This document shows positions 1 to 64,000 of a DNA stretch of 64,000 nt, piece by piece. The notes below the pieces were generated by a model. That model saw only the letters and a list, made by a program, of their open reading frames with translations. It did not search any database and had not been told where the DNA came from. How positions within the stretch are numbered: the first letter of the stretch is position 1; each line of letters opens with the position of its first letter. A program made the position numbers and the translations under genes. This stretch comes from a virus (lineage: Duplodnaviria; Heunggongvirae; Uroviricota; Caudoviricetes), in the IMG/VR virus record IMGVR_UViG_3300025644_000002, one strand, 5' to 3'.

Positions 1-1
1 A

Positions 2-147
2 AAGTACAAAAGCACTATTGTTGGGGCTGGAGATTCTTTTAGAGTGATAGATGTGATATATAGCTATAGACTAGAAGATGATAATGATACTTTTATAGAC
101 ACCCACACCGAGAGCATGCCTGTTGATGTTTTGGTGCAGGCTATATG
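2..147 (+). CDS. 3' end of a gene that starts upstream of the window (…VIDVIYSYRLEDDNDTFIDTHTESMPVDVLVQAI, stop TGA 145-147)
   Basis: Open frame from the window edge to TGA at 145-147; a hairpin plus T-run follows. Confidence 0.3.
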
Positions 148-157
148 ACGGATAACC

Positions 158-197
158 GAGAGAAGCTAACGCTTTTCTCTACCTTATTTTTTTTATC
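158..197. terminator. Bidirectional rho-independent terminator (AGAGAAG…CTTtTCTCT hairpin + T8)
   Basis: Inverted repeat followed by TTTTTTTT, lying between convergent genes. Confidence 0.4.
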
Positions 198-473
198 TTA
201 AATTGATATCTTGCTAGTACGGGGGTTCACCAGGCCCTGCCGAGCAATAGGTTTTCTCGTAGGTATCACCTCTTTGGCCTTTAAGTAGAGTCCTTCACTT
301 ACCCTTGTTTTGCTAATCATATCGTTCTCATCTTCAAAAGGATACATACCAATATCCCTCATTAGCATCTCTATTACCCTTTCGTTTGGAGTTTCCCATA
401 CCCAATTGCCATGAAACATTGCCTTGGCAAATAGTTTTACTATCGTCGCTAATTTCCTTTCTCTTGGCCTCAT
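198..473 (-). CDS. hypothetical protein (91 aa from internal ATG; start overlaps upstream stop as TAATG)
   Basis: ORF track 198..506; an internal ATG at 471-473 overlaps the TAA of the upstream gene, a translational-coupling arrangement. Confidence 0.4.
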   Translation of the reverse strand: MRPRERKLATIVKLFAKAMFHGNWVWETPNERVIEMLMRDIGMYPFEDENDMISKTRVSEGLYLKAKEVIPTRKPIARQGLVNPRTSKISI

Positions 474-664
474 TATATTACAATCTCGGTTTCTTCCAGT
501 GCCCATTTCAGAGCAGATATTCTACATGTCATTCGAAAAATATTCTCTGATACAATTTCTCTATTTATAGCAATATTTGGACGACCTAATAAGTCGCCGG
601 CGCGCTGACATGTTAGACTTTCTAGTCTCTCTATTTCGTCTATTAATTCTTGTTTAGTTTTCAT
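473..664 (-). CDS. hypothetical small protein (MKTKQELIDEIERLE…)
   Basis: ORF track; coupled to the downstream minus-strand gene. Confidence 0.4.
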   Translation of the reverse strand: MKTKQELIDEIERLESLTCQRAGDLLGRPNIAINREIVSENIFRMTCRISALKWALEETEIVI

Positions 665-772
665 ATTAAATGTGGTTATATCTCTTTCTTAAATATAGAT
701 ATGTTTTTGGGGTAGAGTCAAATATTAGTTCCCATTGATTGTTCTTTTTACGAAGGAATTAGTATTATATAT

Positions 773-783
773 GGGTATAAGAT
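773..783 (+). promoter_or_regulatory. GGGTATAAGA promoter-like box, ~45 nt upstream of the 826 gene
   Basis: One copy of a motif repeated 9-10 times in the 1-20 kb early region. Confidence 0.4.
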
Positions 784-825
784 ATATAGAGAATGTCATA
801 ACACTAAAAAAATGAAAGGAAAATC

Positions 826-1557
826 ATGAAGTGTCATATCTTTGAGGAAAGATACACTAACAGGATGAAACTACCTGTATCTCGTAAGACAGTTCAGAAA
901 CAGATGGAAGAATTCCCATACTGGGGATTCGCCCACTTAGCTTGTACACTTTTCGGACAATTTAGAAATCTTATGATTACTAAAGAAGATGAAAAGGTTG
1001 GCTTTAAGGGCACCGATTGTTGGACCAATATATGGCTATCACGAACTACTAAGTTCGCAAGTGTCGTAGTTAATGCTGCATGGAATTATCTCAAGTCATA
1101 TAAGTTTGAGAAACAGGCAGACCTTTTACGTCCGATAGTCTTTTTATTTGATCCTGAAGAGGTAATACGTCACGGAATACTGCAGTATGAAACTCCCAGA
1201 AAAAACATAGTTCGGCCGGAACATTTAGTTGATACCCCTATGGAACACCACGTTCCTGGATGGTATAATAACTATAACCTACAGCCGAAGTATATAATAG
1301 TTGGTGAGAATAAATACTCTAGGGGAGACATATCCCCCCGCTTACGTAGTAAGCTTGAAGAGTTATTCCCGAAAAGTGTAGTTATTATTATGAAAGGTAA
1401 TTCTAATAATTCGTCCCCATTAGCGTTAGGAGCTAAACAAAAAAGTCTTCCAGACGGCACACAGTCCTCTGGTGAAGATAAATGTGGATATTATGAATGG
1501 TTAATAATGAGAGCGATACTAGCTTATGAAACTAAGTTTTGTTCGGAAAAAGGGTAG
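826..1557 (+). CDS. hypothetical protein (243 aa)
   Basis: ORF track; a promoter-like box lies upstream; stop is TAG. Confidence 0.5.
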   Translation: MKCHIFEERYTNRMKLPVSRKTVQKQMEEFPYWGFAHLACTLFGQFRNLMITKEDEKVGFKGTDCWTNIWLSRTTKFASVVVNAAWNYLKSYKFEKQADLLRPIVFLFDPEEVIRHGILQYETPRKNIVRPEHLVDTPMEHHVPGWYNNYNLQPKYIIVGENKYSRGDISPRLRSKLEELFPKSVVIIMKGNSNNSSPLALGAKQKSLPDGTQSSGEDKCGYYEWLIMRAILAYETKFCSEKG

Positions 1558-1562
1558 CTCCT

Positions 1563-1589
1563 TTTTTTACCTTAAAAAGGGTATAAGAA
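1563..1589 (+). promoter_or_regulatory. T-run + ACCTTAAAAAGGGTATAAGAA terminator/promoter cassette
   Basis: Full-length motif copy; TATAAATA is also present at ~1605-1612 upstream of the 1638 gene. Confidence 0.45.
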
Positions 1590-1637
1590 GTATAGAAGAC
1601 AATCAATATTTATAAATAATAGAAAGGAGTCAGTAGT

Positions 1638-1982
1638 ATGTCATGGAAGCCGATGTGGGAATTGGAATACTGGTACGAACGTAAATTAGAGACAAGAGCT
1701 AAAGAAATTGAAGCTAATAAACTGGCCATTAAAAAAGCCTTAATTCAACGTGATATAATACTTAATAAAGAAATATACACTGCTTCTACAGTGATACCTG
1801 TTCAAATAAGTAAGAGTTATTCTGGGGGAATTATAGACGTTATATATGCTATGCAGGCGCTTGCCAATTTAGCAAATACGGCTGTTACTTGTGTTCATCA
1901 TAACATACGTTTTGCCGTTGATAAAGACACTAATATACAAAAGAAGTATAAACAACTAATGGAATTTTTGCTGAGCAAGTAA
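1638..1982 (+). CDS. hypothetical protein (114 aa)
   Basis: ORF track; RBS AAAGGAG upstream. Confidence 0.5.
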   Translation: MSWKPMWELEYWYERKLETRAKEIEANKLAIKKALIQRDIILNKEIYTASTVIPVQISKSYSGGIIDVIYAMQALANLANTAVTCVHHNIRFAVDKDTNIQKKYKQLMEFLLSK

Positions 1983-2017
1983 TTTCAATACCAAACTAAT
2001 TAAATGAAAGGAAGCAT

Positions 2018-2404
2018 ATGATAGCTCGCTGGGTCGCTTGGATAGATAATGGGCAATTCTTAAGGATGGACACGCGTCCATACATTGATATAAGCACTAG
2101 AGCTTTTAAAGAAGTAGTGTTAAAGATTTTAACAGGTAATCCTGACCATATTCACATTGTTCCTGTGCACTTTAATCCTGATTTGAGATTCTGGCTAATG
2201 TCTAGAGGTTTTGGTGATACTATAGTCTCCGGAAATCTTCAGGCACAGTATCTAAGGGATGGAAGCATTGTAATTCAATTAACACAAACTATGAAATTAA
2301 AGAAAAATAGCACTAATAGCTATAAACCTTGTAAGGATGTGATTCTTACATTTAGTTTAGCTCGTAGTGAGCTTGATGAATTAGTACAAAAATTTTACAA
2401 TTAA
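2018..2404 (+). CDS. hypothetical protein (128 aa)
   Basis: ORF track; RBS AAAGGAAG upstream. Confidence 0.5.
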   Translation: MIARWVAWIDNGQFLRMDTRPYIDISTRAFKEVVLKILTGNPDHIHIVPVHFNPDLRFWLMSRGFGDTIVSGNLQAQYLRDGSIVIQLTQTMKLKKNSTNSYKPCKDVILTFSLARSELDELVQKFYN

Positions 2405-2422
2405 TAAAAGAAAAGGAAAATA

Positions 2423-2926
2423 ATGTTACACACAAAATCACAATTCACTAAAAAGAGATATGCCATAGCTATAGTATTTGTCGTATCCATTATGGTAGCA
2501 ATTTTTACTGGAGTGCTCAACCAAGGGCTTAGCAGTTATAAAGAGCCCGTAAATAGTCAATTGATATCCGTTGAAGTTGTCTACATCACCGACGAAGTAG
2601 ATACTCTTGTATATCATTCAGTGCTACCTCCGACTCCAAAGAACCTATGGTTAGAGGGTCGAATACTTGCAATTAAATACCCGGTATCAGAAGCTGAAAA
2701 GCAATACTTGAGCGTATTTCAAGACGAAGATTATGTGCCTACGTTTGGAGATCTTTTTTCTTTAGACGATTTTATTGGAAATTGTGAATGTGGGGGATTT
2801 CTTGATTCTGATGGAGATGGCGTGTATGCTACTTCGACCCGGGCTTCGGATATACACATTTACCCTAGTGATGTACCTGATAATGTGAGAACAGATTTTA
2901 GCCATGTAGTGTGGTTTAACAAATAA
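2423..2926 (+). CDS. hypothetical membrane-anchored protein (N-terminal TM helix)
   Basis: ORF track; hydrophobic segment AIAIVFVVSIMVAIFTGVL. Confidence 0.5.
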   Translation: MLHTKSQFTKKRYAIAIVFVVSIMVAIFTGVLNQGLSSYKEPVNSQLISVEVVYITDEVDTLVYHSVLPPTPKNLWLEGRILAIKYPVSEAEKQYLSVFQDEDYVPTFGDLFSLDDFIGNCECGGFLDSDGDGVYATSTRASDIHIYPSDVPDNVRTDFSHVVWFNK

Positions 2927-3102
2927 TATAAGAAATGGAGAAATAGAGAGAATATGGATACAGAGATAATAAAAGATGTGTTATCGTGCTTCGATTTTGA
3001 GGAGCTTTTAGCATTTTATAATGACTTTGAAAATTGGTGTGAGGCCGAAGGTCTGCCTCCGTGCGATCAAAATTTTGCAACATTTGTAAATGAGGAAGGC
3101 TA

Positions 3103-3585
3103 ATGGACAAAAATAAAATAATTATTAGTCACGCAAAAAATGGGTATATCATGCATACCTTTACGGGTCCGCTGCTACTAGACACCATTAATAATGTTGC
3201 AAACGAGGTGGTACTTTGGTTAGACGACAACGGCTATTTCTATAGCGCTAAGTTTCCTCCCAAATATAATTTCTTAATATTAGATAGGGAAGAAATTGGA
3301 GGGTCGCATAGCTATTGGGGTGTTGGTAAAGAAGGGTACCAAATTCACGATATTAGGATAGAAAGAGTAAATAATGGAGTTATCGTACATGTAGGTTGTC
3401 AACTTTTAGTATTTTCAGACTTGACTGACTTTATAGAAAATTTGACTCTGTATTTAACTAATCCTGAGGCCGCCACTAAGAAACTACTGCCCGATTTGGA
3501 TATGGAAGTACCTTATGAAGCTGATGAGCATTGTATTGAGGATTGTAAGTGTGCTGACCGCGTAGAGGATAGAGATAAATTTTAA
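3103..3585 (+). CDS. hypothetical protein (160 aa)
   Basis: ORF track. Confidence 0.5.
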   Translation: MDKNKIIISHAKNGYIMHTFTGPLLLDTINNVANEVVLWLDDNGYFYSAKFPPKYNFLILDREEIGGSHSYWGVGKEGYQIHDIRIERVNNGVIVHVGCQLLVFSDLTDFIENLTLYLTNPEAATKKLLPDLDMEVPYEADEHCIEDCKCADRVEDRDKF

Positions 3586-3606
3586 TAAATAACAAAAAGG
3601 AAAATA

Positions 3607-3864
3607 ATGGATTTTAAATCATTATATGAAGCGCCGTTTATGGCCAGAATAGTCATAGGGTTGGTACTCTTGCTCATTGGTTACTTTGTAATCTTTGTAC
3701 TTAAGATAGCCTTCTCTGTGTTATGGCTCATTTTCGGACTAATAGGAGCTATCGTAGTATTACTAGTGATAGCTGGTATTGGAGTTTGGGTTGTACATGG
3801 AAAGGATACAGCTGATGTTCTCGAAGATTGGGAACGCGCATTTAGTATCTGGTGGAGAAAGTAG
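3607..3864 (+). CDS. small membrane protein (two TM helices)
   Basis: ORF track; highly hydrophobic sequence. Confidence 0.45.
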   Translation: MDFKSLYEAPFMARIVIGLVLLLIGYFVIFVLKIAFSVLWLIFGLIGAIVVLLVIAGIGVWVVHGKDTADVLEDWERAFSIWWRK

Positions 3865-3865
3865 G

Positions 3866-3967
3866 ATGCTAGTAACTATTGTAATCATTGTGTGGATAGT
3901 CTTCATTGGCTATCACGGATGGAAATGGGTTTATGCCTGGAACTCCAATAGGAGTCGTAAAAAATGA
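3866..3967 (+). CDS. small hydrophobic peptide (33 aa, MLVTIVIIVWIVFIGYHGWKWVYAW…)
   Basis: ATG at 3866 directly after the TAG of the preceding gene; ends TGA, overlapping the next start as ATGA. Confidence 0.3.
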   Translation: MLVTIVIIVWIVFIGYHGWKWVYAWNSNRSRKK

Positions 3968-4149
3968 CAGGAGTTATTGCTCTAGTCATTGGATGTTGTG
4001 TAGTTGCTGGTAGTGTTTTATACGCTGGCTATTTTGAAAAGCCGTGTAAAAAATGCTACTGGTATAACTGCAGTTTAAAACGCTGTTTACAATCTGTTAA
4101 TTGTATTAGCAGTTGTAAATGGTTTCGAAGCAAAGATAACCTATGGTAA
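3964..4149 (+). CDS. small Cys-rich membrane protein
   Basis: ORF track. Confidence 0.4.
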   Translation: MTGVIALVIGCCVVAGSVLYAGYFEKPCKKCYWYNCSLKRCLQSVNCISSCKWFRSKDNLW

Positions 4150-4161
4150 GGAGATAAAATT

Positions 4162-4413
4162 ATGGTTAGGATGCGAATAGCTTTTGACGATTCTTCGAAA
4201 ACGAATCTAACCTTTTCCACCAATCACGTCCCTAATGTGGGACAGGATATATGCGCTCATAAGGCAGCCTGGAGAGTATACGTAGTTGTATGGAATTATG
4301 AGGGTATAACAGAAAATGATCGATGGCAAGATGCTCGAGATTTCGCTATTGATGTGACTATAGGAGTCAAACCGATTCCAGGTCATTATCAATTTGAAGT
4401 GCACAATCTTTAA
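4162..4413 (+). CDS. hypothetical protein (83 aa)
   Basis: ORF track; RBS AAGGAG upstream. Confidence 0.45.
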   Translation: MVRMRIAFDDSSKTNLTFSTNHVPNVGQDICAHKAAWRVYVVVWNYEGITENDRWQDARDFAIDVTIGVKPIPGHYQFEVHNL

Positions 4414-4492
4414 TTTTCTACTGCGGAACCGCTTATGCAGTAGCATAAAGTGAGAAACTATAAAAAAGAGCTAGTGTAACAACCCGCTAGTT

Positions 4493-4521
4493 CTTTTTTT
4501 ATCTTAAAATGGGTATAAGAA
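4493..4521 (+). promoter_or_regulatory. T-run + ATCTTAAAATGGGTATAAGAA cassette
   Basis: Copy of the repeated motif. Confidence 0.45.
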
Positions 4522-4763
4522 TACTAGAGTTAAACATAAACTAAAAATGAAAGGAAGATTATGGCTGCTCAAAATAATGAGGCGTTTGACGTCTTATCCC
4601 CAGAAGCTGTTGCTCGCCGTAGAAGCTTTTTACGCCAGCTACAGAATAAGAACCAGAAACAAGATATCAAAAACGGTAAGTACAAAGGCTGTAGAGGTCA
4701 TTTGTATTTCCAGTCCAGGGGCAAGGTTAATTCCTGTTCCTGAGATAAAAGAAAGAGTTGTAC

Positions 4764-4792
4764 CCTCCCCTCCGGGGGAGGTGTATTTTTTT
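4764..4792 (+). terminator. Rho-independent terminator (CCTCCCC-TCCG-GGGGAGG + T7)
   Basis: Perfect 7-bp GC-rich stem followed by a T-run, immediately preceding a promoter motif. Confidence 0.6.
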
Positions 4793-4813
4793 ACCTTAAA
4801 AAGGGTATAAGAA
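4793..4813 (+). promoter_or_regulatory. ACCTTAAAAAGGGTATAAGAA promoter-like box
   Basis: Copy of the motif; followed by a 39-aa ORF at 4854..4973. Confidence 0.45.
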
Positions 4814-5099
4814 TAATAGAGCAAACAATAACTAAAATAACGAAAGGTATATCATGGCAATTAGCAATCTTGAAAAACTAAAATTATTGGATTATTATCT
4901 CGCCATACAAGTCCTTCTTCAAAGAAATAGGAGCTTGCGTAAAATAATTAAATTTTGAAAAAGGAAGCGTTCCTCCTAACAAAACGCACAAGCTGAAAAC
5001 AGAAGGTCGAAGCTGTAGAAGGTCTTATAAAAAAAGTAGCGTATATGATTGTATCCTAACGGATATAGCTGCTTTTTTAACTTAAATATATACTCTTTT

Positions 5100-5124
5100 T
5101 TTTACCTTAAAAAGGGTATAAGAA
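5100..5124 (+). promoter_or_regulatory. T-run + ACCTTAAAAAGGGTATAAGAA cassette
   Basis: Copy of the motif, ~45 nt upstream of the 5167 gene. Confidence 0.45.
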
Positions 5125-5166
5125 GTATAGATACAAGTCAATCATAAATTATGAAAGGAAACTATT

Positions 5167-5601
5167 ATGAAAAACTTAATAAAGGTTGCCCTATTTGATT
5201 TAATAATAATCATTGGAATAGGTTGCCAAGTACAGGCTAAAGATAGAATACACCCTCAAAGCGTAACAGTTGGTCCGTTTTATAGCTATACAGTTAGTTA
5301 TACTTCCTTCGATCCAACCGTCGTTGAAACCCAATCTTCATATGCTACAATATTCGTAGACTTGGAAGATGGGCATTATTTTGAGGGAGAGCATATATTA
5401 ATAGTACGTGATCGTTTAAATGACACAGTGGATCTCTTCGAGTTTGATACGATTCACTGGGATGCTGATAGAGGCGCTTGGATTTATTATAAAGATAATG
5501 TATTCATAGGGGGATATAATCCTTACTATGATATAGTATCTCTTTTAGTAAGTGACGATATAGTGCTTATCTTTGAAGCTGCTCAGGATGAAAAAAACTG
5601 A
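5167..5601 (+). CDS. putative lipoprotein / secreted protein (signal peptide with GIGC lipobox)
   Basis: N-terminus MKNLIKVALFDLIIIIGIGC. Confidence 0.45.
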   Translation: MKNLIKVALFDLIIIIGIGCQVQAKDRIHPQSVTVGPFYSYTVSYTSFDPTVVETQSSYATIFVDLEDGHYFEGEHILIVRDRLNDTVDLFEFDTIHWDADRGAWIYYKDNVFIGGYNPYYDIVSLLVSDDIVLIFEAAQDEKN

Positions 5602-5617
5602 TTAATAACTACAAAGA

Positions 5618-5650
5618 GAACGGTATAATGCCGTTCTTTTTAAATTAAAA
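5618..5650 (+). terminator. Rho-independent terminator (GAACGG-tataat-GCCGTTC + T-run)
   Basis: Inverted repeat plus TTTT after the 5167 gene. Confidence 0.45.
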
Positions 5651-5740
5651 AAAAGGAATGATCGATGAATACACAAGATGCAGAAACGATCGGAAACATC
5701 TCCAGAGAGCTTGAGAAGCAGGCTTTGAGGAGTATAGCTG

Positions 5741-6283
5741 ATGGGTAAAATAATTGATGTACTTGCCCGACAACATGAGAAGCAAATGCTATATCATTGG
5801 TATGAAAGTTACTGGATGATTGATATTCATGGAGTGATTTGCCATCCTAATTATGATTTAGATAAGTTAGAGTTGAATTTTGTTAATAAATTCGCATGTA
5901 CCTGTTTGCAGATGCTTACTTTACGTGACGATACTAGATTAATATTATATACTTCTTCTTATCCTGATCAAATACTAGAATACCTAAAGATATTGGAAGG
6001 GCACCATATTAAGTTTGATTATATAAACGAAAATCCAGAAGTACGTTCATACGAGGACTTTGGCTATTATGAAAACAAGCCTTATTTTGACATATATCTG
6101 GACGACAAAGCCGGCTTTCACCCAAACGAGTGGTTAGATATTATACAGTTTTTAAGCTGTAATAGCGCGCCGAATCCGGAATGGAAAAACCCTAACCGTA
6201 AGAGACTGACTCCTGCGGAGATTAGTGCTCGCCGAAGACGGGTAAAAAGTAATGTAAGTGAGCAAATAATAGAGGGAAAATAA
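5741..6283 (+). CDS. hypothetical protein, possible HAD-like nucleotidase
   Basis: ORF track; weak DxHG motif (MIDIHGV). Confidence 0.35.
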   Translation: MGKIIDVLARQHEKQMLYHWYESYWMIDIHGVICHPNYDLDKLELNFVNKFACTCLQMLTLRDDTRLILYTSSYPDQILEYLKILEGHHIKFDYINENPEVRSYEDFGYYENKPYFDIYLDDKAGFHPNEWLDIIQFLSCNSAPNPEWKNPNRKRLTPAEISARRRRVKSNVSEQIIEGK

Positions 6284-6284
6284 T

Positions 6285-6710
6285 ATGAATTTTGTATACT
6301 TGATATCAGATAAATGGGAAGCTGTAGATCGGGGATTAATGGAAGACTCACGTCGAATTAATCTTTATGCTGACGGAGTAGCCATAGGTTGTAGAAGATT
6401 TAATAAATCTGTGCTAATGAAGGTTATTAGCAAACTAAGAAGATACCCTTTTGGGTGGTTTAATGTATTCATAAAGAGAGACTGCAATGGGCATTACTTC
6501 TATAAAAAACGATATGTGTCTATACCTGAAAGAGAAACTAGGCTTAAAGTTCGTTATGGGTTTGTAAATGTATACATATTATTACAAACTAAGTGCCAAT
6601 GGCACACATACCCTAGTTGGGTTACTCAAGAAAACTTTCATTTTAAAAGAAAAGTTTTTAAAGAAATGAAAAAAGCTATAGAAACTCACGAGAGTACTTG
6701 GCCTCTATAA
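6285..6710 (+). CDS. hypothetical protein; outlying member of the 10.5-12.3 kb paralog family
   Basis: Shares the IGC…SVL…FG…RLKVRYGF motif arrangement with ORFs at 10568-12265. Confidence 0.45.
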   Translation: MNFVYLISDKWEAVDRGLMEDSRRINLYADGVAIGCRRFNKSVLMKVISKLRRYPFGWFNVFIKRDCNGHYFYKKRYVSIPERETRLKVRYGFVNVYILLQTKCQWHTYPSWVTQENFHFKRKVFKEMKKAIETHESTWPL

Positions 6711-6932
6711 AATGTGGAGAAGTGGTGAAATTGGTAAACACGCTAGAGGATAGCCGAAAAATAAATATGACTATTAAGGCTTGAGACTGGTGGGTAATGA
6801 GTGTCTATTCTTATGACATCCCTTGGGGGATGGTAGGTATGACTAAGCAAGAAGTTATCGATGATGGACCTGTTAGTATCCACCCAGTTGAAGTTAACGA
6901 ATAATTATGATGAATAGCAAAAAGGAAGAAAA

Positions 6933-7190
6933 ATGTCATTAGCAACCGCAAAATGTATAACCTGCCTTAAAGAAGACGCTACTTGTTTTAGTGGGCATGT
7001 TTGTCGTGGTGAAGACCAAATAATTGCCGGGTTTTGTCGTGAATGTTTTGACGACGATTCACACCCGTCTTTAAACGAGCCGTTAGACGAACCTTGCATA
7101 GGGCATTTGGGAACGTGGACCCCTGAAATGGGAGAGCAGCCCTTTGGCGAAATAGGTTATTTTGAAGTAGAGAGTGGGTGTCATGAGTAA
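6933..7190 (+). CDS. Cys-rich small protein
   Basis: ORF track; multiple CxxC pairs. Confidence 0.4.
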   Translation: MSLATAKCITCLKEDATCFSGHVCRGEDQIIAGFCRECFDDDSHPSLNEPLDEPCIGHLGTWTPEMGEQPFGEIGYFEVESGCHE

Positions 7191-7422
7191 AGACACTATA
7201 AAAAGTAGGACACTTTCCGCCCCCGTAGAGTTGGGATTACAAGAAATGGTGTATGATTATGGAAATTTAACACTAAGAGAGCATGCCGGTGGTATTTTCA
7301 ATACCGCAAAGGACCAAATAAAACGTGGTTATAGGCATACCAGGTTAAACCCTGTTGATAAGAACTGTAAAAGGTTAGTGATTAGGGTAACTGTAAAAGT
7401 AGAAGAAGTAGAAGATCTATAA
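7174..7422 (+). CDS. hypothetical protein (82 aa)
   Basis: ORF track. Confidence 0.4.
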   Translation: MGVMSKDTIKSRTLSAPVELGLQEMVYDYGNLTLREHAGGIFNTAKDQIKRGYRHTRLNPVDKNCKRLVIRVTVKVEEVEDL

Positions 7423-7451
7423 TGTTCGATAACAATTAGGAGAAAAATAAA

Positions 7452-8054
7452 ATGTATCCGAAAGAAATTCCTATATATGAGCGCGCCTGGATGGTTGCGG
7501 AAGCTGCTCATCGTGGGCAAAGCTATGACATATACCCTTATAAATTTCATTTAAAACAGGTGGTTATAGTTGCTGAATCTAATTTTATACCGGCGTATAC
7601 GCAAACTGCTAGCGATCTCCGAAGGTATATAATGCTAGGTTGTATATTACATGATGTTATTGAGGACTCTGAGATAACTTATGAACAGTTATTAAAAGAG
7701 TTTGGCGAAACTGCAGCGCAAATAGTAAGAAACGTATCAGATTCTCCAGGATACAATAGAGCTAAAAGAAAAGAATCAGTATATGTAGCTTTAGAGCAGA
7801 CAGACATAATTAGTAAAATGTCTTTATATGTAAAATTATGTGATCGATTTGCTAACATGGTATTTAGTGGGTCTCATAGTAAACGCCGTTTTAATATGTA
7901 TATAAAAGAATATCCTATAATTTCTGATCGTTTGAGTTCTACGTGTAATGTTGTTAATGAGAAAACTATAGAAGTAGACACAGAAATGAACCGAATGTTA
8001 ATGAATATTTGGGGATCTTTAAACGAATTAGTTATAGAATTGGAAAAACAATGA
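7452..8054 (+). CDS. HD-domain (p)ppGpp hydrolase-like protein (small alarmone hydrolase)
   Basis: AEAAHRGQSYDIYPYKFH…HDVIED matches the RelA/SpoT hydrolase HD motif. Confidence 0.55.
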   Translation: MYPKEIPIYERAWMVAEAAHRGQSYDIYPYKFHLKQVVIVAESNFIPAYTQTASDLRRYIMLGCILHDVIEDSEITYEQLLKEFGETAAQIVRNVSDSPGYNRAKRKESVYVALEQTDIISKMSLYVKLCDRFANMVFSGSHSKRRFNMYIKEYPIISDRLSSTCNVVNEKTIEVDTEMNRMLMNIWGSLNELVIELEKQ

Positions 8055-8311
8055 CAAAACTAGAAAAATTAAAAGAACAATATACCAAACTTGAAGCTGC
8101 ATCTTGGAAAATAAAGGATGATACATATAGGGTAGTGTTTTACGACACAGATGGGAAGGTAGTTCATTCATATAATCGAAAGAGTTCTGCAGAGCTGTTG
8201 AATGATATAATAGCTGCAGCAAGATCTGCGCTAGACGATAGCCTCATACTTATAGAAGATGAGATTGCCGTAGAGTCGCACAAAACGGGTAAAAAACTAG
8301 GTGGATATTAA
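8009..8311 (+). CDS. hypothetical protein (100 aa)
   Basis: ORF track. Confidence 0.4.
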   Translation: MGIFKRISYRIGKTMTKLEKLKEQYTKLEAASWKIKDDTYRVVFYDTDGKVVHSYNRKSSAELLNDIIAAARSALDDSLILIEDEIAVESHKTGKKLGGY

Positions 8312-8334
8312 AAGACTTAAATAAAGGAATAGTA

Positions 8335-8529
8335 ATGAAAAAAATAAAGATATTACTTCTAATGAGTATATTTGTATTTATTGGTTGTAAAGAGGCTGAT
8401 AGGATTTGGGTCGTCAAGCAACAAGCTATAGACGCCTGTATTAGGGCTGGAGGGATACCTATAACAAGCTCGTACAATAGAGTTACAGATTGTATACTTC
8501 CTCATGAACCTTGTTGTGAGGAGGATTAA
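8335..8529 (+). CDS. small lipoprotein (lipobox FIGC)
   Basis: N-terminus MKKIKILLLMSIFVFIGC. Confidence 0.45.
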   Translation: MKKIKILLLMSIFVFIGCKEADRIWVVKQQAIDACIRAGGIPITSSYNRVTDCILPHEPCCEED

Positions 8530-8531
8530 TT

Positions 8532-8870
8532 ATGGAACCATCGCAAAGATTATTGATAGTTATTAGGGACATGCTTCTTGATGCAGAAAAGGTGTTTAGA
8601 TTAAAACCTAAGCATTCTCTTGGAAATACTTGGGGAATTTGTAATTATATAAGTGAACACCTCTTGTTCCATACGTTAGTTGGGAACGATAGACACGCAG
8701 TTAATGATTGGCTCTTTGACAGGTTCCCTGATTACGACAGTGTGTATAAGTTCACTCACGGTAGAACTCAAGTACATGCTTGGGCTATCCAGGCTGAGGG
8801 GCATAACTATGAACGCTCTGATTGGTGTTTGGCGGAATTGTTGAAATTACCATTATTGATCAAGGAGTAG
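8532..8870 (+). CDS. hypothetical protein (112 aa)
   Basis: ORF track; stop is TAG. Confidence 0.45.
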   Translation: MEPSQRLLIVIRDMLLDAEKVFRLKPKHSLGNTWGICNYISEHLLFHTLVGNDRHAVNDWLFDRFPDYDSVYKFTHGRTQVHAWAIQAEGHNYERSDWCLAELLKLPLLIKE

Positions 8871-8873
8871 ACT

Positions 8874-9059
8874 ATGAAAACAAAAAAAGAGATCCAGGAT
8901 AAGTTAAAAGAGCTTAAAGGGGATGAAAGGTTGGGGTATCCAGCGGCTACCGTATTTGCAAATGCACCACTAGCACTTATACAGCTGGGCTTAGAGTCCG
9001 AAATAGGTATACTAAAGTGGGTGTTAAAAGATAAGGAGAAAGAAAAATGTCAACAATAG
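8874..9059 (+). CDS. hypothetical protein (61 aa)
   Basis: ORF track; RBS AAGGAG. Confidence 0.4.
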   Translation: MKTKKEIQDKLKELKGDERLGYPAATVFANAPLALIQLGLESEIGILKWVLKDKEKEKCQQ

Positions 9060-9325
9060 TTACTACGGTAGATACAGTTCTGCCGACCCCTAGAGAGAAG
9101 ATATTTATCCAGGGTAGGTACTACCTCGGAATACACAGTGATATAGTGGTAGTGGTTCGCTGTGCCAACACCAGCAATAAGGAGCTTTTGGGTATGTGTA
9201 TACACTATAGTTATGGGGAAGAACTTGGCGGCACAGTATATACAAATGGGTTAATAACAAACGTATGGGATCATACAACTTTCGTAGAGTTTTTCGGCAC
9301 TGTTACTATAACACAGGTCCCGTAG
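9047..9325 (+). CDS. hypothetical protein (92 aa)
   Basis: ORF track. Confidence 0.4.
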   Translation: MSTIVTTVDTVLPTPREKIFIQGRYYLGIHSDIVVVVRCANTSNKELLGMCIHYSYGEELGGTVYTNGLITNVWDHTTFVEFFGTVTITQVP

Positions 9326-9360
9326 GCTTTTAAAATATAAATGATTATGGGAGAAAAATA

Positions 9361-9765
9361 ATGAGACAATATATAAAAACAATATGGGAGACTGCCGATA
9401 TTACTGGTGGGCTGTATATTGTGCATACAGATAGAGTAACTCTTGACGATAACAGAAGTATTACTAGTATGTTATACAAAATAGGCTGGCATGTAGACTA
9501 CCTTGCAATAAAAAATCGTAAAGAAGATGACGACGACGTGGCCATTAGTGGCCGAGGCGATTACTGTTTAATATCCATGTCTGATGGTATGGTTGCTGCA
9601 GTTCATCCTAGAGCTAAATTTGCAGAACACTTAAACAGTAGCGGCCTTTTCAGACTTGCAACTAAAGATGAAGTTTTAAGAGGGTTGGCTGCCGGTGAAG
9701 CTAACTTTGCAGAAGGGCGCGAGTTTGTAGGAATTATAGATGAACTTAAAGGGCTTAGGAAATAA
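9361..9765 (+). CDS. hypothetical protein (134 aa)
   Basis: ORF track. Confidence 0.5.
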   Translation: MRQYIKTIWETADITGGLYIVHTDRVTLDDNRSITSMLYKIGWHVDYLAIKNRKEDDDDVAISGRGDYCLISMSDGMVAAVHPRAKFAEHLNSSGLFRLATKDEVLRGLAAGEANFAEGREFVGIIDELKGLRK

Positions 9766-10032
9766 ATGCAAGTACTAATATTAACCTCTGGTAGTGGGAA
9801 TTGGGAAGGTATCTATATTAATGGAGAGCTTCATGACGAGGGACATACCCTTGGCGATGGTGATTCTAGGTTATATTTAATGAAAGTAGCAGAAGGCTTC
9901 AATTTTAAAGTAAAAGATATTACCGTTGACGAAGTTACAGATGAAGATGACTCCTATTTATATAAAATGGGAAGATTTCCAAAATTACTAGAAGATTTGC
10001 CTGATGGCAACACATATATAGGAGACTTATAA
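9766..10032 (+). CDS. hypothetical protein (88 aa)
   Basis: ORF track. Confidence 0.45.
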   Translation: MQVLILTSGSGNWEGIYINGELHDEGHTLGDGDSRLYLMKVAEGFNFKVKDITVDEVTDEDDSYLYKMGRFPKLLEDLPDGNTYIGDL

Positions 10033-10502
10033 TGACTGAATTTCAAATGTACAAAGAGTCCTTCAAAAGACCTAAAAATTATTTTGAACTAAGTTCCCAA
10101 GAGCAGTGGGACCTCGATAAAAACTTGGGTATAGAAGATTGGGAGGGGTGTAACATGACCTTTGCCCAACAACAGCGATACTGGGCCCATTATGACGCAA
10201 TACCGGCCAATACGAACGGTAACAAGGACTCTTATATGACCGTAAATATTGATTCTATTAGGTCAATTGGGACTGCATTAGGATTAGGGCCCGTAACAAG
10301 GGACCCATTTCCTTTCGAAGGTAGCGGATCAACCTGGAAAAGTCTAGAATTTGAAGGACTTGGTGGACAGTTATTTAGATTTCATACTAATATGATATAT
10401 GAAGAACTACTCACAGAGATGGGTAAGGCTCTTATGTTAATAGGAAAAATGCAAAAATGTATAGAAATAAAACAAGTTTTATCTACTAATAATATTTACT
10501 AA
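10032..10502 (+). CDS. hypothetical protein (156 aa)
   Basis: ORF track. Confidence 0.5.
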   Translation: MTEFQMYKESFKRPKNYFELSSQEQWDLDKNLGIEDWEGCNMTFAQQQRYWAHYDAIPANTNGNKDSYMTVNIDSIRSIGTALGLGPVTRDPFPFEGSGSTWKSLEFEGLGGQLFRFHTNMIYEELLTEMGKALMLIGKMQKCIEIKQVLSTNNIY

Positions 10503-10567
10503 TTAAAAGAAAACTCAAATTATTGGAGGCAACAAGATGTCGCATATCAGCCGAGGAGTAAGAAGTT

Positions 10568-10954
10568 ATGTTTGAGACCCGTCCGCACAAGAAAGCCCGT
10601 CGAAGCGTGTGTGCTCACTATAGTGTATACTCTATGCGGTTTACCGACGCGGGTGGCGGATCTTATTTAAAAGTAGGATGTGAAAGGTATGGGGTAGAGT
10701 TATTGGAAAAGATAATACATCGTTCTAAAGGGCTATTTGGTAAGTTCTCTATAGAAATAGTCCATACGGATATTTTTTACGTAGAAGGCGTTAACACAGC
10801 TCCACATCGTGCATATTTAAAGGTTAGTTATAGTCCTAGAAAACTAAGAATACAAAAGATTTATCAAGGTTGGGGATTTTCAGAAGCTTCTGTGATAGAA
10901 GATCTTGTATTCTATAAATCAGACCTAAAAAAAGCATGGAAGGCGTTAATATGA
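10568..10954 (+). CDS. paralog family A member 1 (KVGC…LL.KI domain protein)
   Basis: Tandem paralogs sharing VGC……L.K(I/V)……FG……(K/R)(I/L)R(I/V)……GWG……L.(F/L)K.SDL(K/R).(V/L)W. Confidence 0.5.
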   Translation: MFETRPHKKARRSVCAHYSVYSMRFTDAGGGSYLKVGCERYGVELLEKIIHRSKGLFGKFSIEIVHTDIFYVEGVNTAPHRAYLKVSYSPRKLRIQKIYQGWGFSEASVIEDLVFYKSDLKKAWKALI

Positions 10955-11439
10955 GACACGCAGAATACTATAATAGCCGCCTACCCCATAAGCTAGGTAT
11001 AAGGTTATGGGAGTCTGAAAAACACGGTATGCTTGTAAATATAGGCTGTAATAATTTTCACAAGTCTGTATTAGAACTCGCCCTAAGAAAAGTTATGTGG
11101 CCATTTGGCCGAGGTGATTTGTATATACGCGATCGTGGTGGCATTTTTGGGCTTAGCACCCGTGAAACCCCGAGTCCTGGAGTTAGTGCCACACTTCTAA
11201 AAATGAGTTGGGGTCTTAGGAAGGTAAGAATAAGAAAAATTATTGTTACTACTGGCTGGGGTATAAACTACGACATAGTTTTGCAGGATCTTGTATTTAA
11301 AAAATCAGATCTTAGAGAGTTATGGAGAGAGTTATTGGTTAGAGAGCGGGAAGCTGCAAAGCTTCAGCTAAAAGCTGATACGTTAACCGCTAATAATATC
11401 AAAGAGGATTTACAAAAAGATAAGGAGACAATTTTATGA
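10936..11439 (+). CDS. paralog family A member 2
   Basis: Same motif set as above. Confidence 0.5.
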   Translation: MEGVNMRHAEYYNSRLPHKLGIRLWESEKHGMLVNIGCNNFHKSVLELALRKVMWPFGRGDLYIRDRGGIFGLSTRETPSPGVSATLLKMSWGLRKVRIRKIIVTTGWGINYDIVLQDLVFKKSDLRELWRELLVREREAAKLQLKADTLTANNIKEDLQKDKETIL

Positions 11440-11837
11440 TGCAAGAATATAAATGGACTGCAGATGAACAGTTAAAGAGTATGCAGGTTACTAGAGGTAT
11501 TATCGTAGATACTGAGGTTGTAAAGGTAGGTTGCCTATGTTTCGGCATAAGTATTTTGGATAAAATAGTTTCCTCAATGAGATATTTACCGTTTGGGGAA
11601 TTTAGGCTTGCTATAGAAGATGTTGTTGATTTAAAACTTTATGATTTTTCCGAAAATGTTCTATATAACGCTCGATTAAATGTTCGGTTTGGGCCTAAAA
11701 TTGTAAGGGTCGCTGTTGAAGGGATCAGCTGGCAAGGTTCTTGGTGGCCTGTAAACACCGTCTATTTTAAAAGGAAAGTTTTAAAGGACATGTGGGCTTA
11801 TAACCGGAGTATAGTAGCTATTATGGAGAAGTTGTGA
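11436..11837 (+). CDS. paralog family A member 3
   Basis: Same motif set. Confidence 0.5.
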   Translation: MMQEYKWTADEQLKSMQVTRGIIVDTEVVKVGCLCFGISILDKIVSSMRYLPFGEFRLAIEDVVDLKLYDFSENVLYNARLNVRFGPKIVRVAVEGISWQGSWWPVNTVYFKRKVLKDMWAYNRSIVAIMEKL

Positions 11838-12265
11838 TGAATGATAAATGGCCTTGGAAAGTCAAGGAACGCATAGGAGCGCTCGATCATGAGGTTATTA
11901 ATAGGAATATTGTACCGCATCATGAAGGATTAAGGGTTGGTTGTCATATATATAAATACTCAGTTTTAAAACAAGTGCTTGATAAATTGAAATATTCACC
12001 TTTTGGGAGAATTAAGATAGGTTTAGCATGGCCTGGGGGCACGGATACCTATACATTATCTCCCGAAGGAATTTTAACCCGTATGCGCCTACATGGAACC
12101 TATGGGCCTAAAATCTTACGGATTAGGCTTGAAGTAGCTATTCAGGGCTATGGTTGGGATATTATAAATACCGTGACTCTTAAGAGAAGTGACTTAAAAG
12201 AAGTATGGGCCTGCCATAAGCACCGGGAAAAAATGTTGAAATCTGGGGAAAAAGTTTTAAAATAA
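11834..12265 (+). CDS. paralog family A member 4
   Basis: Same motif set. Confidence 0.5.
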   Translation: MMNDKWPWKVKERIGALDHEVINRNIVPHHEGLRVGCHIYKYSVLKQVLDKLKYSPFGRIKIGLAWPGGTDTYTLSPEGILTRMRLHGTYGPKILRIRLEVAIQGYGWDIINTVTLKRSDLKEVWACHKHREKMLKSGEKVLK

Positions 12266-12463
12266 AAAAAAATAAATTAAAAAATTTTAAAATAAAAAAT
12301 CTCATATAGGAAAAATTTTAAACCCTTCAATTTAGTTTTATTCTGTGCATTTGGATAGGGGGCATGATATGGAACCTTAATCCGCAAGATCGAGTTTAAA
12401 ACGTTAATAATTAAGTGTATGATGCTCATATTAGTCAAAAATGGGCTATTTTGGCCCCAAATA

Positions 12464-12474
12464 GGGTATAAGAA
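12464..12474 (+). promoter_or_regulatory. GGGTATAAGAA promoter-like box
   Basis: Copy of the motif ~80 nt upstream of the 12555 gene. Confidence 0.35.
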
Positions 12475-12554
12475 TGATGCGCCAGAGGATACAATGAGAA
12501 AAATCCATGTCTGGCGTTAATTAAACAACTAAATAACGTAAAAGGAGACATAAC

Positions 12555-12761
12555 ATGTCTGATGAACTTAAGGTCGTTGAGACCCCAGAAGTAGGTTATT
12601 TTCGTAAAGCAGTTAATGGTATTAAAGCCGTTGCCTCAAAACCCGCAGTGAAAAACACTGGATTAGTAGTCCTAAGTGTTGCAGCTGGGGCATTTGGATT
12701 ACGAGCCTATGATAATCGCAATACAGACCTTCCATCCTTGGAAGAATCTGCTATCGATTAG
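12555..12761 (+). CDS. hypothetical small protein (68 aa)
   Basis: ORF track; RBS AAAGGAG. Confidence 0.4.
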   Translation: MSDELKVVETPEVGYFRKAVNGIKAVASKPAVKNTGLVVLSVAAGAFGLRAYDNRNTDLPSLEESAID

Positions 12762-12832
12762 TAATTACGTTGTGTAACACGTCAGTTGCACAAAAGGAGA
12801 GTGAAAGCTCTTCTTTTTACCTTAAAAAGCTA

Positions 12833-13165
12833 TTAATTGCTATTATTATCAATATTATTAAAGTTATTTAAGCCATCTAGCTCCATATGATCGAATATAA
12901 GTCTATTATCCTTATAATCTAATGTACTGCCAAGAAGATACATAGCAGTTTCCGAATCCATGGTGTGTGCATAGTCATCATCATACACTATATTTTTAAT
13001 ATCTTTTATGTCTTTATATGTAAAATCGAAGTGTGCCATCTCAGTTTCGTAATTTGGCGCCAACTTTATGTTTAATATGTGGGATTTTGGGTGATTTAAG
13101 CTAATTTTCTTAGTTTCTAACTGTATTGCAGCTGCTTTTGTAATCGAGAGAGGCGAATTGTGCAT
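12833..13165 (-). CDS. hypothetical protein (110 aa), start of the minus-strand late module
   Basis: ORF track; TAA stop. Confidence 0.45.
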   Translation of the reverse strand: MHNSPLSITKAAAIQLETKKISLNHPKSHILNIKLAPNYETEMAHFDFTYKDIKDIKNIVYDDDYAHTMDSETAMYLLGSTLDYKDNRLIFDHMELDGLNNFNNIDNNSN

Positions 13166-13287
13166 TATTTTTATACTGATTTAATACTTTATTCTTCAAA
13201 TTGTCTTTTATAGAGAGACCCCAGTGTATTATCATTGGAATTACCCCCTTTCTTTAATATAGTTAGATTCTAGGTATTATACAAATA

Positions 13288-13755
13288 TTAATTAGCGATA
13301 GTATCAGGTATTATCACTGGTTCAGGCTGAACATTTTCTATTTTTGGTGTATATTTATCTGAATATGGATACCAAGTGTCTGGTATGACCTGAGATAAGA
13401 AAGAGCCTATAACAAATGTCATAACTAGCCAGAATAACCGTGAAACGTTCGTATTAGCTTTTTTGACTAATTTGATCTGGTCTAACGTTTCTTCTTTCTG
13501 TAATTTGCCTACATATACCGTAGCTTCATTCATTTTGTGAATTACGCCGGTTTCAGGATCTAGAAGTCTTCTTTTAATCTCAGACATATCATTCTTAATG
13601 CCCCCAACTGTCTCTTTTAAAGTATCTACATTATCTTCTAATGATTTAAACTTACCGTTAGTAAAAGTCACTAACGTCTTTTCATGCTCATCCACTTTGT
13701 CTCCGATTTTAACGAAAAACTCTTCTCAGCTCATTGGTCCTTTTTTATCAGTCAT
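13288..13755 (-). CDS. membrane-associated structural/assembly protein; N-terminal extension contains an in-frame TGA (13726-13728)
   Basis: ORF track 13288..13695; the same frame stays open upstream through one TGA to an ATG at 13753-13755 that has an AGGAA RBS. Confidence 0.4.
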
Positions 13756-13784
13756 TCTAATATTCCTATTTTATAATGTGGAGA

Positions 13785-14201
13785 CTAAGCTCCAGGGTAT
13801 CCTAACTCTTGTGGGATTGTTATTGCGATTATCTTCGTATCTTCTAAAGCTACTCCAGAATGCATAACCTCATCTTTAAGAATTACGCAGTCTTGATAAG
13901 AATAGATTACGTCATCTACTCCTTCTTGTGTAATTCTTATACTCCCCTTTAATATGATTCCATACTCTACTATTGGATTTTCGTGAGTATGTGGTGGAAA
14001 CTCTGTTCCTTCTGGCAAAGATAATATCATTACTGATCCATCTTCTTCGTTATAAATACTTCGCCCTATAGAATCTGCCCCTGCAGTAGACTCGTACGCC
14101 TTTTCATATACAACCTCGTCTACGCCTTCTTGATCATTCTGGCTAACCACTAATTTCTGCAATGAAGTCATCTGTCGCGCCATATCCCCTAAAGATCTCA
14201 T
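13785..14201 (-). CDS. cupin-like protein (138 aa)
   Basis: FPPHTHENP…E…ILKG resembles the cupin metal-binding motifs; ends TAG. Confidence 0.4.
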   Translation of the reverse strand: MRSLGDMARQMTSLQKLVVSQNDQEGVDEVVYEKAYESTAGADSIGRSIYNEEDGSVMILSLPEGTEFPPHTHENPIVEYGIILKGSIRITQEGVDDVIYSYQDCVILKDEVMHSGVALEDTKIIAITIPQELGYPGA

Positions 14202-14209
14202 AGTATCTC

Positions 14210-15538
14210 CTAATTAGAGTACAGTTTGTTAACGCCCATAAGCAACAGTACTATTTTAGTTACTGAATCCATGGCGTTCTTTACGGCTTCCTCCGGAAGA
14301 TGCCTCATACCTAACCTAGTCATAAGCAGCATTTTGGCTAATTCACTCATAATCATCTCATATTGAGGTAATAGAGCTATGTATTCTATAATATTCTGTT
14401 TGTTGATAGCTCCAAGAGACAATACAGCATCTACAGTGCTTTTATCAGATAAAACCGCAGCCTCTTTTACTAAGTCTACTTTTAACATCTCTATGTCATT
14501 AGTACTATCTTCATAAGTTTCTGCTATTTTATCAATAAACACTTTTGGAGGTATAGGAGCTTCAATTGGACAAGCAATTAGCATTTCAGTGCCTTTCAGC
14601 AACATTGCCGCCTTATTTATATCAGTCTTGGTTGCTCCACAATGAATTAATGATCATTCTGCCTCTGAGAGGCTTAAATCACGTAATTCATGGCTGTTTT
14701 CTGCATATTTAGAGAACTCTGCACCTTTTAAGTAATAAAGGCCTACAGAGTCTTTTCCAACTGTGTGTTTATTTACTTTAACAGTATGTGGTATTTCATT
14801 TTGTAAGTATGATCCTAGCTTAATGAAGCTCACGTCCTTAGATAAATACCAACTAGATTCTTTTTCTACATATTTTGCTTCAGAAGTAGTTGTGTTGTCG
14901 ATGTAATAAGATACTTTTTCTCTTCCGGCCCATCCTGTAACTTTTAATGGGGTATCTTGATTATCCTCGCTAACTTCAGAAACTTTTCTTAATTCTTTGC
15001 CTAATTTAACAAACTTTGCTTCTTTAGGTAGTAACTTTCCGCCATTCTCTGAGTCCATCAGACTCTTAACAGGCATTTCAGTCAGGTAATACGCAATCTT
15101 CTGCAATCCATCCCAACCTGCTACTTGTACTTGTTTATTGCTAGAAGCTTCTAAGTCTTGTAATAGTTCTCTAATCTCAAAAGGCTTAGTGGCACTGCCA
15201 TCAGGCATAACTCACGCTCCGAAATCTCCTATTTTAGGAAAATCTCCGTCTATTTCTACATTTTCTGAAGACTTTTGTCCTAATTTCTCTAAAATAACCC
15301 AATCTTTATTCTTACTGATGCTAAGATACCCTGGACCTCCGTCTAGTTTATAAAGATTTGAAGAATATGACGATACTTTGTCCATTCCTAGTACTTCAAA
15401 AGGTTCAGAGACTGATTCTCCAAATTTTCAAACGCCAAGATCACCAACTTGTGGTTGGTCTTCTTCTAAAGTAAATGCTTCAGCCGTTTTCACATCATTT
15501 CTACTAAAATCATGATAATCTTTGTCCGATGTTACCAT
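14210..15538 (-). CDS. structural (baseplate/tail) protein, ~442 aa, with three in-frame TGA codons (15428-30, 15212-14, 14654-56)
   Basis: ORFs 14654..15208 and 14210..14605 plus the upstream frame form one continuous frame broken only by TGA; ends TAG at 14210-12. Confidence 0.55.
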
Positions 15539-15650
15539 AAGGTGTCTATCAGTGTCCCAAATCTTGTAGCAATTAGCATCTACAGACTCAGCAGTCTTTT
15601 CTTGGAAACTTGAAGCAGTTAATATCTCAAATTCTTCAGCTTCTGAAGCC

Positions 15651-16387
15651 TTAATAGGGAGTTCTCATACAAAATCTATGTTAGAATTAGCTTGTTTAAC
15701 TGTGTGATTACCTAAAGAGTCTTTAATAACTAACTGTCTATCTATATCAAGGTCCCTAATGAAAGAATCCACGATTTCTTCTTGACTCTCTGTTTTTGAC
15801 GCTAGTTTGTCTAAAACGTCTAATCTTCCGGTCTTTTTGAAGTTATTATGGATTTCTGGGTTGTTTTTAACAGTATTTAGTATTTCAACAACGGCTTTTT
15901 TGTCTATATGCTCAATTTTGTCAATAAATGAAGCTATTTTAGCAGGTCGTTCTTGTGAACTAGACTCGCTAGCTGAATTGTTTATACTCCCATCAGGAGA
16001 ATACTGTAATTGTGAGAACATGTCCAGTCCTGATTTAGGAGGAGACGACGCTACTCCTACAAATGCTCCTGGCGAAGTTAACATAGTTCTTAACACCTCA
16101 GTATTAAGTGGTAAAGTTCTTCCACCTGCCATAACTATGTCTAAAGGAGATAATTTCCAATCTTTGATTACTACTGGTATGGATGCCCCGGATATCTTTA
16201 ATACCCCTACCGCATATCCCTTTGTACTATCTTTTTTCTTCCACTGAACCACTGCAGGCTGATTTTGAGCGAACGGATATTGTTCGTAAAAATACGTAAT
16301 TACATTTCTAACCCACTTCGTTGCGTCCATATCCACTGAGTATGACGCTGTTTTAGTAAAAGAGTTCTTTATAAATAAGTTGTCCAT
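15651..16387 (-). CDS. structural protein (~240 aa); frame ends at TGA 15666-68, then ELPY, then TAA 15651-53
   Basis: ORF track 15665..16399; ATG at 16385-87 with a TGGAGA RBS. Confidence 0.5.
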
Positions 16388-16467
16388 TATTATCTCCAAT
16401 TAATCACTAACTTTGTTTCTTCTAACATTTCAATATAACTAAGCTTAGGTTTTTAGTCAAGTATTAT

Positions 16468-17010
16468 CTACGTTATAGTCCATACTACTGTAAGTACTAC
16501 ACCACTTGCCGACGTTCCTGTCATTTGAAACTTTATTTGTTTTACATAGTTATGGATACTAGTTGCCAAGTCTTCACAAAAGATCTCCACAGTTTGGGCT
16601 ATTAACTCTGCATTGCTGCTACCTCATGTGGGTGTTATAAAGGGTATTATTGGTCCTACAGGAGTATAAGTTATAAATCCTACTGCTGTAGGTACTAATG
16701 TAGTAGCTTCCGCTAGTAAATCTTCATCAGATATACCTCTAGACCCTGAAATCTCCGCCAATGGGTTAGATATAAAAGTTAAAGATACATCAACCTCTGG
16801 TCATTCGGGTATAGTTATTTCTACATTAGAAAAGTTTGTAGTGATTCCAGTAACTCCTACTACAGCCTCGCTCATATATTCACTAATAATCTCCCCTAAC
16901 CTGATGCTTTTTTCATCAACTGTATAAGCTATTCGGTTATCGCCTTCTAAATAATAATACTTATAAAACTCCGCGATTAGCTCAGTCTTTAAATTAGTTT
17001 CACTTAACAT
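16468..17010 (-). CDS. structural protein, 180 aa, with two in-frame TGA codons (16801-03, 16624-26)
   Basis: ORF 16801..17010 continues in the same frame through two TGAs to TAG at 16468-70; the start overlaps the upstream TAA as TAATG. Confidence 0.5.
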
Positions 17011-18569
17011 TATTCTGATAAAGTCTTCACAGTATAAATATTCTCATCCAAAGGATCATAAATACTTGGCTGAATTATTGGAGGTGACGAAGGTCCCACT
17101 CCTGTACCATGTGTATGTCCCGCGTATAATTCTGTAACAAACTCTTTAGTAACTAACGTCTGACCCTCTGAGCCTCCGAGATACACATTTTTACCTTCAG
17201 GCACGTCAAGAGTTATTCCGCTGCTATCCAAAGTTATAGTAAGAGTAGTATCTCCTAGATTCAGTTTAACAGTGTATGCCTCATTATTTAACGTCTTTGT
17301 CAATTTCAACTCTGGAGTTGCAACATCCCCGGACTGCACTGTTGTCTTTAATATATCTGTACCGCCAAACTCTTTAGTATACATTTTACCATTAGTTGTG
17401 GTTTCTAGCTGATGGATGTGTCTTCCTCATATTCTACCCGTGTTTAACTTGCCAAAACTACTTACATATTGCTGTTTAATTCCGGTGTTGATAAAAGTAT
17501 AATCGTAACCTTGCCCAGCTTTCCAGGCTGTAGCATCAAAAGTTCCATCATATATTTGATGTCTATATAACTCTCCCGCTAAACTCCCGGACTCTAATTT
17601 CCCAAATCTATTTATCATTGAGCTATTATTATTTGTTACTGCTCGTTTAAATACCCAATGAAATAAAGAACCTGCCGGGTGTTCTTCTCCTATATCAAAT
17701 AGATCTGTAGCCCCTTGATACCCTAGATGTAACTTAGTATAGGTATTCTTCTGTTTAGAACCTCCAGTAGCTTGTCTAGTCTCTAATTGATACAAATGGG
17801 AATAAGGCGTGCCTTTTAAATTCTTAACATGAGGTATGTATCCAGACTTTATAATAGTTTGATCTGTGAATTGGTGCTTGAAAGGAATACTGCGGTGAGT
17901 CTCAGTGTTTTCTGAGATATGGTCAAGATACCCAGTAGTATCATCAAACTTTGAATATACTTCTAAATGTGATGTAGCTCCTTTATCTATTCCTGCAGAT
18001 TTCTTAGGATGATATGAGTCTCTAACAAAATTAGTTGCGCTTCGTCTTTCATATCGTTTAGTTGTAATATTTAGTTTCTTATAAGCTCCATCCAAAGTTA
18101 TTTCAGCGAAGGCGTTAGAAAACCAACTAAAGAATCCATCTGGAGCCATTAGGAAGTTAGTTTTGTTCTTTCCACCTATTTTTAATAACACTCCCCCCTC
18201 TGGTACAGCTTCTGCAGATAAACCGCCGAAGGCCGAAGATAGTCCTGAGGGGATATAAGTAAGAATCTGTGCAACATTATTTCATTTGTCCAAGGCCACC
18301 AAACACTCCTGATTTTCAGGAGGCACTGATACTACTCCCGACCCAAATGCAGAAGTTGGTATAAATATCGGAGGTAACGCCAAATACGTCTTCTCAGGAT
18401 CTGTCTCATCTATTGCCTGAATATATATGTCTTTTTTATCTAGGGCGTTTACATCAGGACTCTCTACTGAAACTACCCTAGCTCTAAATACTTCATAATT
18501 TCTTTCCATACTTGAATATAACCCAATGTCTTTTAAAAAACAATATTTTCTGGTATAAGAATTTCGCAA
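17010..18569 (-). CDS. baseplate central spike protein, gp5/VgrG-like (OB-fold N-terminus), ~519 aa, with two in-frame TGA codons (18282-84, 17427-29)
   Basis: Three track ORFs (18282..18569, 17427..18191, 17010..17384) are co-linear in one frame, separated only by single TGAs. The N-terminus (ALPPIFIPTSAFGSGVVSVPPENQECLVALDK*NNVAQIL) aligns with the T4 gp5 OB-fold (PTTSAGKGMGGVFSLPRVGTEVLVSFLDGDPNRPIIL). An alternative ATG start lies at 18507-09. Confidence 0.6.
18552..18563 (+). promoter_or_regulatory. TGGTATAAGAAT promoter-like box facing the 18.6-19.7 kb non-coding region
   Basis: Same box as the early promoters, on the plus strand; no plus-strand ORF follows. Confidence 0.35.
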
Positions 18570-18589
18570 TCAAGGCTTAGCCTTAATTA

Positions 18590-19690
18590 GCACCTGGGTG
18601 GTATGACATCCAGTTAAAGATAACCCCAGCAATGGGACTAAAAGCAGTCGGGTCTGTGAAATTATACCTGGCATTGCGTTGTTCTCCTTCGGGAGTGCAA
18701 ACATTTATACACTGCGAACTTCTATTTATCTTGTAAAAAATAGTCCAACACTCCAGGCTAACTGCGAGGCGTGAAGGTCGAGATACGTATCCCCTGAGGG
18801 GTAGGCAGAAATGTCTGTATAGTAATCGCAAGATATCCTGTCTGTCAAGCGGGTTATCAATTATATAGTTTGTCGGGATCAAGATATTGAGGCCTTCATT
18901 GGCTTCTAAGTCAAGAAGAGACAACTACTATGATGAAGGATCGGAGGCTGTCATGGCTAATGACTTACGAGGGCGAGTGGCATTATGTGGCTGAAAACTA
19001 CGTAACCACAACCGGGAACGCGTCCTCCCAATCACAGAAAAACCATAATGTAGCTCAGTTGGTAGAGCAACGGAATATTAATCCGTAGATCACGAGTTCG
19101 ATTCTCGTCATTTATAATGAAAGCAATTAGATTCCTGGCTGCTTATAATAAAAGATCACTAATATCGGCCTGTATAACGTCGAGCTCTGCGCCTCGCAAG
19201 GGTTGCAGCAGTATTTATAAGGAAGCGGTTAAGCTTGGCGGCAGCTAAGATAGTCGTGAAATTGTAGAGTTAATGTAAGTGGAAAGACCTGGCTCCATAC
19301 CTGGAGCTGTGATTGGTGTATTACGACGACGTAAGTCTGCGTGGAAACGAGGGGAATTGAAATGATCCCTTTAAAGATATACCGTACTAACTGTATTCTC
19401 AGGAAAAGTACAAACTTCATAAAACTGGGCCAAAGACGTAATAAAAACGTTGGGTGTCTATCCGAAGGAGTTGCAAGGCTAGAGCCTTCAATTTGGAAAA
19501 GAATTTAAGATAGGGCTTCCTACTTAACGTAGGTGGTGCGGGGATTAATAAGTCTCGCAAAGGGAGTTGCATCCCTCGGAAGAAGAGTTTACCCCTCAGC
19601 CACTCTCATCTTCCATAAAAAGAATACCAGGAAAGCCACCTGAAAAATTGGCCTTACGCCCGTGCACTCTGTGCCATCTTACAAGCGTAT
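18590..19690 (+). ncRNA. Candidate structured non-coding RNA region (~1.1 kb, hairpin-rich, higher GC)
   Basis: No ORF of 60 aa or longer on the plus strand. Hairpins include CTCC-TTCG-GGAG (UUCG tetraloop), GCTCCA-tacc-TGGAGC and GGGA…TCCC. A promoter box lies upstream and a tRNA-like gene is embedded. Confidence 0.35.
19044..19116 (+). tRNA. tRNA-like gene with canonical D and T arms, anticodon loop ATATTAA (formal anticodon AUU) and an imperfect acceptor stem
   Basis: GTAGCTCAGTTGGTAGAGC D-arm, ACGGA/TCCGT anticodon stem, ACGAG-TTCGATT-CTCGT T-arm; acceptor pairs poorly. Confidence 0.35.
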
Positions 19691-19691
19691 T

Positions 19692-19724
19692 CTTTTTTTT
19701 ACCTTAAATTTGTAGGTATAAGAC
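19692..19724 (+). promoter_or_regulatory. T-run + ACCTTAAATTTGTAGGTATAAGAC cassette
   Basis: Variant copy of the motif. Confidence 0.4.
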
Positions 19725-19766
19725 CTATGACAATATTTAACCCTATAACATTATTTAATAAATACC

Positions 19767-19778
19767 GGTATAAGAATA
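19767..19778 (+). promoter_or_regulatory. CGGTATAAGAAT promoter-like box upstream of the 19803 gene
   Basis: Copy of the motif. Confidence 0.4.
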
Positions 19779-19802
19779 CTGGAATACACAGGAGACCCAT
19801 CA

Positions 19803-19988
19803 TTGACTAAATTCGATTTAAACAATCTCTTCGATAAAGAGGTTGTGTTCAAAATTAATAAAGCCTTACGTTCTACAAAATCAAACAAAGAACTAGAACT
19901 AAAAGTTATTATCTCTAAATACATGAAACAATTACCTAAAGACGTAAGCTTATCTGATTTTGCTAAATATCTTATCGAAACTAATTAA
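19803..19988 (+). CDS. hypothetical small protein (61 aa)
   Basis: ORF track. Confidence 0.4.
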   Translation: MTKFDLNNLFDKEVVFKINKALRSTKSNKELELKVIISKYMKQLPKDVSLSDFAKYLIETN

Positions 19989-20007
19989 CAAATAAAAAGG
20001 AGCAGTA

Positions 20008-20694
20008 ATGCTTAAAACTATTACAGACAAATTAACATATGAACTTGCTAAAGAATATATGTCCCTGCAACATAGAATGGGGGACATACATACTCCAGTT
20101 ATTATACAGAGAACTATATTCGGCGATGTTTCGATAGGGTATGTGTTGTCTACAGGAAAATACACAGCTTATTCTCGTAGCTATACAGGCTTACCTCCTA
20201 CCAAAACGATTCACCATTATGAGTTTCCAGAAGAATTAAAGCCTACAGTGTTAAGTAAAAGTGGTACAGCAATTTACGCAGCTTTTAGAAATCATTTTTT
20301 AGTGTATCATCATGAACTTTCCGATTATATATATATTTCCAAAAACTTGATACGTAAGATAGGCCTTCCTACTAAAGTACTGGTACCCTGCGAAGGTGAT
20401 GTTATATTATTTGAAGATACCCCACATACTATAAATTATGTAACTCTTCAAGAAAATAATAATCTTTTCAATTATTCTATAGCCACCACTCGGGGCTACG
20501 ATCGTGAGGTATCTATGAGCTTTGTAAATTCTTGTGAATTTTTACAAACCAAAAGACCACCTCGATTGTTCGGGTATCACGCCAGATTTACTAATGAGGG
20601 TTCTCAGTCCCGGATTGTTCAAATTGGATGTCATAGGATCACTAAATCCTTGTGGGACGTGTTACTTGAATCCGCCAACAACGATTATTTTTAA
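20008..20694 (+). CDS. paralog family B member 1
   Basis: Shared motifs: YxFPEEL.P.VL…NLIRKIGLP.KV..PCEGD…CEFLQ…P.RLFGY…GC……LW..LL. Confidence 0.5.
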   Translation: MLKTITDKLTYELAKEYMSLQHRMGDIHTPVIIQRTIFGDVSIGYVLSTGKYTAYSRSYTGLPPTKTIHHYEFPEELKPTVLSKSGTAIYAAFRNHFLVYHHELSDYIYISKNLIRKIGLPTKVLVPCEGDVILFEDTPHTINYVTLQENNNLFNYSIATTRGYDREVSMSFVNSCEFLQTKRPPRLFGYHARFTNEGSQSRIVQIGCHRITKSLWDVLLESANNDYF

Positions 20695-20715
20695 ACTATT
20701 AAAAAAGGAATAAAT

Positions 20716-21432
20716 ATGCTACAACATATTATTAACAAATATCATCTATCCTTAGTACAAGCTTATCTGCATTTATATGACGAAGTTCTGAGCGGATACA
20801 ACACTTTTAAACTTAAAGACATCTCAATACAGCGAACTCAGGAGGGTGCTGTGTTTATGTGGTTCTCTAAACCCGGCTTCCCTATGAATCAACAACTGCC
20901 TTATAGAACCTGGCACTCAACTCATATAGGGGACCTCGCGCCCATCAAAAAGCTAAAAACTTACACATACCCTGAACACCTCATACCTAACATTATTTAT
21001 GATAAGGATGGAACAAACGATTATATTGTTGCCGACATAGGAGAAGCCTACTTATTACTACACGGAGATGAAATCTGGGTATTTACAAAAAACCTCATTA
21101 GAAAAATACGACGAAGCGACCACACCAACCAACCCTGTGAAGGTGACGTAGTAAGAACTAAAACTGGTGAGATGGTTATGATCTTGGACGCCTGCATAGC
21201 GGGTAATAAACTAATGATGAGATGTACTAGAATAGTAGATGATTATGAAATAGGCATAGAGTACACAGACCTATTAGATTGTGAGTTTTTACAAGACCCT
21301 ACTCCCAAATTTCTATTTGGTAGTAATTGTACAACTTACAATAAAGAAAGAAATGCTATATCAAATGTAGGTTGCCAAGATATTGACCCCAAATTATGGG
21401 ACTTACTTCTAAAAAACGCAATGAAAGGATAA
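20716..21432 (+). CDS. paralog family B member 2
   Basis: Same motifs. Confidence 0.5.
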   Translation: MLQHIINKYHLSLVQAYLHLYDEVLSGYNTFKLKDISIQRTQEGAVFMWFSKPGFPMNQQLPYRTWHSTHIGDLAPIKKLKTYTYPEHLIPNIIYDKDGTNDYIVADIGEAYLLLHGDEIWVFTKNLIRKIRRSDHTNQPCEGDVVRTKTGEMVMILDACIAGNKLMMRCTRIVDDYEIGIEYTDLLDCEFLQDPTPKFLFGSNCTTYNKERNAISNVGCQDIDPKLWDLLLKNAMKG

Positions 21433-21433
21433 C

Positions 21434-22255
21434 ATGAATCTCAAAGACCATCCCCAAATAGCTAATCTAGCAGTAGAAGACTATATGTCAAGGCTCTATT
21501 ATCTTATGTCTAGTCAGCAAAGCATTGACGAGTTAATAGGTCATCTACGAATATGTACTGATATCAATAATAATGTTGTAACAGTAATGCAACAAGACAG
21601 CGTATCTGTAGACACTCCTCATCTATTACTATATAGCTCAGGAGCTAAATTATCTCACTCAGCCTTTAATATATACTACCCCAGAGAGTTAGTACCTAAA
21701 GTGTTGTTCAGCTCTAAAGACTTTGTGTTTGCAATGTTGAAAGGTGCATTTATAGTATATTCTGCTACAGATGCTCGATCAATTATGTTTTCTAAAGATC
21801 TTATAAGAAAGCTATACAACCCCTCAAAAGTTACAACTCCTTGTGAAGGTGATATTGTTCAAATACCTGGAAATGTTGGAAATGACGAGCTATGTGTAAT
21901 AATCGATAGCGCTCTGGACTCTTATTTAGAGCCAATATTTCGAATACACTCCTTAAAAAACTACAGCGATGAGTATGAGAACGAGACTCACCTAATTCCG
22001 GGTAAGAGCACATTCTTCTATCCAGGGTTCAACTACAAACACCTACAAGACCCAAAACCTCAAAGGCTTTTCGGATACAACATAAGATACAGAGAAAACG
22101 GTACCATCAGAAAACTAGGATGTATGAACTTACCTGAAGCAGCCTGGCGTGGGTTAGCTCACATAGCTAACAAACAAGATTCAGTAACTTATGAGTCAGT
22201 CTATGTACCTTGTGCTGAAGATTTAGTATCAAAAGCAGACACCACAACCAAATAA
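21434..22255 (+). CDS. paralog family B member 3
   Basis: Same motifs. Confidence 0.5.
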   Translation: MNLKDHPQIANLAVEDYMSRLYYLMSSQQSIDELIGHLRICTDINNNVVTVMQQDSVSVDTPHLLLYSSGAKLSHSAFNIYYPRELVPKVLFSSKDFVFAMLKGAFIVYSATDARSIMFSKDLIRKLYNPSKVTTPCEGDIVQIPGNVGNDELCVIIDSALDSYLEPIFRIHSLKNYSDEYENETHLIPGKSTFFYPGFNYKHLQDPKPQRLFGYNIRYRENGTIRKLGCMNLPEAAWRGLAHIANKQDSVTYESVYVPCAEDLVSKADTTTK

Positions 22256-22259
22256 TACT

Positions 22260-23360
22260 ACTACATCCTGAAGAAGAATAATTGGCCGTAATTGGCCGTG
22301 CTATCTTTTTCTTCTCGAAAGGCCATTAAACTTCCTGAATGTTCCGTTAGCATATATATCAATAATGCGTACTAAGGAGAACACAAGTTGGTTGCTAGCA
22401 AACCGCTTGTAATTAACTTTAGGAAAAAGTAGGCTTGTAGCCTGCACGGAACACCATTTACACCATCACTTACACCATCATTTATATACTAAAAAGACAA
22501 GCGTATCCTAATTAAGGAAATATTTCCAAATTCTAAACTACACTTTTTTTTATCTATAACATCAGTATTTTTAAGCATTTATAGCAATTACCAATTTCAT
22601 TACTACACGTTACTACACCTATTTTCAAAAGTGTAGTTTGGATATATTCTTTATTTACATACACTTATCAATACTAAACTACATTACTACACTTTTAGGC
22701 CAAAACTAGAGGGTCCTTAATCAGAAAAAAAAGAGATCGACAATTTATAAATATTTGCTGACGTGTCTCTCCTTCCAGAAAGCGTAGTAATCGTAGTAAT
22801 CGTAGTTTAGACCAAATAAGTTATTGTTATTATATATACATATATTTTTTTACTATGTGTAGTAATGGTGTAGTAATGGATTCAAAAGTGTAGTTTGGAT
22901 TTTTTATACTTTTCTCTTATCTTTATTATTTACCTATACTTACACCCAATTTCGACCAAAATGGCACTGGTAAGCAAAACCCCCAAACTGGTAAGCCAAC
23001 CCCCCTAAAGTGGTAAGCGAACGCCCCAAACTGGTAAGCAAAACATCAAAAGTGGTAAAAAAACCATCAAAAAAAGCCAGTGTATTTCTATTTTAGATAG
23101 AGCAAGCAGCTATATAGGTTACCCATATGTTGTGCAGAACTATATCGTACACAAGCTATATACCCATTACACAACATATAGGTCTTACCAAAACTACACT
23201 TTTCTTTACCACTTTGAGCACTTTCGTTACCACTTTCGACCAATTGCTTACCACTTTCAACCACCTTTTGACCACTTTTGCGCTCTTTTTACCAATAAAT
23301 TGTCCCAAAACACACAAATTATTACAAAAATTACAATCAAAATTAACCAGGAACTCACTA
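22260..23360. repeat. Iteron-rich non-coding region (candidate replication origin / regulatory hub)
   Basis: TAATTGGCCG x2 at 22281-22301; AAAGTGTAGTTTGGAT x2 plus inverted AAACTACAC copies; GTAGTAAT(C/G)G repeats; 5 copies of (C/G)TGGTAAGC at 21-22 bp period (22960-23075); inverted ACCACTTTC repeats at 23205-23290; TATAAATA at 22753. Confidence 0.5.
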
Positions 23361-23362
23361 AA

Positions 23363-23959
23363 ATGACACACACGTCCGAATATACTTCATTATATAACTC
23401 CTATTTAAAAACCGGTGATGTAGTACTAGTTACTCACCGAACATCACGCCACTTTGCAGGGAACCCATATTCCTGGGAATACTATATGCACCCAGCAATA
23501 GGTCATGTATTTATCGTAAACAAATTAGAATATAGCGGTATATCTCTTAAGATGCATCCAAAATATAGTATTATATTAAAAGATACCGTAGATACTGAGG
23601 AGTACGAAGCAATTGACTACGCTAGTAACTATCTATACCCGCTATGGAGTCTACAAAAGATAGTACCTCCACATCCAATGTATCCAAAAAACCCAGATGT
23701 ACTCAAAGCTGTAAGTAATGAAATTCGTAGAAATCTAAGTACAACATTAGATAAAAATATGATAGAACAAATAGATTCTATAAATGTAAGCATACAAATG
23801 AGACAATCAATTGAATATATAGACTTAAATTTTGTTGTTGACAAAGATGGCACCTTGGCTCCTCCAAAGCCAGCTGATGTATCTTGCACTTATCCAGAAG
23901 ATGGACCATTAAACAAGCCATCACAAGGATATGAGGTAACCCCTTCTCTCTTTACTTAA
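23363..23959 (+). CDS. paralog family C member (SH3-like GD.V.V…W…MD..IG module)
   Basis: ORF track 23132..23959, but the first ~77 aa are a low-complexity translation of the repeat DNA; likely start is ATG 23363 (MTHTSEYTSLYNSYLKTGDVVLV). Confidence 0.45.
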   Translation: MTHTSEYTSLYNSYLKTGDVVLVTHRTSRHFAGNPYSWEYYMHPAIGHVFIVNKLEYSGISLKMHPKYSIILKDTVDTEEYEAIDYASNYLYPLWSLQKIVPPHPMYPKNPDVLKAVSNEIRRNLSTTLDKNMIEQIDSINVSIQMRQSIEYIDLNFVVDKDGTLAPPKPADVSCTYPEDGPLNKPSQGYEVTPSLFT

Positions 23960-24040
23960 ACATATAGTAAATTATACTTTCAGAATAATAAACAATATTA
24001 ATTCAACACACTAACTTAACATATTAAAGGAAACACAAAT

Positions 24041-25003
24041 ATGAATAACACCCCCAAAAATATCATATTAAGAAAGGCTTATGAAACTTTACAAAGTTCG
24101 TATCTAAAGCCAGGAGATATAGTAGAAGTCCTAAATCCATACACAATCAACAGCCCCTCAGACACTAGCGACATTAGTAAAAAGCTAGGCTGGTCAACGG
24201 ACTGGATACCAGAAATGGATGTAACAATAGGGCATAGATTTATAGTTGAAGGTATACATATAATAGACTCGCCTGAAACACTATCAAACGCTCCTTTCGG
24301 GCACAGACGTTCCTACGTGAATGGCGTAACTTTATGCGAAGATCCAATTTGGTATTCCGAAAGAGGCATATTTACACATACAACTGAAACAATATTAGCA
24401 GCAGTTAAATGCTATTTCCCTATATGGTGCTTAAAGAAGATAGAATTAGAAGAAACTACCAGCGTCTGCAGTAGTAATAATTATACTTCTTTATTAGTTC
24501 CTAAGTTAATTTCTGAAGTAATTGCAGAAGACGTACGTAAAGAGGAAGATAGCGTATTTGGCGCCGTACTTCAAGACCTTTCTATAAAAGAAGCTTACTC
24601 AATATTATTAGAGTCTTATATACACGCTGGTGACTCAGTAAAGATAGTTACTAAAGTGCCAGATGAATATTTGGGAGCTAAAGCTTGTTGGATTCCTAAT
24701 ATGGATGAAGCAATTGGTAGATTTGCTATTGTAGATCGCGTAGATATACATAATGCTCGTGTATGGTTAAAACCTAATCTCGACATTACCGACAAACGTA
24801 GTATATTTGCAGATGAAAGTTTAGTAAAGTGGTCATATCCCTTATGGTCATTAGAAGTAAACCCTAAAATACCTACACATGCTGAGCTATCTGAAGCTTT
24901 TATTAAAACAGTTGGAATGCCAGCTGATGACTACTATGACCATAATGACAGTATAGATAATACGTATAACAACTATGGCGAATCTAAACTATTTTCTGAC
25001 TAA
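24041..25003 (+). CDS. paralog family C member (two copies of the module)
   Basis: SYLKPGDIVEVLN…W.PEMD..IGHRFIV and SYIHAGDSVKIV…CWIPNMDEAIGRFAIV. Confidence 0.5.
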   Translation: MNNTPKNIILRKAYETLQSSYLKPGDIVEVLNPYTINSPSDTSDISKKLGWSTDWIPEMDVTIGHRFIVEGIHIIDSPETLSNAPFGHRRSYVNGVTLCEDPIWYSERGIFTHTTETILAAVKCYFPIWCLKKIELEETTSVCSSNNYTSLLVPKLISEVIAEDVRKEEDSVFGAVLQDLSIKEAYSILLESYIHAGDSVKIVTKVPDEYLGAKACWIPNMDEAIGRFAIVDRVDIHNARVWLKPNLDITDKRSIFADESLVKWSYPLWSLEVNPKIPTHAELSEAFIKTVGMPADDYYDHNDSIDNTYNNYGESKLFSD

Positions 25004-25007
25004 GCTA

Positions 25008-25047
25008 TCAAGCTATCAAGCTATCAAGCTATCAAGCTATCAACCTG
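25008..25047. repeat. Tandem repeat (GCTATCAA) x5
   Basis: gctatcaagctatcaagctatcaagctatcaagctatcaa. Confidence 0.7.
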
Positions 25048-25205
25048 ACGGAGTCTGGGTCTAGGAACCGAGGAACCGTCTCTAACCAAAAATGTGTATT
25101 ACCTATGGATCTTCCACCGCCGAAGCGCGAAACACAGCCATAAGTATATATGACATCAAACATAAACAACATTTATTATAAACAATAAAAATAAGGAAAA
25201 GTCAA

Positions 25206-25844
25206 ATGACTAACGAACGAGAATTATATAGACGATTTACTGAAAACTGCAATATTAGAGTCAGGGATAAAGTAAGAGTCATTAGAACGGCTAAAACTGG
25301 CGAAATGGGGTACGGCTGTGTTTGGACAACGGACATGAACAGTACAGTGGACCATATTTATACAGTAACAGCTGTAGACCCTAGACAGGGAATTATGTTA
25401 GATACACCAGCCGGAACTAGATGGTATCCATGGTTTGTACTAGAACCAGATACAAACACTAACTCATTATATGGAATTTTTGAGGAATACCACGCAAAGT
25501 GTGAGCTGAAAACAGGCAATTTAGTAAAATTAGTCAGAACTGCAGAAGAAGATGAATATGGATGGGCAGAGGAGTGGCCTGAAGAATTAGACGATTGTGA
25601 TGTTGGCGATTTATATAGAATTACTAATAAAGATCACAATAGTTATGAAATTGAAGACCTAGAGGGAGATAACCCGTACTGGGTACCTTGGTTTGTTTTA
25701 GAGTTTGTGGAAGACGTAGCCCTAGTCTTTGATGGATCTATTATGCACTTCCACAAAGAGTATGTAAGGGTTGGAAACCTAACTATATCCAACGATCAAT
25801 TATTAACTGTTGCCAAAAAACAAGGCATCATTGCCAGAAACTAA
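25206..25844 (+). CDS. paralog family C member (two modules)
   Basis: Module repeats plus C-terminal VGN.TISNDQLLTVAKKQGII. Confidence 0.5.
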   Translation: MTNERELYRRFTENCNIRVRDKVRVIRTAKTGEMGYGCVWTTDMNSTVDHIYTVTAVDPRQGIMLDTPAGTRWYPWFVLEPDTNTNSLYGIFEEYHAKCELKTGNLVKLVRTAEEDEYGWAEEWPEELDDCDVGDLYRITNKDHNSYEIEDLEGDNPYWVPWFVLEFVEDVALVFDGSIMHFHKEYVRVGNLTISNDQLLTVAKKQGIIARN

Positions 25845-25873
25845 TAAATCTTTTAAAATAAAGGAAACAAACA

Positions 25874-26281
25874 ATGAACAATAGCGAAACAAGCGCAAAA
25901 CTAAGTATGGCCTACATGACTTTAAGCGAGGCCACTGACTTCGAAGTAGGAGAATCTATTAAAGTTGTTAGAACAGCTGAAGATGGTGAAATGGGTTGGG
26001 GAGACAGCTGGATCCATGAGATGACCGAGGCTGTTGAAGAGGAGCATATCCTTAAAATAACAAATCTAGGCAAAAACTCTAACACAGGAATAGAGTTATC
26101 AGACGGTAATTCATATCCTTTCTTCGTTCTTATGAGAGTGGAGCCAGAAGAAATAGAAGAGGAAACCTTGTATATAGGTGAACATGAAGTAGTCTTTAGT
26201 GAGGATGATATCCAGGTAGGATGCCAATGTATCGATAATGATACTATTAAAATTGTACTAGAACGACAAGGCTTACTGTAA
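25874..26281 (+). CDS. paralog family C member
   Basis: C-terminal VGCQCIDNDTIKIVLERQGLL. Confidence 0.5.
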   Translation: MNNSETSAKLSMAYMTLSEATDFEVGESIKVVRTAEDGEMGWGDSWIHEMTEAVEEEHILKITNLGKNSNTGIELSDGNSYPFFVLMRVEPEEIEEETLYIGEHEVVFSEDDIQVGCQCIDNDTIKIVLERQGLL

Positions 26282-26905
26282 ATGATTGACTATAATATAA
26301 TCCCTAAAAATACTTTAGTGTCTATAACCCACGTTGGGCAACAATATAGTGGCTATGAAGAAATGGCGAGAAAACTTGGTCTCGATAAATACCAGGAATA
26401 CCACTCAGTAGGAGCTAATGGTGACTTGGGAATAATTATGGATTCAGCAATTAATCCCCAGGACCAAAATATTACTATATATGGAGTACAACTTGATTCA
26501 GGACTACAGGGATTATTTAATCAAAATGGAATAAAAGCAGAAGCTCCTCATGGAGTAGCTTTCAGAGAAGGCGATTTCGCACGTATTCATGCGGATAAAG
26601 AATGGCGTAGTTGGCATGGATACATGGACGAATATATAGAAACTGTTACAACGGTATGTGAGGTGTCGGGTCCACGTTATTACCGCGGTATAAACGCCAT
26701 GGATGTGTTATTACAATCGGGATTAGAGGGAGGTCATTTGTTTAGAGCTGGCTTCTGTTCCAGAGTGTTAGATGTTAAAACAACTCCATTAATATTCCTT
26801 GACGGCGACGTAATAGTCTTTGAAGACACAGGATTGAGTATAGGAAATCGTAAAGTACCAAATGAAACACTTATAGCAATCGCAGAAAGACAAGGATTAC
26901 TATAG
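26282..26905 (+). CDS. paralog family C member
   Basis: C-terminal IGNRKVPNETLIAIAERQGLL. Confidence 0.5.
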   Translation: MIDYNIIPKNTLVSITHVGQQYSGYEEMARKLGLDKYQEYHSVGANGDLGIIMDSAINPQDQNITIYGVQLDSGLQGLFNQNGIKAEAPHGVAFREGDFARIHADKEWRSWHGYMDEYIETVTTVCEVSGPRYYRGINAMDVLLQSGLEGGHLFRAGFCSRVLDVKTTPLIFLDGDVIVFEDTGLSIGNRKVPNETLIAIAERQGLL

Positions 26906-26914
26906 AATAATTAG

Positions 26915-26955
26915 GGGCGCCAGATAATTCTGTGCGCCTCTTTCTATTTTTAACT
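26915..26955 (+). terminator. Rho-independent terminator (GGCGC…GCGCC + T-run)
   Basis: aggggcgccagataattctgtgcgcctctttctattttt. Confidence 0.45.
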
Positions 26956-26981
26956 AAAAAGGAAAACAACAATGAAAAACA

Positions 26982-27191
26982 ATGAGTAAAGTAGGAAACA
27001 ACAGCGGAAAAGATTATATTCTATGTTGTTGTATATGCTCTTCAACTAGAAAGGACATCCACATGGTGGGGCATCGTAATAAAGATAACCACTTAATAGG
27101 CTTCCTTTATGTATGTGATGAACACACTAAACAAGTAGAAGGAAAAAACTTTCAAGTAAAGTTCGTAGATGAAAAAGAGGAGACTAAATAA
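26982..27191 (+). CDS. small Cys-rich zinc-finger protein
   Basis: CCCICSS…CDEH. Confidence 0.4.
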   Translation: MSKVGNNSGKDYILCCCICSSTRKDIHMVGHRNKDNHLIGFLYVCDEHTKQVEGKNFQVKFVDEKEETK

Positions 27192-27888
27192 TATGGGAGA
27201 CGGAACCCCACTAGGTGATCGTATGAAAGATTATGAAGCTACCTATAAATACAAGCTTCACAAAAGAATGCCAGTAATAATAAGAGTAGACGGTAGAGCG
27301 TTTCACACTCTTACAAGAAAATTATATGGAAGAGGATGGTCTACCGGATTCTCTGCAAATATGATGGAAACTGCTAGGGCTTCTATGGAAGATATGCAGT
27401 CAACAAAGTTTTGCTATGGTCAATCTGATGAGATCAGTTTTTTATTAACGGATTATAAAACTCATAACACACAGTCGTGGTTCAATAATTCCATACAGAA
27501 AATAGTATCAATTACAGCAGCTATCGTAAGCACTAACTTTTATTCAATAACTGGCGAAAAAGTGCAGTTTGATGCTAGAGCTTTTAATTTGGCAAAAGAT
27601 GAAGTGACAAACTATTATATCTGGAGACAACAAGATGCTATACGCAACGCTGTCCAGATGGTAGGAAGAGAGCATTTCTCTCAGAAAGAACTTCACATGA
27701 GAAGTGTTGAGAATATAAAACATCTTCTATCCAAAAAGATAGGAATTAATTTTGATGACTTCTCTAGTTTAAGACGACAAGGGTACTGTATAGACAATAA
27801 CCACCCAGATATGAATATCCCAGTGTTTGCCTCAGCTAGGGGTAAAGATTACATTGAAAAACATGTATATTTAATAGAAAATAATTAA
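27169..27888 (+). CDS. Thg1-like protein (tRNA-His guanylyltransferase family 3'-5' nucleotide polymerase)
   Basis: VIIRVDGRAFHTL ~ Thg1 VVVRLDGRNFHRF; CYGQSDEISFLL ~ AYGQSDEYSFVF; YYIWRQQDAIRNA ~ YLSWRQADCHINN. Confidence 0.7.
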   Translation: MKKRRLNNMGDGTPLGDRMKDYEATYKYKLHKRMPVIIRVDGRAFHTLTRKLYGRGWSTGFSANMMETARASMEDMQSTKFCYGQSDEISFLLTDYKTHNTQSWFNNSIQKIVSITAAIVSTNFYSITGEKVQFDARAFNLAKDEVTNYYIWRQQDAIRNAVQMVGREHFSQKELHMRSVENIKHLLSKKIGINFDDFSSLRRQGYCIDNNHPDMNIPVFASARGKDYIEKHVYLIENN

Positions 27889-28609
27889 GGAGTGAAAAAG
27901 AAATGAAATTAGAATTAAGTGTAGGAATGGTAGTTGAAACAAAGAGTGAAGGAAACTCAATAATTATACACGACCCTACAGAAAATGGATAAACAGATGA
28001 AAAACTATTATAAAGGAGCATAGTATGGTAATTGATTTCACCCCAACAAGTTACAGACTAACTAGAGAAGAGCTCGACCTAATTTTACATACTAAGCAAC
28101 GAAAAAAGTGGTTTTGCTGGCATAGCTGGATCTATTGGACTTTTGGAATGGCTACAAAAAAGCACAGGGTATGTGAAAAATGTTTTAAGAAACAAAAAAA
28201 TCGAAGTGTTGTAAAAGAAAGCCCATATTGGCACAAAGAAACATATTTTATCAAGGGGACCTAACAACAATGGAAGACTTCATAGAATGGTTAATAGAAG
28301 AAGGGCATCTAAGTCATTATGGACCGACAACTCAGTTAGATTGTGAGTTTTCAGCAGGTGAATTAGATTGCCTATATGAACAGTATACCAGAGAAACTGG
28401 AGGAGACTAAATGAAAAATGATTTAACACAGATTGAAAAAGATTTGCTAAAAAGTATTAATTTCTTTCATGACAAAAGATACAATTATAAAAATCTTATG
28501 GAGTGGGGCAATATTGAAGAAAAGGTGAGGGCGAATTTACAAGAAGGCGAAATAATATATAAAGCCTTAGATTTGTATGTTGCTATTAAACCCTAAATAA
28601 GGAGAAATA

Positions 28610-28870
28610 ATGGAAAATAATTGGAAACTTGATAATATAAGTATCAGGTTTAAACAAGGATATGGTTGGGAAAAGAAAGAACATAAACGACATGATAGAT
28701 ATGAAGGTACAATATCCTTTGTTAACGAAGAGGACGAATCATTCTGTTTTAATATTCCTGAGAATTATACTCAACAGTATTTAGATATTATGGCTAACGA
28801 CATAGTTAGATGCGCTACAGATCTAGGCAAGAGGCTTGCTGAGTCTATTAAGCCGAAGGAGAAAGAATGA
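28610..28870 (+). CDS. hypothetical protein (86 aa)
   Basis: ORF track; one of a run of small overlapping early-type ORFs at 28.0-30.5 kb. Confidence 0.4.
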   Translation: MENNWKLDNISIRFKQGYGWEKKEHKRHDRYEGTISFVNEEDESFCFNIPENYTQQYLDIMANDIVRCATDLGKRLAESIKPKEKE

Positions 28871-29175
28871 AATTAACAAAACTAATGGAACAGTATTTGA
28901 GAGAGGAAAATGTAAGAGCTCAATATGAAGCCGGAGAATCTGGTAATTTTTATTGGGAAACTCCTTTCGTGGTATGGTTGGTGGATAAGATACCAGAACC
29001 AAAAGAAAAATGGGAAAGCTGTGAATGTGTGTGTCATACGAAATATCAAAAACATAAATATCATAGGACATGCTGCTATACCGAATCAGAAAAAGGAAAA
29101 TGTTCAGAATTAGGTGATTTTTTTTACTTGAAAGAACCATATAATAAGCAAAAGGGGAGAACTCATGAATACTGA
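28867..29175 (+). CDS. hypothetical Cys-rich protein (102 aa)
   Basis: ORF track. Confidence 0.4.
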   Translation: MKLTKLMEQYLREENVRAQYEAGESGNFYWETPFVVWLVDKIPEPKEKWESCECVCHTKYQKHKYHRTCCYTESEKGKCSELGDFFYLKEPYNKQKGRTHEY

Positions 29176-29413
29176 AATAGTTCGCACAACTAAAGGCGGG
29201 TGTGCAATAAGAAAAATAAAACATAACTTTCACGAATTAAAAGAAGCTATTGATACTATAAACTATTTCAACAAAATGGATTTTAACCAGTTTGTTGATG
29301 AAATGGAACATTATGTCTGCGATAAATACTCGAAAAAAGACAGAGATTCTTTCAAATTTACCGGGTTAAGTAATGTAGACTTTTTCAAAATGGGAGGGAT
29401 CCGTTCCGAATGA
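29165..29413 (+). CDS. hypothetical protein (82 aa)
   Basis: ORF track. Confidence 0.4.
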   Translation: MNTEIVRTTKGGCAIRKIKHNFHELKEAIDTINYFNKMDFNQFVDEMEHYVCDKYSKKDRDSFKFTGLSNVDFFKMGGIRSE

Positions 29414-29760
29414 GCACCCCAATGACTTTTGTAAAACGAATGAACAAAACCCTAATGATCTATACTAATGCTGAAATATTAAGAAAAATAGTAAAAGGTG
29501 AAATCTTAGAATATAAGGTAGAATTTCTCCCTAAATGTGGAGAAGTCCTTATGAAGTTAGAACCCGGCACTATCCCGGTAGAGTTCGATGAGGTGATGTT
29601 CTACATGGGGGTATCTTATGCTACTTATAAAGAAGATGCCTCTAGTTATGTAACTCGCAAGTGGATAAACACTAAAATATTATTTGAGGATACTACTATT
29701 TACTATGTTGTAGTTTTAGGAGATATCTTACGACAAAACCTGAGAGATGTAAAATTATGA
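29410..29760 (+). CDS. hypothetical protein (116 aa)
   Basis: ORF track. Confidence 0.45.
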   Translation: MSTPMTFVKRMNKTLMIYTNAEILRKIVKGEILEYKVEFLPKCGEVLMKLEPGTIPVEFDEVMFYMGVSYATYKEDASSYVTRKWINTKILFEDTTIYYVVVLGDILRQNLRDVKL

Positions 29761-30008
29761 ACGACATAAAGCCTCTTCAACAAATTCTTAAACTTACAAA
29801 GGCAGATAGAGTAGAGCTTTCTCTTAGAAAAAATGCAGACGGTATCTTAGAAGTTAGAGTTTTCTGGTTTACTCCTGGAGAAGAGATGGTTTCCTTTTCT
29901 CAACATTTAAATATGGCTAGTTTCGTATCTGAAAAACTTTCAATGGATTATGCCAGTAGATACTCGGCATTAGCTAACAGCGAACGCCAAAAATATAACA
30001 ATAAATAA
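29757..30008 (+). CDS. hypothetical protein (83 aa)
   Basis: ORF track. Confidence 0.4.
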   Translation: MNDIKPLQQILKLTKADRVELSLRKNADGILEVRVFWFTPGEEMVSFSQHLNMASFVSEKLSMDYASRYSALANSERQKYNNK

Positions 30009-30249
30009 GGTATAAGAAAAAGGAGATAACATGAAGTTAATGCAAAACTTATTAAAAGTAGTGCATCATAAAAATCAAGAAGATCGATTGGGAGCCTGTT
30101 TACCGGTAACCATGTACGAACTTGAGTCGTTAGTAAGGGCTGCTATAGCTTTAGACGACGGAGAAGCAATAGATACAATTAGTATCGAACGAGCAACTGC
30201 CAGCTCAGGAATAGAGGCAGAAGCATAAAACAACTAACCATCTAGACCG

Positions 30250-30486
30250 ATGAGTACAGTAAACATAAAAGACAACTTATTCCTAATACTGAAAACTGAA
30301 GATATTGACAAAGGTCTAGAGCCTGATGAACGCTTAGTTCTGCAGGCAATAATAATAAAAATACAAAAATATAGAGAGAAAACAGGAAGAGAAGCAGCAC
30401 CTAATTATTGGGTTGTAAATCAGGATGAAGAATATTCTGGAATGATTATAGAACAAATAATTAAAGGCGAAGCTTTAAAGAATTAA
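30250..30486 (+). CDS. hypothetical protein (78 aa)
   Basis: ORF track. Confidence 0.4.
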   Translation: MSTVNIKDNLFLILKTEDIDKGLEPDERLVLQAIIIKIQKYREKTGREAAPNYWVVNQDEEYSGMIIEQIIKGEALKN

Positions 30487-30507
30487 GAAAAATGGAAGGA
30501 GGTTAAG

Positions 30508-30804
30508 ATGTTATCATGGATAGTAGGATTTCTAGTTATATGTTTTTTAGTACCGTGGTATTTTCAAGCAATTGGATTACCAAGATGGAAAACAGAAGCT
30601 ATATATTGGGAGTTAATAGCAGTATTCTGTTTATTTGCCAGTATATGGATATCTAGAGACCTAGTTCATCATAAAATGGAAAACAGTTCGGAGATGGCTG
30701 CACGCGAGTACAACTTGTGGGTCAATCACGTTCAGTTTGATAATGAATATTACTACGATTGGTGGATTCCAGACGAAGTAGACACGTTAAAATACAAGGA
30801 GTAG
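30508..30804 (+). CDS. membrane protein (98 aa)
   Basis: Two hydrophobic helices. Confidence 0.45.
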   Translation: MLSWIVGFLVICFLVPWYFQAIGLPRWKTEAIYWELIAVFCLFASIWISRDLVHHKMENSSEMAAREYNLWVNHVQFDNEYYYDWWIPDEVDTLKYKE

Positions 30805-30810
30805 TGTAGT

Positions 30811-31338
30811 ATGAGTTATTTCATGATAGACATAGAGTCTGACGGGGAATGCCCTGGAATATTCTCTATGGTAGAGTTTGCAGCAATAAGGGTCACGGAA
30901 GCGAAGGACGAGTCCGTCCACGAGCGCCTAAGGCCTATTACTAACCTATGGAAACCTGAAGCTTTAGAAAAGATAGGGGTAACTAGGGAAGAAACTCTTG
31001 GATACGGAGATCCTGAAGAAGCTATAAAAACTTTAGCAGAGTTTGTAAAAGAAACTTCAAAAGGAAGGCCGATGTTTATATCTGATAACAATGGGCATGA
31101 TTGGCAGTTCATAAATTATTACTGTCATAAGTACTTAGGGATAAATCCCTTTGGGCACTCAAGTGCAAACCTAGGAAGTCTTTTTAAAGGGTTGGTTCAA
31201 ACTCCTTTTGAAAACTTCAAACACCTGAGAGATACTCCTCATACACATAGCTCTATCGATGACGCTATGGGTAATTTGGAAGCGTTTCTAAAATTAATAA
31301 AGACTTATAACCTTCCGGGATATTTAGATAAGGAGTAG
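30811..31338 (+). CDS. DEDDh-type 3'-5' exonuclease (DnaQ/RNase T-like)
   Basis: Exo I motif MIDIESDG and Exo III motif HSSIDDAMG. Confidence 0.6.
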   Translation: MSYFMIDIESDGECPGIFSMVEFAAIRVTEAKDESVHERLRPITNLWKPEALEKIGVTREETLGYGDPEEAIKTLAEFVKETSKGRPMFISDNNGHDWQFINYYCHKYLGINPFGHSSANLGSLFKGLVQTPFENFKHLRDTPHTHSSIDDAMGNLEAFLKLIKTYNLPGYLDKE

Positions 31339-31346
31339 TAACATAC

Positions 31347-31538
31347 ATGTTCGGATTACTATTTTTACGAGGGATTATTGGACTACTGATAGTCATAATG
31401 TTATATTATGCTTTAGTACCAAAAGAGGTTCGTAAAGTAAATAAATTAACAAGAGAACTAGGGGATTTACAATTAGGCAACCGCCTGAAAGAACAAATCG
31501 CTAGCCTCAAAGACGCCATAACAAAAGAAAAAGGATAA
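31347..31538 (+). CDS. small membrane protein
   Basis: ORF track; hydrophobic N-terminus. Confidence 0.4.
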   Translation: MFGLLFLRGIIGLLIVIMLYYALVPKEVRKVNKLTRELGDLQLGNRLKEQIASLKDAITKEKG

Positions 31539-31541
31539 CGC

Positions 31542-32465
31542 ATGAACAAAGCGCTAGGCATTTTAATAGCTATAGTCGTTGTAGTGCTCTGGGGTACATT
31601 CTCAGCTGCATACACGCTAGACGCTAATGAACAAGCAGTCGTGCTCCGTTTGGGGAAGTACAATAGTACTACCGCTGTTGGAGGACTACAATTTAAGATT
31701 CCGTTCGGGATTGATGAAGCATACAAAGTGAGAACTGAGTATGAATATAAAGCCGAATTTGGATTTAGAACTGTATCTGCTGGTAAAAATACCAACTACA
31801 ACAAAAGCGGATTCGTCGAAGAATCAGAAATGCTGACAGGGGATTTAAATATTGTGTACCTACAATGGGTTGTACAATATAAGATTAATGATCCTTATCA
31901 GTATTTGTTTGCCACTAGAAACCCTGAAGAGCTCTTGCGAGACGGTTCGGAAAGTGTAATGCGTTTAATGGTAGGGGATCGCTCCTTCTATGAAGTATTA
32001 CAAAAAGATCGTGTAGCTATAGCCAATACGGCCAAGACTCACCTGCAGGATATGCTAACATTATATGAATGCGGCATTATCGTAGAGTTGGTTCAGTTGA
32101 AAACTGTTGATCCACCTCCGCTAGTTCAGGCTGCCTTTAAAGAAGTAAATTCTGCTGAGCAAACGCAGGAGACTACTATTAATGAGGCCAGGGAAGACTA
32201 CACCAAGCAGGTAACAGAAACTGAAGGTGAAGCGGCAAGACTGGTTGAGGAAGCAAATGGTTATGCTATCGAAAGAGTTAACGAAGCTAAAGGTAACACA
32301 GCTTGGTTTACTGCAGTATATAATGAGTATAAAGTAAATCCTAAGGTAACTAAGGACCGTTTATATTTTGAAACAATGCAGAAAATTCTACCGACAGCAG
32401 AAAACGTTTGGTTTATTGATGAAAACATTTCAGCACTACCACACTTTAATTTGGGAGGCAACTAG
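31542..32465 (+). CDS. hflK: HflK-like SPFH/band-7 protein
   Basis: N-terminal TM helix, QAVVLRLGKY…FKIPFGIDE…, long coiled-coil; typical HflK layout. Confidence 0.65.
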   Translation: MNKALGILIAIVVVVLWGTFSAAYTLDANEQAVVLRLGKYNSTTAVGGLQFKIPFGIDEAYKVRTEYEYKAEFGFRTVSAGKNTNYNKSGFVEESEMLTGDLNIVYLQWVVQYKINDPYQYLFATRNPEELLRDGSESVMRLMVGDRSFYEVLQKDRVAIANTAKTHLQDMLTLYECGIIVELVQLKTVDPPPLVQAAFKEVNSAEQTQETTINEAREDYTKQVTETEGEAARLVEEANGYAIERVNEAKGNTAWFTAVYNEYKVNPKVTKDRLYFETMQKILPTAENVWFIDENISALPHFNLGGN

Positions 32466-32467
32466 TT

Positions 32468-33427
32468 ATGGAATTGACAGTTAAAAAAGGGGCTTTCATA
32501 TTCCTCTTTATGTTCCTGCTTTTTGGATTCTTTAGCGGTTTATACGTTATCGATGAAAAAGAACAAGTGGTGATTACTCAGTTTGGTAAAATTCGCGGCG
32601 AAGCGATTACTGACGCAGGGGTTCACCTGAAGATTCCTTACATTCAGAATAAGCATGTTTATGACAAACGTATTCTGGAATGGGATGGGGATGCCGAAGA
32701 ATTACCTACAAAAGATAATAAATATGTCTTTATTGATGTATTTGCCAGATGGAGAATTAGTGATCCTCAGGAATATCATAAAGCTGTAGGTGGTCGTGAA
32801 AACCAGGCACAATCTCGAATTGATGATGTAATAGATGGTAGCTCACGTGACATAATTGCTGAGCATGTAATGTCTCAAATTGTACGGTCTAGTAATCGGG
32901 AGATGGTGTTACGTTCGCAGGAAACCTCAGATACAAATACTGAAGATCAGGGCACCGAGTCCAGCTTCATGCAACCAGGAATCCGAGACGAAATTGTGGC
33001 TAAAATCCTGGCAATGGCTCAATCAAAACTAGCCGAACGTAAATTAGGAATCGAAATTATAGACGTTCAGCTGAAACGGGTAAATTTTACCAATGTAGTC
33101 AAGAAAAAGATACAGGATAGAATGGTTTCAGAGCAGTCACGAATTGCTCAGAAATATCGCGCCCAGGGGCAGAAAGAGAGACAGGAATTAGCTGGAAGAC
33201 GAAATAACAAAATAAAAAATCTAATGTCTGAGGCTTATAATGAGTCTGAGATGATTAAAGGTACAGCTGATGCAACAGCTACCAAGATCTACGCAGAAGC
33301 TTATGGCGCAGATCCAGACTTTTATAATTTTGTGAAATCGTTGGAAACGTTGGAGAAAGCGGTAACACCGTCGACCAACATAATGATGACCAGCAGAAAT
33401 GGTGTCTTAAAAGTATTGTTTGAATAG
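32468..33427 (+). CDS. hflC: HflC-like SPFH/band-7 protein
   Basis: EQVVITQFGKI…HLKIPYIQ…, immediately downstream of the HflK homolog. Confidence 0.65.
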   Translation: MELTVKKGAFIFLFMFLLFGFFSGLYVIDEKEQVVITQFGKIRGEAITDAGVHLKIPYIQNKHVYDKRILEWDGDAEELPTKDNKYVFIDVFARWRISDPQEYHKAVGGRENQAQSRIDDVIDGSSRDIIAEHVMSQIVRSSNREMVLRSQETSDTNTEDQGTESSFMQPGIRDEIVAKILAMAQSKLAERKLGIEIIDVQLKRVNFTNVVKKKIQDRMVSEQSRIAQKYRAQGQKERQELAGRRNNKIKNLMSEAYNESEMIKGTADATATKIYAEAYGADPDFYNFVKSLETLEKAVTPSTNIMMTSRNGVLKVLFE

Positions 33428-33451
33428 ATACTAGAAGCCACATTTAAAAGA

Positions 33452-33492
33452 TTAGAAAGAGAGCGGTGCAATATCCGCCCTCTTTCTTTTTA
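33452..33492 (+). terminator. Rho-independent terminator
   Basis: agagagcggtgcaatatccgccctctttcttttt. Confidence 0.45.
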
Positions 33493-33504
33493 GATAAAAA
33501 ATTA

Positions 33505-33579
33505 GGGATGGTAAGCAAAATTGGTTAATGCGACAGGCTGCAACCCTGGACTGTGTCGGTTCGAATCCGACTCATCCCT
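33505..33579 (+). tRNA. tRNA-Cys (GCA)
   Basis: Hand fold: acceptor GGGATGG/TCATCCC, anticodon loop CTGCAAC, T-arm GTCGG-TTCGAAT-CCGAC. Confidence 0.65.
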
Positions 33580-33629
33580 CAATACTTACGATAAGTATTT
33601 TAATTAATAAAAATAATAAGGAACACAAA

Positions 33630-33809
33630 ATGAATTTTAAATTTTTCGGAGCATTAAGATTACTACTGAACTTCTTGACAGGAGTATTTGTAATAGCTGG
33701 AGGAATTATACTACCTAGTACTCCTATTACGATAGCGGGCTGCCTTTTATTAGCAGGGTGGTTAGCCGCGTTTATAGAACGTTACGATTCCCACTATAAA
33801 GGCTGCTAA
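33630..33809 (+). CDS. small membrane protein (MNFKFFGALRLLL…)
   Basis: Track ORF 33528..33809 starts inside the tRNA; likely ATG at 33630. Confidence 0.4.
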   Translation: MNFKFFGALRLLLNFLTGVFVIAGGIILPSTPITIAGCLLLAGWLAAFIERYDSHYKGC

Positions 33810-34123
33810 TGTTAACTACAACATTTACAGTTCACATAATACTAGTTGTATTGCTAGTTCATTGGGTAGCAGATTTCTTGTTTCAAACACAGGAAATGGC
33901 TTCAAAAAAACATGAACACTGGGGCATTCTAATTTTACATTGTGTAGTATATGCCACTGTATTGACGGCGTTTATAATGCTAGCGCCCTCTCTTGGCACA
34001 ATAATAACTATTTCATTAGGAAATGCAGCGCTATGCTGGTCTTTATTATTTATGTCACATTTATGGATAGACGCTGTTACTAGTAGAATAGTAAAAAAAA
34101 GCATTTGCTTTAAACAAAATTAG
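33809..34123 (+). CDS. membrane protein (104 aa)
   Basis: ORF track; multiple TM helices. Confidence 0.45.
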   Translation: MLTTTFTVHIILVVLLVHWVADFLFQTQEMASKKHEHWGILILHCVVYATVLTAFIMLAPSLGTIITISLGNAALCWSLLFMSHLWIDAVTSRIVKKSICFKQN

Positions 34124-34208
34124 GTTTATGTTTAATACTATAGGTTTTGACCAGTTCCTACATTTTGTAGCACTACTATTAATATTAACACTCATAATAT
34201 AAAAACTG

Positions 34209-34280
34209 TGGAGGCGTAGCTGAGTGGTTTAGCAGCGGCCCTTTAAGCCGCCGACGTAGGTTCGATTCCTACCGCCTTCA
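34209..34280 (+). tRNA. tRNA-Lys (TTT) with C33 instead of the universal U33 (anticodon loop CCTTTAA)
   Basis: Hand fold: acceptor GGAGGCG/CGCCTTC, D-stem GCTG/TAGC, anticodon stem GCGGC/GCCGC, T-arm GTAGG-TTCGATT-CCTAC. Confidence 0.6.
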
Positions 34281-34509
34281 CGCCCCCATTAAAAAGGAAC
34301 CAAATGAAAAAAAATAATTGTTTATAATCATGAGCATACAGTAGATGACGCTGTTGCCAAAAGATATGAAGAGTTAATGGATAATCTTCGAGAAGGTTAT
34401 GATAAACTATTAAATTCAGGAATGTTTTTTGAAATTTATCCAGAGCTTACAGGAAACTGGAAAGAAGATGAAGAGGCTTATTTAGCAAAATCAACCAATA
34501 AAAGATAAA

Positions 34510-34761
34510 ATGAAAAAGTCAATTACAATAAATGTGTATATGCAAGACGGAAGAGTATTCAAGTATGAAGTAAGTGATTCAGCAGTGGCTCGAGAGCATG
34601 CACATAGAATAATAACAGAAGGATGGCGTAACGTTGAAAATGGAATTATGAGTTATTATCCAGTTCATCAAGTATTAAAAGTAAGCTTTGAAATGGAAAA
34701 ACTGGATGTTTTAGCTGGTAAGTATCACGCCTCTTCCATTGATTATCCAAAAATGACCTAA
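34510..34761 (+). CDS. hypothetical protein (83 aa)
   Basis: ORF track. Confidence 0.4.
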   Translation: MKKSITINVYMQDGRVFKYEVSDSAVAREHAHRIITEGWRNVENGIMSYYPVHQVLKVSFEMEKLDVLAGKYHASSIDYPKMT

Positions 34762-34772
34762 TAAATTAAATC

Positions 34773-34845
34773 TGTAACGTAGCTCAATTGGTGGAGCGCT
34801 GCACTGTTAATGCAGTGGTTGCGAGTTCGAGTCTCGTCGTTACAG
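34773..34845 (+). tRNA. tRNA-Asn (GTT)
   Basis: Acceptor TGTAACG/CGTTACA is perfect; anticodon loop CTGTTAA. Confidence 0.7.
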
Positions 34846-34864
34846 CAATCAAAAAAGGAAACCT

Positions 34865-35164
34865 ATGGAATTACAAGACGAAATTAATATACTGACTGAT
34901 AAACAGCTGCACAAATTGAATACTAAACGCCTACTATCTTACTATAAATCGATTCGAAATAAGCTACGAAAAACTTGTATGTTTTACTGTTGCGAATTCA
35001 GATGCGAAGTTCTATGGTATGAAGACAAGGATGGAGTTGTTACATCGAGTTATAAAAATGTAACAGATGAAGAAGCTAAGGCTTTAAAGAAGTTAAGTGA
35101 TGATTGGGAAGCCTTCGTTAAACATGTAAAAGCTATTCTAAATACTAGAGAGCATGTCAACTAA
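34865..35164 (+). CDS. hypothetical protein (99 aa)
   Basis: ORF track. Confidence 0.45.
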   Translation: MELQDEINILTDKQLHKLNTKRLLSYYKSIRNKLRKTCMFYCCEFRCEVLWYEDKDGVVTSSYKNVTDEEAKALKKLSDDWEAFVKHVKAILNTREHVN

Positions 35165-35507
35165 ACTAAATCAAAAAAAAACAATAATGATAACTAAAAT
35201 ATGGTACAGTGTACAAAACGGTGGGGATGGAAGTGCTTATCCACAATTAATGGAAAGTGAAAAATTAGCTGAACTAGATCAAGAACATATGGATGAAGGT
35301 TGGGGTGAACCTTGTATCGGTTCAATTCGAATTGAGCATGACGGCCCTATTAAAATTCTCAACAACATTCAAACTGCACAAGAAATAAAAGAAGAAATGG
35401 AAAGAGTTTATAGTAACTATAGTGAGGCTAAAGAAGAGCCTAAAAAATACGAAGCTGTATGTAAACTAGTACAAAAACAAAAACAAAAGGAAACAGAAGA
35501 TGATTAA
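35154..35507 (+). CDS. hypothetical protein (117 aa)
   Basis: ORF track. Confidence 0.45.
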   Translation: MSTKLNQKKTIMITKIWYSVQNGGDGSAYPQLMESEKLAELDQEHMDEGWGEPCIGSIRIEHDGPIKILNNIQTAQEIKEEMERVYSNYSEAKEEPKKYEAVCKLVQKQKQKETEDD

Positions 35508-35856
35508 TATGAAATATAAGAAGACATTATTACTACTAATACCTGCAATAATGTTCTTACTTCACATAGAGGGACTAATATTCTTTTTCATAACTTTAAC
35601 TACTATAGCGTTAATAACATTAGTTATTATACATATAGTAAAGTTAGCGACGACGGACGATTCTTCTGCTATAGATATAAATACCAAGTCAACAGAGATG
35701 TTAAAATTTACTGAAAATTTTTGCACTTCTAAAGAACTAATAATAATAACTTTTGGAACTGCGTTAATAAGTATGTTAGCCGGATTTATGGGTACTGGGA
35801 TTCTTTGGGTAATTACAGCTATCTTAATAATAATACCGAGATATTTATTTAATTAA
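35500..35856 (+). CDS. membrane protein (118 aa)
   Basis: ORF track; multiple TM helices. Confidence 0.45.
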   Translation: MINMKYKKTLLLLIPAIMFLLHIEGLIFFFITLTTIALITLVIIHIVKLATTDDSSAIDINTKSTEMLKFTENFCTSKELIIITFGTALISMLAGFMGTGILWVITAILIIIPRYLFN

Positions 35857-35869
35857 CCAATAAACTACT

Positions 35870-36151
35870 ATGAGTAGAGCTTATGCTTGGATTATAACCG
35901 AAAGCCATCTTGAAAGTTTAAAAGATGAATTAGGAACATTAGGCCCAGGAGGGGCTGTATATTCCGAAGAAGAAATTACAGAATTCGGCAGAAAATTCGA
36001 AATGTATGACGATGATGATATATTATATTACACCGGATATATTTGCGGAGAATACGACGGATTTGAACCACTAGACGATTTTGGTATGCCCAACGCAGGG
36101 TGCACTAGTATCAAACTAGATAGTGGGCATGGAGACATGCTTACGCTATAA
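35870..36151 (+). CDS. hypothetical protein (93 aa)
   Basis: ORF track. Confidence 0.45.
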   Translation: MSRAYAWIITESHLESLKDELGTLGPGGAVYSEEEITEFGRKFEMYDDDDILYYTGYICGEYDGFEPLDDFGMPNAGCTSIKLDSGHGDMLTL

Positions 36152-36287
36152 ATATAATAGTTGGTTATATTAAAAATAATAGTTATATTTAAGAGACCTG
36201 ATAATTGTATCAGAGTGTCATATTAAATATGTGGCATTTGAGTGTGGCAATTCCACACAAATTTGACGTAAACACAAGGTAACAATA

Positions 36288-37139
36288 ATGAATATAAAAA
36301 CCAACCTTACAATTCAAAAGAATCGTTTAAAAGTATATAGCCAATTAGATGTCTGGAATGGCATAGAAGCAACTTATTACTTAAATGATAAAGACGAATT
36401 TGAAATCGAACTTACTAACTTAGAAACTTCTTCCTGTAAATTGAGGATAAAACTTAATGGAAAATATATTTCCAATGGCGGGCTTGTGCTTGACCCTGGA
36501 CAGCATTATTTTCTGGAACGACATATCGAAGTAGATCGAAAGTTTGAATTTTCAACATATAACGTAGAAGATACTGAGGAAATAGACAAAGCTATAGCCG
36601 AGAACGGATTACTAGAGATAGAGTTTTATCGAGAGTCATTTCCTATCGAGCATAAATACTGTAGCCCATACACTAATCCTAATGTCTACCCAAGACCGTT
36701 TACATGGGAAGGTGATATACTAACCAACGATAATACTTGGTGGACCGACCTTGCTGGCGAATTCACGGGAATTAGCGGCATGTCAGCGCCAAGTATGTAT
36801 AGCGCTAGGGGCACAAGATGCTCAAATCCAGCAGAGCCTCAAATGGCTATGGGTATGATAGAAGATAGTGGCGAAGTACTTACAACCGCATGCTTTGCAA
36901 GCGCGCCTATGAAAGAGACGGGTAGAATTAAACAAGGTAGTCATTCAGAACAAAAGTTCGGAAGAAGCTATCAAAAATTTGAGCATACTCCCTCTCATGT
37001 AGTAACCTATAAATTATTACCTATGTCATTAAAACCTATTACGGTAAATGATTTAGAGAAACGTTATTGCCAAAAATGTGGACTTAGACGAAAAAAGTCT
37101 ACCTGGATATGTTGTCCAGCGTGTACAACTAGATATTAA
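36288..37139 (+). CDS. hypothetical protein with a C-terminal zinc ribbon (283 aa)
   Basis: CQKCG…CCPAC at the C-terminus; TATAAATA at 36148-36155 upstream. Confidence 0.5.
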   Translation: MNIKTNLTIQKNRLKVYSQLDVWNGIEATYYLNDKDEFEIELTNLETSSCKLRIKLNGKYISNGGLVLDPGQHYFLERHIEVDRKFEFSTYNVEDTEEIDKAIAENGLLEIEFYRESFPIEHKYCSPYTNPNVYPRPFTWEGDILTNDNTWWTDLAGEFTGISGMSAPSMYSARGTRCSNPAEPQMAMGMIEDSGEVLTTACFASAPMKETGRIKQGSHSEQKFGRSYQKFEHTPSHVVTYKLLPMSLKPITVNDLEKRYCQKCGLRRKKSTWICCPACTTRY

Positions 37140-37142
37140 TAT

Positions 37143-37170
37143 ATAAACGGGGTTTCGGCCCCGTTTTTCT
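37143..37170 (+). terminator. Rho-independent terminator (CGGGG…CCCCG + T5)
   Basis: acggggtttcggccccgtttttc. Confidence 0.5.
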
Positions 37171-37182
37171 TTATGGAGATTT

Positions 37183-38199
37183 ATGACTAGCAAAATAGAA
37201 GTAGATAAAAAACAAATTGATAAATTTAGGAAAAAAGAGATTACAAGTTCAGAATTATATAATAATAGTGAACCTGAAACTTTTTTATCCGAAGATAGCC
37301 AGAATAGCGCCCTACTCCCCGAAGATAAAAACCTAAATCTTGAAAACGTAACCTCTGGATATTTAACCAATGAACAAGGAACTTTTTTACCAGCTTCAGC
37401 TTTTGTAAAAATTTTACCAGCAGGGTATTATGAAGTATTAGAATCTAGAGGAGCCGCCGTAGAGTTCTTAAATATTGAGCTAGAAGCCTCGGACCTAATT
37501 TTATTTAGTAATTCAATAGCTGAAGAAATATTATTAGAATTAGGAAAATTTTGGAAACTTGGATCAGCTTATAAAGCTTGGGGAGAAAGCCATAAAAGAG
37601 GAATTCTAATTTATGGTGGAGACGGCTCAGGAAAAAATAGTACAATGAAAATAGTAATGTCAAATTGTATTCAAAAAGGATATTTAGTATTTGATAGCTC
37701 TTTTGTAGTATCAGAAGGTATTACTAGAATAAGAGATATTGAGGGGAATAGGCCCATACTTGTTATAATTGAAGACATTGACAGAATTATAATGGATCCA
37801 GTAGCTGAAGCAAAGATTCTGGATTTACTAGATGGAATAGGAGTAATAAATAATGTTGTATTTTTAGCTACAACTGCTTATCCAGAACGGCTTCCTACAT
37901 CTTTAAAAAATAGACCTTCGAGGTTTGACAGGGTTATGCACCAGGATTACCCAGATGAAATTACTCGTAAAAAATATTTACAATTAAAGAGTAGTTTAAA
38001 GGGTAAAGAATTAAATACTTGGGTAAAAGATACTAATAACTGGTCTTTCGCACATATTAAAGAACTCATAGTAAGCGTCATAATGTTAGATACAGATTAT
38101 AAAGTATCAATAGACAGAATTAATAAACTAAGGCAAGAGGTAGCTACGTCTGAAGTAGCAATTTCTTCTCATAATATAGGCTTTAAAACAAAAAGGTAA
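37183..38199 (+). CDS. AAA+ ATPase
   Basis: Walker A GGDGSGKNST, Walker B ILVIIEDID. Confidence 0.55.
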   Translation: MTSKIEVDKKQIDKFRKKEITSSELYNNSEPETFLSEDSQNSALLPEDKNLNLENVTSGYLTNEQGTFLPASAFVKILPAGYYEVLESRGAAVEFLNIELEASDLILFSNSIAEEILLELGKFWKLGSAYKAWGESHKRGILIYGGDGSGKNSTMKIVMSNCIQKGYLVFDSSFVVSEGITRIRDIEGNRPILVIIEDIDRIIMDPVAEAKILDLLDGIGVINNVVFLATTAYPERLPTSLKNRPSRFDRVMHQDYPDEITRKKYLQLKSSLKGKELNTWVKDTNNWSFAHIKELIVSVIMLDTDYKVSIDRINKLRQEVATSEVAISSHNIGFKTKR

Positions 38200-38202
38200 A
38201 TA

Positions 38203-39276
38203 ATGAATACAGTCCTAACAGTTTTAGAAACCCAAATAAAGGAAGGGTGGGTAAAGCGAAGAAAACATCCAGAGTTTCCACTTTGGATATATAATTATAC
38301 CCATGCCACACAGTATGCTCGAAATTGGAACGATACCACTACTAGATGTAGGGGTCTTATACTAGATGAATATGGAACTGTAGTAGCCAACCCTTTTAGA
38401 AAATTTTTCAACTATACAGAATTAGAAGGACTAGGTATCGAGCTCCCAGATGACCACTACAGCATTTTTAATAAACTAGACGGATGTCTATTTATAATGG
38501 TTATGTGGAGGGGGCATTTAATTAAATCTACAAGAGGCTCTTTTGATAATGAATATATTACAGAGGCCAATGTAGTCTTAGAAGAAAAATACCCTGACCT
38601 TACTATAAGGGAGGACTTCACATACTGCTATGAGTTCTTAACACCTACTCTTAAGAAAGGGGGGATGACCTGTATCACCTACCCAGAGAGCGACCTAAGG
38701 CTATTGGCAGTACGCGATACGTTTACTGGCAGAGAGATAGGGTTGCACGCTGTTACTACTTGTATACCAAGAACAGAGCTATATGAACATGATTGCGATG
38801 TAAGTGAGTTATATAATGTACCAAATCAAGAAAACAAAGAAGGATTTGTGTTAGCATATGATAACGGGTTCAGAGTTAAAGTAAAATTTGACTGGTATGT
38901 AAGACATCACCGTATATTGCAGCTTTGCAATGATAAAACGGTATGGAAATACTTATCAGATCCAGAATTAGATATACAAGAGTTAATTGATATTGTACCA
39001 GATGAATACTATAAATGGCTTCATACCTCTATAGATAACTTTAGAGAGAATTATGTGATATTAGCAAACACTGCTTGTAAACAATACATGCACCTTATAA
39101 CTAGTTTCCCAGAATCAATTGATATGAAAAAACGAACTTCCAAAGCAGTAGCAGAAAAAGTCATAAATATTGGAAATAAACAAATAATTTCTTTAGTATT
39201 TACAATGTTACAAGGGAAAAACATAAAGCCCTTAATTTGGAAATATTTAAAACCAAAACAAACGGAGAAAAAATGA
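38203..39276 (+). CDS. rnlA: RNA ligase 1 (T4 RnlA-like)
   Basis: Motif I FNKLDGCL; EGFVLAYDNGFRVKVKFDWYVRHH ~ T4 Rnl1 [24 protein letters not shown]. Confidence 0.65.
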   Translation: MNTVLTVLETQIKEGWVKRRKHPEFPLWIYNYTHATQYARNWNDTTTRCRGLILDEYGTVVANPFRKFFNYTELEGLGIELPDDHYSIFNKLDGCLFIMVMWRGHLIKSTRGSFDNEYITEANVVLEEKYPDLTIREDFTYCYEFLTPTLKKGGMTCITYPESDLRLLAVRDTFTGREIGLHAVTTCIPRTELYEHDCDVSELYNVPNQENKEGFVLAYDNGFRVKVKFDWYVRHHRILQLCNDKTVWKYLSDPELDIQELIDIVPDEYYKWLHTSIDNFRENYVILANTACKQYMHLITSFPESIDMKKRTSKAVAEKVINIGNKQIISLVFTMLQGKNIKPLIWKYLKPKQTEKK

Positions 39277-39437
39277 AAAATCCCGGATTCATACTATTTA
39301 TAGTATTACTTGTCCTAAAGTTAGTTGGAGTCATTACATGGAGTTGGTGGTGGATAACTGCCCCGCTGTGGCTTGGCTTCGTCTTATTATTTTTAGCTGT
39401 AGGCGGTATAGCTGCAATTGCAAGTTGGCTCGATTAG
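39237..39437 (+). CDS. small membrane protein
   Basis: ORF track; two TM helices. Confidence 0.4.
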   Translation: MEIFKTKTNGEKMKNPGFILFIVLLVLKLVGVITWSWWWITAPLWLGFVLLFLAVGGIAAIASWLD

Positions 39438-39939
39438 ATATTTACTAATACTACTCACAAATATATGTTTATGCGTTGGAGCCTTACCTGAGGAATGGAA
39501 AGCTTTAACAAGCCATCAACAAGAATCAATACGGGCATCCTATGAATATGGGGTGCCCTTTGATTTAGGGTGGACATTAGCTGCTATTGAGTGGCAAGAA
39601 TCTGCAGGAGGTAAATACCTTGTAAATTTGCAAGACCCTTCCGCAGGAGCTCACCATATCAATATCAACACATATATGAGTAGACATAGAGATGAGATAG
39701 AGGACACACCCTTTAATAGGAATGTAGTGGCCCAATGGCTCATAGATAGTCACATACTTAGTTGTAGAGAAGCAATAACTGAACTAACCTATTGGAAGAA
39801 TGAGAGACATAATGGTAGCTGGTCCAAAACTGTAAGATCCTACAGGGCGGGCAATCGCTGGGAGTCTCCAGCAGGTTGGCAATATTATAAAAGTATAACA
39901 GCCAGAATAAACTTTTTAAAACAAGAATGGAAATTATAA
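39418..39939 (+). CDS. hypothetical protein (173 aa)
   Basis: ORF track. Confidence 0.45.
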   Translation: MQVGSIRYLLILLTNICLCVGALPEEWKALTSHQQESIRASYEYGVPFDLGWTLAAIEWQESAGGKYLVNLQDPSAGAHHININTYMSRHRDEIEDTPFNRNVVAQWLIDSHILSCREAITELTYWKNERHNGSWSKTVRSYRAGNRWESPAGWQYYKSITARINFLKQEWKL

Positions 39940-39940
39940 A

Positions 39941-41005
39941 ATGAGACATTTAGCAACAATCCAACTCATAGCTAATTTAGAGCCTATCTCTGGAGCAGAT
40001 GTAATTGAAAAAGCAACTGTAAAAGGCTGGCATCTAGTAGTTAAGAAGGGGGAATTTCAAATAGGTGATAAATGCGTCTACTTTGAAGTGGACTCTTTGT
40101 TGCCAGAAATAGAGCCGTTTGAATTCTTAAAGAAAAACGGTGTCAAAACAATAGATGACGGCACAAGAGGTTATCGCTTACGAACTATAAAATTGCGTAA
40201 GCAAATTAGTCAAGGGCTAGCCATGCCATTAGATACTTTCGAAGAGCTCGCCGATGGCCCCGAAGTGGGAACAGACGTAAGTGAACTTTTGAAAGTAGTA
40301 AAATATGAAGCACCCATTCCAGCATGCTTAAGTGGCCAGATTAAAGGCCACAGACCTTCCTGGATTCCTAAGACGGATGAAGAACGTGTACAGAATCTTG
40401 TAGATGAAATAAAAGAATGGGCAGGAACAGAGTGCTACATAACAGAGAAATTAGATGGATCGTCATCTACCTTTTATTATGCACCTAACTACCGAAAAGC
40501 AACACCTTTCGGAGTATGCAGTCGGAAGCTTGACCTAATAGAGAATGACAAAAATTCTTTCTGGAAAGTCGCTAGAGATATTGACGCAGAAGAGAAAATG
40601 TCTAAACTTGGTATAAATGTAATTTTCCAAGGAGAATTACTGGGGCCAGGGATTCAGAAAAATAAATACAAATTGTCTGCTACAGAAGTAAAAATGTTTA
40701 ACGCTTTTACTATACAAGATGGTGGCTTTGGAAGTATTGAGAGCTTTCTAAATCTTATATTTGGGGACTACACAACTGAGGGGGAAGTTCGCGTACGAGG
40801 GTTAGATAGAATATTTAATACTGTACCTGTCCTTAATCCAAAGATGGTGTTAAACCATACAGTAGACGAATTAGTAGAGCTTTCTAAAGGCCCAAGCCTT
40901 CTAAATCCTGATATCCCAAGAGAGGGAATTGTGATTAGAGCGAGAGATGGTAGCTTTAGTTTTAAAGTAATTAACCCTGACTTCTTAATTAAGTTTGGAG
41001 AATAA
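39941..41005 (+). CDS. rnlB: RNA ligase 2-like nucleotidyltransferase (Rnl2 family) with an extra N-terminal domain
   Basis: Motif I TEKLDGSS; FQGELLGPGIQKNKYKL ~ T4 Rnl2 FGEFAGPGIQKNVDY; motifs EGIVIR and SFKVINPDF. Confidence 0.6.
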   Translation: MRHLATIQLIANLEPISGADVIEKATVKGWHLVVKKGEFQIGDKCVYFEVDSLLPEIEPFEFLKKNGVKTIDDGTRGYRLRTIKLRKQISQGLAMPLDTFEELADGPEVGTDVSELLKVVKYEAPIPACLSGQIKGHRPSWIPKTDEERVQNLVDEIKEWAGTECYITEKLDGSSSTFYYAPNYRKATPFGVCSRKLDLIENDKNSFWKVARDIDAEEKMSKLGINVIFQGELLGPGIQKNKYKLSATEVKMFNAFTIQDGGFGSIESFLNLIFGDYTTEGEVRVRGLDRIFNTVPVLNPKMVLNHTVDELVELSKGPSLLNPDIPREGIVIRARDGSFSFKVINPDFLIKFGE

Positions 41006-41389
41006 ATGAAAAGTAACCAGCTTTTAAAAACACTGAAAGATGGCGATATAGTATTAATGGTGCTTCCTGGGTTATATGAGCCTTCAGTGTTAGAGATATG
41101 CCAACTCAAAAATACTAAATTCATTCCAAAGGGTGAGGGGCGCTCTTTCGACTGGTTAGACTTTGACTCTGACACTTTGTATGTAAATACTCGCGTACAT
41201 AGTTCACAGTTAGGTGAATCAGCTGGAAACTGTTTGTCAATAACAGAAGTGATAGCTCCCGAGCATCTTGAACAATTTGCACGAAATAAAGATATGTGGA
41301 AAGCATCTTTATACCAATACTCTGACGTTGAGTACAAACACGCCCAGAGTACGGCGGAGAGTTCTATAAAGTTATGGGATAGAGACTAA
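41006..41389 (+). CDS. hypothetical protein (127 aa)
   Basis: ORF track. Confidence 0.45.
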   Translation: MKSNQLLKTLKDGDIVLMVLPGLYEPSVLEICQLKNTKFIPKGEGRSFDWLDFDSDTLYVNTRVHSSQLGESAGNCLSITEVIAPEHLEQFARNKDMWKASLYQYSDVEYKHAQSTAESSIKLWDRD

Positions 41390-41413
41390 GCCATAAATAA
41401 AAGGAAATACAAA

Positions 41414-42328
41414 ATGAGACAAGTAATAATACTACGGGGGTTACCCGCAAGCGGTAAGACTTCGTATGCCGTAGATATGATGGATAAAATGCCAGATACA
41501 TACAAACGTGTAAATAGGGATAGTCTACGAAGCATGGTTGATGGTGGAGTATACTCTAAAGGAAATGAGAAAATAATTAAAGCAATTAGAGACTCTTTAA
41601 TCTTTAGATACTTAGATGCCGGAAGATCAGTATTCGTAGATGATACAAACTTACACAGCTCAAATGAGGAGCATATTAGAAAAATAGTGGCGGACTATAA
41701 CATTTTACGGGAAGTTAAGCACGACGTATTAGTTGTGGTTAGAGAATTCCCTACAGATGTATTTGATGCCATTGATCGAGACGCATTACGTACAGGATCG
41801 GCCCATGTAGGCTCTAAAGTTATTTATGATATGTACAGTAGGTTTCTAAAGAAAGATGAGCCTCACGACTATCCTGAGCCTCCAGGCACGGTTGAGTTGG
41901 TAGACGGCTTACCTAAGGCAATCATTTGTGACTTAGACGGCACGATGGCATTCCTTAAAGGCCGTAACCCTTATGACGCCTCTACTTGTGAGAACGATAC
42001 TTACAATGCGATTTTGGGGGAAATTCTTCACGTTATGGACAAACAGGGATACCAAATAATCTTTTTATCTGGAAGATCGGAAAAATACCTTTCAGAAACT
42101 AGACAGTTTTTGAAAGCAAACCTTCCGTTTCCTCATTGGAAGATGTTCATGAGACCATTGTTTGAGCATAATATAAGAGATTCAATTCTTAAACGCAAAC
42201 TTTATGATGAACACGTTAAAGATAAATACAACGTATTTTGCGTGTTTGATGATAGAGACCAAGTAGTTGGTCTATGGCGTAAAGACTTAGGTCTACAATG
42301 TTTCCAAGTAAACTACGGAAACTTCTAA
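41414..42328 (+). CDS. pnk: polynucleotide kinase / 3'-phosphatase (T4 Pnk-like)
   Basis: N-terminal P-loop GLPASGKTS; C-terminal HAD motif ICDLDGT. Confidence 0.65.
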   Translation: MRQVIILRGLPASGKTSYAVDMMDKMPDTYKRVNRDSLRSMVDGGVYSKGNEKIIKAIRDSLIFRYLDAGRSVFVDDTNLHSSNEEHIRKIVADYNILREVKHDVLVVVREFPTDVFDAIDRDALRTGSAHVGSKVIYDMYSRFLKKDEPHDYPEPPGTVELVDGLPKAIICDLDGTMAFLKGRNPYDASTCENDTYNAILGEILHVMDKQGYQIIFLSGRSEKYLSETRQFLKANLPFPHWKMFMRPLFEHNIRDSILKRKLYDEHVKDKYNVFCVFDDRDQVVGLWRKDLGLQCFQVNYGNF

Positions 42329-42382
42329 ATTAATAAACTGACGAAATAATAACATACAAGTTAGAAAAGGAAAAAAAACAAA

Positions 42383-43246
42383 ATGCAAAAATTGCACTTC
42401 TTAATAATTGATCCACAAAACTCTTTTATGGATCGAAACAATGATTTAGTCTTACTTCAAAAAGCCGGCATAAATTTGGCGGATATAGGATTACGACTTC
42501 CAGAACCAGAATTACCGGTACCGGGGGCTTATGAGGACTCTGAGAGGTTAGCTATGGTGCTTAACCGCTTAAGAGGTAAAATTACTGGGATCCACGTGAC
42601 GCTAGATACCCACCAATTGTTGGATATTTCGCATCCATTATTTTGGATGAATAGTGCTGGAGAACATCCGGGCCCGTTTACACTTATAAGTCTAGACGAC
42701 TTAAACGGATCAGTTTGGACACCGACTAGCCCAGATCGAATTCCAAGAGCCAGAGCTTACCTGCAAGCTCTCCAAGACAACGACAGATACCTTCTGTGTA
42801 TATGGCCACCACATTGTAAAGTGGGCACATGGGGCCACAATGTAGTAGATGTTGTAAACGCAGAACTTGAAGCCTGGGAAGAAAGCAGAAAACGCAGAAT
42901 AAACTATGTTACAAAAGGACACAACCCTTGGACAGAACATTACTCTGGCGTTATTGCTGATGTACCTGACGATGAAGATCCTACTACGCAGTTAAACGTC
43001 ACTCTTTTAAAACTTTTAAAAGACGCAGACATAATTGCCCTTTCAGGTCAGGCTCTATCACACTGTGTAGCTAATACAGTTAAAGATATTGCAGACAACT
43101 TCGGAGAAGAGAATATCAAAAAACTAGTACTGCTTGAAGACACTTCTTCAAATGTTACTGGGTTTGAGAAATTGGGTACCGACTTTGTAACGGAAATGGT
43201 TTCACGCGGTATGCAGATCTGTAAAGCTGAAGACTTTTTGAAATAA
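42383..43246 (+). CDS. isochorismatase-family hydrolase, putative nicotinamidase (PncA-like)
   Basis: LIIDPQNSF resembles the isochorismatase/nicotinamidase N-terminal motif; fits the NAD salvage set. Confidence 0.45.
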   Translation: MQKLHFLIIDPQNSFMDRNNDLVLLQKAGINLADIGLRLPEPELPVPGAYEDSERLAMVLNRLRGKITGIHVTLDTHQLLDISHPLFWMNSAGEHPGPFTLISLDDLNGSVWTPTSPDRIPRARAYLQALQDNDRYLLCIWPPHCKVGTWGHNVVDVVNAELEAWEESRKRRINYVTKGHNPWTEHYSGVIADVPDDEDPTTQLNVTLLKLLKDADIIALSGQALSHCVANTVKDIADNFGEENIKKLVLLEDTSSNVTGFEKLGTDFVTEMVSRGMQICKAEDFLK

Positions 43247-43276
43247 ACAAACACACAAAGATAAAGGAGATTATCA

Positions 43277-44041
43277 ATGGTAGATACCATGCAAAGTGTG
43301 GACTTATTAGGAGCTGGAAATTTTAAGTTTTCAGCAATAGGCTTAGATGAACTAGAAGCCTCCGAATATACCTTAGTAGGTATAGTCGTTGACATTACCG
43401 GATCAGTGGGCGGTTATGAAACTATGTTACAAAAGATGATTGAAGAAATAGTGGGGGCATGTAAAATGTCTGCACGTTCTGAAAATCTACTTGTTAGGGT
43501 AACACTGTTTAATAGTCAGACTGATATTTTGGAAATCCATGGATTTAAGCCTGTAAACGATATAGATTTAAGTGAGTATTCAGGGAAATTAGTACCTGAC
43601 GCAGCTACTAACCTGTTTGATGCCACTTATGATATGATCGGATCAATTGAACAGTATGGTAAATCCCTAGCGGACCAGGAATACAGTGTAAATGCTGCCG
43701 TGTATGTTATTACAGACGGAGATGATAATTCTTCGACTATGACAGCCACTAATGTAAAGGACAGAATACACTCCATTAAACGTGCCGAAGAATCAATTGA
43801 ATCTTTAATTTCCGTATTAATCGGGATAGGCACAGACGGCAACCATGGTTGGGGCTCTAGGGTTTCACAACTATTAAAAGAGTTTAAAGATGATGCAGAC
43901 CTCACGCAATATATTGATGCGGGCAATGCAAATGCTAAAACTCTTGCAAAATTAGGGAATTTCATTAGCCAAAGCATTAGTTCACAGAGCCATTCACTTG
44001 GCACTGGCGGACCTTCTGCTCAAGCTAGTATGAAATTCTAA
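43277..44041 (+). CDS. von Willebrand factor A domain protein (TerY-like)
   Basis: MIDAS DITGSVGG…TDGDDN. Confidence 0.55.
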   Translation: MVDTMQSVDLLGAGNFKFSAIGLDELEASEYTLVGIVVDITGSVGGYETMLQKMIEEIVGACKMSARSENLLVRVTLFNSQTDILEIHGFKPVNDIDLSEYSGKLVPDAATNLFDATYDMIGSIEQYGKSLADQEYSVNAAVYVITDGDDNSSTMTATNVKDRIHSIKRAEESIESLISVLIGIGTDGNHGWGSRVSQLLKEFKDDADLTQYIDAGNANAKTLAKLGNFISQSISSQSHSLGTGGPSAQASMKF

Positions 44042-44072
44042 CTTACAAAACGTACGTAAGAAACGGCGTAAC

Positions 44073-44140
44073 GGGGCGGTATCTCAGCAGGGTAGAGTTA
44101 GGGGATACCCTAGACATTGGTTCGAATCCAATCCGCGCTG
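44073..44140 (+). tRNA. tRNA-like gene (68 nt) whose anticodon arm is replaced by a TAGGG-GATA-CCCTA tetraloop hairpin
   Basis: Acceptor GGGGCGG/CCGCGCT, D-arm, canonical T-arm ATTGG-TTCGAAT-CCAAT, but no 7-nt anticodon loop can be folded. Confidence 0.35.
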
Positions 44141-44169
44141 TTACGTTCGTTCTTATTAAAAGGAAAACT

Positions 44170-44949
44170 ATGAACATAGATTCACATTTTATTCAAGGGG
44201 CCACTCATCGGGTTTGTGAAGATTATACACTTCATGGGGAAACAGATGAGATAGCTTATATTATTGTATGTGATGGGTGTTCAAGCGCTCCTCACACAGA
44301 TTTTGGAGCTAGATTAATAGCCCATAGTGTAGAACAAGCCATTAGAGAATTTGGAGAGCTGACTCGTCAAAAATTAGAGTGGCAACTTCAATTATGTAAA
44401 GGTTATACTGATGTCCAAGGCCTGGACCGCCGTATGCTGCTGTCAACTGTGTTGGTAGCTATCTATAATAAAGAAAAACAAAGCTTTTATATTCTTATGG
44501 CCGGAGATGGACATTGTTTCTTAGATTCAAAAGAAGGACCGCTTCATATAGATATTCAATCACCTCATAATACTCCATACTATCCTGCGTATAACATTAC
44601 TCGAAAAGATCAGGAAGAATACAAAGAGTGTTTAAAGGACAAAGGACAAACAGTTGTTCACATGAATGATGGTGACGAGGATCCTACCAATGTAGCATTA
44701 GAAACTGGAATGCCCTTTATATTTCAGCCTGATTACCCGATAGCTTCGGTAATTTTAACTACTGATGGTATAGACCAAGTAATAGATAGGGATACTGGAG
44801 AGAGAGTAGTGATTGATGATATCATCACTCATTTCCCAAGTGCCGCAGGAGCATTCGCTGTAAGAAAACTAAGGTTTCTTAAGAAAACCTGGAATAGAAA
44901 TTATATTACTAACGCAGACGATATTGGAATTGCTGGAATAATATTATGA
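44170..44949 (+). CDS. PP2C-family Ser/Thr phosphatase
   Basis: VCDGCSSAPHTDFGA ~ PP2C xDGxGGxxxG motif; sits between the vWA and kinase genes. Confidence 0.5.
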   Translation: MNIDSHFIQGATHRVCEDYTLHGETDEIAYIIVCDGCSSAPHTDFGARLIAHSVEQAIREFGELTRQKLEWQLQLCKGYTDVQGLDRRMLLSTVLVAIYNKEKQSFYILMAGDGHCFLDSKEGPLHIDIQSPHNTPYYPAYNITRKDQEEYKECLKDKGQTVVHMNDGDEDPTNVALETGMPFIFQPDYPIASVILTTDGIDQVIDRDTGERVVIDDIITHFPSAAGAFAVRKLRFLKKTWNRNYITNADDIGIAGIIL

Positions 44950-46637
44950 AGGTTTTAGTACAAGGAAAGGGGCAAGTATCATTATTAGACTCTAATTTTG
45001 TAGCTCAAGGTGGAGAGGGTAAAGTATATGTAAAAGGTGGAAGAGCTTATAAAATATTTCATGACCCAAAAACTATGATACCTGAAGAAAAAATTAGGGA
45101 ACTGTCAGTTCTTACTAAGAATACCATTATAAAACCTGAGAATTTAATTTACACTACAAAAAACACGTTAATAGGATTTATGATGCAGACTGTACCTCAG
45201 TCTATTCCATTACCAAGAATGTTTACATCTGCGTATCTTAATAGAAACAATTTAAATAACGATACCGTTACTAAATTAGTTACAAATATTAAGGATACAA
45301 TTAGTCATGTGCACGATCATGACATAATAATGGTCGATGGTAACGAATTAAATTATTTAATAGAAACTAGAAAGCATACTACTGCTTATTGTATAGATGT
45401 AAACTCATGGCAAACTCCTAATTATCCAGCTACAGTAATTATGCCCTCTATTAGAGATTGGCATGCTACAGAATTCACAGAAATTTCAGATTGGTTTTCC
45501 TTCGCTGTAATAGCTTGTCAACTGTTTATAGGAATTCACCCATATAAGGGAAAGAATTCTCACTTTAAACGAGCTACATTAGAAGAACGTATGAGAGCAA
45601 ACGTATCAATCTTTAACCCTGAAACGCGTGTTCCGGGCGCAGTAAGGGACTTTACAAATATACCTAAGAGTTATTATGATTGGTTTAAAGAAGTATTTGA
45701 AAATGGTTATAGAAGTACTCCTCCAGACATGAAAGGGCAGTACATTATACTTCCAATAACTCCTATAATAACAACACACACCGGAAGCAAATATTTTACA
45801 ATACAACAATTAAACGATTATCCTGGCGACATAATTGACTGCACTTATTTTGGTAGACAGTATATAATATATACCAAAAAAGATGTTGTCATATATAACA
45901 ATAATAGTTATATTAAAGATACCACCTCCAAGGTTTTTTCACACAGTATGTCTCAAAAGACGTTTCTTGTGAAAACTAAGGATGAATCTTTAGTATACAG
46001 ATCATTGGAAGATAGCCAATCTCCTTATCATAGTACAAATATTAAGGTTGAAAAAACTATGATATACGAAAATAGGCTATATGGCGTAAACAAGGATAGA
46101 TTTTTTGAAATAGATGTATTAGATACCGGCTCAAAGCCTACGTTTTATATTTTAAATACTTGGGAAATATTCAATAATTCTACAGAAATGTTAGATGGAG
46201 TATTATGTTCTAGTATTTTAGGTAAAACTCATTTATATTTACCATACGCACCCAACAAATGTGCAATTGTAGCAATTCCTGAACTAGATAAGTACAAGAT
46301 AATTGATGCAAAATGCCGAGACAGGGTTTGTATGATAATAGGACAATCAGGCAGCAAGTATGATAAATTTATTATCGTATTCGATGAAAATTTCAAAAAA
46401 TATGATATAAGAATCTTGAAGGACGCAGATAATATGTTGAATTTTATCTGCCTACCTAACGGATTAACTATAAGTATACATGAAGATGGCGCTTTAGAAA
46501 TGTTTCGCGCTAAGGCTTCAAGTGATGTGCAGGTCTACAAAGACTCTGCCATCAAGTCGTCGATGACACTGGCCCACGAGGGCAATATTGTTCGGTTCTA
46601 TGAAATGAATCGGATGTATCAACTAAAAATGAAATAA
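44946..46637 (+). CDS. eukaryotic-like Ser/Thr protein kinase
   Basis: Gly-rich loop AQGGEGKVYV, AYKIF (VAIK-like), DWFSFAVIACQLFIGIHPYKG (DxWSxG…P). Confidence 0.55.
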   Translation: MKVLVQGKGQVSLLDSNFVAQGGEGKVYVKGGRAYKIFHDPKTMIPEEKIRELSVLTKNTIIKPENLIYTTKNTLIGFMMQTVPQSIPLPRMFTSAYLNRNNLNNDTVTKLVTNIKDTISHVHDHDIIMVDGNELNYLIETRKHTTAYCIDVNSWQTPNYPATVIMPSIRDWHATEFTEISDWFSFAVIACQLFIGIHPYKGKNSHFKRATLEERMRANVSIFNPETRVPGAVRDFTNIPKSYYDWFKEVFENGYRSTPPDMKGQYIILPITPIITTHTGSKYFTIQQLNDYPGDIIDCTYFGRQYIIYTKKDVVIYNNNSYIKDTTSKVFSHSMSQKTFLVKTKDESLVYRSLEDSQSPYHSTNIKVEKTMIYENRLYGVNKDRFFEIDVLDTGSKPTFYILNTWEIFNNSTEMLDGVLCSSILGKTHLYLPYAPNKCAIVAIPELDKYKIIDAKCRDRVCMIIGQSGSKYDKFIIVFDENFKKYDIRILKDADNMLNFICLPNGLTISIHEDGALEMFRAKASSDVQVYKDSAIKSSMTLAHEGNIVRFYEMNRMYQLKMK

Positions 46638-46649
46638 TCAAGACAACAA

Positions 46650-47036
46650 ATGAGCAATTTATACTCAAAATTAAGTGACGATAAAAAATATGATGCAGTA
46701 GACTTCGTACTGTACTGGAACGAGCCAAACGTAATGGTTGAGCTATTAGTACCAGGTTATCAGGCTTCTAACATTAAAATTAGAATAGCTAAGGCTGGAA
46801 CTGCGTTCGGCAATTCGCCTTCAACTCATGACCGCCTGTTAGTGACAGCTGGACCGGATAAAGAGATTGGTAAAGGAACTTTCTGTAAAGGTTTCTATAA
46901 CGAATTTCCATTACAGAACGGTGAACATTTTAATTATGGAAAATTAACTAGTTCGCTAGTTCGTGGTGTTTTAACCATCGCCATACCTGTAAAAGGGAAA
47001 TTCACTCCACAGGAGTTCACAGTTAGCGAAGGCTAG
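46650..47036 (+). CDS. Hsp20 / alpha-crystallin-family small heat shock protein
   Basis: …GKLTSSLVRGVLTIAIPVK C-terminal alpha-crystallin-like beta strands. Confidence 0.45.
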   Translation: MSNLYSKLSDDKKYDAVDFVLYWNEPNVMVELLVPGYQASNIKIRIAKAGTAFGNSPSTHDRLLVTAGPDKEIGKGTFCKGFYNEFPLQNGEHFNYGKLTSSLVRGVLTIAIPVKGKFTPQEFTVSEG

Positions 47037-47100
47037 CGCTTCTATGTAGATCGTCAATAAAAGACATTATAAAGCTTAACCGCTTTATATCTTTGAAATT

Positions 47101-47140
47101 AGGCCCGGCGATCACTCGCTGGGTCTTTTTTTTAACAATT
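47101..47140 (+). terminator. Rho-independent terminator (CCCGGCGA…TCGCTGGG + T9)
   Basis: ggcccggcgatcactcgctgggtcttttttttaac. Confidence 0.5.
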
Positions 47141-47161
47141 ATTAACAATAGGGAATTATAA

Positions 47162-47839
47162 ATGAGATTATTAATGAGAGCGTTAGTAGGAAGTAGATTG
47201 CATGGGTTAGATACTCCTATAAGTGATTTCGATTATAAAACTGTATTTATTGAGACTACTTCAAATATTTTAGCTTTACCAGAGCACCAGCCCAGCGATC
47301 CAAAGGATCCAGCAGATACCTGGGAATTAGCTAGATTTCTACATTTCGCATTAAGAAGTAATCCTACAATTCTGGAAACTTTTAAAGCGACATTTACTAC
47401 AGAAAACGAGAACTGGTGTGAAGAGTTAAGAAGTCTATTTCCAGACGTTTGGAGTTCTAAATTAGTTTTCCACTCGTACAGGGGTTATGCTCAATCGCAA
47501 CGCAAAAAGCTTTTAGAAAATGATGAAGCCCTTAGTAATGGAAATGTAGAATTAGATACCATTAGAAAAAGAAAATCATCAGCGGCCTGGTTAAGAATGT
47601 TATATAATGGATACGAACTATTACAAACTGGCGATTTTACAGCCAGAATAGCTGATACAGAAGTAGGCATTCTTTGCAGAAAATATAAGGAAGGCGAATC
47701 TACTATACCAGAGGTTATAAAAACTTGTAGCTCTTGGGAAGAAAAACTAGAAGACGCGTTTAATAAGTCTACAAAAAAAGAAGCTAACTCAAAATTAGTA
47801 AATGATTTTCTATTAAAAATAAGAAAAGTTTCTTGGTAA
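47162..47839 (+). CDS. minimal nucleotidyltransferase (Pol-beta superfamily)
   Basis: GSRLHGLDTPISDFDY matches GS…SDxD. Confidence 0.45.
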   Translation: MRLLMRALVGSRLHGLDTPISDFDYKTVFIETTSNILALPEHQPSDPKDPADTWELARFLHFALRSNPTILETFKATFTTENENWCEELRSLFPDVWSSKLVFHSYRGYAQSQRKKLLENDEALSNGNVELDTIRKRKSSAAWLRMLYNGYELLQTGDFTARIADTEVGILCRKYKEGESTIPEVIKTCSSWEEKLEDAFNKSTKKEANSKLVNDFLLKIRKVSW

Positions 47840-47840
47840 T

Positions 47841-47911
47841 GCGGCTATCGTCTAATGGTAGGACACAACCTTGCCATGGTTGGAATGTCGGTTCAAATCC
47901 GTCTAGCTGCT
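47841..47911 (+). tRNA. tRNA-Gly (GCC)
   Basis: Acceptor GCGGCTA/TAGCTGC, anticodon loop TTGCCAT. Confidence 0.65.
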
Positions 47912-47932
47912 CAAATAAATAGAAAGGGCAAC

Positions 47933-48202
47933 ATGAGTTATAAACACAATCAACGACAACACGCTGTAAAAAGATTTGAAGAGCGTTATGATATTACGTT
48001 GACCAAAAAGCTAAGAAAAGAATTATTGAATAGAATTAGGAACGAGTATAACGACCAAGGAGTAAGCGTTCTAGAAAAAGTAGGACACAGGTTAGTTATG
48101 ATTATTGAGCAAAATAGCATTAGATACAAAGTAGTATATGATAAGAAAACTAATGAAATTGTCACAGCTTTACCAATTAAAGCGGCTATGGTCCAACGGT
48201 AA
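47933..48202 (+). CDS. hypothetical protein (89 aa, MSYKHNQRQHAVKRFEERYDI…)
   Basis: Track ORF 47855..48202 begins inside the tRNA; ATG at 47933. Confidence 0.45.
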   Translation: MSYKHNQRQHAVKRFEERYDITLTKKLRKELLNRIRNEYNDQGVSVLEKVGHRLVMIIEQNSIRYKVVYDKKTNEIVTALPIKAAMVQR

Positions 48203-48252
48203 GACTTCTGACTTCCACTCAGACGATGAGAGTTCGATTCTCTCTAGTTGCT
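48182..48252 (+). tRNA. tRNA-Gly (TCC)
   Basis: Acceptor GCGGCTA/TAGTTGC (two GU pairs), anticodon loop CTTCCAC; overlaps the 3' end of the preceding CDS. Confidence 0.6.
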
Positions 48253-48274
48253 CAAATAAAACCAATAAAAAACA

Positions 48275-48670
48275 ATGGCAAGTTATGAAAAGAAAACAGT
48301 TAAAATAATAATAGCACACCCGTATGATTATGATGATCTAGAAGGAAAACTTGAAGACGTACAAGAGGTACTAAGGCACATCATAGCTCTTTCTAGACAA
48401 CAGACAGGGGTAGACAACCCAGATGTGAGGTTTACCGCAGTTTGTAGCCAGTTCAACTCGTGGGACGATAGGATAGAGCTCGACGAATTAGAGGTTAGCG
48501 TGAGTCGAAAAGAGACGGATGAGGAATTTACTATTAGAACGAATGTATTAAAAGATAGAGCAAAAAAATCTGAAATAACTAGAAAGCGAAACGCGACAAG
48601 ACGGAAGAATAAGAAAGAAAAAGACGATTTTGAGCTTTATAAACAATTGGAAAAAAGATTTAAAAAATAA
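48275..48670 (+). CDS. hypothetical charged protein (131 aa)
   Basis: ORF track. Confidence 0.45.
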   Translation: MASYEKKTVKIIIAHPYDYDDLEGKLEDVQEVLRHIIALSRQQTGVDNPDVRFTAVCSQFNSWDDRIELDELEVSVSRKETDEEFTIRTNVLKDRAKKSEITRKRNATRRKNKKEKDDFELYKQLEKRFKK

Positions 48671-48679
48671 GGAAAGCTA

Positions 48680-48919
48680 ATGTCACAAAAATCAAACTCT
48701 AACAAACAGGGTAGAGACAAAATAAAATGCCAACGATACCTGGGGCGTGAAACACGGGAAATGAACATAGCAAGACGAATTGTAAAATTTGCAACAAGCA
48801 AACCAGGGCACAAAGGTAAAGAGGTTAAAATTGCGTTACATATGGCTAGTCAAAATAAACAGCCTGTAATTACAAAACTACATGTAAATCGTATTTTAAA
48901 ACAAAAGAACCTTCTATAG
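48680..48919 (+). CDS. small basic protein (79 aa)
   Basis: ORF track. Confidence 0.4.
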   Translation: MSQKSNSNKQGRDKIKCQRYLGRETREMNIARRIVKFATSKPGHKGKEVKIALHMASQNKQPVITKLHVNRILKQKNLL

Positions 48920-48956
48920 AAGATTCTAGTTTTTTGACATAGAGAGAAAAAATTAA

Positions 48957-49029
48957 TGGGGGCTCATCCAACGTAAAGGACGTCTGCAGAGGCAGGCGAA
49001 TGTGGGTTCAAATCCCACACCCCCAACCA
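48957..49029 (+). tRNA. tRNA-like gene with encoded ACCA, a canonical T-arm, and a 7-bp CGTCTGC/GCAGGCG + AGAG tetraloop hairpin in place of the anticodon arm
   Basis: TGGGGGC…ACCCCCA-A-CCA; GTGGG-TTCAAAT-CCCAC; no 5+7+5 anticodon arm can be folded. Confidence 0.35.
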
Positions 49030-49031
49030 AC

Positions 49032-49103
49032 GCCGTGGTCGTCTAATGGTAAGACGCTCTTAGTCCGCTAAGAGAAATGGAGGTTCAACTCCTTCCCTAG
49101 GCT
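49032..49103 (+). tRNA. tRNA-like gene with a non-canonical anticodon arm (CTCTT-AGTCCGCT-AAGAG, 8-nt loop, or a 6-bp stem with 6-nt loop)
   Basis: D-arm TCGTCTAATGGTAAGACG, T-arm GGAGG-TTCAACT-CCTTC, acceptor GCCGTGG/CCTAGGC with 2 mismatches. Confidence 0.35.
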
Positions 49104-49112
49104 CTAATTTAT

Positions 49113-49185
49113 AGGGTGGAAGTGTTAATGGTAACACGCCGGCCTGTCACGCCGGAGACTGCGGGTTCGATCCCCGTGCGCTCTG
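49113..49185 (+). tRNA. tRNA-Asp (GTC)
   Basis: Anticodon arm CCGGC-CTGTCAC-GCCGG; acceptor AGGGTGG/GCGCTCT (2 GU pairs, 1 mismatch). Confidence 0.6.
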
Positions 49186-49210
49186 CGAAATAAAAAGAAA
49201 GGACAACGTT

Positions 49211-49447
49211 ATGATGGGAATTATAGTACTTCTCATACCAGTGGGAATTATATTTGGGCTTGGAACTATGTTCCTAGTAATGTCGCTAATGCCAAAGTAT
49301 ACAAAGAAAGCCGGATGGGCAAAAACATATGGACTAGCTTGTTATGCCATTTGTGGAATCGTGTGGTATCTTTTAATACTTTCATGGGCCGAATCAGAAG
49401 TAGTCATGGCAGAAGAAGAAAAACAAGCAACAGAACAAACAGAATAA
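49211..49447 (+). CDS. small membrane protein (78 aa)
   Basis: ORF track; two TM helices. Confidence 0.45.
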   Translation: MMGIIVLLIPVGIIFGLGTMFLVMSLMPKYTKKAGWAKTYGLACYAICGIVWYLLILSWAESEVVMAEEEKQATEQTE

Positions 49448-49453
49448 ATTAAT

Positions 49454-49527
49454 GGGGTTGTAGCTCAGTCTGGGAGAGCAACTGCTTTGCACGCAGAGGG
49501 TCAGGGGTTCAAATCCCCTCTTCTCCA
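49454..49527 (+). tRNA. tRNA-Ala (TGC)
   Basis: Anticodon loop TTTGCAC; D-arm TAGCTCAGTCTGGGAGAGC; acceptor GGGGTTG/CTTCTCC has T5-T68 and T6-T67 mismatches. Confidence 0.55.
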
Positions 49528-49539
49528 CTCATTAATAAC

Positions 49540-49611
49540 GGCGCATTCGTCTAATGGCTAGGACACCAGGTTTTCAGTCTGGGTACAGGAGTTCGATTCT
49601 CCTATGCGCTA
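49540..49611 (+). tRNA. tRNA-Glu (TTC)
   Basis: Anticodon arm CCAGG-TTTTCAG-TCTGG; acceptor GGCGCAT/ATGCGCT. Confidence 0.65.
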
Positions 49612-49637
49612 CGAAGGTAACAAACCAGAAAAATAAA

Positions 49638-49874
49638 ATGACAAGACAGAAGAATTTATGTGGAAAGACCAGACCTCTTGACAACCCATATGAAATATGG
49701 AGAACTTTAGATCAGTCTTGGGAATGGAAAGTTTTAAAAAAATGGCAAATAGATGATAACAAAGAAGGCGCTAGATGGTTTTGCGGAGTTAAGTCTCCCT
49801 ATACTTATGGCAGCTATGAATTGGGAGATGTATTTGTACATGAAATAATAGCGGTAGCTAGGAAAGTTAGGTAG
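49638..49874 (+). CDS. hypothetical protein (78 aa)
   Basis: Track ORF 49554..49874 begins inside tRNA-Glu; ATG at 49638. Confidence 0.4.
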   Translation: MTRQKNLCGKTRPLDNPYEIWRTLDQSWEWKVLKKWQIDDNKEGARWFCGVKSPYTYGSYELGDVFVHEIIAVARKVR

Positions 49875-49886
49875 CTAAATAGGTTT

Positions 49887-49959
49887 AGTGCGGTGACCGG
49901 GGGCGAGGCTCTTGGGTTTTGGAAACCTGGGAAGGTGGGTTCGACGCCCACTCGTGCTA
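49887..49959 (+). tRNA. tRNA-Pro (TGG) with an aberrant D-arm
   Basis: 73 nt fits standard numbering; anticodon arm TGGGT-TTTGGAA-ACCTG; T-arm GTGGG-TTCGACG-CCCAC; D-stem does not pair. Confidence 0.45.
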
Positions 49960-49981
49960 CAGAAAAAAAAGAGAAATAATT

Positions 49982-50167
49982 ATGAAACAAGAAACTAAAG
50001 ATAAAATTACTACCGGGCTTTTCCAAGTAATTGACACCTTTTTAAAAGGAGTACTATTCGGAATAAATACCCGTATAGCCCCAAAAATGACATGCCATAG
50101 TTGCGGACTATTAGCAACCAAAGTTTATAAAGGACGCTGGGAGTGTGAGTGCGGGAGACGTTGGTAA
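49982..50167 (+). CDS. small zinc-ribbon protein
   Basis: CHSCG…CECG; track ORF 49919..50167 begins in tRNA-Pro. Confidence 0.4.
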   Translation: MKQETKDKITTGLFQVIDTFLKGVLFGINTRIAPKMTCHSCGLLATKVYKGRWECECGRRW

Positions 50168-50388
50168 TGAATAAATTAACTCAAGAGGAAATGAAAACCC
50201 TCTTTCAAACAACAAATAAAATGGGACTAAACAACCCCCTCTGGAGACGTGGGCAATGTATTTTTAATGCACTTTATATACTTTATCCGGAAGTAGCAGA
50301 AGAGATTAGAGCTACAGCAATGGATCCATTTTACCAGGATAGTAGAATAGCTGCCTGTATAAACCACATTACAAAGGATGAAGGATGA
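50149..50388 (+). CDS. hypothetical protein (79 aa)
   Basis: ORF track. Confidence 0.4.
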   Translation: MRETLVMNKLTQEEMKTLFQTTNKMGLNNPLWRRGQCIFNALYILYPEVAEEIRATAMDPFYQDSRIAACINHITKDEG

Positions 50389-51092
50389 AAAATAAAATAT
50401 TTGTACTGGGAGACGTACATGGTAATTACCAGGGCATGCTCCAATGTTTCGAACGTTCTAACTTCAATTATGAGGAGGATACATTAGTCTTTCTTGGCGA
50501 TATAAATGACGGGTGGCCAGATACGGCAAAGTGTTTCGAAGAACTTTTAAAGATTAAGAATTTAATATAGGTTATAGGTAATCACGACGTATGGCTACTT
50601 GGGTGGTTAGAATATGGACAAACTCCCTCATTGTGGACTAGACAAGGTGGTATGGCTACAATTGCCAGCTACGTGTCAGCCCCACTAGAATGGAGAACTA
50701 AGCACCTACATTATCTACGTAACAAAACAGTATTTTACCACATCGATGATGAGAACAAAATCTACGTACACGGAGGATTCGATCAAAAGGTCCCTATCCG
50801 GGATCAGGATCCGTATAATTTGTATTGGAATCGTCACATCATTGAAGTGGCAAAAATTTACGTAACTCAAAAGCGTGAATTTAAAGATTATAAAGAGGTA
50901 TTCGTTGGGCATACAACTACAGGAATGTTTGGAACGGATAAACCTTTAAATATTTCCAATCTATGGATGTTAGACACCGGATCAGGTTGGGAAGGAAAAC
51001 TTACTATCATGGATGTAAATACGCATGAGTACTGGCAATCAGACTTATCAGAAGATTTATATCCGAACGACTACCATGGAAGAGAACGATAA
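50385..51092 (+). CDS. ApaH / PP-lambda-type metallophosphoesterase interrupted by a single in-frame TAG (50568-50570)
   Basis: Motif 1 GDVHG and motif 2 FLGDINDGWPD lie before the TAG; motif 3 VIGNHD lies immediately after it in the same frame; VHGG and GHT follow. Track ORFs 50385..50570 and 50631..51092 are the two halves. Confidence 0.6.
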
Positions 51093-51099
51093 TTAAGTT

Positions 51100-51182
51100 G
51101 GGCAGCTGGCCGAGCGGTCAAAAGCGCCAGATTGTAGATCTGGTCCCTACGGGGTTCGGAGGTTCGAATCCTTCTCTGCCCA
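51100..51182 (+). tRNA. tRNA-Tyr (GTA), class II
   Basis: Anticodon arm CCAGA-TTGTAGA-TCTGG; long variable arm; acceptor GGGCAGC. Confidence 0.65.
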
Positions 51183-51213
51183 CACTTTTAAATAATAAAA
51201 ATCAAACTAACAA

Positions 51214-51675
51214 ATGAAAAACACAAACCAAATAATTTTCTCCGCAAAGAAGCCATCAGGCTATGATCAATATTTTTCTAATTTTGCACATTCCCCTATT
51301 ACTATAGAAGGTATTGAATATCCAACAGTAGAGCATGCGTTTCAAGCACATAAAACATTTAATAACACAATACGTAAAGAAATAGCACAGTTAAAAACCC
51401 CTGGCAAATCTAAACGTGCGGGTAATAAAGTAAATCTTCGCCCAGATTGGGAAGAAGTAAAATATGACATTATGGTTATGTGCTTAAGAGAAAAATTCAA
51501 AATAGATCTTTACAAAAAGATTTTACTATGTACACAAGATGCAGAATTAATAGAAGACGCGGCTGAATGGAACGACGCAATATGGGGCATCGGAAAAAAT
51601 GGTAAAGGTACAAACCTTTTAGGAAAAGCATTAATGAAAGTAAGAAAGGAACTAAAAGAAAATGAATGGAAGTAA
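51214..51675 (+). CDS. NADAR-domain protein (YbiA-like)
   Basis: EYPTVEHAFQAHK…W…NLLGKALMKVR matches the NADAR/DUF1768 signature. Confidence 0.55.
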   Translation: MKNTNQIIFSAKKPSGYDQYFSNFAHSPITIEGIEYPTVEHAFQAHKTFNNTIRKEIAQLKTPGKSKRAGNKVNLRPDWEEVKYDIMVMCLREKFKIDLYKKILLCTQDAELIEDAAEWNDAIWGIGKNGKGTNLLGKALMKVRKELKENEWK

Positions 51676-51997
51676 AAAAGGATTTACAATAATAGAACTA
51701 ATTATTGTTCTAGTAATTGCAGGGATTATAGGCTCAGTGGCAATACCAAAGCTTTTTAATTCTGGTGTTATAGATGCGAATGGTACGAAAACAGAATTAG
51801 GTTATGGAAATGATTCTAGAACTACCTATACTCTTACAGTTTATGACAAAGCTTATAATATTAAATATGACAAAGAATACTTAGCGGATCGTGTGTCAAT
51901 AGGTGACAACAAACTAACTTTTTTTGTCAATGGCGAAATAGTTCAAGTAATTAATATTCCCGAGGCACGTTGGGAAATACTCGAGAAGGTTTATTAA
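51662..51997 (+). CDS. prepilin-like protein (type IV pilin-type N-terminus)
   Basis: KKGFTIIELIIVLVIAGIIGSVAIP class III signal/pilin N-terminal helix. Confidence 0.45.
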   Translation: MNGSKKGFTIIELIIVLVIAGIIGSVAIPKLFNSGVIDANGTKTELGYGNDSRTTYTLTVYDKAYNIKYDKEYLADRVSIGDNKLTFFVNGEIVQVINIPEARWEILEKVY

Positions 51998-52135
51998 TGA
52001 GTGAGGTTATACTACCTTTAGAAGCTACCATAGATGAGGATTTACAACTTATTTTGGAAACCAAATTTGGAAATGGCAGACTAACCCTTACAGATATACT
52101 TCTATTACAAATTTGTAGAAAACTCGATAAACTTA

Positions 52136-52429
52136 ATGGAGAGGAAACAGATGTTTAAATTAAAAGTAGATGACGTTATAACGGTACGAGCTAGTACTGG
52201 CGAAGACCACATTCCGTCATACTGGACACAACGTAGGTGGGCAATAACTAAAGTTAGTCCCACTAAAATAGACGTTCAAGGATACGATAACTACGGTTGG
52301 AGAAAGATAGCAGAAAGACACTTTTTATTGAAAGACTATGCTATCGAGCGTTGTATAATAGAGGTGGTTGACGGTTCTTCCAGCCTAACCGTATTACGTA
52401 CAATACACTCTGGAAAGGATACCAAATAA
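52136..52429 (+). CDS. hypothetical protein (97 aa)
   Basis: ORF track. Confidence 0.4.
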   Translation: MERKQMFKLKVDDVITVRASTGEDHIPSYWTQRRWAITKVSPTKIDVQGYDNYGWRKIAERHFLLKDYAIERCIIEVVDGSSSLTVLRTIHSGKDTK

Positions 52430-53574
52430 TGTTAATTAATTCAATTTTAGATAACGACATATATAAATTTACACAACAAATGTTTGTTTGTCAGCAATTT
52501 CCAAACCTGGAAGTAGAATACAAGTGGATATTGAGAACTCCAGTTGAGTTTAGTGACTCGTTTGCTACAAAATTGATAAGCAATATTAACGCAATGGGAT
52601 CACTACGGTTAACTGATTCAGAAGCAACTTTTTTAAAAAAGAAATGTTATTATTTCACTCCCGTGTATAGGGACTTTTTAAAAGGGTATGCGTATGACTC
52701 TTCTGAAGTAGAAGTAATTTATGAACCCGGTAAACAACATCAATTTGAGATATGTATTAGAGGTCCCTGGTATAGGACTATACTGTGGGAAGTACCTATT
52801 ATGGCTATTATTTCAGAGATGTCTAATGGGGAATTAAGCCCGCTGTATGAGTTAGAAAAACAGAATATAGAAAAATTGAGAATTATACACGATAATCATT
52901 TAAGCGTAGCCGACTTCGGAACTAGACGAAGGCACTCTTATGACGTACATGATAAAACTCTTAATATTTTAAAGCATGGATTGGTAGGAACCTCTAATGT
53001 TCATTTTGCCAAAAAATATAATTTAACCCCAACAGGTACACAAGCTCACGAAGTATATATGGTCTTATCACGCCTATACGGTTACAAGATGGCAACTACT
53101 ATGGTATTAGAGAAATGGGTAGAAGTGTTTCAAGGAAGTCTGGGAACAGCTTTACCAGATACCTTTACTACAGACGTTTTTCTTAAAGAATTTGCCATGA
53201 AGTATTCTAAACTATTTGACGGTGTGAGGCAAGACAGTGGGGACCCGCTTGTGTTTGCTAACAAAATTATTAACCACTATGAGCATTTAAACATTGATCC
53301 GAAAAGTAAATTAATAATCTTTTCAGACAGTTTAAATCTCGAAAAAGCGGTACACATCGAAAAAGAAGTGAATAAGCACATTAAAACGGCTTACGGAATT
53401 GGTACCAACTTCACTAATGATACAGACGTTACACCATTGAATATGGTAATCAAAATTAACGCTGTTAAATTAAATGATGTATGGGAACCAGCTATTAAGT
53501 TGTCAGATTCCCCGGGAAAACATACAGGCGATCCAGACGAGATTGCGTTATGTAAACAAATATTAAAGGTTTAA
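52429..53574 (+). CDS. pncB: nicotinate phosphoribosyltransferase (PncB)
   Basis: LDNDIYKFTQQMFV, GPWYRTILWEVPIMAIISE, FGTRRRHS, TPTGTQAHE, RQDSGDP, KLSDSPGK all match E. coli PncB blocks. Confidence 0.75.
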   Translation: MLINSILDNDIYKFTQQMFVCQQFPNLEVEYKWILRTPVEFSDSFATKLISNINAMGSLRLTDSEATFLKKKCYYFTPVYRDFLKGYAYDSSEVEVIYEPGKQHQFEICIRGPWYRTILWEVPIMAIISEMSNGELSPLYELEKQNIEKLRIIHDNHLSVADFGTRRRHSYDVHDKTLNILKHGLVGTSNVHFAKKYNLTPTGTQAHEVYMVLSRLYGYKMATTMVLEKWVEVFQGSLGTALPDTFTTDVFLKEFAMKYSKLFDGVRQDSGDPLVFANKIINHYEHLNIDPKSKLIIFSDSLNLEKAVHIEKEVNKHIKTAYGIGTNFTNDTDVTPLNMVIKINAVKLNDVWEPAIKLSDSPGKHTGDPDEIALCKQILKV

Positions 53575-53576
53575 AT

Positions 53577-53606
53577 ACGTGGGGGCCAAGCGTCCCCACT
53601 TTTAAA
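53577..53606 (+). terminator. Rho-independent terminator (GTGGGGG…TCCCCAC + TTTT)
   Basis: cgtgggggccaagcgtccccactttt. Confidence 0.5.
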
Positions 53607-53610
53607 TAGA

Positions 53611-53694
53611 GCTGGTGTTACCTGAGCGGTCGAAAGGTCCTGATTTGTAATCAGGTGACGAAAGTCCACGTAGGTTCGAATCCTACCATCAGCC
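53611..53694 (+). tRNA. class II tRNA (Ser-like body, GAAA-capped variable arm) with anticodon loop TTTGTAA = anticodon UGU
   Basis: Acceptor GCTGGTG/CATCAGC, D-stem ACCT/AGGT, anticodon stem CCTGA/TCAGG, variable arm TGACGAAAGTCCAC, T-arm GTAGG-TTCGAAT-CCTAC. Confidence 0.45.
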
Positions 53695-53695
53695 C

Positions 53696-53780
53696 GTTGT
53701 CGGTGGCAGATTTGGTAATGCACTCGGCTGTGACCCGAGTTGGAGTTGCTCCTCATGCGGGTTCAAATCCCGTCCGACAC
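53696..53780 (+). tRNA. tRNA with a GUG (His) anticodon, a possible G-1, a T1:C72 mismatch and an unusually long variable arm
   Basis: Anticodon arm ACTCGG-CTGTGAC-CCGAGT; variable hairpin GGAG-ttg-CTCC; T-arm GCGGG-TTCAAAT-CCCGT. Confidence 0.45.
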
Positions 53781-53804
53781 CCCAATTAACTTAGGAACTA
53801 AAAA

Positions 53805-54161
53805 ATGAAAAATCCAAAATATATAGTCAGGCCAGACGATTCCTATATATGGGAATTAGACGAATCAAACAATTGCTATAGAAGCTATAAACCTATAAAA
53901 TATTCAGACGGCACAAGAGCAAACGCTCATGACAACTACACCTTTAAACGTTTAACAGAAATTTATGACTTTTTTCCTATTGAAGAAGACGAATTAGCGA
54001 AATATGAAGCTAAATGCAAGGATCATTATGCCTTTGTTGGTTGGCAGATCAGATCAGACGGTCACGGAGGGTGCAAAGGCGGAACTCGAGCCGAGTATGA
54101 GATATATTTGGAAAGAGTTGAACGTTACCAGAAATGGAAAAAAGAAGAAGGAATTGAATAA
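53805..54161 (+). CDS. hypothetical protein (118 aa)
   Basis: ORF track. Confidence 0.45.
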   Translation: MKNPKYIVRPDDSYIWELDESNNCYRSYKPIKYSDGTRANAHDNYTFKRLTEIYDFFPIEEDELAKYEAKCKDHYAFVGWQIRSDGHGGCKGGTRAEYEIYLERVERYQKWKKEEGIE

Positions 54162-54665
54162 TTGAAAGTAATATTTTTAGATATCGACGGCGTACTCAAT
54201 AATCGTGAGTCGGTACATAAACGACATGAAGAAAAGTTAGGAAATGTATGGCTTCCAGACATAACGCTAGTAGAACGCTTAAAGCAAATAATTGACGCAA
54301 CTGGAGCACAAATAGTAGTATCCTCAACTTGGAGACTTCATGGTGATTCATTTATGTTTAGACATCTATTTGCTGCCTTGGGATTCAATTTACCCTTCGT
54401 AATAGGGAAGAGTACCCCAAGACTACATAAAAGAAGAGGCATAGAAATTCAACAATGGCTTGATGAGCATAATGCCGAATACGACGCAGATCCTGAGTTC
54501 TCTAAAGAACATTACCACGAAAGAGCCGATTCCTTCATAATTTTGGACGATGACTCAGACATGGAGCATTTAATGGATCGACTAGTACAAACAAAAACAG
54601 ATTTAGGTCTACAAGATGAGCATGTAGAACAAGCAATTAAATTATTAAATACTCCGGCGGGGTAG
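54162..54665 (+). CDS. HAD-superfamily phosphatase
   Basis: Motif I FLDIDGVLN; TTG start per track. Confidence 0.5.
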   Translation: MKVIFLDIDGVLNNRESVHKRHEEKLGNVWLPDITLVERLKQIIDATGAQIVVSSTWRLHGDSFMFRHLFAALGFNLPFVIGKSTPRLHKRRGIEIQQWLDEHNAEYDADPEFSKEHYHERADSFIILDDDSDMEHLMDRLVQTKTDLGLQDEHVEQAIKLLNTPAG

Positions 54666-54727
54666 CTCAGGGGTAGAGCGGTGGATTGAAGATCCACGCG
54701 ACGGTGGTTCGATTCCATCTTTCGCCA
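54656..54727 (+). tRNA. tRNA-Phe (GAA)
   Basis: Anticodon arm GTGGA-TTGAAGA-TCCAC; D-arm TAGCTCAGGGGTAGAGC. Confidence 0.65.
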
Positions 54728-54821
54728 CAGACTCATCTGCCATCGCTTGCGTGTAAGAGCAGAAGGAGATGGGAGCGCGCAATATAATAACTGCAGAAAA
54801 AAGTATCGCGTCGCTCTTTAC

Positions 54822-54914
54822 GGAGAGGTGTAAGAGAATGGTATTCTGCCGGTCTTGAAAACCGGTGCGCCCCCGCAAGGGGGTCTGCAGGTTCGATCCC
54901 TGTCCTCTCCTCCA
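54822..54914 (+). tRNA. tRNA-Ser (TGA), class II, CCA encoded
   Basis: Acceptor GGAGAGG/CCTCTCC is perfect; anticodon arm CCGGT-CTTGAAA-ACCGG; variable arm GCGCCCCCGCAAGGGGGTC. Confidence 0.7.
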
Positions 54915-54987
54915 GGGCCTTTAGCTCAATTGGCTGAGCAACACACTCATAATGTGTAGGATGCTGGTTCGAGTCCAGCAGGGCCCA
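54915..54987 (+). tRNA. tRNA-Met (CAT), elongator type
   Basis: Acceptor GGGCCTT/AGGGCCC; anticodon arm ACACA-CTCATAA-TGTGT. Confidence 0.7.
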
Positions 54988-55035
54988 CAAAAAAAATGGT
55001 TAGGTGATGTAATTGGGAAACATCTTCGCGTAGTA

Positions 55036-55120
55036 GGCTGTTCGACTCAGTAACACTTCAGTAGATATACTATATAGTGGACGCATGGTGCGTATGCAGG
55101 TTCGAGTCCTGTCCTAGCCA
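55036..55120 (+). tRNA. class II tRNA-like gene or pseudogene (85 nt) with no foldable anticodon arm
   Basis: T-arm GCAGG-TTCGAGT-CCTGT, variable hairpin ACGCA-tgg-TGCGT, acceptor GGCTGTT/CCTAGCC with 2 mismatches; the anticodon region is ATATACTATAT. Confidence 0.25.
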
Positions 55121-55297
55121 CTAATAACAAAGAGGATAAATGAAAGAAAAGAAAGAAAAACCACAAGTCACATGGACTGGGTTTCTAAAATTATGGGCTA
55201 TTGGAGATGATCAAAAACGAGCCAAAGAAAAAGCTAAATTGTTAAAAACTTATAACAATATCCAAGATGATTTAAACAGTAAAAAAGGAAAGGAACA

Positions 55298-55696
55298 GTG
55301 ATAAACAGAGTATTTTTAGGAGGCACTTGCGCACATACAACCTGGAGGAATCAAATAATTCCTCAACTAACTATAGACTACTTTAATCCAGATGTGGAAG
55401 ACTGGACAGAGGCGTGCCAAGCAATAGAAATGGATGAAAAAGACAATAAATGTAATGTACATTTTTATCTTATTTCTAAAGAAATGCAAGGAGTATTTTC
55501 CATAGCAGAAGTTGTAAATAGCGCACACACCCACGGCAAACGAACTATATTGCACGTTAGGCCTGATGGATTTGATAAAGGACAGCTCAAAAGTTTAAAA
55601 GCTACTGTAGAGTTAGTAAATGCTGCAGGAGGAATAGCTTACATAGATAACAACATACACAGGGCGGTTACCATATTAAACAACTGCTTTGCTTAA
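55298..55696 (+). CDS. hypothetical protein (132 aa) adjacent to the NAD genes
   Basis: ORF track; GTG start. Confidence 0.4.
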   Translation: MINRVFLGGTCAHTTWRNQIIPQLTIDYFNPDVEDWTEACQAIEMDEKDNKCNVHFYLISKEMQGVFSIAEVVNSAHTHGKRTILHVRPDGFDKGQLKSLKATVELVNAAGGIAYIDNNIHRAVTILNNCFA

Positions 55697-55713
55697 TTTA
55701 AAAAGGAAAACAG

Positions 55714-56505
55714 ATGAAACTTAGACAAGACATAATTGACTTACAAGATTTTATAAAAAGAACAGTAGAAGATGCAGGTGCTGATGGGGTAGTCATAGGA
55801 TTATCTGGAGGAGTAGACTCCGCAGTAATTGCGGCTTTAGCTCAAAGAGCTTTAGGGCCAGAGAAGGTTATGGCGGTGTGGCTGCCTTACCATGAAACAG
55901 TTATTCCCTCAATATCTAATTTATTTCATGGAGCTGATAATATACTAGCTCTTGCAAAACATCTCCAATTAAACCTTAATTGTATAGATATTACCACTTC
56001 TGTAGACGCCATGATAGAGGGTATGACTTATATCCAAACAGAGGCAATAACTACCCTCACAAAAGGGAATATGAAAGCCCGGGCCCGCATGTCTGCACTG
56101 TACCTGCTAGCAAATAGTACCAATAACCTCGTAATAGGAACAACTAACAAGTCTGAATACGAAATAGGGTACTTTACTAAATATGGAGACGGTGGAGTAG
56201 ATTTTGAACCATTGTTAGAGTTTTACAAATTTGAAGTTAGAGAAATAGCTAGAGAATTAGAGCTACCTAACGAATATGCAAATGCGGTAGCTTCTGCGGG
56301 ATTATGGGAAGGACAAACTGATGAACAAGAATTTGGATTTACATACCAAGAACTAGATTCTTATTTGATTTGGTGGAGTACTATGGACTGTGAAAATGTA
56401 CCATCTCCGGTTTCTGTAGAAGTTATGAATAATATCGAAAGTATGATAAACAATAGCCGTCATAAACGCGATAATATTCCAAGCTTTTTAAGGGACATAG
56501 CCTAA
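55714..56505 (+). CDS. nadE: NH3-dependent NAD+ synthetase (NadE)
   Basis: PP-loop GLSGGVDSAV. Confidence 0.7.
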   Translation: MKLRQDIIDLQDFIKRTVEDAGADGVVIGLSGGVDSAVIAALAQRALGPEKVMAVWLPYHETVIPSISNLFHGADNILALAKHLQLNLNCIDITTSVDAMIEGMTYIQTEAITTLTKGNMKARARMSALYLLANSTNNLVIGTTNKSEYEIGYFTKYGDGGVDFEPLLEFYKFEVREIARELELPNEYANAVASAGLWEGQTDEQEFGFTYQELDSYLIWWSTMDCENVPSPVSVEVMNNIESMINNSRHKRDNIPSFLRDIA

Positions 56506-57098
56506 TGCCAAAAATTAAGATTAAATTTGTATCAGACGCTTTAATAGAGCCCCAACATGTAATAGCTGAAACATTAAATCTAGAAAATGAAGCTGGAGAA
56601 ACTACTGATTGGGAAATAGTTAGAAGAATTGGAAACCAAAAGTCTGTAGCGGGAGTATTTCATGACCGCTCTGGAAGATTCTTACTAATTAAGGAGTGGA
56701 GACCTGCGTTAGATAACTACATTTGGTCATTTCCAGCAGGTATGATAGAAGAGGGAGAAACTCCAGAAGACGCTATGCGTAGAGAATTGTTGGAGGAAAC
56801 TGGATATGAAGTAGACGGGGCTTGTAGAGTATTTCCTGCAGCCATCAATACCGCAGGAATGTCAGATGAAGCAACTCATTTAGTAATGGGAGCTTTAGGA
56901 AGTTACTTACCAGAGCAACAGTCGTTAGGAGACTTTGAAGATATAGACCAAATAATCTTAATTAATGGTTATAATTTACTTAGTTTCATAGCCTCTGAAA
57001 AAGCAAAAAAAGTAGAAATCTCAAGCAGACTTCTGTCATTTGCAGCAGGATTATCTTTTATGGAATCTCCAAATTACGAATATATAAGGATGAAATAA
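56505..57098 (+). CDS. Nudix hydrolase
   Basis: Nudix box PAGMIEEGETPEDAMRRELLEETG. Confidence 0.65.
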   Translation: MPKIKIKFVSDALIEPQHVIAETLNLENEAGETTDWEIVRRIGNQKSVAGVFHDRSGRFLLIKEWRPALDNYIWSFPAGMIEEGETPEDAMRRELLEETGYEVDGACRVFPAAINTAGMSDEATHLVMGALGSYLPEQQSLGDFEDIDQIILINGYNLLSFIASEKAKKVEISSRLLSFAAGLSFMESPNYEYIRMK

Positions 57099-57634
57099 TG
57101 AGAACAATTCACATATACGGGGGGTCATTTGATCCTCCTCACTTGGGACATATGGCAGCTGTTGAATACTTAAATAATAAAATATATAACTCCGAATACC
57201 CTAGTTCAGATTTATTACTTATTTGCCCGTCATTTAATCCCTTTAAAATAGAACAACCTCTTCAAAGCGATTACAACGACAAAGTAGCAATGTGTGCTAA
57301 AGCTTTCCCAAATAACTTTATATTACATTATAACCATACGTATATGATGAGTTTAATTAATCATATACAGATTATGTATTATAATGTGAATATTGTAATT
57401 TATGTAGGCGATGATGATACTGGGTTAGAAGTTCATAAGTGGCAGGATATTGATGAAATTAAAAAATGCGCAGCTATAGAGTCGATTGATTTAGGAAAGA
57501 TTTCAGAGTATACTCACGCAAGTAGCGGTAAAGTTAGAGAACACATTTGTAAAGCTGAGTATGAGTTGGCTGGAAGATTACTCGACGGAAGTATCTTTGG
57601 CTATATTATAGGACATCAACTATATAAAGAATAA
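57098..57634 (+). CDS. nadD: nicotinate/nicotinamide mononucleotide adenylyltransferase (NadD-like)
   Basis: GGSFDPPHLGH (HxGH nucleotidyltransferase motif). Confidence 0.65.
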   Translation: MRTIHIYGGSFDPPHLGHMAAVEYLNNKIYNSEYPSSDLLLICPSFNPFKIEQPLQSDYNDKVAMCAKAFPNNFILHYNHTYMMSLINHIQIMYYNVNIVIYVGDDDTGLEVHKWQDIDEIKKCAAIESIDLGKISEYTHASSGKVREHICKAEYELAGRLLDGSIFGYIIGHQLYKE

Positions 57635-57637
57635 ATT

Positions 57638-58021
57638 ATGGAAAGAATAATTACAGAAGAATATCTAATAGAAAATCCCACACACATTTTTGTGTTTGGA
57701 GATAATTTATTACGAAAAGGTAAAAAAGGTGCTTCAGAGCTTAGAGACCTCCCTAATGTCCTTGGGTTTATTACAAAAAAGTATCCTAATTATAAAGATA
57801 GCTCATACTACCATCCGGAAGAATACAAAACAGTTTTTGAAAACGAATTTGATATGTTAACAGCTATGATACAAGTCAAACATGATAACATATTCCTCAT
57901 ATCAAAACTAGGAAGCGGGTTGGCTAATAAGTACGGTATCTGGGAAAAAATCATTTGTAATAGACTAAAAGAATTAATTGAAGTAGATAATGTAGAATTC
58001 TTATTTGATTTTGAGAATTAA
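57638..58021 (+). CDS. hypothetical protein (127 aa)
   Basis: ORF track. Confidence 0.45.
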   Translation: MERIITEEYLIENPTHIFVFGDNLLRKGKKGASELRDLPNVLGFITKKYPNYKDSSYYHPEEYKTVFENEFDMLTAMIQVKHDNIFLISKLGSGLANKYGIWEKIICNRLKELIEVDNVEFLFDFEN

Positions 58022-58250
58022 AACCACTATACTTAAGTATATAACCAGTATACAAAATAAAGGAGCAGTTATGCAAAAAATGATAAGGGTGGGAAGTTGT
58101 TCCCAATGCCCTAAATGGACTGGATGCCCTCTAATCAGCAAACTGTCAGAACCGGATAAATGGACGTTACAATTTGGAGAAAAGGCGGACTTTAAAAATA
58201 GAGGTCTTTTAAAAGGTTGTCCATTGGAAAATGCTCCGGAAAAGAAATAG
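58005..58250 (+). CDS. hypothetical Cys-containing protein (81 aa)
   Basis: ORF track. Confidence 0.4.
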   Translation: MILRIKTTILKYITSIQNKGAVMQKMIRVGSCSQCPKWTGCPLISKLSEPDKWTLQFGEKADFKNRGLLKGCPLENAPEKK

Positions 58251-58322
58251 ACGCGGGAAGGATGTTGGCTTCCGGAAAGGACTCATAACTCTTTCAACGC
58301 GGGTTCGATCCCCGCTCCCGCT
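58251..58322 (+). tRNA. tRNA with anticodon loop CTCATAA (CAT; Met or Ile-lysidine type), C1-T72 mismatch
   Basis: T-arm GCGGG-TTCGATC-CCCGC; acceptor CGCGGGA/TCCCGCT. Confidence 0.5.
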
Positions 58323-58326
58323 ACAA

Positions 58327-58378
58327 GGCTCTCAGTGCACAAAACCGTGGCCTCATGAGCTGAGGTTGAGAGCTACCA
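58327..58378 (+). ncRNA. armless mini tRNA-like gene (52 nt): 7-bp acceptor stem GGCTCTC/GAGAGCT + A + CCA around a single CTCATGA-containing hairpin
   Basis: Lies between two CAT tRNAs; has no D- or T-arm. Confidence 0.3.
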
Positions 58379-58392
58379 ATTTAAAAATCAAA

Positions 58393-58470
58393 CGCGGGGT
58401 GATAGCAGTCTGGTAGCTTGCGAGGCTCATAACCTTGAGGTCGGGGGTTCGAATCCCTCCCCCGCAACCA
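58393..58470 (+). tRNA. initiator tRNA-fMet (CAT), CCA encoded
   Basis: CGCGGGG…CCCCCGCAACCA with a C1-A72 mismatch, as in E. coli tRNA-fMet; anticodon loop CTCATAA. Confidence 0.7.
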
Positions 58471-58529
58471 ATTCATTGTCGGAAGGCAATAATCCTATTA
58501 GTTAATAAGGTACAATAAACCTAATAGGC

Positions 58530-58603
58530 GCGGTGTAGAGCAGAGAATAGCTCGCCCCCCAGGCAGGGGGGAGGACACAGGTTAAAGTCCTGTCACCGCA
58601 ACC
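58530..58603 (+). tRNA. initiator-like tRNA-like gene with a C6/G6 anticodon stem, loop AGGCA/CAGGCAG (no U33) and T-loop TTAAAGT
   Basis: CGCGGTG…CACCGCA-A-CCA mirrors the fMet acceptor; D-arm GAGC-AGAGAATA-GCTC. Confidence 0.3.
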
Positions 58604-58606
58604 AAT

Positions 58607-58707
58607 AGTTAGGTCGTCCAAATAGACTAAGACATGTGAAAAACGGGTGGCGTGAACAGTCACTGGCGATTAGTAACATATATAGGTTTAAGTCCTATCC
58701 TAACTGC
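58607..58707 (+). tRNA. 101-nt tRNA-like gene with a perfect acceptor stem (AGTTAGG/CCTAACT), T-loop TTTAAGT and internal GTGA-acag-TCAC hairpin
   Basis: Too long for class I or II; no foldable anticodon arm. Confidence 0.25.
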
Positions 58708-59300
58708 TAGAGGGGAAGTTATCCGGATATATGCTGATGCATATCAGCGCAGGTGCAAGATCCTGTACTTCCCCACCAATTAACGCGAGTTCGTCTAAGT
58801 CTAGGAACCTCTTTGTTAGAGAGGGAATGTAGTGTAATAAACTACACTCGCGACCAAATTATAAGTAGGAAGTAGGCTTAGAAGCAGCCATCTTTTAAAG
58901 AGTGATAACTCATGCTCTAAACATGACGTAGCAGTTGGATAAAATCTACCTCCAGGGAAAAGGCATTGGGGGCTGTAGCTAGGAGTGCCTCCTAGTTGTC
59001 TTTGGCGTAACAGCACACTATTTATATACATTAATTAAACTTTCAAGTTGCCTTGAGGGCACAGAGGATGTACGATTGGAACAGAGGATGTATCGCACAC
59101 AGCGATCTGTTGAGAGGGCCTACGCTATCGGGTTGATCACCGATCGAACTAACGCCAAACATTCATGAGATCCTCGGTGAGCGACCTGAACAACTTGAAA
59201 CACCTTTACCCAGTAGCAATACTGGAGAAGAGTCGTCGAATAGAGCCCCAAGATCCCTTCTATTCGGCGATTTAGTTTATAACTGATAACTTAACCAAAA
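58708..59300 (+). ncRNA. Candidate structured non-coding RNA region (~0.6 kb)
   Basis: Nested stems GGGGAAGT…ACTTCCCC (58712-58774) around GCTGAT-gcat-ATCAGC; CGCGAGT…ACTCGCG (58785-58851); direct repeat ACAGAGGATGTA x2; a T-arm-like ATCGG-GTTGATCA-CCGAT; no plus-strand ORF. Confidence 0.3.
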
Positions 59301-59306
59301 AATAAA

Positions 59307-59666
59307 ATGATACAAATTAAAACATATAAAGATTATACTAACCCAGTAGTCCCTACCTATTCAGAAAAAACTTGGCAGATAGAAGCCCTAACACTAATAC
59401 GAGGAGCTATAGTACAGGCAGGACTCCGCGACTCATGCGATGTTAATAAGTATGCCCAAATAATAGATCCTGACATAATTAGCATATTACATGGGACTCC
59501 GTATGCTAATATGGATATCACGGGCCCTTGTATGGCAGTGGCTTATACACTACATTCCATATCTAGTACTTATATACAATGCGGATATAATGATAATGTA
59601 ATATCCATTAGATTAGACCATGCAGGAACCTGGGCAAAATTTGTGGAAGAGTTTAAGGAGCTATAA
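59307..59666 (+). CDS. hypothetical protein (119 aa)
   Basis: ORF track. Confidence 0.45.
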   Translation: MIQIKTYKDYTNPVVPTYSEKTWQIEALTLIRGAIVQAGLRDSCDVNKYAQIIDPDIISILHGTPYANMDITGPCMAVAYTLHSISSTYIQCGYNDNVISIRLDHAGTWAKFVEEFKEL

Positions 59667-60218
59667 ATGAAGCCTAAAAGAATTAAAGGTATATCTCCTG
59701 CAATAATGCTGACAAACCCAAAGTTTGCAGTTAACGTTGGAGCTACAGTTAGGGCAGCGTCATGTTGGGGAGCAGAGCAAGTTTATTGGACTGGACATAG
59801 AGTGCAGCATCCAGATGAATGGACAGAAAAATATAGACTTCCAAGGGAAGAACGTATGAAGGGATACAAAGAAGTATCTATGCATAGAGTTGATACGTTA
59901 AAACATACATTGAAAAATTTTAGCGAAGACACAGTTCCGGTAGCAATAGAATTAAGGCCTGGATCTGAAATGTTATTTGATTTTGAACATCCTGAAAACG
60001 CAGTGTATGTATTCGGCCCAGAAGATGGTGGGCTGGATTGGAAAACATTACAACATTGTCATCGATTTGTGGTACTACCCACGGCCCACTGTACTAATTT
60101 AGCAGCAGCCGTAAATGTAGTATTAGCTCATCGGAAAGAACAAAGATTTAAAAAGGGGTTAATTCCCGATATTTATGATTCTTTACAAGAGGATCGTGGA
60201 TTTATAGGTAACTGCTAA
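59667..60218 (+). CDS. SpoU/TrmH-family RNA 2'-O-methyltransferase
   Basis: IMLTNPKFAVNVGATVRAASCWG, VYVFGPEDGGLD and TAHCTNLAAAVNVVL match SPOUT motifs 1-3. Confidence 0.55.
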   Translation: MKPKRIKGISPAIMLTNPKFAVNVGATVRAASCWGAEQVYWTGHRVQHPDEWTEKYRLPREERMKGYKEVSMHRVDTLKHTLKNFSEDTVPVAIELRPGSEMLFDFEHPENAVYVFGPEDGGLDWKTLQHCHRFVVLPTAHCTNLAAAVNVVLAHRKEQRFKKGLIPDIYDSLQEDRGFIGNC

Positions 60219-60586
60219 TGAAAGTAAAAATAGTTTGTAAAACGTGCGAGGGTAAGGGTAAATATGACGCTAAAGGTTTAGTACCGTGGCCAATTCCTTG
60301 CCCTACCTGTGAAAGTAAAGGATATGACTTAGCTACCATTTGGGAAATAGATAACTACGATCAGTATTGTAACGGTTGTAAATACTTGGTAGATACTCAT
60401 GAATATACTGCAAATGGGCAGGGAATACAGTACATGCAGTATTGCTGTAAGGTAACAACTTTTCCAAAAATTGGAGGCGAAAACTGCTTTACTACTTTTG
60501 GAGATATACCAAGTCCGAGATGGTGCCCAGGAAAGGAACTAATTCCCAAAGATACAAAAATAACGATAACAATCAAAAATAATTAA
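60218..60586 (+). CDS. Cys-rich zinc-finger protein (122 aa)
   Basis: CKTCEGKGK…CPTCESKG. Confidence 0.45.
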   Translation: MKVKIVCKTCEGKGKYDAKGLVPWPIPCPTCESKGYDLATIWEIDNYDQYCNGCKYLVDTHEYTANGQGIQYMQYCCKVTTFPKIGGENCFTTFGDIPSPRWCPGKELIPKDTKITITIKNN

Positions 60587-60954
60587 TGAAAGACAATCGC
60601 CCTAATATTCGACAACTGAAAACGACGACAATATATTATAGAATTGTGGAAGAGTATAAGGGCGGAGTACGCACACTATTCCATGGAACAAACCGATCTA
60701 GACACTTAGAGCCTAATAAATGGCTAAAGTCTGATCAGAAACCAATAAAGGATGGAAGTCATGCTACGGTATATACTTCAGGTTGGCATTTATTGCCTAC
60801 GAAAGAAGCTGCGGAGGCCTTCAAAAAAGCGCAGTTTAAAACACGTCTCAACAAGCTCAAAATAATCCCTGTGCAAGTTAGGGGACTTATTTGGCCAAAA
60901 ATACATTCTCGAGCAGATATATGGCTTGCGGAATGGATAAAATATAAAAAATAA
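60586..60954 (+). CDS. hypothetical protein (122 aa)
   Basis: ORF track. Confidence 0.45.
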   Translation: MKDNRPNIRQLKTTTIYYRIVEEYKGGVRTLFHGTNRSRHLEPNKWLKSDQKPIKDGSHATVYTSGWHLLPTKEAAEAFKKAQFKTRLNKLKIIPVQVRGLIWPKIHSRADIWLAEWIKYKK

Positions 60955-60966
60955 GAAAGGAAAAAT

Positions 60967-61341
60967 ATGTTCTCATTTATACAATTAGGGAATATACAAA
61001 TAAAAAACGGATTTAGCGTTATGATTCTATGGTATTGCATTTTTCTTGCAATAGGGCTCTTAACTACCTCTGTGGAAATAATAGTATGCAATTTTATATT
61101 TGCAGGGTTAGGGTTACTCTCAATTAGCGCATATAAAACCGCAGGGGTACAGTATAGTCAACAGTTAAGTTTGACTTCAGCTAGTTTAAAAGTTATTGCC
61201 GCAATAGCAATAATCTTAATAGCTAAATACATAATAATCTTACATATTGTAGGGGTGGCTTTTTTAGTACCAGCTTTTGCAGCGCTTTATCACTTTATAG
61301 AGGCTGGATACGTTCAACACTTATTATTAAATGCATCTTAA
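60967..61341 (+). CDS. membrane protein (124 aa)
   Basis: Multiple TM helices. Confidence 0.45.
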   Translation: MFSFIQLGNIQIKNGFSVMILWYCIFLAIGLLTTSVEIIVCNFIFAGLGLLSISAYKTAGVQYSQQLSLTSASLKVIAAIAIILIAKYIIILHIVGVAFLVPAFAALYHFIEAGYVQHLLLNAS

Positions 61342-61347
61342 TAAACT

Positions 61348-61421
61348 GGTCCGGTAGCTCAATTGGTTAGAGCACCCGGCTGATAACCGGGAGGTTGATG
61401 GTTCAACTCCATCCTGGACCA
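61348..61421 (+). tRNA. tRNA-Ile (GAT)
   Basis: Acceptor GGTCCGG/CTGGACC; anticodon arm CCCGG-CTGATAA-CCGGG. Confidence 0.7.
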
Positions 61422-61602
61422 CATATTAAGGCGGTGGCGAAAGATAAAGAAAACAATTGATTTAACCAAAACTAATAGTTATATTTAAAAATGAAGAAGA
61501 ATTACATAATGCAATTTAGCTAGATTTGTTTGCGAGGTCCTCCTTGAAACTTAGATTACATAAAAATACAAGTAACTAAGTAACAAACTTCAAGGAGAAG
61601 AC

Positions 61603-61881
61603 ATGAACAAAACAATTTTAGAAATTAAAGAAGAACAAAAAAGTTTAGGAAAGGGGATCAGAGATCTCAAAAAGGAAAGAAAAGGAAATGGATCAGATTG
61701 GCAATTACAGTGTAATATTGAGACAAAGTCTACAGAGTTTAGACATAGGCATATTGCGCGCTGTGAGCTTAGAGGTCGCACTCGTGAGCAGATCGAGAGA
61801 CATACCAAAAATCCCCCAAATGAAACTAGAATAACATTATATAAAGAAGAATACGTCGAAAGAATTCAGGAGGGGTCATAA
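61603..61881 (+). CDS. hypothetical basic protein (92 aa)
   Basis: ORF track. Confidence 0.4.
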   Translation: MNKTILEIKEEQKSLGKGIRDLKKERKGNGSDWQLQCNIETKSTEFRHRHIARCELRGRTREQIERHTKNPPNETRITLYKEEYVERIQEGS

Positions 61882-61883
61882 TC

Positions 61884-62180
61884 ATGTCCCCTTTTTTATT
61901 TATATTATGTAGAAAGGATTTAGATCCAGTTTACGCAGCAGTCCAAGGAGGGCATGCAGTTGCAGAAATTTTACTTAATGGCAACACACAGGAATGGAAT
62001 AACGATTATCTCATTTATCTTGCAGTTCGGGATGAACAGGAGCTCGAAAAATGGCAATACAAACTTTCATCCCGGGATGTTAGTCATTCCTCTTTTTATG
62101 AGCCTGATTTAGACGGGCAACTAACTGCTATTGCAGTTGAAAATAATAATAAATTATTTAAAAGCTTAAGAACCTTATAA
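61884..62180 (+). CDS. PTH2-like (peptidyl-tRNA hydrolase 2 family) protein
   Basis: ILCRKDLDPVYAAVQGGHAVAE resembles the PTH2 VRxDL…GK…AQxxHA motif. Confidence 0.35.
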   Translation: MSPFLFILCRKDLDPVYAAVQGGHAVAEILLNGNTQEWNNDYLIYLAVRDEQELEKWQYKLSSRDVSHSSFYEPDLDGQLTAIAVENNNKLFKSLRTL

Positions 62181-62183
62181 ATA
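62176..62183 (+). promoter_or_regulatory. TATAAATA (T4-type late-promoter-like box) immediately upstream of the CUA tRNA
   Basis: ttataaatagtggctgggtagc. Confidence 0.3.
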
Positions 62184-62185
62184 GT

Positions 62186-62261
62186 GGCTGGGTAGCTCAA
62201 TTGGATAGAGCGGGGGACTCTAAATCCCTGTCAGCTACAGGTTCGAGCCCTGTCCCGGCCA
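62186..62261 (+). tRNA. putative amber suppressor tRNA (anticodon CUA, loop CTCTAAA)
   Basis: Hand fold: acceptor GGCTGGG/CCCGGCC (1 GU pair), D-arm TAGCTCAATTGGATAGAGC, anticodon stem GGGGA/TCCCT, U33 present, T-arm ACAGG-TTCGAGC-CCTGT. Confidence 0.65.
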
Positions 62262-62265
62262 CAAT

Positions 62266-62348
62266 GCCTTCGTGGTGGAAATGGTATACACGGCGGTCTT
62301 AGACACCGTTGGTTGAAAGATCTTGAGAGTTCAAGTCTCTCCGAAGGT
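62266..62348 (+). tRNA. tRNA-Leu (TAG), class II
   Basis: Anticodon arm GCGGT-CTTAGAC-ACCGT, long variable arm, acceptor GCCTTCG/CGAAGGT. Confidence 0.6.
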
Positions 62349-62393
62349 ACAGTGACATGTGTCACGATAATAGAATAATAAACAAGGAGAAAT

Positions 62394-63143
62394 ATGAAAA
62401 AGATACTTTTGCTATGTGTAACGCTGTTTACATTTACAATGGCCCAGTTCCCTACATTTGATACTACTGTTTCGCAGGATATCACTATTAGTGGGGATTT
62501 TGAAACCTTTTTAAATGTTAGCGATAGCGATTCACTAACAAACGATCTTGGCTATCTGGGATTCCAACTTCAAGGCGAAAATTGGAACCTGGGCCTCAAC
62601 ATTGAGAGTCAATTGGTCAATGTAGAAGAAGCCAACATCCGTTTTGGATTGTTTACAGTAGGACTACAACCACTTCCTTATGGAAATGCTTGGGCCTTAC
62701 ATAGACCTTCTCAAAGCAACTTCTATTCTACTCCTAGAATGCACGACGTGCAAACTGGAGTTTTAGTAGGAGATAGAGATTTTGGAATTTTCTATCAGAA
62801 CAACGATAATTATTGTTGGAGAATTGCTCCAAACTTTAATGATCTTTTAGGAATAGACACGCTTCAGTTAGGATATTCAGATAGTAACGCCCCCGGCGCA
62901 GAACCTATTTGGGATTTTAATACAGAAGCTTCATTTTTCAATATGACTGAAAAAGTTCAGTTTGAATACGTTGAAGATGAGATTCTTTGGTATACTACTT
63001 CACTTCAGTGGGGTAATATGGTAGGTTTATATGGCGAAATGGATGACGAAGCCCTTTGGGGTATTGGTTATAAATTCGGCAACGCCTATTTAGTATACGA
63101 AGACGGAGAGTCTAAGATATTGGCACTATCTGTCGAATTCTAA
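62394..63143 (+). CDS. secreted protein with signal peptide (249 aa)
   Basis: N-terminus MKKILLLCVTLFTFTMAQF. Confidence 0.5.
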   Translation: MKKILLLCVTLFTFTMAQFPTFDTTVSQDITISGDFETFLNVSDSDSLTNDLGYLGFQLQGENWNLGLNIESQLVNVEEANIRFGLFTVGLQPLPYGNAWALHRPSQSNFYSTPRMHDVQTGVLVGDRDFGIFYQNNDNYCWRIAPNFNDLLGIDTLQLGYSDSNAPGAEPIWDFNTEASFFNMTEKVQFEYVEDEILWYTTSLQWGNMVGLYGEMDDEALWGIGYKFGNAYLVYEDGESKILALSVEF

Positions 63144-63165
63144 AGAAAGTGTAGCGGGGCCTATA

Positions 63166-63196
63166 CCTCGACGAGCGGGTGAAAAGCCCGCCCTTT
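63166..63196 (+). terminator. Rho-independent terminator (GCGGG-tgaaaa-GCCCGC + CTTTGG)
   Basis: agcgggtgaaaagcccgccctttgg. Confidence 0.4.
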
Positions 63197-63271
63197 GGCT
63201 CCTTAGCTCAGTCTGGGCAGAGCACCTGGTTTACATCCAGGGTGTCGGCGGTTCAAATCCGTCAGGGGTCA
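63197..63271 (+). tRNA. tRNA-Val (TAC)
   Basis: Anticodon arm CCTGG-TTTACAT-CCAGG; T-arm GGCGG-TTCAAAT-CCGTC. Confidence 0.65.
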
Positions 63272-63294
63272 CAAATTTAAGAAAAGGAAAACAA

Positions 63295-64000
63295 ATGAAA
63301 ACTACAATAGTAGGAGGCAACTGGCAAGAACCAATTTTTGGAGATAAAACTTTAAAAAAAGAATCAAGTATTATAATTAAATTAGCACGCTTTTTTGAGG
63401 TTCCTACAGTTTATAATGGTGGAGATGTCAAAGATTTACCTGAAAAGGTTGACGGGCTTACAATTTGGATGCCTAATATTTCTAATGCAGTAACTAAGCA
63501 GTATCCAATAAAAAAAGTAGGTTCTTGCTTAATTGTTTCTAAAGTGGTTCGTAGGGCGGAAAGCACAGAGAGGTTAATAGAAAAAGCTCTAACAGGCCAC
63601 CATAAATATTTTGAGGCTGTTCAACGAATTTTTAAAATGCGGGCAAATGCAGTAATTGCAATTGAAAATACTCCTAATTTTAAAACTTTTAGTCTTATTG
63701 ACGCTTTAGGAAATATTTGGATAACTACTTGTAATACTTCAGCATTAGCTAATACTATTCATACATTTTATAACTGGAATAGTCAGCAAAAAAGAGTTTC
63801 TACACCAAAACATACTGAAATTGAAGAATTTATGCATTTAGTAAGAGAAAATGCAAAAAATATAATGGAAGGAACTTCCGATAGATACTTTGGCAACTGT
63901 AGCACTAGATGTATGTCTACATTTCCATCTGTAAGAAGTGAAAGCGGTTGTTTAGTTTCCCCTCGTAACGTTAGTAAACTTGAGTTAGAAGCTGGAGACA
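63295..64000 (+). CDS. hypothetical protein, 5' portion (runs off the window end)
   Basis: ATG at 63295 after an RBS GAAAAGGAAAA; open to the end of the window. Confidence 0.45.
   Translation, partial: MKTTIVGGNWQEPIFGDKTLKKESSIIIKLARFFEVPTVYNGGDVKDLPEKVDGLTIWMPNISNAVTKQYPIKKVGSCLIVSKVVRRAESTERLIEKALTGHHKYFEAVQRIFKMRANAVIAIENTPNFKTFSLIDALGNIWITTCNTSALANTIHTFYNWNSQQKRVSTPKHTEIEEFMHLVRENAKNIMEGTSDRYFGNCSTRCMSTFPSVRSESGCLVSPRNVSKLELEAGD

Follow-up and report, generated by a model that had tools for sequence, protein, structure and literature searches.

A phage vWA–PP2C–kinase triad lies within a conserved nicotinamidase-headed gene unit and may control NAD+ salvage

Adjacent genes for a von Willebrand factor A (vWA) protein, a PP2C-like phosphatase and a Ser/Thr kinase on the genome of a large tailed phage raise the question of what such a signalling triad does for a virus. 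The arrangement is that of the bacterial TerY-P triads, known from comparative genomics since 2012 and conferring phage resistance in some cases. The original prediction, made for a 64,000 nucleotide stretch of DNA (IMG/VR record IMGVR_UViG_3300025644_000002, hereafter the window), proposed either a captured defence module or a kinase for takeover of the host in the manner of T7 gp0.7. The analysis described here indicates that the triad most likely controls NAD+ salvage, and is probably not a stolen defence system, because it belongs to a conserved unit headed by a nicotinamidase gene that sits among NAD+ recycling genes.

Gene arrangement and transcription

The following features were identified at the locus and immediately upstream of it:

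39941-41005, + strand: RNA ligase, upstream of the unit
within 39941..42328, + strand: 127-aa ORF of unknown function, listed between the RNA ligase and Pnkp
41414-42328, + strand: polynucleotide kinase-phosphatase Pnkp, upstream of the nicotinamidase gene
42383..43246, + strand: putative nicotinamidase (PncA-like, isochorismatase superfamily), 287 aa, heading the four-gene unit
43277..44041, + strand: TerY/YegL-like vWA protein with a complete MIDAS site, 254 aa
44073..44140, + strand: tRNA-like element (Rfam RF00005) inside the vWA-PP2C gap
44170..44949, + strand: PP2C-type (PP2C_2, PF13672) Ser/Thr phosphatase, 259 aa
44946..46637, + strand: YegI-like Ser/Thr kinase with a seven-bladed WD40-like beta-propeller, 563 aa
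46650..47036, + strand: 128-aa ORF with weak similarity to Hsp20
47101..47126, + strand: intrinsic-terminator-like hairpin (11 bp with seven G-C pairs, followed by a T run)

The ORF coordinates confirmed that the vWA, PP2C and kinase genes are adjacent and co-oriented, all three being located on the + strand with the ATG of the kinase overlapping the PP2C stop codon by 4 nt. Gaps of 30 nt and 128 nt separate the nicotinamidase from the vWA gene and the vWA from the PP2C gene, respectively, and the next ORF starts 12 nt past the kinase stop codon. A Shine-Dalgarno-like AAGGAG was found 8 nt upstream of the vWA start. The nicotinamidase gene had not been part of the earlier three-gene finding.

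The hairpin at 47101..47126 probably ends the transcription unit. The preceding strong terminator-like site on the + strand lies at 39533-39558, and co-transcription of the triad was not contradicted, with no strong + strand terminator-like site found between 39558 and 47101. The RNA ligase, 127-aa ORF and Pnkp (39941..42328) appear to share a transcription unit with the four genes. Similarity of the 128-aa ORF to small heat shock proteins was limited to Pfam HSP20 at E 0.085 and NCBIfam Hsp14 at E 0.006, the latter below its cut-off, and jackhmmer gave no matches to it in related loci, indicating that it is not conserved beside the module.

The tRNA-like element scored 37.6 bits against RF00005 (gathering score 29, E 1.2e-6) and was predicted to fold with an MFE of -40.9 kcal/mol (z -3.7). 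It possesses acceptor, D and T arms, with the anticodon arm being capped by a 4-nt loop and the element thus lacking an anticodon. It was not called by ARAGORN and is not conserved: among 102 regions containing related modules, ARAGORN identified no tRNA, and only one had a match to a strict T-arm pattern.

The vWA protein, phosphatase and kinase

The vWA, PP2C and kinase ORFs are strongly conserved and represent genuine genes rather than chance reading frames. For the vWA protein, a Pfam search of the window protein itself gave no match, and pairwise BLAST to E. coli YegL was not significant. Among its 977 homologues, several carry PF00092 and are named 'YegL' by JGI, with Pfam VWA matched by nine of 22 aligned family members and VWA_CoxE also matched by four of the 22. 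The AF2 model (pLDDT 89.5, pTM 0.88) retrieved only vWA and integrin I domains with Foldseek, at approximately 1e-8, and alignment of the vWA profile to YegL using hhalign (84% probability, E 8e-6) brought the MIDAS motifs of both into register. The MIDAS residues D39, S/T41, S43, T111 and D147 are kept across the family. The identity of the protein was thus upheld; of the two MIDAS motifs originally reported, TDGDD is present (as ITDGDDN), while the supposed DxSGS reads D-I-T-G-S. Its C-terminal part consists of a long helix followed by a conserved disordered Ser/Gln-rich tail, SQSISSQSHSLGTGGPS.

The phosphatase was supported by a match to PF13672 (E 5e-13, 49.4 bits against a gathering cut-off of 24) and by residues D18, D35, D113, D199, D250 and D251, which are invariant across 22 relatives; all of the metal-binding Asp residues are present. 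Weak profile matches were obtained to PDB entries for Stp1-type phosphatases and to the N-terminal part of PphC; pairwise BLAST of the window protein to PphC was not significant.

The kinase domain spans approximately residues 1-260 and the propeller approximately residues 275-563, the C-terminal ~290 residues. Pfam Pkinase was matched at E 2e-4 (21.1 bits, below the gathering score of 31.7). BLASTP against E. coli YegI gave E 2e-12 over ~260 residues, and jackhmmer recovered YegI at 1.2e-37. The residues G22, G23, K36, E52, D131, N136 and D151 are invariant, corresponding to the Gly-rich loop, beta3 Lys, alphaC Glu, catalytic Asp/Asn and DFG-type Asp. These results and the AF2 model (pLDDT 87.5), for which Foldseek matches were kinase and WD40 structures, bear out a Ser/Thr kinase, the predicted GxGxxG being in fact a glycine loop of sequence GGEG. 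More than 1100 full-length relatives were found. When searched alone, the propeller retrieved 836 cluster representatives at 50% identity, and among the matches listed it was situated at the C-terminus of ~560-aa proteins or made up most of shorter proteins. The best Foldseek match over both domains was LRRK2, in which a kinase is likewise followed by a seven-bladed propeller; at 12-13% identity this is a fold analogy only, with no evidence of common descent of the fusion, and the present propeller is specific to this prokaryotic and viral family.

Nicotinamidase and other NAD+ genes

Homologues of the product of the first gene number more than 3288, with up to 58% identity, and many of these carry PF00857 or are named 'nicotinamidase-related amidase'. 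An Asp-Lys-Cys catalytic triad (D10-K178-C228) was invariant in 24 sequences, as was a metal-binding motif, D75-x-H77 ... WPPH144C, with D75, H77 and H144 all kept and the WPxHC motif aligning with that of yeast Pnc1. Searches of the window protein itself against Pfam and NCBIfam gave no match, and comparison of this protein by itself with characterised nicotinamidases gave E 0.0095. The family profile matched only nicotinamidases in the PDB, at 9e-10 to 2e-3 (2h0r at 9e-10, 29iv, 3pl1 and 1ilw). The protein can be assigned as PncA-like on the basis of motifs and of profile matches of E 1e-9 or weaker. Classical PncA is ~180-215 aa long, and we know of no vWA, PP2C or kinase partners for it. 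Members of the present subfamily have such partners and are longer, at 265-287 aa. They share a conserved insertion of ~80 aa that classical PncA lacks and that could reflect a different pyridine-amide substrate.

Further genes related to NAD+ were identified 5-14 kb downstream of the kinase gene, interspersed with tRNA genes:

51214..51675, + strand: NADAR domain protein (PF08719, E 3.3e-30)
52429..53574, + strand: nicotinate phosphoribosyltransferase PncB, second step of the Preiss-Handler route (Pfam NAPRTase and NAPRTase_N)
55714..56505, + strand: NAD+ synthase NadE, fourth step (Pfam NAD_synthase, E 8.6e-68)
56505..57098, + strand: Nudix hydrolase, best weak matches to ADP-compound and ADP-ribose pyrophosphatases
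57098..57634, + strand: NadD-like nicotinate-nucleotide adenylyltransferase, third step, a weak assignment

Curated cut-offs were passed by PncB (387.5 bits against 269.55 for the NCBIfam equivalog TIGR01514) and NadE (223.7 bits against 63.65 for TIGR00552). The NadD-like protein matched Pfam CTP_transf_like at E 9.5e-9, and its ten best NCBIfam matches were all models of Na(M)N adenylyltransferases, below their cut-offs. With the nicotinamidase placed by motifs and profiles, these proteins make up a candidate complete Preiss-Handler route from nicotinamide to NAD+, resembling the PncA-PncB-NadD-NadE pathway in the conserved nicotinamidase motifs and in the presence of a PncB equivalog and NadE. 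As PncB matches a nicotinate-specific equivalog, the nicotinamidase step would be needed if the pathway starts from nicotinamide.

Linkage among phages and bacteria

Related loci were gathered by scanning for patterns of either the kinase or the nicotinamidase; owing to this seeding, a custom ORF script and labels given by jackhmmer, the counts below are approximate. All three huge-phage relatives in GenBank carry the four genes in the same order. Among 67 non-redundant IMG/VR kinase loci, nicotinamidase was found in 58, vWA in 61 and PP2C in 64, with all four genes in 54 and nicotinamidase-vWA-PP2C-kinase being the usual order. Viral loci seeded on the nicotinamidase possessed the full triad in 43 of 56 cases; in three without any triad gene, PncB follows a few genes later, accompanied by NadE in two. 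Nicotinamidase and vWA form the tightest pair (adjacent in 46/58 viral and 25/28 genome loci), and the commonest other neighbours of the module are Nudix, PncB, NadE, NADAR and LigA.

In bacteria, the operons L115 and L133 read PncB-nicotinamidase-vWA-PP2C-kinase-NrtR, and others end in kinase-PncB (L131, L138) or kinase-NadE (L148). Some of these operons are located on Capsulimonadaceae chromosomes of 4-6 Mb. The closing NrtR gene likens them to the NrtR-regulated NAD operons of bacteria. Fusions of vWA and PP2C into one ORF were also identified (L120, L140). The triad makes up the last three genes of a conserved unit of four, headed by nicotinamidase, which accompanies NAD+ salvage genes in bacteria and large phages alike.

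The same census bears on a role in RNA repair, whereby the triad would control RNA ligase, Pnkp and RlaP in mending tRNAs cut by host anticodon nucleases. The unit of the window is flanked by RNA ligase and Pnkp on one side and RlaP on the other, a tRNA-like element lies within it, and genes for RtcB, Thg1 and RlaP are repeatedly found close to the module in some phages. Such neighbours are nevertheless much rarer than NAD genes in the viral loci (RlaP 6/67, Rnl 3/67 and Thg1 8/67, against nicotinamidase in 58 of 67) and are essentially absent from the bacterial operons, making this role highly improbable.

A kinase that phosphorylates host proteins, modulated by PP2C and vWA, would be consistent with the intact catalytic residues and with the size of the phage, which encodes many host-independent functions. 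Takeover of this kind was not borne out, and is considered very unlikely, as the nicotinamidase-headed unit recurs not only at phage loci but also on the chromosomes of bacteria, which have no host to reprogram. Moreover, kinase and phosphatase come as a pair (genes adjacent in 43/64 viral and 27/28 genome loci with PP2C), a pattern that points to a self-contained switch.

Comparison to TerY-P systems

The TerY-P architecture was corroborated by gene order and domain identities, the E. coli genes yegL-pphC-(yegJ)-yegI matching those of the window in their three domains, their order and their orientation. The window kinase is homologous to YegI, the vWA profile aligns with the MIDAS of YegL and the phosphatase is of the PP2C_2 type, with the vWA and PP2C proteins being only remotely similar to YegL and PphC. 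TerY-P-like modules have been described both as defence systems in their own right and as components of CoCoNuT systems (PMC11090510). Together with the likeness of the kinase and vWA lineages to TerY-P, and with a bacterial nicotinamidase-vWA pair that lacks the kinase and adjoins TerD and HIT genes (L092), this would suit a captured anti-phage or stress module used for superinfection exclusion of competing phages.

Several differences argue against this origin. Nicotinamidase is a fixed fourth member of the present unit, which is typically accompanied by NrtR and genes of NAD biosynthesis and not by restriction or Ter genes; genes of these last two kinds were not identified among the annotated ORFs of the window. 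Fully annotated bacterial loci were found to be surrounded by housekeeping genes. TerY-P kinases terminate in a zinc ribbon (CoCoNuT type) or an OB fold (defence type) (PMC11090510), in place of which the window kinase has a WD40-like propeller; it is also soluble, unlike YegI, which passes the membrane twice (bioRxiv 10.1101/819920). PADLOC gave no hit on the window, a result which is uninformative since an E. coli YegL/PphC/YegI control likewise gave no TerY-P hit; its library seems to be without TerY-P models. With its unit headed by nicotinamidase and placed beside PncB, NadE and NrtR, the triad did not prove to be a captured defence module as originally suggested, and such a role is quite unlikely.

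A predicted switch on NAD+ salvage

The explanation favoured here, to which we assign a probability of about 0.5, is that the triad forms a reversible phosphorylation switch, including a vWA partner, by which NAD+ regeneration by way of the nicotinamidase is controlled during infection. The kinase and PP2C phosphatase would act in opposition on Ser/Thr residues, with the beta-propeller as an input or docking domain. The nicotinamidase would be linked to the switch by the vWA protein, acting as a binding partner or target in an Mg2+/Mn2+-dependent manner through its MIDAS; this role is suggested by the vWA gene being nearly always the immediate neighbour of the nicotinamidase gene and by the conserved Ser-rich tail of the vWA protein. 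The switch would thereby gate the feeding of nicotinamide into the resynthesis of NAD+. This would benefit the phage by keeping NAD+ available during infection, for instance for NAD+-dependent ligases, and NAD+ may further be rebuilt from nicotinamide released by NAD+-degrading host defences. Gene linkage alone cannot tell which of the kinase, PP2C, vWA protein and nicotinamidase phosphorylates or is phosphorylated by which.

Some features of the loci run against a switch on NAD+ salvage. The unit appears to be co-transcribed with RNA-repair genes (RNA ligase, Pnkp), the other NAD genes lying 5-14 kb away, and at approximately one third of bacterial kinase loci (e.g. L005 and L004) none of the nicotinamidase, vWA and PP2C genes was found within 10 kb.

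The vWA protein could instead insert or hold the metal of the nicotinamidase, or assemble a complex, with the kinase and phosphatase timing this step. Domains of the vWA type have been described as Mg2+-dependent peptide-binding chaperones (PMC9503650), and the invariant D-x-H...H metal site of the nicotinamidase, the complete MIDAS, the VWA_CoxE matches and the tightness of the nicotinamidase-vWA pair, kept without a kinase in L092, are in keeping with this. However, no MoxR-type AAA+ partner was found linked to the module, and a Competibacteraceae operon of nicotinamidase-PP2C-NrtR, adjoining a SIR2 gene, contains no vWA gene. A chaperone role overlaps with the favoured switch, from which it is hard to separate by sequence, and is judged unlikely.

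A more specific form of the phosphorylation switch is put forward only tentatively and is doubtful: the propeller-kinase may sense the state of the infected cell (e.g. NAD+ breakdown products) and, via the vWA protein, turn the nicotinamidase on, such that NAD+ is rebuilt by Preiss-Handler enzymes encoded by the phage itself and NAD+-depleting immunity is defeated.

Implications

NAD+-depleting bacterial immunity and its reversal through NAD+ reconstitution by phages form an active field, to which the present locus is relevant. Three pathways, NARP1 (Adps+Namat), NARP2 (Nampt+Nmnat) and NARP3 (PnuC+NadR), as well as NAD+ synthesis genes of jumbo phages, have been reported (bioRxiv 10.1101/2024.02.11.579819; PMC13464706; PMC11662467). 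The route predicted here is similarly phage-encoded and would rebuild NAD+. It differs from NARP1, NARP2 and NARP3 in proceeding through nicotinic acid (deamidation, PncB and NadE) and in having a built-in kinase/phosphatase/vWA unit, which is not mentioned in those three reports. No description of a regulated NAD+ reconstitution route through nicotinic acid, or of coupling between the triad and nicotinamidase, was found in the literature searched.

Should the triad have no role in NAD+ metabolism, the large phage would simply carry a signalling cassette that is well conserved but otherwise unremarkable. The linkage described ties a large and diverse branch of TerY-P-type triads to one enzyme, nicotinamidase, and one pathway, NAD+ salvage, making it directly testable whether phosphorylation controls nicotinamidase activity or NAD+ levels. 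If the reading of the kinase as a sensor is true, the locus would represent a fourth kind of pathway by which phages reconstitute NAD+, and a regulated one, and would provide the first concrete biochemical role for a TerY-P-type triad, one common to a widespread NrtR-linked operon of bacteria.

Gene layout and relatives of the unit

The original prediction described genes for a vWA protein, a PP2C-like phosphatase and a Ser/Thr kinase as adjacent and co-oriented, and the ORFs identified here bear this out. Together with the nicotinamidase ORF directly upstream, they form a unit of four genes:

42383-43246, + strand, nicotinamidase (PncA-like)
43277-44041, + strand, vWA protein, 254 aa
44170-44949, + strand, PP2C phosphatase, 259 aa
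44946-46637, + strand, Ser/Thr kinase with C-terminal beta-propeller, 563 aa

The vWA ORF begins 30 nt after that of the nicotinamidase and is separated by 128 nt from the PP2C ORF, which overlaps the kinase ORF by 4 nt. An ORF of 128 aa starts 12 nt after the kinase stop codon; it was rejected as a member of the module, as its Hsp20-like similarity was below threshold and it was not conserved in related loci.

Comparison of the region to GenBank phages using megablast gave no match, and tblastn identified relatives in three huge uncultured phages (462-595 kb), all with the identical order of nicotinamidase, vWA, PP2C and kinase. In a fourth GenBank phage record, the match was short and confined to the N-terminus of the kinase. 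The vWA protein (MBT6047697.1) and a kinase (MBT6047699.1, at least 90% identical to the window kinase and in its cluster) are also deposited in a MAG assigned to 'Candidatus Scalindua sp.'; on account of its gene content, this sequence is most likely that of a large phage binned with the bacterium.

Features of the encoded proteins

The nicotinamidase was found to be the best conserved member of the unit, with more than 3288 relatives at identities of up to 58%. Its family belongs to the isochorismatase superfamily, with an invariant D10-K178-C228 catalytic triad and invariant metal ligands (D75-x-H77 and WPPH144C), and PDB matches of the family profile were to nicotinamidases only (yeast Pnc1 at 9e-10, followed by 29iv and PncA of M. 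tuberculosis and P. horikoshii).

The window vWA protein by itself was not matched by Pfam or NCBIfam, nor in the PDB when searched as a single sequence. Its identity as a vWA protein was established from its relatives (n=977), several of which carry a precomputed PF00092 match and the JGI name 'YegL', with nine of 22 aligned relatives matching Pfam VWA. The MIDAS residues are conserved in the alignment (D39-x-S/T41-x-S43, T111, D147), and an AlphaFold2 model (pLDDT 89.5, pTM 0.88) gave structural matches to vWA and integrin I domains only. The C-terminus consists of a long helix followed by a conserved tail, rich in Ser, Gln and Gly, which is modelled as disordered. Given a metal-binding enzyme next to a protein with a MIDAS, the vWA protein could act as a metal chaperone for the nicotinamidase, a role considered fairly unlikely.

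The phosphatase matched PF13672 above the gathering score (E 5e-13), and its two-metal aspartates (D18, D35, D199, D250/D251) and the GDG-motif residue D113 do not vary among 22 phage and bacterial relatives, confirming the predicted PP2C identity. Single ORFs in which the module's vWA family and its PP2C family are both matched were identified in two Armatimonadota MAGs, one of the Chthonomonadaceae (L120:8101-9939, 612 aa) and one of the Armatimonadales (L140:7900-9981, 693 aa). These putative natural fusions argue that the vWA and PP2C proteins function together.

Despite a match to Pfam Pkinase below the gathering threshold (E 2e-4), assignment of the kinase was upheld by alignment of residues 1-260 to E. 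coli YegI (E 2e-12), by invariance of the glycine loop, beta3 Lys, alphaC Glu, catalytic Asp/Asn and DFG-type Asp in 27 relatives, and by a structure model (pLDDT 87.5) that superposes on kinase domains. The 290 residues at the C-terminus are modelled as a WD40-like propeller with seven blades. A search with the propeller only returned 836 cluster representatives, and in the best 150 of these it was either C-terminal in proteins of approximately 560 aa or made up most of shorter proteins, with no other architecture hinting at a ligand among these 150. In some phage loci (L007, L008, L016, L002, L042 and others), though not in the window, PP2C and the kinase are separated by a small ORF of approximately 100-125 aa, which may encode an additional component of the unit specific to certain lineages.

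Linkage to NAD+ salvage genes in viral loci

Related loci were collected by pattern-seeded scans. Genes were called by a simple script that took the longest ORFs of the standard code, and their labels came from iterated HMM searches. The kinase label was lost in a few loci, possibly through recoded stops or frameshifts, and misassigned contigs are present in both the 'viral' and 'genome' collections. Among 67 evaluable IMG/VR loci seeded with the kinase (<90% identity), the nicotinamidase was found in 58, vWA in 61, PP2C in 64 and all four genes in 54. Seeding with the nicotinamidase (56 evaluable loci, <90% identity) recovered vWA in 49, PP2C in 50, the kinase in 47 and the full triad in 43. 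Three nicotinamidase-seeded loci without triad genes had PncB a few genes downstream in each case, and NadE in two of the three. The unit was found to behave as two tight pairs, nicotinamidase-vWA and PP2C-kinase, with inserted genes mostly lying between the pairs.

Clustering of the other ORFs within 10 kb of viral kinases identified Nudix (21 loci), PncB (20), NadE (12), NADAR (11) and NAD+-dependent ligase (10) as the commonest families, with NadD and Macro also among the neighbours. The frequent presence of a gene of approximately 385 aa after the kinase had suggested RtcB as a recurrent partner; this was rejected, as clustering assigned most of these genes to PncB. RtcB (7 loci only), Thg1 and RlaP were rarer. 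T4-type RNA repair genes (Rnl1-like, second RNA ligase, Pnkp) and Thg1 are encoded in the window, and control by the triad of the RNA-repair genes next to it was regarded as very improbable.

The window itself encodes further genes of NAD+ metabolism:

51214-51675, NADAR protein
52429-53574, nicotinate-specific phosphoribosyltransferase (PncB), TIGR01514, 387.5 bits against a cut-off of 269.55
55714-56505, NadE
56505-57098, Nudix hydrolase
57098-57634, NadD-like adenylyltransferase, below curated cut-offs

With the predicted nicotinamidase, the window PncB, NadD-like and NadE proteins make up a predicted full Preiss-Handler route from nicotinamide to NAD+. A nucleoside 2-deoxyribosyltransferase-like protein (55298-55696, + strand; PF15891, E 7.6e-10) is encoded directly 5' of NadE within this cluster.

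The same operon on bacterial chromosomes

Bacterial loci (n=79) were collected with a kinase-profile scan using one genome per species, and many were found to lie on true chromosomes, such as those of Capsulimonadaceae assemblies of 3.8-6.2 Mb. All four genes were present in 18 of the 50 evaluable loci and nicotinamidase, PncB or NadE in 36, and in approximately one third of evaluable loci the kinase had no recognisable partner within 10 kb. NAD genes flank the unit in several arrangements:

PncB-nicotinamidase-vWA-PP2C-kinase-NrtR, L115 and L133
unit followed by PncB after the kinase, L131 and L138
unit followed by NadE after the kinase, L148
NrtR-nicotinamidase-vWA-PP2C-kinase, L172

The 'Nudix' genes of these operons carry the winged-helix domain of NrtR, an ADP-ribose-responsive repressor of NAD genes. 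In Competibacteraceae, a nicotinamidase-PP2C-NrtR arrangement adjoins a SIR2 gene.

The synteny search suggested with the original prediction thus recovered the same operon on chromosomes. Two functions had been proposed there for the triad, that of a captured defence module and that of a means of taking over host signalling. Since the identical operon is conserved on bacterial chromosomes, both fit poorly; a captured defence cassette is unlikely, and a host-takeover kinase distinctly so.

In locus L092 of a gammaproteobacterial MAG (GCA_024235135.1, also the source of L093), the nicotinamidase-vWA pair adjoins TerD and HIT-family genes, with an HpcH-type C-C lyase approximately 6 kb from the pair; no other locus examined was directly linked to Ter genes. 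In the related MAG GCA_024235155.1 the kinase lies on a different contig, alone among housekeeping genes.

Comparison to TerY-P systems

TerY-P systems consist of a TerY-like vWA protein, a PP2C phosphatase and a Ser/Thr kinase bearing a zinc ribbon as fusion partner, which is replaced by an OB fold in stand-alone TerY-P defence systems (PMC11090510). The gene order of the window triad is that of E. coli K-12 yegL-pphC-(yegJ)-yegI, and sequence and profile comparison placed the window kinase and vWA protein in the YegI and YegL lineages respectively, whereas the window phosphatase is only remotely similar to PphC. YegI is reported to have kinase activity and to cross the membrane twice (bioRxiv 10.1101/819920). 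The predicted likeness to TerY-P therefore holds for gene order and for the lineages of kinase and vWA protein, but the C-terminal module of the kinase and the genomic partners differ, so the window unit is classed as a TerY-P-like variant outside the systems described so far. PADLOC gave no match for the triad, and the E. coli YegL/PphC/YegI control was likewise without a match to a TerY-P model.

Transcription, tRNA-like element and RNA-repair genes

A consensus scan identified strong terminator-like hairpins on the + strand at 39533-39558 and 47101-47126, with none between. The positions of these predicted sites are consistent with a single transcription unit that starts with the RNA ligase gene and extends through the 128-aa ORF downstream of the kinase, and they do not contradict the co-transcription on which the original prediction depended.

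The 128 nt that separate the vWA and PP2C genes contain a tRNA-like element:

44073-44140, + strand, tRNA-like element, Rfam tRNA model 37.6 bits, above the gathering score

Its acceptor, D and T arms are intact, the acceptor stem is lengthened by pairing of the flanks, and the anticodon arm is capped by a 4-nt loop, with no anticodon loop. It was not called by ARAGORN. Neither ARAGORN nor a strict T-arm pattern scan found it in related loci, and its status as a conserved part of the module is not supported by these scans. Possible roles are those of an RNase P or RNase Z site, a signal for mRNA processing or a decoy; alternatively, it may be the remnant of a decayed tRNA.

The window is AT-rich (GC 35-40%) and contains 22 tRNA genes (ARAGORN). 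One at 62186-62262 (+ strand) has a CTA anticodon of amber-suppressor type and was labelled tRNA-Pyl; this hints that TAG may be read as sense in some genes of the window phage or its relatives. The kinase ORF was lost under the standard code in several related loci. A tRNA at 49032-49104 (+ strand), part of a dense cluster spanning 47.8-50 kb, was assigned no identity, with a two-base 'anticodon' (cc). The RNA-repair and tRNA toolkit is unusually full (38203-42328, 47162-47839, 54162-54665, 27169-27888), comprising a T4 Rnl1-like ligase, a second RNA ligase with a PHA02142 OB domain, Pnkp, an RlaP nucleotidyltransferase, a HAD_SAK_2 'Swiss army knife' RNA-repair phosphatase domain and a Thg1-like tRNA-His guanylyltransferase, and its genes are interleaved with the NAD genes and the tRNAs.

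Proposed role in NAD+ salvage

Jumbo-phage NAD+ synthesis genes and phage NAD+ reconstitution pathways are already known (PMC11662467; bioRxiv 10.1101/2024.02.11.579819; PMC13464706), and a vWA/PP2C/kinase unit tied to a nicotinamidase is not mentioned in these three reports, nor in broad surveys of jumbo phages and of viral NAD+/ADP-ribose systems. A literature search of incomplete coverage returned nothing relevant on the association of the four genes. TerY-P triads have likewise been described before.

Four conserved and apparently active proteins are co-inherited and located in NAD+ salvage operons of phages and bacteria. The best explanation, given about even odds (roughly 0.5), is a switch that controls nicotinamidase-driven NAD+ salvage. 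The kinase and PP2C phosphatase would form a reversible phosphorylation switch, with the propeller of the kinase as its input or docking domain. The vWA protein would be the partner of this switch on the nicotinamidase side, as suggested by its constant position beside the nicotinamidase gene, complete MIDAS, conserved Ser-rich tail and occasional fusion to PP2C. The output would be control of the entry of nicotinamide into NAD+ resynthesis. By analogy with the phage NAD+ reconstitution pathways NARP1 (Adps and Namat), NARP2 (Nampt and Nmnat) and NARP3 (PnuC and NadR), for which such a benefit has been shown, it may be conjectured that the phage would thereby secure its NAD+ and possibly counter NAD+-depleting immunity.

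What the first reader, a model, noticed from the sequence alone, without database searches (positions are those of the whole stretch)
44073..49103. tRNA-like genes whose anticodon arm is replaced by a tetraloop hairpin or an 8-nt loop
Three genes have good acceptor, D and T arms (one with encoded ACCA) but no foldable 7-nt anticodon loop. Gene 48957 has a 7-bp stem CGTCTGC/GCAGGCG capped by AGAG and is 70 nt long. Gene 44073 has TAGGG-GATA-CCCTA and is 68 nt long. Gene 49032 folds best as CTCTT-AGUCCGCU-AAGAG with an 8-nt loop. The missing 3 nt match the shorter overall lengths. Such molecules could be decoys for anticodon nucleases or tRNA-binding toxins. They could also be nuclease-proof acceptor-arm mimics, a frameshift-type tRNA (8-nt loop), or pseudogenes.
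Basis: seen in the sequence. Interest (0 to 1): 0.6.

Follow-up and report, generated by a model that had tools for sequence, protein, structure and literature searches.

The report
Phage tRNA look-alikes lacking anticodon loops
A very large marine phage carries, among its normal tRNA genes and next to a tRNA-repair gene kit, three tRNA-shaped genes whose anticodon loop is closed into a plain hairpin, so they cannot read codons and probably act as tRNA mimics, although decayed tRNA genes are not excluded.

Summary
Elements at 44073-44140, 48957-49029 and 49032-49103 are tRNA-derived. None can form a 7-nt anticodon loop, because their anticodon arms have even lengths (14, 18 and 18 nt). ARAGORN, default or relaxed, gives only 2- or 4-base "anticodons". 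Rfam tRNA aligns two of them with an abnormal loop and misses 48957.

- 49032 folds as a 7-bp stem with a UCCG tetraloop, not an 8-nt loop.
- 48957 has a poor D arm.
- The "3 nt missing" arithmetic fits none of the three.
- 44073 sits at the tip of a further 17-bp stem made by its flanks.

The sequences are identical in ten independent assemblies, so they are not artefacts. No diverged relative was found, so covariation could not be tested.

The context is a tRNA-conflict island: Thg1-like, Rnl1, Rnl2, Pnkp and RlaP genes, more than 20 tRNAs and NAD salvage genes. A narrow IMG/VR scan found at least 51 other short tRNA-like genes with shrunken anticodon arms.

Best reading (0.45): non-decoding tRNA mimics, processed like tRNAs, possibly uncleavable decoys. 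Main rival (0.3): pseudogenes. Function is untested.

The parts
44073..44140 (+). tRNA-like A. Acceptor GGGGCGG/CCGCGCU with one G-G mismatch, D arm with GG in the loop, T arm AUUGG-UUCGAAU-CCAAU, discriminator G, no encoded CCA.
   Evidence: Rfam RF00005 scores 37.6 bits, E 2.6e-4 over the whole window. Default ARAGORN finds nothing; relaxed ARAGORN gives only a strained 8-nt loop 'gggg'.
44098..44113 (+). Closed anticodon arm of A: U-UAGGG GAUA CCCUA-G. This is 5 bp plus one U-G pair, capped by 4 nt. The arm is 5 nt shorter than the 17-nt canonical arm.
   Evidence: RNAfold, the cmscan alignment with 4 nt in place of 9, and my hairpin scan.
44056..44156 (+). Long stem formed by the flanks of A (44056-44072 with 44140-44156). 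It extends the acceptor helix by about 17 bp. The whole structure fills the gap between ORF 43277-44041 and the PP2C gene 44170-44949.
   Evidence: RNAfold of 44055-44158 gives -40.9 kcal/mol, z -4.72, with 0 of 200 shuffles as stable. The orthologous gap in a distant huge-phage relative is about 50 nt and holds no tRNA.
48957..49029 (+). tRNA-like B. Acceptor UGGGGGC/ACCCCCA (C7-A66 mismatch), weak D arm (UCC/GGA, loop AACGUAAA without GG), T arm GUGGG-UUCAAAU-CCCAC, encoded A-CCA at 49026-49029.
   Evidence: RNAfold cloverleaf at -32.4 kcal/mol, z -4.1. No Rfam tRNA hit; only the T arm matches tmRNA at 14 bits. Relaxed ARAGORN gives a 6-nt loop 'ga'.
48981..48998 (+). Closed anticodon arm of B: CGUCUGC AGAG GCAGGCG, 7 bp plus 4 nt, 18 nt in all.
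49032..49103 (+). tRNA-like C. It starts 2 nt after the CCA of B and ends 9 nt before tRNA-Asp. Acceptor GCCGUGG/CCUAGGC (5 of 7 pairs), D arm GUCU-AAUGGUA-AGAC, T arm GGAGG-UUCAACU-CCUUC, discriminator U. Its closest body match is the window's own tRNA-Gly(GCC).
   Evidence: Rfam tRNA 38.3 bits. ARAGORN 'tRNA-???' with anticodon 'cc'. Body comparison.
49057..49074 (+). Closed anticodon arm of C: CUCUUAG UCCG CUAAGAG, 7 bp plus a UNCG-type tetraloop, 18 nt in all.
   Evidence: RNAfold minimum-free-energy and centroid structures agree, ensemble frequency 0.58.
38203..42328 (+). Context, not shown to act on these RNAs: T4 Rnl1-like RNA ligase (38203-39276), Rnl2/PHA02142-type RNA ligase (39941-41005), polynucleotide kinase-phosphatase (41414-42328).
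   Evidence: Pfam PF09511 at 1.3e-11; PF21189 at 2.2e-35 with PF09414 at 2.8e-18; PF25109 at 3e-42 with PF13671.
47162..47839 (+). Context: RlaP nucleotidyltransferase, an RNA-ligase-associated Pol-beta family member. It ends 1 nt before tRNA-Gly(GCC).
   Evidence: Pfam PF10127 at 8.2e-22. Role as predicted in PMC7824862.
27169..27888 (+). Context: Thg1-like 3'-5' nucleotidyltransferase, a tRNA 5'-end repair enzyme.
   Evidence: Pfam PF04446 at 6.1e-23.

Best explanation
The three elements are tRNA-derived genes kept as non-decoding tRNA mimics.

Shown:
- Each keeps the acceptor/T-arm half of a tRNA. A and C also keep a normal D arm.
- In each, the anticodon arm is a closed 5-7 bp hairpin capped by 4 nt, so no anticodon can be presented.
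- They lie on the same strand as the tRNA array. B, C and tRNA-Asp are packed 2 and 9 nt apart.

Inferred:
- They are co-transcribed with the array.
- B and C are cut out by RNase P and the 3' processing enzymes like their neighbours. B already carries ACCA.
- They accumulate as stable L-shaped RNAs that the ribosome cannot use.

My preferred role is a body-double. Host enzymes that recognise the tRNA body (elbow, acceptor, anticodon stem) would bind them, for example tRNA-cutting defence nucleases or toxins that act on the CCA end. These enzymes would find no anticodon loop to cut. The mimics would thus soak up or block such enzymes while the phage's own tRNAs and its Pnkp, Rnl and RlaP repair kit keep translation going.

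Element A differs. It sits on a 17-bp stalk inside an operon gap. It may be released by a double-strand-specific cut, or it may act in cis.
For: 1. The elements are tRNA-derived and not chance.
2. A canonical loop is impossible. The arm lengths are even, and all tools give 2- or 4-base anticodons.
3. The anticodon arms are the best-paired parts: 7/7, 7/7 and 5-6/5-6 pairs. In B and C the two extra closing pairs are all Watson-Crick, which has probability about 0.004 for both if the loops were random. Neither loop is one indel away from a loop with U33 and R37. This follows directly from the sequence.
4. The stalk around A is far more stable than shuffled controls (z -4.7). Decay would not produce this.
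5. B encodes ACCA, while only 3 of about 21 normal tRNAs here encode CCA (output).
6. A high-scoring normal tRNA in the same array, Ala at 49454, also has only 5 of 7 acceptor pairs. Acceptor mismatches in this phage are therefore not a sign of decay.
7. The context is a tRNA-repair and counter-defence island.
8. The same design recurs elsewhere. A narrow IMG/VR pattern found at least 51 distinct 62-70-nt tRNA-like genes, most with 7 of 7 acceptor pairs, and many of them with anticodon arms of 3-5 bp plus 3-5 nt. ARAGORN misses 53 of 68. One such family stays in place in phages whose flanks have diverged to 76-97% identity.
Against: - There are no expression data.
- No diverged ortholog of A, B or C was found, so there is no covariation. 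All 10 population contigs are identical across the elements.
- The IMG/VR family shows 98% pairing but no compensatory change.
- B's D arm is degenerate and lacks G18/G19, so its elbow may not form.
- C has two adjacent acceptor mismatches.
- Anticodon nucleases that read the loop sequence, such as PrrC and colicins (from my own knowledge), would not be trapped by a hairpin.
- Low-scoring aberrant tRNA copies are common in large phage arrays. This window has several more.
Confidence: 0.45

Rival explanations
1. They are tRNA pseudogenes: duplicated or acquired tRNA genes that lost the anticodon loop through indels and are drifting. Their transcripts, if any, have no role.
For: - Rfam scores are low (37.6 and 38.3 bits, against 46-75 for the normal tRNAs), and B is not detected at all.
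- Stems carry mismatches: G3-G70 in A, C7-A66 and a 3-bp D stem in B, and two acceptor mismatches in C.
- The window holds further aberrant tRNA-like copies at 55036, 58252, 58607 and 58712.
- Huge phage genomes are less compact than small ones.
- No conservation could be shown.
Against: - Decay should erode the anticodon stem. Here it is perfect and lengthened by Watson-Crick pairs in two elements.
- A has a highly significant 17-bp flanking stalk.
- None of the three is a recent copy of another tRNA in the window, yet T stems are 5/5 in all.
- Normal tRNAs of this phage also carry acceptor mismatches.
- Similar short-armed tRNA-likes persist at syntenic sites in other phages.
Confidence: 0.3
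2. They are cis-acting processing or stability elements. The tRNA shape is kept only so that RNase P and RNase Z (or RNase III, for the stalk of A) cut the long array transcript at defined points or protect mRNA ends. The released RNA has no function of its own. MALAT1 mascRNA and mitochondrial tRNA punctuation work this way.
For: - A exactly fills the 128-nt gap between two ORFs of a conserved operon. Its stalk ends 14 nt before the PP2C start codon.
- Small ORFs and tRNAs alternate tightly throughout the array. RlaP ends 1 nt before tRNA-Gly.
- A processing signal does not need an anticodon.
Against: - B and C lie directly next to a genuine tRNA-Asp, so they would be redundant as cut sites.
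- A 5' leader paired to the 3' trailer, as in A, generally hinders RNase P (from my own knowledge).
- The encoded ACCA of B suggests that the released RNA's 3' end matters.
Confidence: 0.15
3. They are working tRNAs with unusual decoding: quadruplet (+1 frameshift) readers with 8-nt loops, or tRNAs whose loop is opened or remodelled by modification.
For: - B and C can be drawn with a 5-bp stem and an 8-nt loop.
- ARAGORN proposes 2- or 4-base anticodons.
- C resembles tRNA-Gly and has UCC in the loop.
- Suppressor tRNAs with 8-nt loops are known (from my own knowledge).
- The window also carries an amber-suppressor-type tRNA at 62186.
Against: - The 8-nt loops (GCAGAGGC and AGUCCGCU) have no U33 and no purine at position 37.
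- Their outer two positions on each side are Watson-Crick complementary, and the closed form is the minimum-free-energy and centroid structure.
- A has only 4 loop nucleotides.
Confidence: 0.04

Closest known systems
Ordinary phage-encoded tRNAs and the 'pseudo' or undetermined tRNAs often flagged in large phage tRNA arrays
   Same: Same origin, same strand and same spacing within an array. They share T arm, acceptor stem and, in A and C, the D arm. Two of the three pass the Rfam tRNA gathering score.
   Different: No 7-nt anticodon loop can form; the arm is a closed 5-7 bp hairpin with 4 loop nt. The phage tRNA loop variants described in PMC10264068 change loop bases and keep the loop.
mascRNA/menRNA (Rfam RF01684) and murid herpesvirus tRNA-like RNAs
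   Same: These are tRNA-shaped RNAs that do not decode. They are cut out by tRNA-processing enzymes and receive CCA. This comes from my own knowledge and from the titles and abstracts of PMC11693755 and PMC2888160. It is the nearest analogy for how the elements might work.
   Different: Those examples are eukaryotic and herpesviral, with no sequence relation. The only Rfam mascRNA hit in the window (15.6 bits) falls on the true tRNA-fMet.
YrlA, the bacterial Y RNA that partners Ro/Rsr in RNA repair
   Same: It is a tRNA mimic tied to RNA-repair gene neighbourhoods, also found in jumbo phages. It combines a long terminal stem with a tRNA-like module, as element A does.
   Different: The topology is the opposite. 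In YrlA the acceptor stem is the closed loop, and the open ends leave through the anticodon stem (10.1101/312249). Here the anticodon arm is closed and the acceptor is open. There is no Rfam hit, and no Ro-sized ORF among the window ORFs that I scanned.
tmRNA tRNA-like domain
   Same: It has an acceptor stem plus T arm with CCA, no anticodon, and a reduced D arm, as element B does.
   Different: There is no mRNA-like tag region and no pseudoknots. ARAGORN finds no tmRNA. Rfam tmRNA matches only the 17-nt T arm at 14 bits. There is no G3-U70 pair.
Phage T4 RNAC and RNAD
   Same: These are small stable RNAs encoded within a phage tRNA gene region, with unknown role (PMC3014915).
   Different: I know of no sequence or structural relation. 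They were not compared here, because the sequences were not at hand.
Frameshift-suppressor tRNAs with 8-nt anticodon loops
   Same: The arm is one nucleotide longer than normal, as in B and C.
   Different: Those keep U33 and an open loop with a 4-base anticodon (from my own knowledge). B and C lack U33 and close into tetraloops.

Membership tests
Canonical tRNA (Rfam RF00005) | Score at or above the family gathering threshold of 29 bits | tested here: inconclusive
   A scores 37.6 bits and C scores 38.3 bits, so both pass. B gives no hit even at E<=10 in a 5.4-kb search.
Canonical tRNA (Rfam RF00005) | 5-bp anticodon stem with a 7-nt loop carrying U33, a 3-base anticodon and a purine at position 37 | tested here: not met
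   The arms are 14, 18 and 18 nt, so only even loops are possible. cmscan shows 4 and 10 nt in place of 9. ARAGORN gives 'cc', 'ga' and 'gggg'.
Canonical tRNA (Rfam RF00005) | 7-bp acceptor stem, and a T arm of 5 bp with a UUCRANY loop | tested here: met
   T arms are 5/5 with loops UUCGAAU, UUCAAAU and UUCAACU. Acceptor stems have 6/7, 6/7 and 5/7 pairs.
Canonical tRNA (Rfam RF00005) | D arm with G18 and G19 to form the elbow with the T loop | tested here: inconclusive
   A (AGCAGGGUA) and C (AAUGGUA) have GG. B (AACGUAAA, 3-bp stem) does not.
Functional non-decoding tRNA mimic (mascRNA or viral tRNA-like type) | Transcribed, cut by RNase P and RNase Z, CCA-tailed, stable and not used in translation | not testable with these tools
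   This needs RNA-seq or biochemistry. The only indirect support is same-strand placement in the array and the encoded ACCA of B.
YrlA / Y RNA | Closed acceptor-like stem, with the ends leaving through the anticodon stem into a Ro-binding helix, and a neighbouring rsr (TROVE) gene | tested here: not met
   The topology is reversed. There is no Rfam Y RNA or YrlA hit. No TROVE domain was found in the 29 ORFs scanned against Pfam; not all ORFs were scanned.
tmRNA | tRNA-like domain plus a tag-encoding reading frame and pseudoknots, with G3-U70 | tested here: not met
   ARAGORN finds no tmRNA. Rfam tmRNA reaches 14 bits on the T arm only. Position 3-70 is G-C in B.
Quadruplet / frameshift-suppressor tRNA | Open 8-nt loop with U33 and a 4-base anticodon followed by a purine | tested here: not met
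   The loops GCAGAGGC and AGUCCGCU have no U33. Positions 32-38 and 33-37 are Watson-Crick pairs, and the minimum-free-energy fold is closed.
tRNA pseudogene | No purifying selection, with substitutions hitting stems and loops alike among relatives | not testable with these tools
   No diverged relatives were found. Population contigs are identical across the elements.

The most novel reading that the evidence does not exclude
Phages widely encode a so far unnamed class of anticodon-less tRNA body-doubles. These are tRNA genes whose anticodon loop has been closed or shrunk. They are processed like tRNAs and act as uncleavable competitive inhibitors or sponges of tRNA-directed immune nucleases and toxins. 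They would complement phage tRNA supply and tRNA repair. The three elements here and the short tRNA-likes found in IMG/VR would be members.
Probability: 0.2. Interest if true: 0.8.

Novelty: new variant of a known kind. Interest (0 to 1): 0.5.

Why it matters
Phage tRNA genes are now seen as weapons against host enzymes that cut tRNAs. The known tactics are spare tRNAs, altered anticodon loops and tRNA repair. An RNA that keeps the tRNA body but has no loop to cut would be a fourth tactic, an RNA decoy.

The idea is easy to test. Express the 70-nt RNAs alongside PrrC, PARIS, Schlafen, retron or CapRel-type systems and look for protection.

There is also an annotation point. Standard tRNA finders skip most such genes. 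ARAGORN missed 53 of 68 in my IMG/VR sample. If the class is real, it is currently invisible in phage annotation.

If the elements are only decayed genes, the finding still has some use. It shows how much tRNA-derived debris a huge phage array carries.

Tried and rejected
Searches for relatives
- Megablast of 43900-49300 against 50,697 phage records found nothing.
- Sensitive blastn of the elements and of 58240-59300 hit only generic T arms and the true tRNA-fMet.
- The kinase-like neighbour has no close relative in IMG/VR. Its best relative among 5.8 billion proteins is 41% identical.
- Distant relatives were fetched (L001-L005, L137-L140). Their syntenic regions hold no tRNA-likes.
- Exact 22-31-nt patterns of each element's 3' half, of A's centre and of tRNA-Asp found nothing in IMG/VR or in GTDB genomes.
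- The single JGI metagenome hit is an unrelated tRNA-Lys(UUU) that shares B's 3' half.
- Population contigs are identical across the elements, so they give no covariation.

Ideas rejected
- YrlA: rejected on topology.
- tmRNA: rejected.
- Isotype of origin: only C looks weakly Gly-like. My earlier guesses of Gln or Lys for B and Arg for A are not supported.
- My first count of "closed arm" elements was too generous. Canonical loops often close in silico to 7 bp plus a triloop through positions 33-37 and 32-38. I therefore withdrew 58784 (loop UUGUUAG, Asn-like), 58252 (loop CUCAUAA) and 58529 (Rfam tRNA 45.3 bits, loop CAGGCAG) as anticodon-less.
- TAG recoding: no sign in this window.
- PHROGs and Pfam gave nothing for the small ORFs next to the elements.
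- Covariation in the IMG/VR family A1: 98% of cells paired but no compensatory change.

Full report
**What the window is**

The window looks like part of a very large phage genome.
- It carries 22 tRNA genes by ARAGORN and one more by Rfam, all on the + strand.
- It has no near match among 50,697 phage records.
- Its 563-aa kinase-like protein matches only three "uncultured phage" genomes of 462-595 kb, at 29-34% identity.
- Ten independently assembled contigs are 99.8-100% identical to window 41391-57821. They come from JGI, ENA and Logan. The JGI record names read like 150-200 m water-column samples.

**The observation**

The three elements are real and tRNA-derived.
- A (44073-44140): Rfam tRNA 37.6 bits. 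The D loop contains GG, the T arm is perfect (AUUGG-UUCGAAU-CCAAU), and the acceptor stem has 6 of 7 pairs. Only GAUA stands where the model expects the last stem pair plus seven loop bases.
- C (49032-49103): Rfam tRNA 38.3 bits. ARAGORN calls it "tRNA-???" with anticodon "cc".
- B (48957-49029): no tRNA tool finds it at default settings, and it gives no Rfam tRNA hit at E<=10.
  - It folds into a cloverleaf at -32.4 kcal/mol, z -4.1.
  - Its T arm is perfect (GUGGG-UUCAAAU-CCCAC), its acceptor is G-C rich with 6 of 7 pairs, and it ends in an encoded ACCA.

In 100 dinucleotide shuffles of the window, a T arm plus acceptor stem turns up 1.08 times per strand. The real + strand has 17 and the real - strand has 1. 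With a central hairpin of at least 5 bp and a tetraloop, the chance figure is 0.11 against 4 observed.

**No anticodon loop**

The anticodon arms are:
- A: UAGGG-GAUA-CCCUA (14 nt).
- B: CGUCUGC-AGAG-GCAGGCG (18 nt).
- C: CUCUUAG-UCCG-CUAAGAG (18 nt).

Because these lengths are even, no symmetric 7-nt loop can be drawn. Relaxed ARAGORN still returns only 6-nt or 8-nt loops.

- C's "8-nt loop" closes through A-U and G-C pairs into a tetraloop in both the minimum-free-energy and centroid folds.
- B's D arm is poor: 3 bp and no GG.
- C's acceptor stem has two adjacent mismatches.
- The "3 nt missing" arithmetic does not hold. A lacks 5 nt, B's arm is 1 nt longer than canonical, and C has normal length.

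One caveat came up along the way. Normal anticodon loops often close in silico to 7 bp plus a triloop, through positions 33-37 and 32-38. In-silico closure alone proves little. The parity of the arm length and the missing U33 and R37 are the firmer arguments.

**A new feature of element A**

The flanks of A pair with each other (44056-44072 with 44140-44156). This extends the acceptor helix by about 17 bp (-40.9 kcal/mol, z -4.7, 0 of 200 shuffles as stable). The structure fills the gap between ORF 43277-44041 and the PP2C gene. In a distant huge-phage relative with the same gene order, that gap is about 50 nt and holds no tRNA.

**Context**

The elements sit in a block devoted to tRNA supply and repair:
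- Thg1-like, 27169-27888.
- T4 Rnl1-like ligase, 38203-39276.
- Rnl2/PHA02142-type ligase, 39941-41005.
- Polynucleotide kinase-phosphatase, 41414-42328.
- RlaP nucleotidyltransferase, 47162-47839.

NAD salvage genes (NAPRTase, NAD synthase, Nudix) lie downstream. A comparative study of jumbo phages reads this enzyme set as repair of tRNAs cut by host nucleases (PMC7824862).

**Selection or decay?**

Direct evidence is missing. No diverged ortholog turned up in INPHARED phages, IMG/VR, JGI metagenomes or GTDB genomes. The population contigs carry no variant inside the elements.

Indirect points favour maintained structure:
- The anticodon arms are the best-paired parts of each element. In B and C they are lengthened by four Watson-Crick pairs in total, with probability about 0.004 by chance.
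- Neither 8-nt reading is one indel away from a loop with U33 and R37.
- A's stalk is highly non-random.
- None of the three is a recent copy of another tRNA in the window, yet all T stems are intact.
- A high-scoring normal tRNA of this phage, Ala at 49454, also has only 5 of 7 acceptor pairs.
- B encodes ACCA, whereas only His, Ser and fMet among the normal tRNAs encode CCA.

Points that favour decay:
- Rfam scores are low.
- B's D arm is degenerate.
- Several other odd tRNA-like copies lie in the same window.

**Do similar things exist elsewhere?**

I scanned IMG/VR for GGTAGAG, then 18-23 nt, then GGTTCGAATCC. That spacing is at least 3 nt too short for a canonical arm.
- After filtering there were 68 elements (51 distinct) of 62-70 nt, most with 7 of 7 acceptor pairs and normal D and T arms.
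- Many of them have anticodon arms shrunk to 3-5 bp plus 3-5 loop bases. Examples are CUAG-GAAA-CUAG, CUCC-AGAA-GGAG (on a 357-kb contig) and CCGGA-UAU-UCCGG.
- ARAGORN missed 53 of the 68, and most are solitary rather than in arrays.
- Some keep a plausible 7-nt loop on a shortened stem and may be working tRNAs, so the set is mixed.
- One family of eight distinct sequences sits at the same place in phage contigs whose flanks are 76-97% identical. All members keep the short arm. In that family, 98% of pair cells are paired, with five wobble-compatible one-sided changes, three disruptions and no compensatory change. This shows persistence, not proof of selection.

I found no paper describing such a class.

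**Interpretation**

- Best explanation (0.45): non-decoding tRNA mimics made and processed with the array. A decoy or sponge role against tRNA-directed host enzymes is the leading guess.
  - It fits the island.
  - It fits reports that defence nucleases cut in the anticodon arm, after which the loop is trimmed away (PMC13056530).
  - The decoy step is inference only. It could work only for enzymes that read the tRNA body rather than the loop sequence.
- Pseudogenes: 0.3.
- Cis-acting processing or stability elements: 0.15. This is most plausible for A.
- Quadruplet or otherwise unusual decoders: 0.04.

**Comparison with known systems**

- The elements fail the defining anticodon-loop feature of tRNA.
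- Their topology is the reverse of YrlA.
- They lack everything but a T arm of tmRNA.
- In working principle they are nearest to mascRNA-type and herpesviral tRNA-like RNAs.
- In setting they are nearest to T4's unexplained RNAC and RNAD.

I rate this a new variant of a known kind. It is of moderate interest now and of high interest if the decoy role or the wider class is confirmed.

Noticed in passing
window 18968-19405 (+), with tRNA at 19045-19116: A GOLLD-like large non-coding RNA (Rfam RF02032, 124.8 bits, E 1.8e-32, below the gathering score of 150). It has an embedded tRNA (58.7 bits; my reading of the anticodon is UAU) that ARAGORN missed.
   Followed up: no
window 58861-58919 (+): A 59-nt stretch matches bacterial 23S rRNA model positions 1089-1152 (34.5 bits, E 8e-7). 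It includes GGCUUAGAAGCAGCCAUC, which I recall as the L11/thiostrepton-binding GTPase-associated centre. This may be an rRNA-fragment mimic inside a phage. The hit did not reappear in a smaller search.
   Followed up: partly
window 58021-59307 (+): A 1.3-kb stretch with no ORF of at least 100 aa is packed with structured RNAs.
- 58252-58322: fMet-like tRNA with an aberrant D arm.
- 58393-58470: true tRNA-fMet.
- 58529-58604: tRNA with a C1-A72 initiator-type acceptor, loop CAGGCAG (A33) and encoded ACCA. It scores 45.3 bits only in a small search.
- 58607-58705: 99-nt tRNA-like with 7/7 acceptor pairs.
- 58712-58777: 8-bp acceptor-like stem plus ACCA, with hairpin GCUGAU-GCAU-AUCAGC (z -3.0).
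- 58784-58856: cloverleaf with loop UUGUUAG (Asn-like), a non-canonical T loop and ACCA (z -2.8).
- 59231-59271: a long hairpin.
   Followed up: partly
window 55036-55119 (+): An 84-nt element right after tRNA-Met has a good T arm (GCAGG-UUCGAGU-CCUGU) and 5 of 7 acceptor pairs, but no recognisable D or anticodon arm. Its fold is no better than shuffles (z -0.05).
   Followed up: partly
window 53611-53695 and 53697-53784 (+): tRNA-Thr(UGU) and tRNA-His(GUG) are 85 and 88 nt long and carry long hairpin variable arms. In bacteria this is normally seen only in Leu, Ser and Tyr tRNAs.
   Followed up: no
window 62186-62262 (+): A tRNA with anticodon CUA, an amber-suppressor type that ARAGORN labels 'Pyl'. 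TAG still ends 11 of 79 long frames, and treating TAG as sense adds little, so there is no sign of recoding in this window.
   Followed up: yes
window 52429-57634 (+): An NAD salvage and synthesis block sits inside the tRNA array: NAPRTase, NAD synthase and Nudix. The identical contigs also annotate NADAR, nucleoside deoxyribosyltransferase-like and cytidylyltransferase-like genes. This looks like an NAD-replenishing counter-defence module.
   Followed up: no
window 44170-46637 (+); L003/L004 9138-11689: A PP2C phosphatase plus a 563-aa divergent kinase-like protein form a pair. The kinase-like protein has 1,181 relatives at E<=0.001. They are about 560 aa long and at most 41% identical. Several lie on contigs of 100-310 kb with phage-like genes.
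   Followed up: partly
IMG/VR loci L011-L126, for example L080 1665-1731, L031 10710-10777, L069 1188-1249, L126 7943-8009: There are many 62-70-nt tRNA-like genes with normal acceptor, D and T arms but shrunken anticodon arms. Most are solitary, and ARAGORN does not call most of them. One conserved family (AAAUAGG...CCGGA-UAU-UCCGG...) lies upstream of a phrog_2152 gene of unknown function.
   Followed up: partly
L009 9396-9457 (Pectobacterium phage CBB, record 309726-309787): The deposited annotation lists a 62-nt 'tRNA-Asp, anticodon ACG'. The isotype and anticodon do not agree. This is another abnormally short tRNA call in a jumbo-phage array.
   Followed up: no
L008 11870-11942 and 12443-12515 (uncultured huge phage LR745206.1): Two near-identical tRNAs have anticodon loops UCUGGAG and UCAGGAG, with C33 instead of U33. 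They are further examples of non-canonical loops in huge-phage tRNAs.
   Followed up: no

What the first reader, a model, noticed from the sequence alone, without database searches (positions are those of the whole stretch)
58251..58707. Compact cluster of initiator-type and aberrant tRNA-like genes
Five genes lie within 460 nt. (1) A CAT tRNA with a C1-T72 mismatch. (2) A 52-nt armless mini tRNA-like: a 7-bp acceptor stem plus ACCA around one CUCAUGA-containing hairpin. (3) A bona fide initiator tRNA-fMet (CGCGGGG…CCCCCGCAACCA, C1-A72). (4) An initiator-look-alike with the same acceptor ends but a C6/G6 anticodon stem, no U33 and T-loop TTAAAGT. (5) A 101-nt tRNA-like with a perfect acceptor stem and T-loop TTTAAGT. 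The mimics of the initiator acceptor arm could titrate formyltransferase, IF2 or tRNA-targeting toxins, or they could be processing intermediates.
Basis: seen in the sequence. Interest (0 to 1): 0.55.

Follow-up and report, generated by a model that had tools for sequence, protein, structure and literature searches.

The report
Array of tRNA look-alike genes
A very large marine phage carries seven tRNA-derived genes packed head to tail, of which only one looks like a working initiator tRNA; the others keep the tRNA's amino-acid-accepting arm but have lost the parts needed to read codons, so they may be tRNA mimics rather than adaptors.

Summary
All five elements are present as described. The array continues with two more units (58712-58778, 58784-58856), giving seven tRNA-shaped units in 605 nt of a 1.05-kb non-coding gap.

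E3 is a genuine phage-type initiator tRNA (87 bits against a model of 36 phage initiators). E1 is a degenerate C1xU72 initiator copy. E4 is an initiator body whose anticodon arm has been selectively replaced. E2 and E6 lack arms. E5 carries about 50 nt where the anticodon arm should be. E7 has an aberrant T loop.

All seven keep perfect acceptor and T-type stems. Five of seven carry a genome-encoded ACCA, against 2 of 21 other tRNAs in the window.

The surrounding 35 kb is a tRNA and RNA-repair island: Thg1-like, RNase T-like, two RNA ligases, PNKP, RlaP, SAK-HAD, SpoU.

No relative carrying this array was found, so conservation could not be tested. Analogous non-decoding tRNA-shaped genes do occur next to initiator tRNAs in other phage contigs.

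Best reading: the units are co-transcribed and processed into tRNA mimics that cannot decode, possibly uncleavable decoys for tRNA-directed host factors. Decay relics remain a serious rival. Titration of formyltransferase or IF2 is unlikely.

The parts
58071..58250 (+). Upstream 59-aa ORF with no known family. It marks the 5' edge of the non-coding gap. Its stop codon TAG ends 1 nt before E1.
   Evidence: Gene call in L003/L140. No Pfam hit.
58252..58323 (+). E1: degenerate phage-type initiator copy. Acceptor CGCGGGA/TCCCGCT with a C1xU72 mismatch, A73, no encoded CCA (ACAA). CAU sits in a 9-nt loop (or a 7-nt loop closed by an AxC mismatch). The D arm is weak, with a 3-bp stem. The T arm is canonical.
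   Evidence: Sequence. ARAGORN calls it only at -ps80 or -mt. 41.3 bits against the phage-initiator model R2. The same acceptor sequence is common among IMG/VR phage initiators. Folding z = -1.8.
58327..58378 (+). E2: 52-nt tRNA-like mini without normal arms. It has a 7-bp terminal stem (G1.U72), a 3-bp hairpin, and a 6-bp/5-nt-loop hairpin stacked on the terminal stem. ACCA is encoded.
   Evidence: (z = -2.4).
58393..58470 (+). E3: working-looking initiator tRNA. C1xA72, CAU anticodon, A11:U24, D stem with one bulged nucleotide as in a phage initiator subfamily, ACCA encoded.
   Evidence: ARAGORN and Rfam. 87.4 bits against R2. The bulged D-stem variant is present in IMG/VR initiators. 83-89% identity to tRNA-Met of Rak2-like jumbo phages.
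58494..58528 (+). 8-bp hairpin (CCTATTAG ... CTAATAGG) in the only long spacer, ending at position -1 of E4.
   Evidence: Read from the sequence. Partly present in the fold of the whole array.
58529..58604 (+). E4: initiator look-alike. The acceptor (C1xA72, G2:C71, C3:G70, G4:C69) and D stem (A11:U24) match the initiator consensus. The D-loop GG is changed to AA, the T loop is TTAAAGT (no C56), and the anticodon arm is replaced by C6-AGGCA-G6. ACCA is encoded.
   Evidence: z = -4.9, 0 of 200 shuffles fold as well; 54.6 bits. The anticodon arm differs from consensus at 13 of 17 positions, against 6 of 31 in the 5' part, p = 1.7e-4. It is the only non-CAU element with an initiator-type acceptor among 611 phage tRNAs.
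58607..58706 (+). E5: 100-nt tRNA-like. It has a perfect 7-bp acceptor stem, a 3-bp D stem with no GG in the loop, T arm ATAGG-TTTAAGT-CCTAT, G73, and about 50 nt in place of the anticodon arm. CCA is not encoded.
   Evidence: 33.9 bits (E = 8e-8 in the window) against model R1 of a long tRNA-like family, built without E5.
58712..58778 (+). E6: tRNA-like without a D arm. It has an 8-bp terminal stem, 13 unpaired nt, a 6-bp hairpin with a 4-nt loop (GCUGAU-GCAU-AUCAGC), and a 5-bp/8-nt-loop T-like hairpin. ACCA is encoded.
   Evidence: (z = -2.2).
58784..58856 (+). E7: cloverleaf with acceptor CGCGAGT/ACTCGCG (C1:G72 paired), a small D arm without GG, anticodon loop UUGUUAG (nominal GUU), T loop GUAAUAA, A73. 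ACCA is encoded.
   Evidence: ARAGORN -mt. Fold z = -2.5. Strict scan. No hit to R2 or Rfam tRNA.
58857..59306 (+). Remaining 450 nt of the gap: non-coding, more G+C-rich than its surroundings, and more structured than shuffles. It contains a direct repeat ACAGAGGATGTA (59061-59072 and 59081-59092). Its nature is unknown, and it may not belong to the array.
   Evidence: No gene call. z = -2.8. No Rfam match at E <= 10.
59307..59666 (+). Downstream 119-aa ORFan marking the 3' edge of the gap. A SpoU-type RNA methyltransferase gene follows at 59667-60218.

Best explanation
The locus is a head-to-tail array of seven tRNA-derived genes. It sits in the tRNA and RNA-repair island of a very large phage from marine metagenomes (contigs of at least 212 kb).

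**Transcription and processing (inferred).** The array is read with the flanking + strand genes as one precursor. Host tRNA-processing enzymes then cut it into units, with RNase P cleaving at each 5' end. The genome-encoded ACCA supplies a ready 3' end. In bacteria the RCCA 3' end also contacts RNase P RNA. This would matter most for units whose D-loop/T-loop elbow is too aberrant for RNase Z and the CCA-adding enzyme.

**Roles of the units.**
- E3 is the working initiator tRNA.
- E1 is a second initiator copy of the phage C1xU72 type. Its enlarged anticodon loop and weak D arm make it at best a poor decoder.
- E2, E4, E5, E6 and probably E7 cannot decode. Each keeps an intact acceptor/T-type coaxial stack. 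The anticodon loop is closed up (E4, E6, E2), replaced by a long insert (E5), or paired with a non-canonical elbow (E7).

**Proposed function (inferred, not shown).** These units are tRNA-body or acceptor-end mimics. They would occupy tRNA-directed host factors, such as anticodon nucleases or toxins that modify or cut the acceptor end. Because they lack a normal scissile anticodon loop, they would not be consumed. This would complement the tRNA supply and repair enzymes encoded around them.
For: **Shown:**
- The seven units tile the gap with 2-14-nt spacers, and no terminator-like site lies inside it.
- All seven have fully paired acceptor and T-type stems. The only exceptions are the initiator-type 1:72 mismatches.
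- Folding z-scores are -2.2 to -4.9 for E2, E4, E6 and E7.
- E4 is not randomly decayed. Its acceptor and D arm are near-identical to the phage-initiator consensus, while the anticodon arm is replaced wholesale with every pair kept. Differences are 13 of 17 against 6 of 31, p = 1.7e-4.
- ACCA is encoded in 5 of 7 units here, against 2 of 21 other tRNAs in the window, Fisher p = 0.004.
- Other aberrant units elsewhere in the window also have closed anticodon arms. 48957-49029 has a 7-bp stem with a 4-nt loop, z = -4.1 and encoded ACCA. 49032-49104 and 44072-44141 are similar.
- The gene context is tRNA repair and maturation: Thg1-like, RNase T-like, Rnl1, Rnl2-like, PNKP, RlaP, SAK-HAD, SpoU, plus NAD salvage genes. 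This gene set is interpreted as a counter to RNA-targeting host effectors in jumbo phages (PMC7824862).
- Non-decoding tRNA-shaped genes recur next to phage initiator tRNAs elsewhere:
  - One conserved family lies 5-8 nt upstream of the initiator in 6 IMG/VR contigs, with 9 of 29 pairs showing compensatory changes.
  - tRNAs with short anticodon loops occur in L031, L078, L102 and L121.
  - Minis of 55-61 nt occur in L104, L062 and L030.

**From the literature:** phage tRNAs are known to neutralise tRNA-cleaving defences (PMC11464382, PMC11555353, PMC10264068).
Against: - There is no expression or processing data.
- There is no relative with this array. Selection is therefore inferred from one sequence, using stem integrity, the patchy divergence of E4 and encoded CCA. 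It is not inferred from covariation across genomes.
- The one strain variant found (L142) has 2 SNPs in 8.7 kb and none in the array.
- Stoichiometric decoys against catalytic nucleases would need to be abundant or to bind tightly.
- The elements are heterogeneous. E2 and E6 lack arms that many tRNA-binding proteins need.
- E5 lacks encoded CCA although its T loop is aberrant.
- E1 and E5 fold no better than shuffled sequence (z = -1.8 and -1.0).
- No host, and no defence system that would be the target, is known.
Confidence: 0.4

Rival explanations
1. The aberrant units are relics of tandem duplication of initiator and other tRNA genes. They are pseudogenes on their way to loss, tolerated in a very large genome. 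Only E3 has a function.
For: - E1, E3 and E4 share an initiator-type body. E7 shares only the CGCG start of its acceptor stem with them.
- E1 and E5 fold no better than shuffled sequence.
- E2, E6 and E7 have no homologue in about 1.3 Mb of phage tRNA loci or in GenBank phages.
- E4-type elements are unique among 611 phage tRNAs.
- No conservation could be demonstrated.
Against: - There is not one broken pair in 7 acceptor stems and 7 T-type stems, although loops and other arms are unrecognisable.
- E4's divergence is concentrated in one arm and is fully compensated.
- Encoded ACCA is enriched in the cluster, which neutral decay would not produce.
- The array is identical in at least 24 long contigs; the flanking proteins it sits between are indexed in 73-84 blocks of the collection. 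That population is essentially clonal, so this point is weak.
Confidence: 0.3
2. Some of the units (E1 as a Met/initiator tRNA, E7 as an Asn-type tRNA) are working decoders. Their unusual loops and elbows would make them resistant to host anticodon nucleases, as proposed for phage tRNAs with anticodon-loop mutations.
For: - E1 keeps CAU, a canonical T arm and the common phage C1xU72 acceptor.
- E7 can be drawn with a 5-bp stem and the 7-nt loop UUGUUAG.
- T loops lacking C56 occur in otherwise canonical phage tRNAs, namely L014 fMet and L129 Asp.
- The concept is published (PMC10264068).
Against: - E1's loop is 9 nt or is closed by a mismatch, and its junction lengths are non-standard.
- E7 has A73, no D-loop GG and T loop GUAAUAA. 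It scores below reporting level with Rfam tRNA and with R2.
- The window already has canonical Met, fMet and Asn tRNAs.
- This cannot apply to E2, E4, E5 or E6.
Confidence: 0.15
3. The units act in cis as RNA-processing punctuation or stability elements. RNase P and RNase Z cuts would separate upstream from downstream mRNAs. Alternatively they serve as scaffolds that stabilise an embedded RNA, as in the insert of E5-type elements.
For: - The array lies between co-oriented genes with no promoter or terminator signal above background.
- E5-type elements in other phages combine a near-constant tRNA scaffold with hypervariable inserts.
- Acceptor/T minihelices with RCCA are minimal RNase P substrates (established knowledge).
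Against: Seven units in tandem is far more than punctuation needs. Most units carry no insert. No target complementarity was examined.
Confidence: 0.1
4. One reading: the initiator look-alikes titrate methionyl-tRNA formyltransferase or IF2.
For: E4 keeps the acceptor and D-stem features that formyltransferase reads: the 1x72 mismatch, G2:C71, C3:G70 and A11:U24.
Against: - Formyltransferase and IF2 recognise the Met- or fMet-charged 3' end.
- E4 lacks CAU, the main MetRS identity element. It also lacks G3:U70, so AlaRS would not charge it. This is read from the sequence and interpreted by established identity rules.
- E2 and E6 have no initiator acceptor.
Confidence: 0.05

Closest known systems
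Phage tRNA gene arrays used against tRNA-cleaving host defences. Examples are T5 tRNA-Lys against PARIS, T5 tRNA-Tyr against retron PtuAB, and phage tRNAs with altered anticodon loops (PMC11464382, PMC11555353, PMC10264068).
   Same: The elements are tRNA-derived genes inside a large phage tRNA island. They sit next to tRNA repair genes. Their anticodon loops depart from the canonical form.
   Different: The known cases are chargeable, decoding tRNAs that replace or outlast the cleaved host tRNA. Most units here cannot decode at all: their loops are closed or absent, or their arms are missing.
Phage T4 small RNAs RNAC and RNAD (species 1 and 2), encoded in the T4 tRNA cluster.
   Same: They are small non-tRNA RNAs transcribed from a phage tRNA gene cluster. 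Their function is still unknown (PMC3014915, PMC9697503).
   Different: T4 has two such RNAs, not a tandem series of acceptor-arm look-alikes with encoded ACCA.
Bacterial and phage Y RNAs of the YrlA type, the tRNA-mimicking partners of Ro60 (PMC4201824).
   Same: They are non-coding RNAs with a tRNA-like module (T arm, D arm, acceptor-like stem) that tRNA enzymes recognise. M. smegmatis YrlA is cut by RNase P and receives CCA. Some are phage-encoded and linked to RNA repair.
   Different: YrlA has a Ro60-binding helix and lies within 4 kb of a Ro60 (TROVE) gene. No YrlA match and no TROVE protein were found among the window ORFs tested.
Bacterial initiator tRNA (tRNA-fMet).
   Same: E3 is one. 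E1 and E4 keep its acceptor-end hallmarks.
   Different: E4 has no CAU, no U33 and no elbow contacts. E1 has an enlarged anticodon loop and lacks the G:C pairs of the anticodon stem.
Armless or truncated mitochondrial tRNAs.
   Same: E2, E6 and E7 resemble them in shape, with a reduced or missing D arm and non-canonical T loops. ARAGORN's mitochondrial mode finds E1 and E7.
   Different: Mitochondrial minimal tRNAs keep a 7-nt anticodon loop and work with a co-evolved translation system. Neither applies here.

Membership tests
Bacterial-type initiator tRNA | No Watson-Crick pair at 1:72 | tested here: met
   E3 has C1xA72, E1 has C1xU72 and E4 has C1xA72. E7 has C1:G72, so it does not meet this. 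114 of the 121 phage tRNAs with a 1:72 mismatch carry CAU.
Bacterial-type initiator tRNA | CAU anticodon in a 7-nt loop with U33 (MetRS identity) | tested here: not met
   Met only by E3. E1 has CAU in a 9-nt loop, or a 7-nt loop closed by an AxC mismatch. E4 has CAGGCAG, which folds to 6 bp plus a 5-nt loop. E2, E6 and E7 have no such loop.
Bacterial-type initiator tRNA | Consecutive G:C pairs 29-31:39-41 in the anticodon stem | tested here: inconclusive
   E3 has two of three (A29:U41), as do at least 118 IMG/VR phage initiators. E1 has none in register. E4 has five C:G pairs in the reversed orientation.
Bacterial-type initiator tRNA | Overall match to a covariance model of 36 phage initiator tRNAs (R2) | tested here: met
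   E3 scores 87.4 bits, the top hit in the window. E4 scores 54.6 and E1 41.3, within the range of ordinary elongator tRNAs (20-66 bits). E2, E5, E6 and E7 are not reported.
Canonical tRNA (Rfam RF00005) | Score at or above the gathering threshold of 29 bits | tested here: not met
   Only E3 passes, at 35.6 bits. In a 3-kb search at E <= 10 none of E1, E2 or E4-E7 is reported as tRNA. The T arm of E1 gives a 17-bit partial tmRNA match.
tmRNA (including permuted or two-piece forms) | tRNA-like domain plus a tag reading frame, recognised by ARAGORN or Rfam | tested here: not met
   ARAGORN's default run finds none. At a lowered threshold it returns only an implausible 690-nt 'permuted' construct spanning several units, with 'tag not identified'. 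Rfam gives a 17-bit fragment against a 47-bit threshold.
YrlA / bacterial Y RNA | Match to RF02553, and a Ro60 (TROVE) gene within a few kb on the same strand | tested here: not met
   There is no RF02553 match in 57500-60500 at E <= 10. No TROVE domain was found in 43 window ORFs scanned. The 563-aa ORF is weakly kinase-like.
Long tRNA-like family 'AGTCAGG...CCTGACT-AC' of IMG/VR phage contigs (defined here) | Conserved acceptor stem, Leu-type D arm and T arm flanking a variable insert of 25-100 nt, scored with model R1 built without E5 | tested here: inconclusive
   E5 scores 33.9 bits (E = 8e-8 in the window, rank 2). Its acceptor is AGTTAGG/CCTAACT, a compensated difference. Clear members score 45-103 bits, and ordinary tRNAs reach 32-37 bits in the larger search. 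E5 also lacks the family's D-loop GG and TTCGAAT T loop.
T4 RNAC/RNAD-type small RNAs of phage tRNA clusters | Stable small transcript from within a phage tRNA cluster that is not a tRNA | not testable with these tools
   The location criterion is met. Transcript existence and stability need RNA data. No T4 sequence comparison was run.

The most novel reading that the evidence does not exclude
Very large phages encode a class of non-decoding tRNA mimics. Each keeps an intact acceptor/T-arm stack and usually a genome-encoded ACCA. The anticodon loop is closed or replaced, and the elbow contacts are removed. These RNAs would act as uncleavable competitive ligands, that is RNA anti-defence factors, for tRNA-directed host nucleases or acceptor-end-modifying toxins. 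They would work alongside phage tRNA repair enzymes. E4 would be a purpose-built initiator-tRNA mimic.
Probability: 0.2. Interest if true: 0.8.

Novelty: new variant of a known kind. Interest (0 to 1): 0.55.

Why it matters
Phage tRNAs have recently been shown to defeat tRNA-cleaving immune systems by resupplying the cleaved tRNA. If phages also make tRNA-shaped RNAs that cannot decode but still present the parts that host nucleases, toxins or processing enzymes dock on, that would be a second, RNA-based counter-defence principle. It would also explain the many 'pseudo' or unclassifiable tRNA calls in large phage genomes.

The array offers ready-made test objects:
- An initiator body with only its anticodon arm and elbow changed (E4).
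- Minimal acceptor helices with encoded CCA (E2, E6).

If the units are only decay relics, the finding is still useful. It shows that standard tRNA finders miss about a third of the tRNA-derived units in this window.

Tried and rejected
**Search for relatives carrying the array. All attempts failed.**
- IMG/VR, by flanking proteins: the 119-aa ORF gave nothing. DUF7831 gave two loci at 53-59% identity without synteny.
- IMG/VR, by exact E4 patterns: one gave nothing, the other hit one unrelated high-GC phage initiator tRNA.
- The 5.8-billion-protein set:
  - The 119-aa ORF is an ORFan.
  - The closest SpoU relative is 77% identical, on a 1-kb contig with a different gene order.
  - DUF7831 relatives reach at most 64% identity and lack the array.
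- JGI metagenomes, by an E3 pattern: 7 unrelated initiator loci.
- GTDB genomes: nothing.
- GenBank phages by blastn: only the tRNA-Met segment matches.
- A strain variant (L142) differs by 2 SNPs in 8.7 kb, none in the array.

**Identities considered and rejected.**
- tmRNA or permuted tmRNA.
- YrlA/Y RNA.
- Integration-site (att) tRNA fragments, because the units have complete 5' and 3' acceptor strands.
- Intron-containing tRNA for E5. ARAGORN's 22-nt 'intron' model is unconvincing.
- E7 as a recent copy of the window's tRNA-Asn. I compared them by eye (sequences) and saw no similarity beyond GTT; no alignment was run.

**Leads that went nowhere.**
- My early guess that the 98-aa ORF at 61884 is a PTH2-type hydrolase has no support.
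- A conserved T-arm-like hairpin followed by ACCAAT downstream of tRNA-Ala in Rak2-like jumbo phages looked analogous. Its 'acceptor' pairing is poor in GAP32 and Kaldavass.
- blastn of E2, E6, E7 and the spacer against all fetched loci found nothing.
Full report
**Setting**

The window is part of a very large phage genome known only from metagenomes.
- Its proteins occur, identical, on contigs of up to 211,738 bp in dozens of samples.
- A 563-aa protein has relatives in GenBank phage records only in 462-595-kb 'uncultured phage' genomes, at about 34% identity.
- NCBI lists one of its proteins under a Candidatus Scalindua MAG. That is a binning label, not host evidence.
- ARAGORN finds 22 tRNA genes in the 64 kb and Rfam finds one more.

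The genes between about 27 and 60 kb form a tRNA and RNA-repair island:

| Gene product | Start coordinate |
|---|---|
| Thg1-like 3'-5' polymerase | 27169 |
| RNase T-like exonuclease | 30811 |
| T4 Rnl1-type ligase | 38203 |
| Rnl2-type ligase | 39941 |
| Polynucleotide kinase-phosphatase (PNKP) | 41414 |
| RlaP nucleotidyltransferase | 47162 |
| NADAR | 51214 |
| NAPRTase | 52429 |
| 'Swiss-army-knife' HAD | 54162 |
| NadE, Nudix, NMNAT | 55714-57634 |
| SpoU methyltransferase | 59667 |

This gene set is the one described for jumbo phages as a response to RNA-targeting host effectors (PMC7824862).

**The observation**

A gap of 1,056 nt without gene calls lies between a 59-aa ORF (58071-58250) and a 119-aa ORFan (59307-59666). 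Its first 605 nt consist of seven units on the + strand. Each is closed by a 7-8-bp terminal stem. The spacers are 3, 14, 58, 2, 5 and 5 nt.

Two more follow its end coordinate: E6 at 58712-58778 and E7 at 58784-58856.

A strict structural scan asked for a 7-bp acceptor stem, an abutting 5-bp T stem and a 7-nt loop. It hits E1, E3, E4, E5 and E7. The same scan gives about 11.3 hits per 64 kb per strand in shuffled sequence, so five hits in 610 nt has a Poisson probability of about 1e-7. No terminator-like site lies inside the array, and promoter-like sites are at background level.

**What each unit is**

A covariance model was built from 36 diverse phage initiator tRNAs. These were fetched from IMG/VR through their shared anticodon arm. 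The window was then scored against it.

- **E3 (87.4 bits, top hit).** Its low Rfam score (35.6 bits) comes from a bulged nucleotide in the D stem. That bulge is a common variant in this phage initiator lineage. E3 is a bona fide initiator tRNA of the phage type, with A29:U41 plus two G:C pairs in the anticodon stem.
- **E4 (54.6 bits), aligned in full cloverleaf register.**
  - Its acceptor and D arm are almost the consensus, including C1xA72, G2:C71, C3:G70 and A11:U24.
  - The D-loop GG is AA, and the T loop is TTAAAGT.
  - The anticodon arm differs at 13 of 17 positions, yet forms a perfect C6/G6 stem with a 5-nt loop.
  - The contrast with 6 of 31 differences in the 5' part is significant, p = 1.7e-4.
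  - The fold is far better than shuffled sequence, z = -4.9.
  - Among 611 phage tRNAs with a resolvable acceptor stem, 121 have a 1:72 mismatch and 114 of those carry CAU. E4 is the only element with an initiator-type acceptor and a different 'anticodon'.
- **E1 (41.3 bits).**
  - Its acceptor (CGCGGGA/TCCCGCT, then AC) is identical to a common IMG/VR initiator type. C1xU72 also occurs in the 635-kb phage LR745206.
  - Its D arm is reduced to 3 bp.
  - CAU sits in a 9-nt loop.
- **E2 (52 nt) and E6 (67 nt).** These are terminal stems of 7-8 bp carrying one or two hairpins. The hairpin next to the 3' strand stacks directly on the terminal stem, giving 13 stacked pairs against the canonical 12.
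- **E5 (100 nt).** It has a perfect acceptor stem and T arm, a small D arm, and about 50 nt where the anticodon arm should be.
- **E7.** It is a cloverleaf with a C1:G72 version of a CGCG acceptor, nominal anticodon GUU, no D-loop GG and T loop GUAAUAA. Neither Rfam tRNA nor the initiator model reports it.

**Features shared across the array**

1. Every acceptor stem and every T-type stem is fully paired. The only exceptions are the initiator-style 1:72 mismatches.
2. Five of the seven units (E2, E3, E4, E6, E7) carry genome-encoded ACCA followed by A. Only 2 of the 21 other tRNAs in the window encode CCA. Fisher p = 0.004.
3. The five clearly non-canonical units lack the usual D-loop GG / T-loop C56 elbow contacts. 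T loops without C56 are rare in phage tRNAs (about 9 of 533), though they do occur in otherwise normal ones.
4. The anticodon loop is closed, enlarged or replaced.
   - The closed-loop design recurs elsewhere in the window. 48957-49029 has a 7-bp stem with a 4-nt loop, z = -4.1 and encoded ACCAAC. 49032-49104 and 44072-44141 are similar.
   - It also recurs in other phages: L031, L078 (twice), L102 and L121.

**Comparative evidence**

No relative carrying this array could be found in IMG/VR, JGI metagenomes, GTDB genomes, GenBank phages or the 5.8-billion-protein collection. The one strain variant has no substitution in the array.

What could be shown is that the phenomenon is not unique. The strict scan was run on 118 IMG/VR loci that contain a phage initiator tRNA. 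It finds 28 tRNA-shaped elements that ARAGORN misses within 300 nt of tRNA genes. Most have canonical TTCRA T loops, so they are tRNA-derived rather than chance. Three groups stand out.

- **A cloverleaf-shaped family just upstream of the initiator.**
  - It has no normal anticodon loop and lies 5-8 nt upstream of the initiator tRNA in six contigs, as four sequence variants.
  - Folding z-scores are -3.0 to -4.6.
  - 9 of 29 consensus pairs show compensatory changes.
  - This placement is analogous to E2 before E3.
- **A family with a near-constant acceptor, Leu-type D arm and T arm (AGTCAGG...CCTGACT-AC) around a hypervariable insert.**
  - It occurs in at least ten contigs, up to four copies each.
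  - All acceptor and T-stem cells are paired across the 20 aligned matches, two of which look like ordinary tRNAs.
  - E5 resembles this family. Its acceptor AGTTAGG/CCTAACT is a compensated difference, and it has the same architecture.
  - Its 33.9-bit score overlaps the range of ordinary tRNAs, so membership is inconclusive.
  - A second long element of the kind lies in the window at 54998-55121 (37.7 bits).
- **Minis of 55-61 nt** made of an acceptor stem, one hairpin and a T arm.

**How it most likely works**

*Shown:*
- The anatomy described above.
- The non-random integrity of the acceptor/T stacks.
- The targeted remodelling of E4.
- The enrichment of encoded ACCA.
- The repair-island context.

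*Inferred from established knowledge:*
- Tandem tRNA-like units in one transcript are released by RNase P.
- Bacterial RNase P uses the 3' RCCA. It can cut minimal acceptor/T minihelices.
- RNase Z and the CCA-adding enzyme depend on a normal tRNA shape. Units with aberrant elbows would therefore need CCA in the gene, which is what is seen for E2, E4, E6 and E7. E5 is an exception.
- Without a 7-nt anticodon loop these RNAs cannot decode.
- Without CAU or G3:U70 they are not expected to be charged by MetRS or AlaRS.

*Speculative:* they serve as non-consumable mimics for tRNA-directed host factors. The main alternative is that they are duplication relics. The stem integrity, the patchy divergence of E4 and the encoded CCA argue against that, but cannot exclude it from a single genome.

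**Comparison with known systems**

The array works most like the phage tRNA counter-defence arrays (PMC11464382, PMC11555353, PMC10264068). It differs in that most units cannot be adaptors. It recalls T4's RNAC and RNAD, small RNAs of unknown function in the T4 tRNA cluster (PMC3014915, PMC9697503). It also recalls the tRNA-mimicking YrlA Y RNAs (PMC4201824), but it fails the tests for YrlA and tmRNA. Only E3 passes as an initiator tRNA and as an Rfam tRNA.

**Verdict**

The feature is real and larger than reported. It is best described as a new variant of a known kind: tRNA-derived small RNA genes in phage tRNA clusters. One unit (E4) is unusual among more than 600 phage tRNAs examined. Function is unproven. 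Interest is moderate to high, because the hypothesis is directly testable and bears on the current question of why large phages carry so many tRNA-like genes.

Noticed in passing
window 58857-59306: The rest of the non-coding gap (450 nt) is more G+C-rich than its surroundings and folds better than shuffled sequence (z = -2.8). It holds a direct repeat ACAGAGGATGTA at 59061-59072 and 59081-59092 and several 7-9-bp hairpins. It matches no Rfam family at E <= 10.
   Followed up: partly
window 48957-49029, 49032-49104 and 44072-44141: Three more aberrant tRNA-like genes in other tRNA clusters of the window. Their anticodon arms are closed into 6-7-bp stems with 4-nt loops. 48957-49029 has z = -4.1 and encoded ACCAAC. 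49032 is ARAGORN's 'tRNA-??? (cc)'.
   Followed up: partly
window 54998-55121: A 124-nt tRNA-like element lies directly after tRNA-Met (54915-54988). It has acceptor GGTTAGG/CCTAGCC, a normal T arm and a large internal insert. It is the best window hit (37.7 bits) to the model of the long tRNA-like family.
   Followed up: partly
window 53611-53695 and 53697-53784; Thg1-like gene at 27169-27888: The tRNAs called Thr(TGT) and His(GTG) are 85 and 88 nt long and have class II-style D arms and long variable arms, which is unusual for these identities. The His gene does not encode G-1 but does encode C73-CCA. That fits the presence of a phage Thg1-like enzyme.
   Followed up: no
window 62186-62262: A tRNA with anticodon CTA, an amber suppressor type that ARAGORN labels 'Pyl'. 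TAG is still used as a stop codon, for example at 58248-58250. Whether the phage recodes TAG late in infection was not examined.
   Followed up: no
window 19045-19116: Rfam finds a tRNA here (58.7 bits) that ARAGORN's default run misses. Its anticodon loop reads AUAUUAA, nominal anticodon AUU.
   Followed up: no
IMG/VR loci L020, L043, L046, L052, L058, L088 (4 copies), L092, L104, L105, L110: A family of 55-156-nt tRNA-like genes. They have a nearly invariant acceptor (AGTCAGG/CCTGACT, A73), a Leu-type D arm and T arm, and an internal region that is hypervariable in sequence and length. Two paralogues in L088 share the insert with compensatory changes. Rfam scores some as tRNA at 30-36 bits, and no separate family is known to me. 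Since LeuRS does not read the anticodon, they might be chargeable scaffolds; that is speculation.
   Followed up: partly
L017 (oriented 576-657), L034 91-172, L038 10670-10749, L097, L107, L111 5861-5939: A conserved cloverleaf-shaped RNA of about 80 nt lies 5-8 nt upstream of the phage initiator tRNA gene. It has a 4-bp mini D arm, a long bulged 'anticodon' arm and a 6-bp T-like arm. Folding z-scores are -3.0 to -4.6, and 9 of 29 pairs covary among three sequences. It is absent from the window.
   Followed up: yes
L008 4290-4360 (Pectobacterium phage CBB) and the same place in L009, L010, L012: In Rak2-like jumbo phages, downstream of tRNA-Met and tRNA-Ala, there is a conserved T-arm-like hairpin ACAAG-TGAAAGT-CTTGT. 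It covaries to ACAGG/CCTGT in Kaldavass. It is followed by ...GTAT-ACCAAT and precedes a structural-protein gene and a tRNA methyltransferase gene. The acceptor-like pairing is imperfect.
   Followed up: partly
L104 7219-7625 and 7805-8203; L111 4116-4478: A GOLLD RNA (322 bits) and tmRNA genes sit inside the tRNA arrays of IMG/VR phage contigs fetched for comparison.
   Followed up: no
window 52429-57634: A complete-looking NAD salvage and synthesis set (NAPRTase, NadE, Nudix, NMNAT), plus a NADAR-domain gene at 51214, lies immediately upstream of the array. This suggests a counter to NAD-depleting or ADP-ribosylating defences.
   Followed up: no
L143 7353-8600 and L144 6781-8094: In distant relatives of the DUF7831 gene (64% identity), that gene lies about 1 kb (0.96 kb) upstream of a CCA-adding enzyme gene, with an RlaP gene next after it. 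This suggests DUF7831 is itself linked to tRNA maturation or repair.
   Followed up: no
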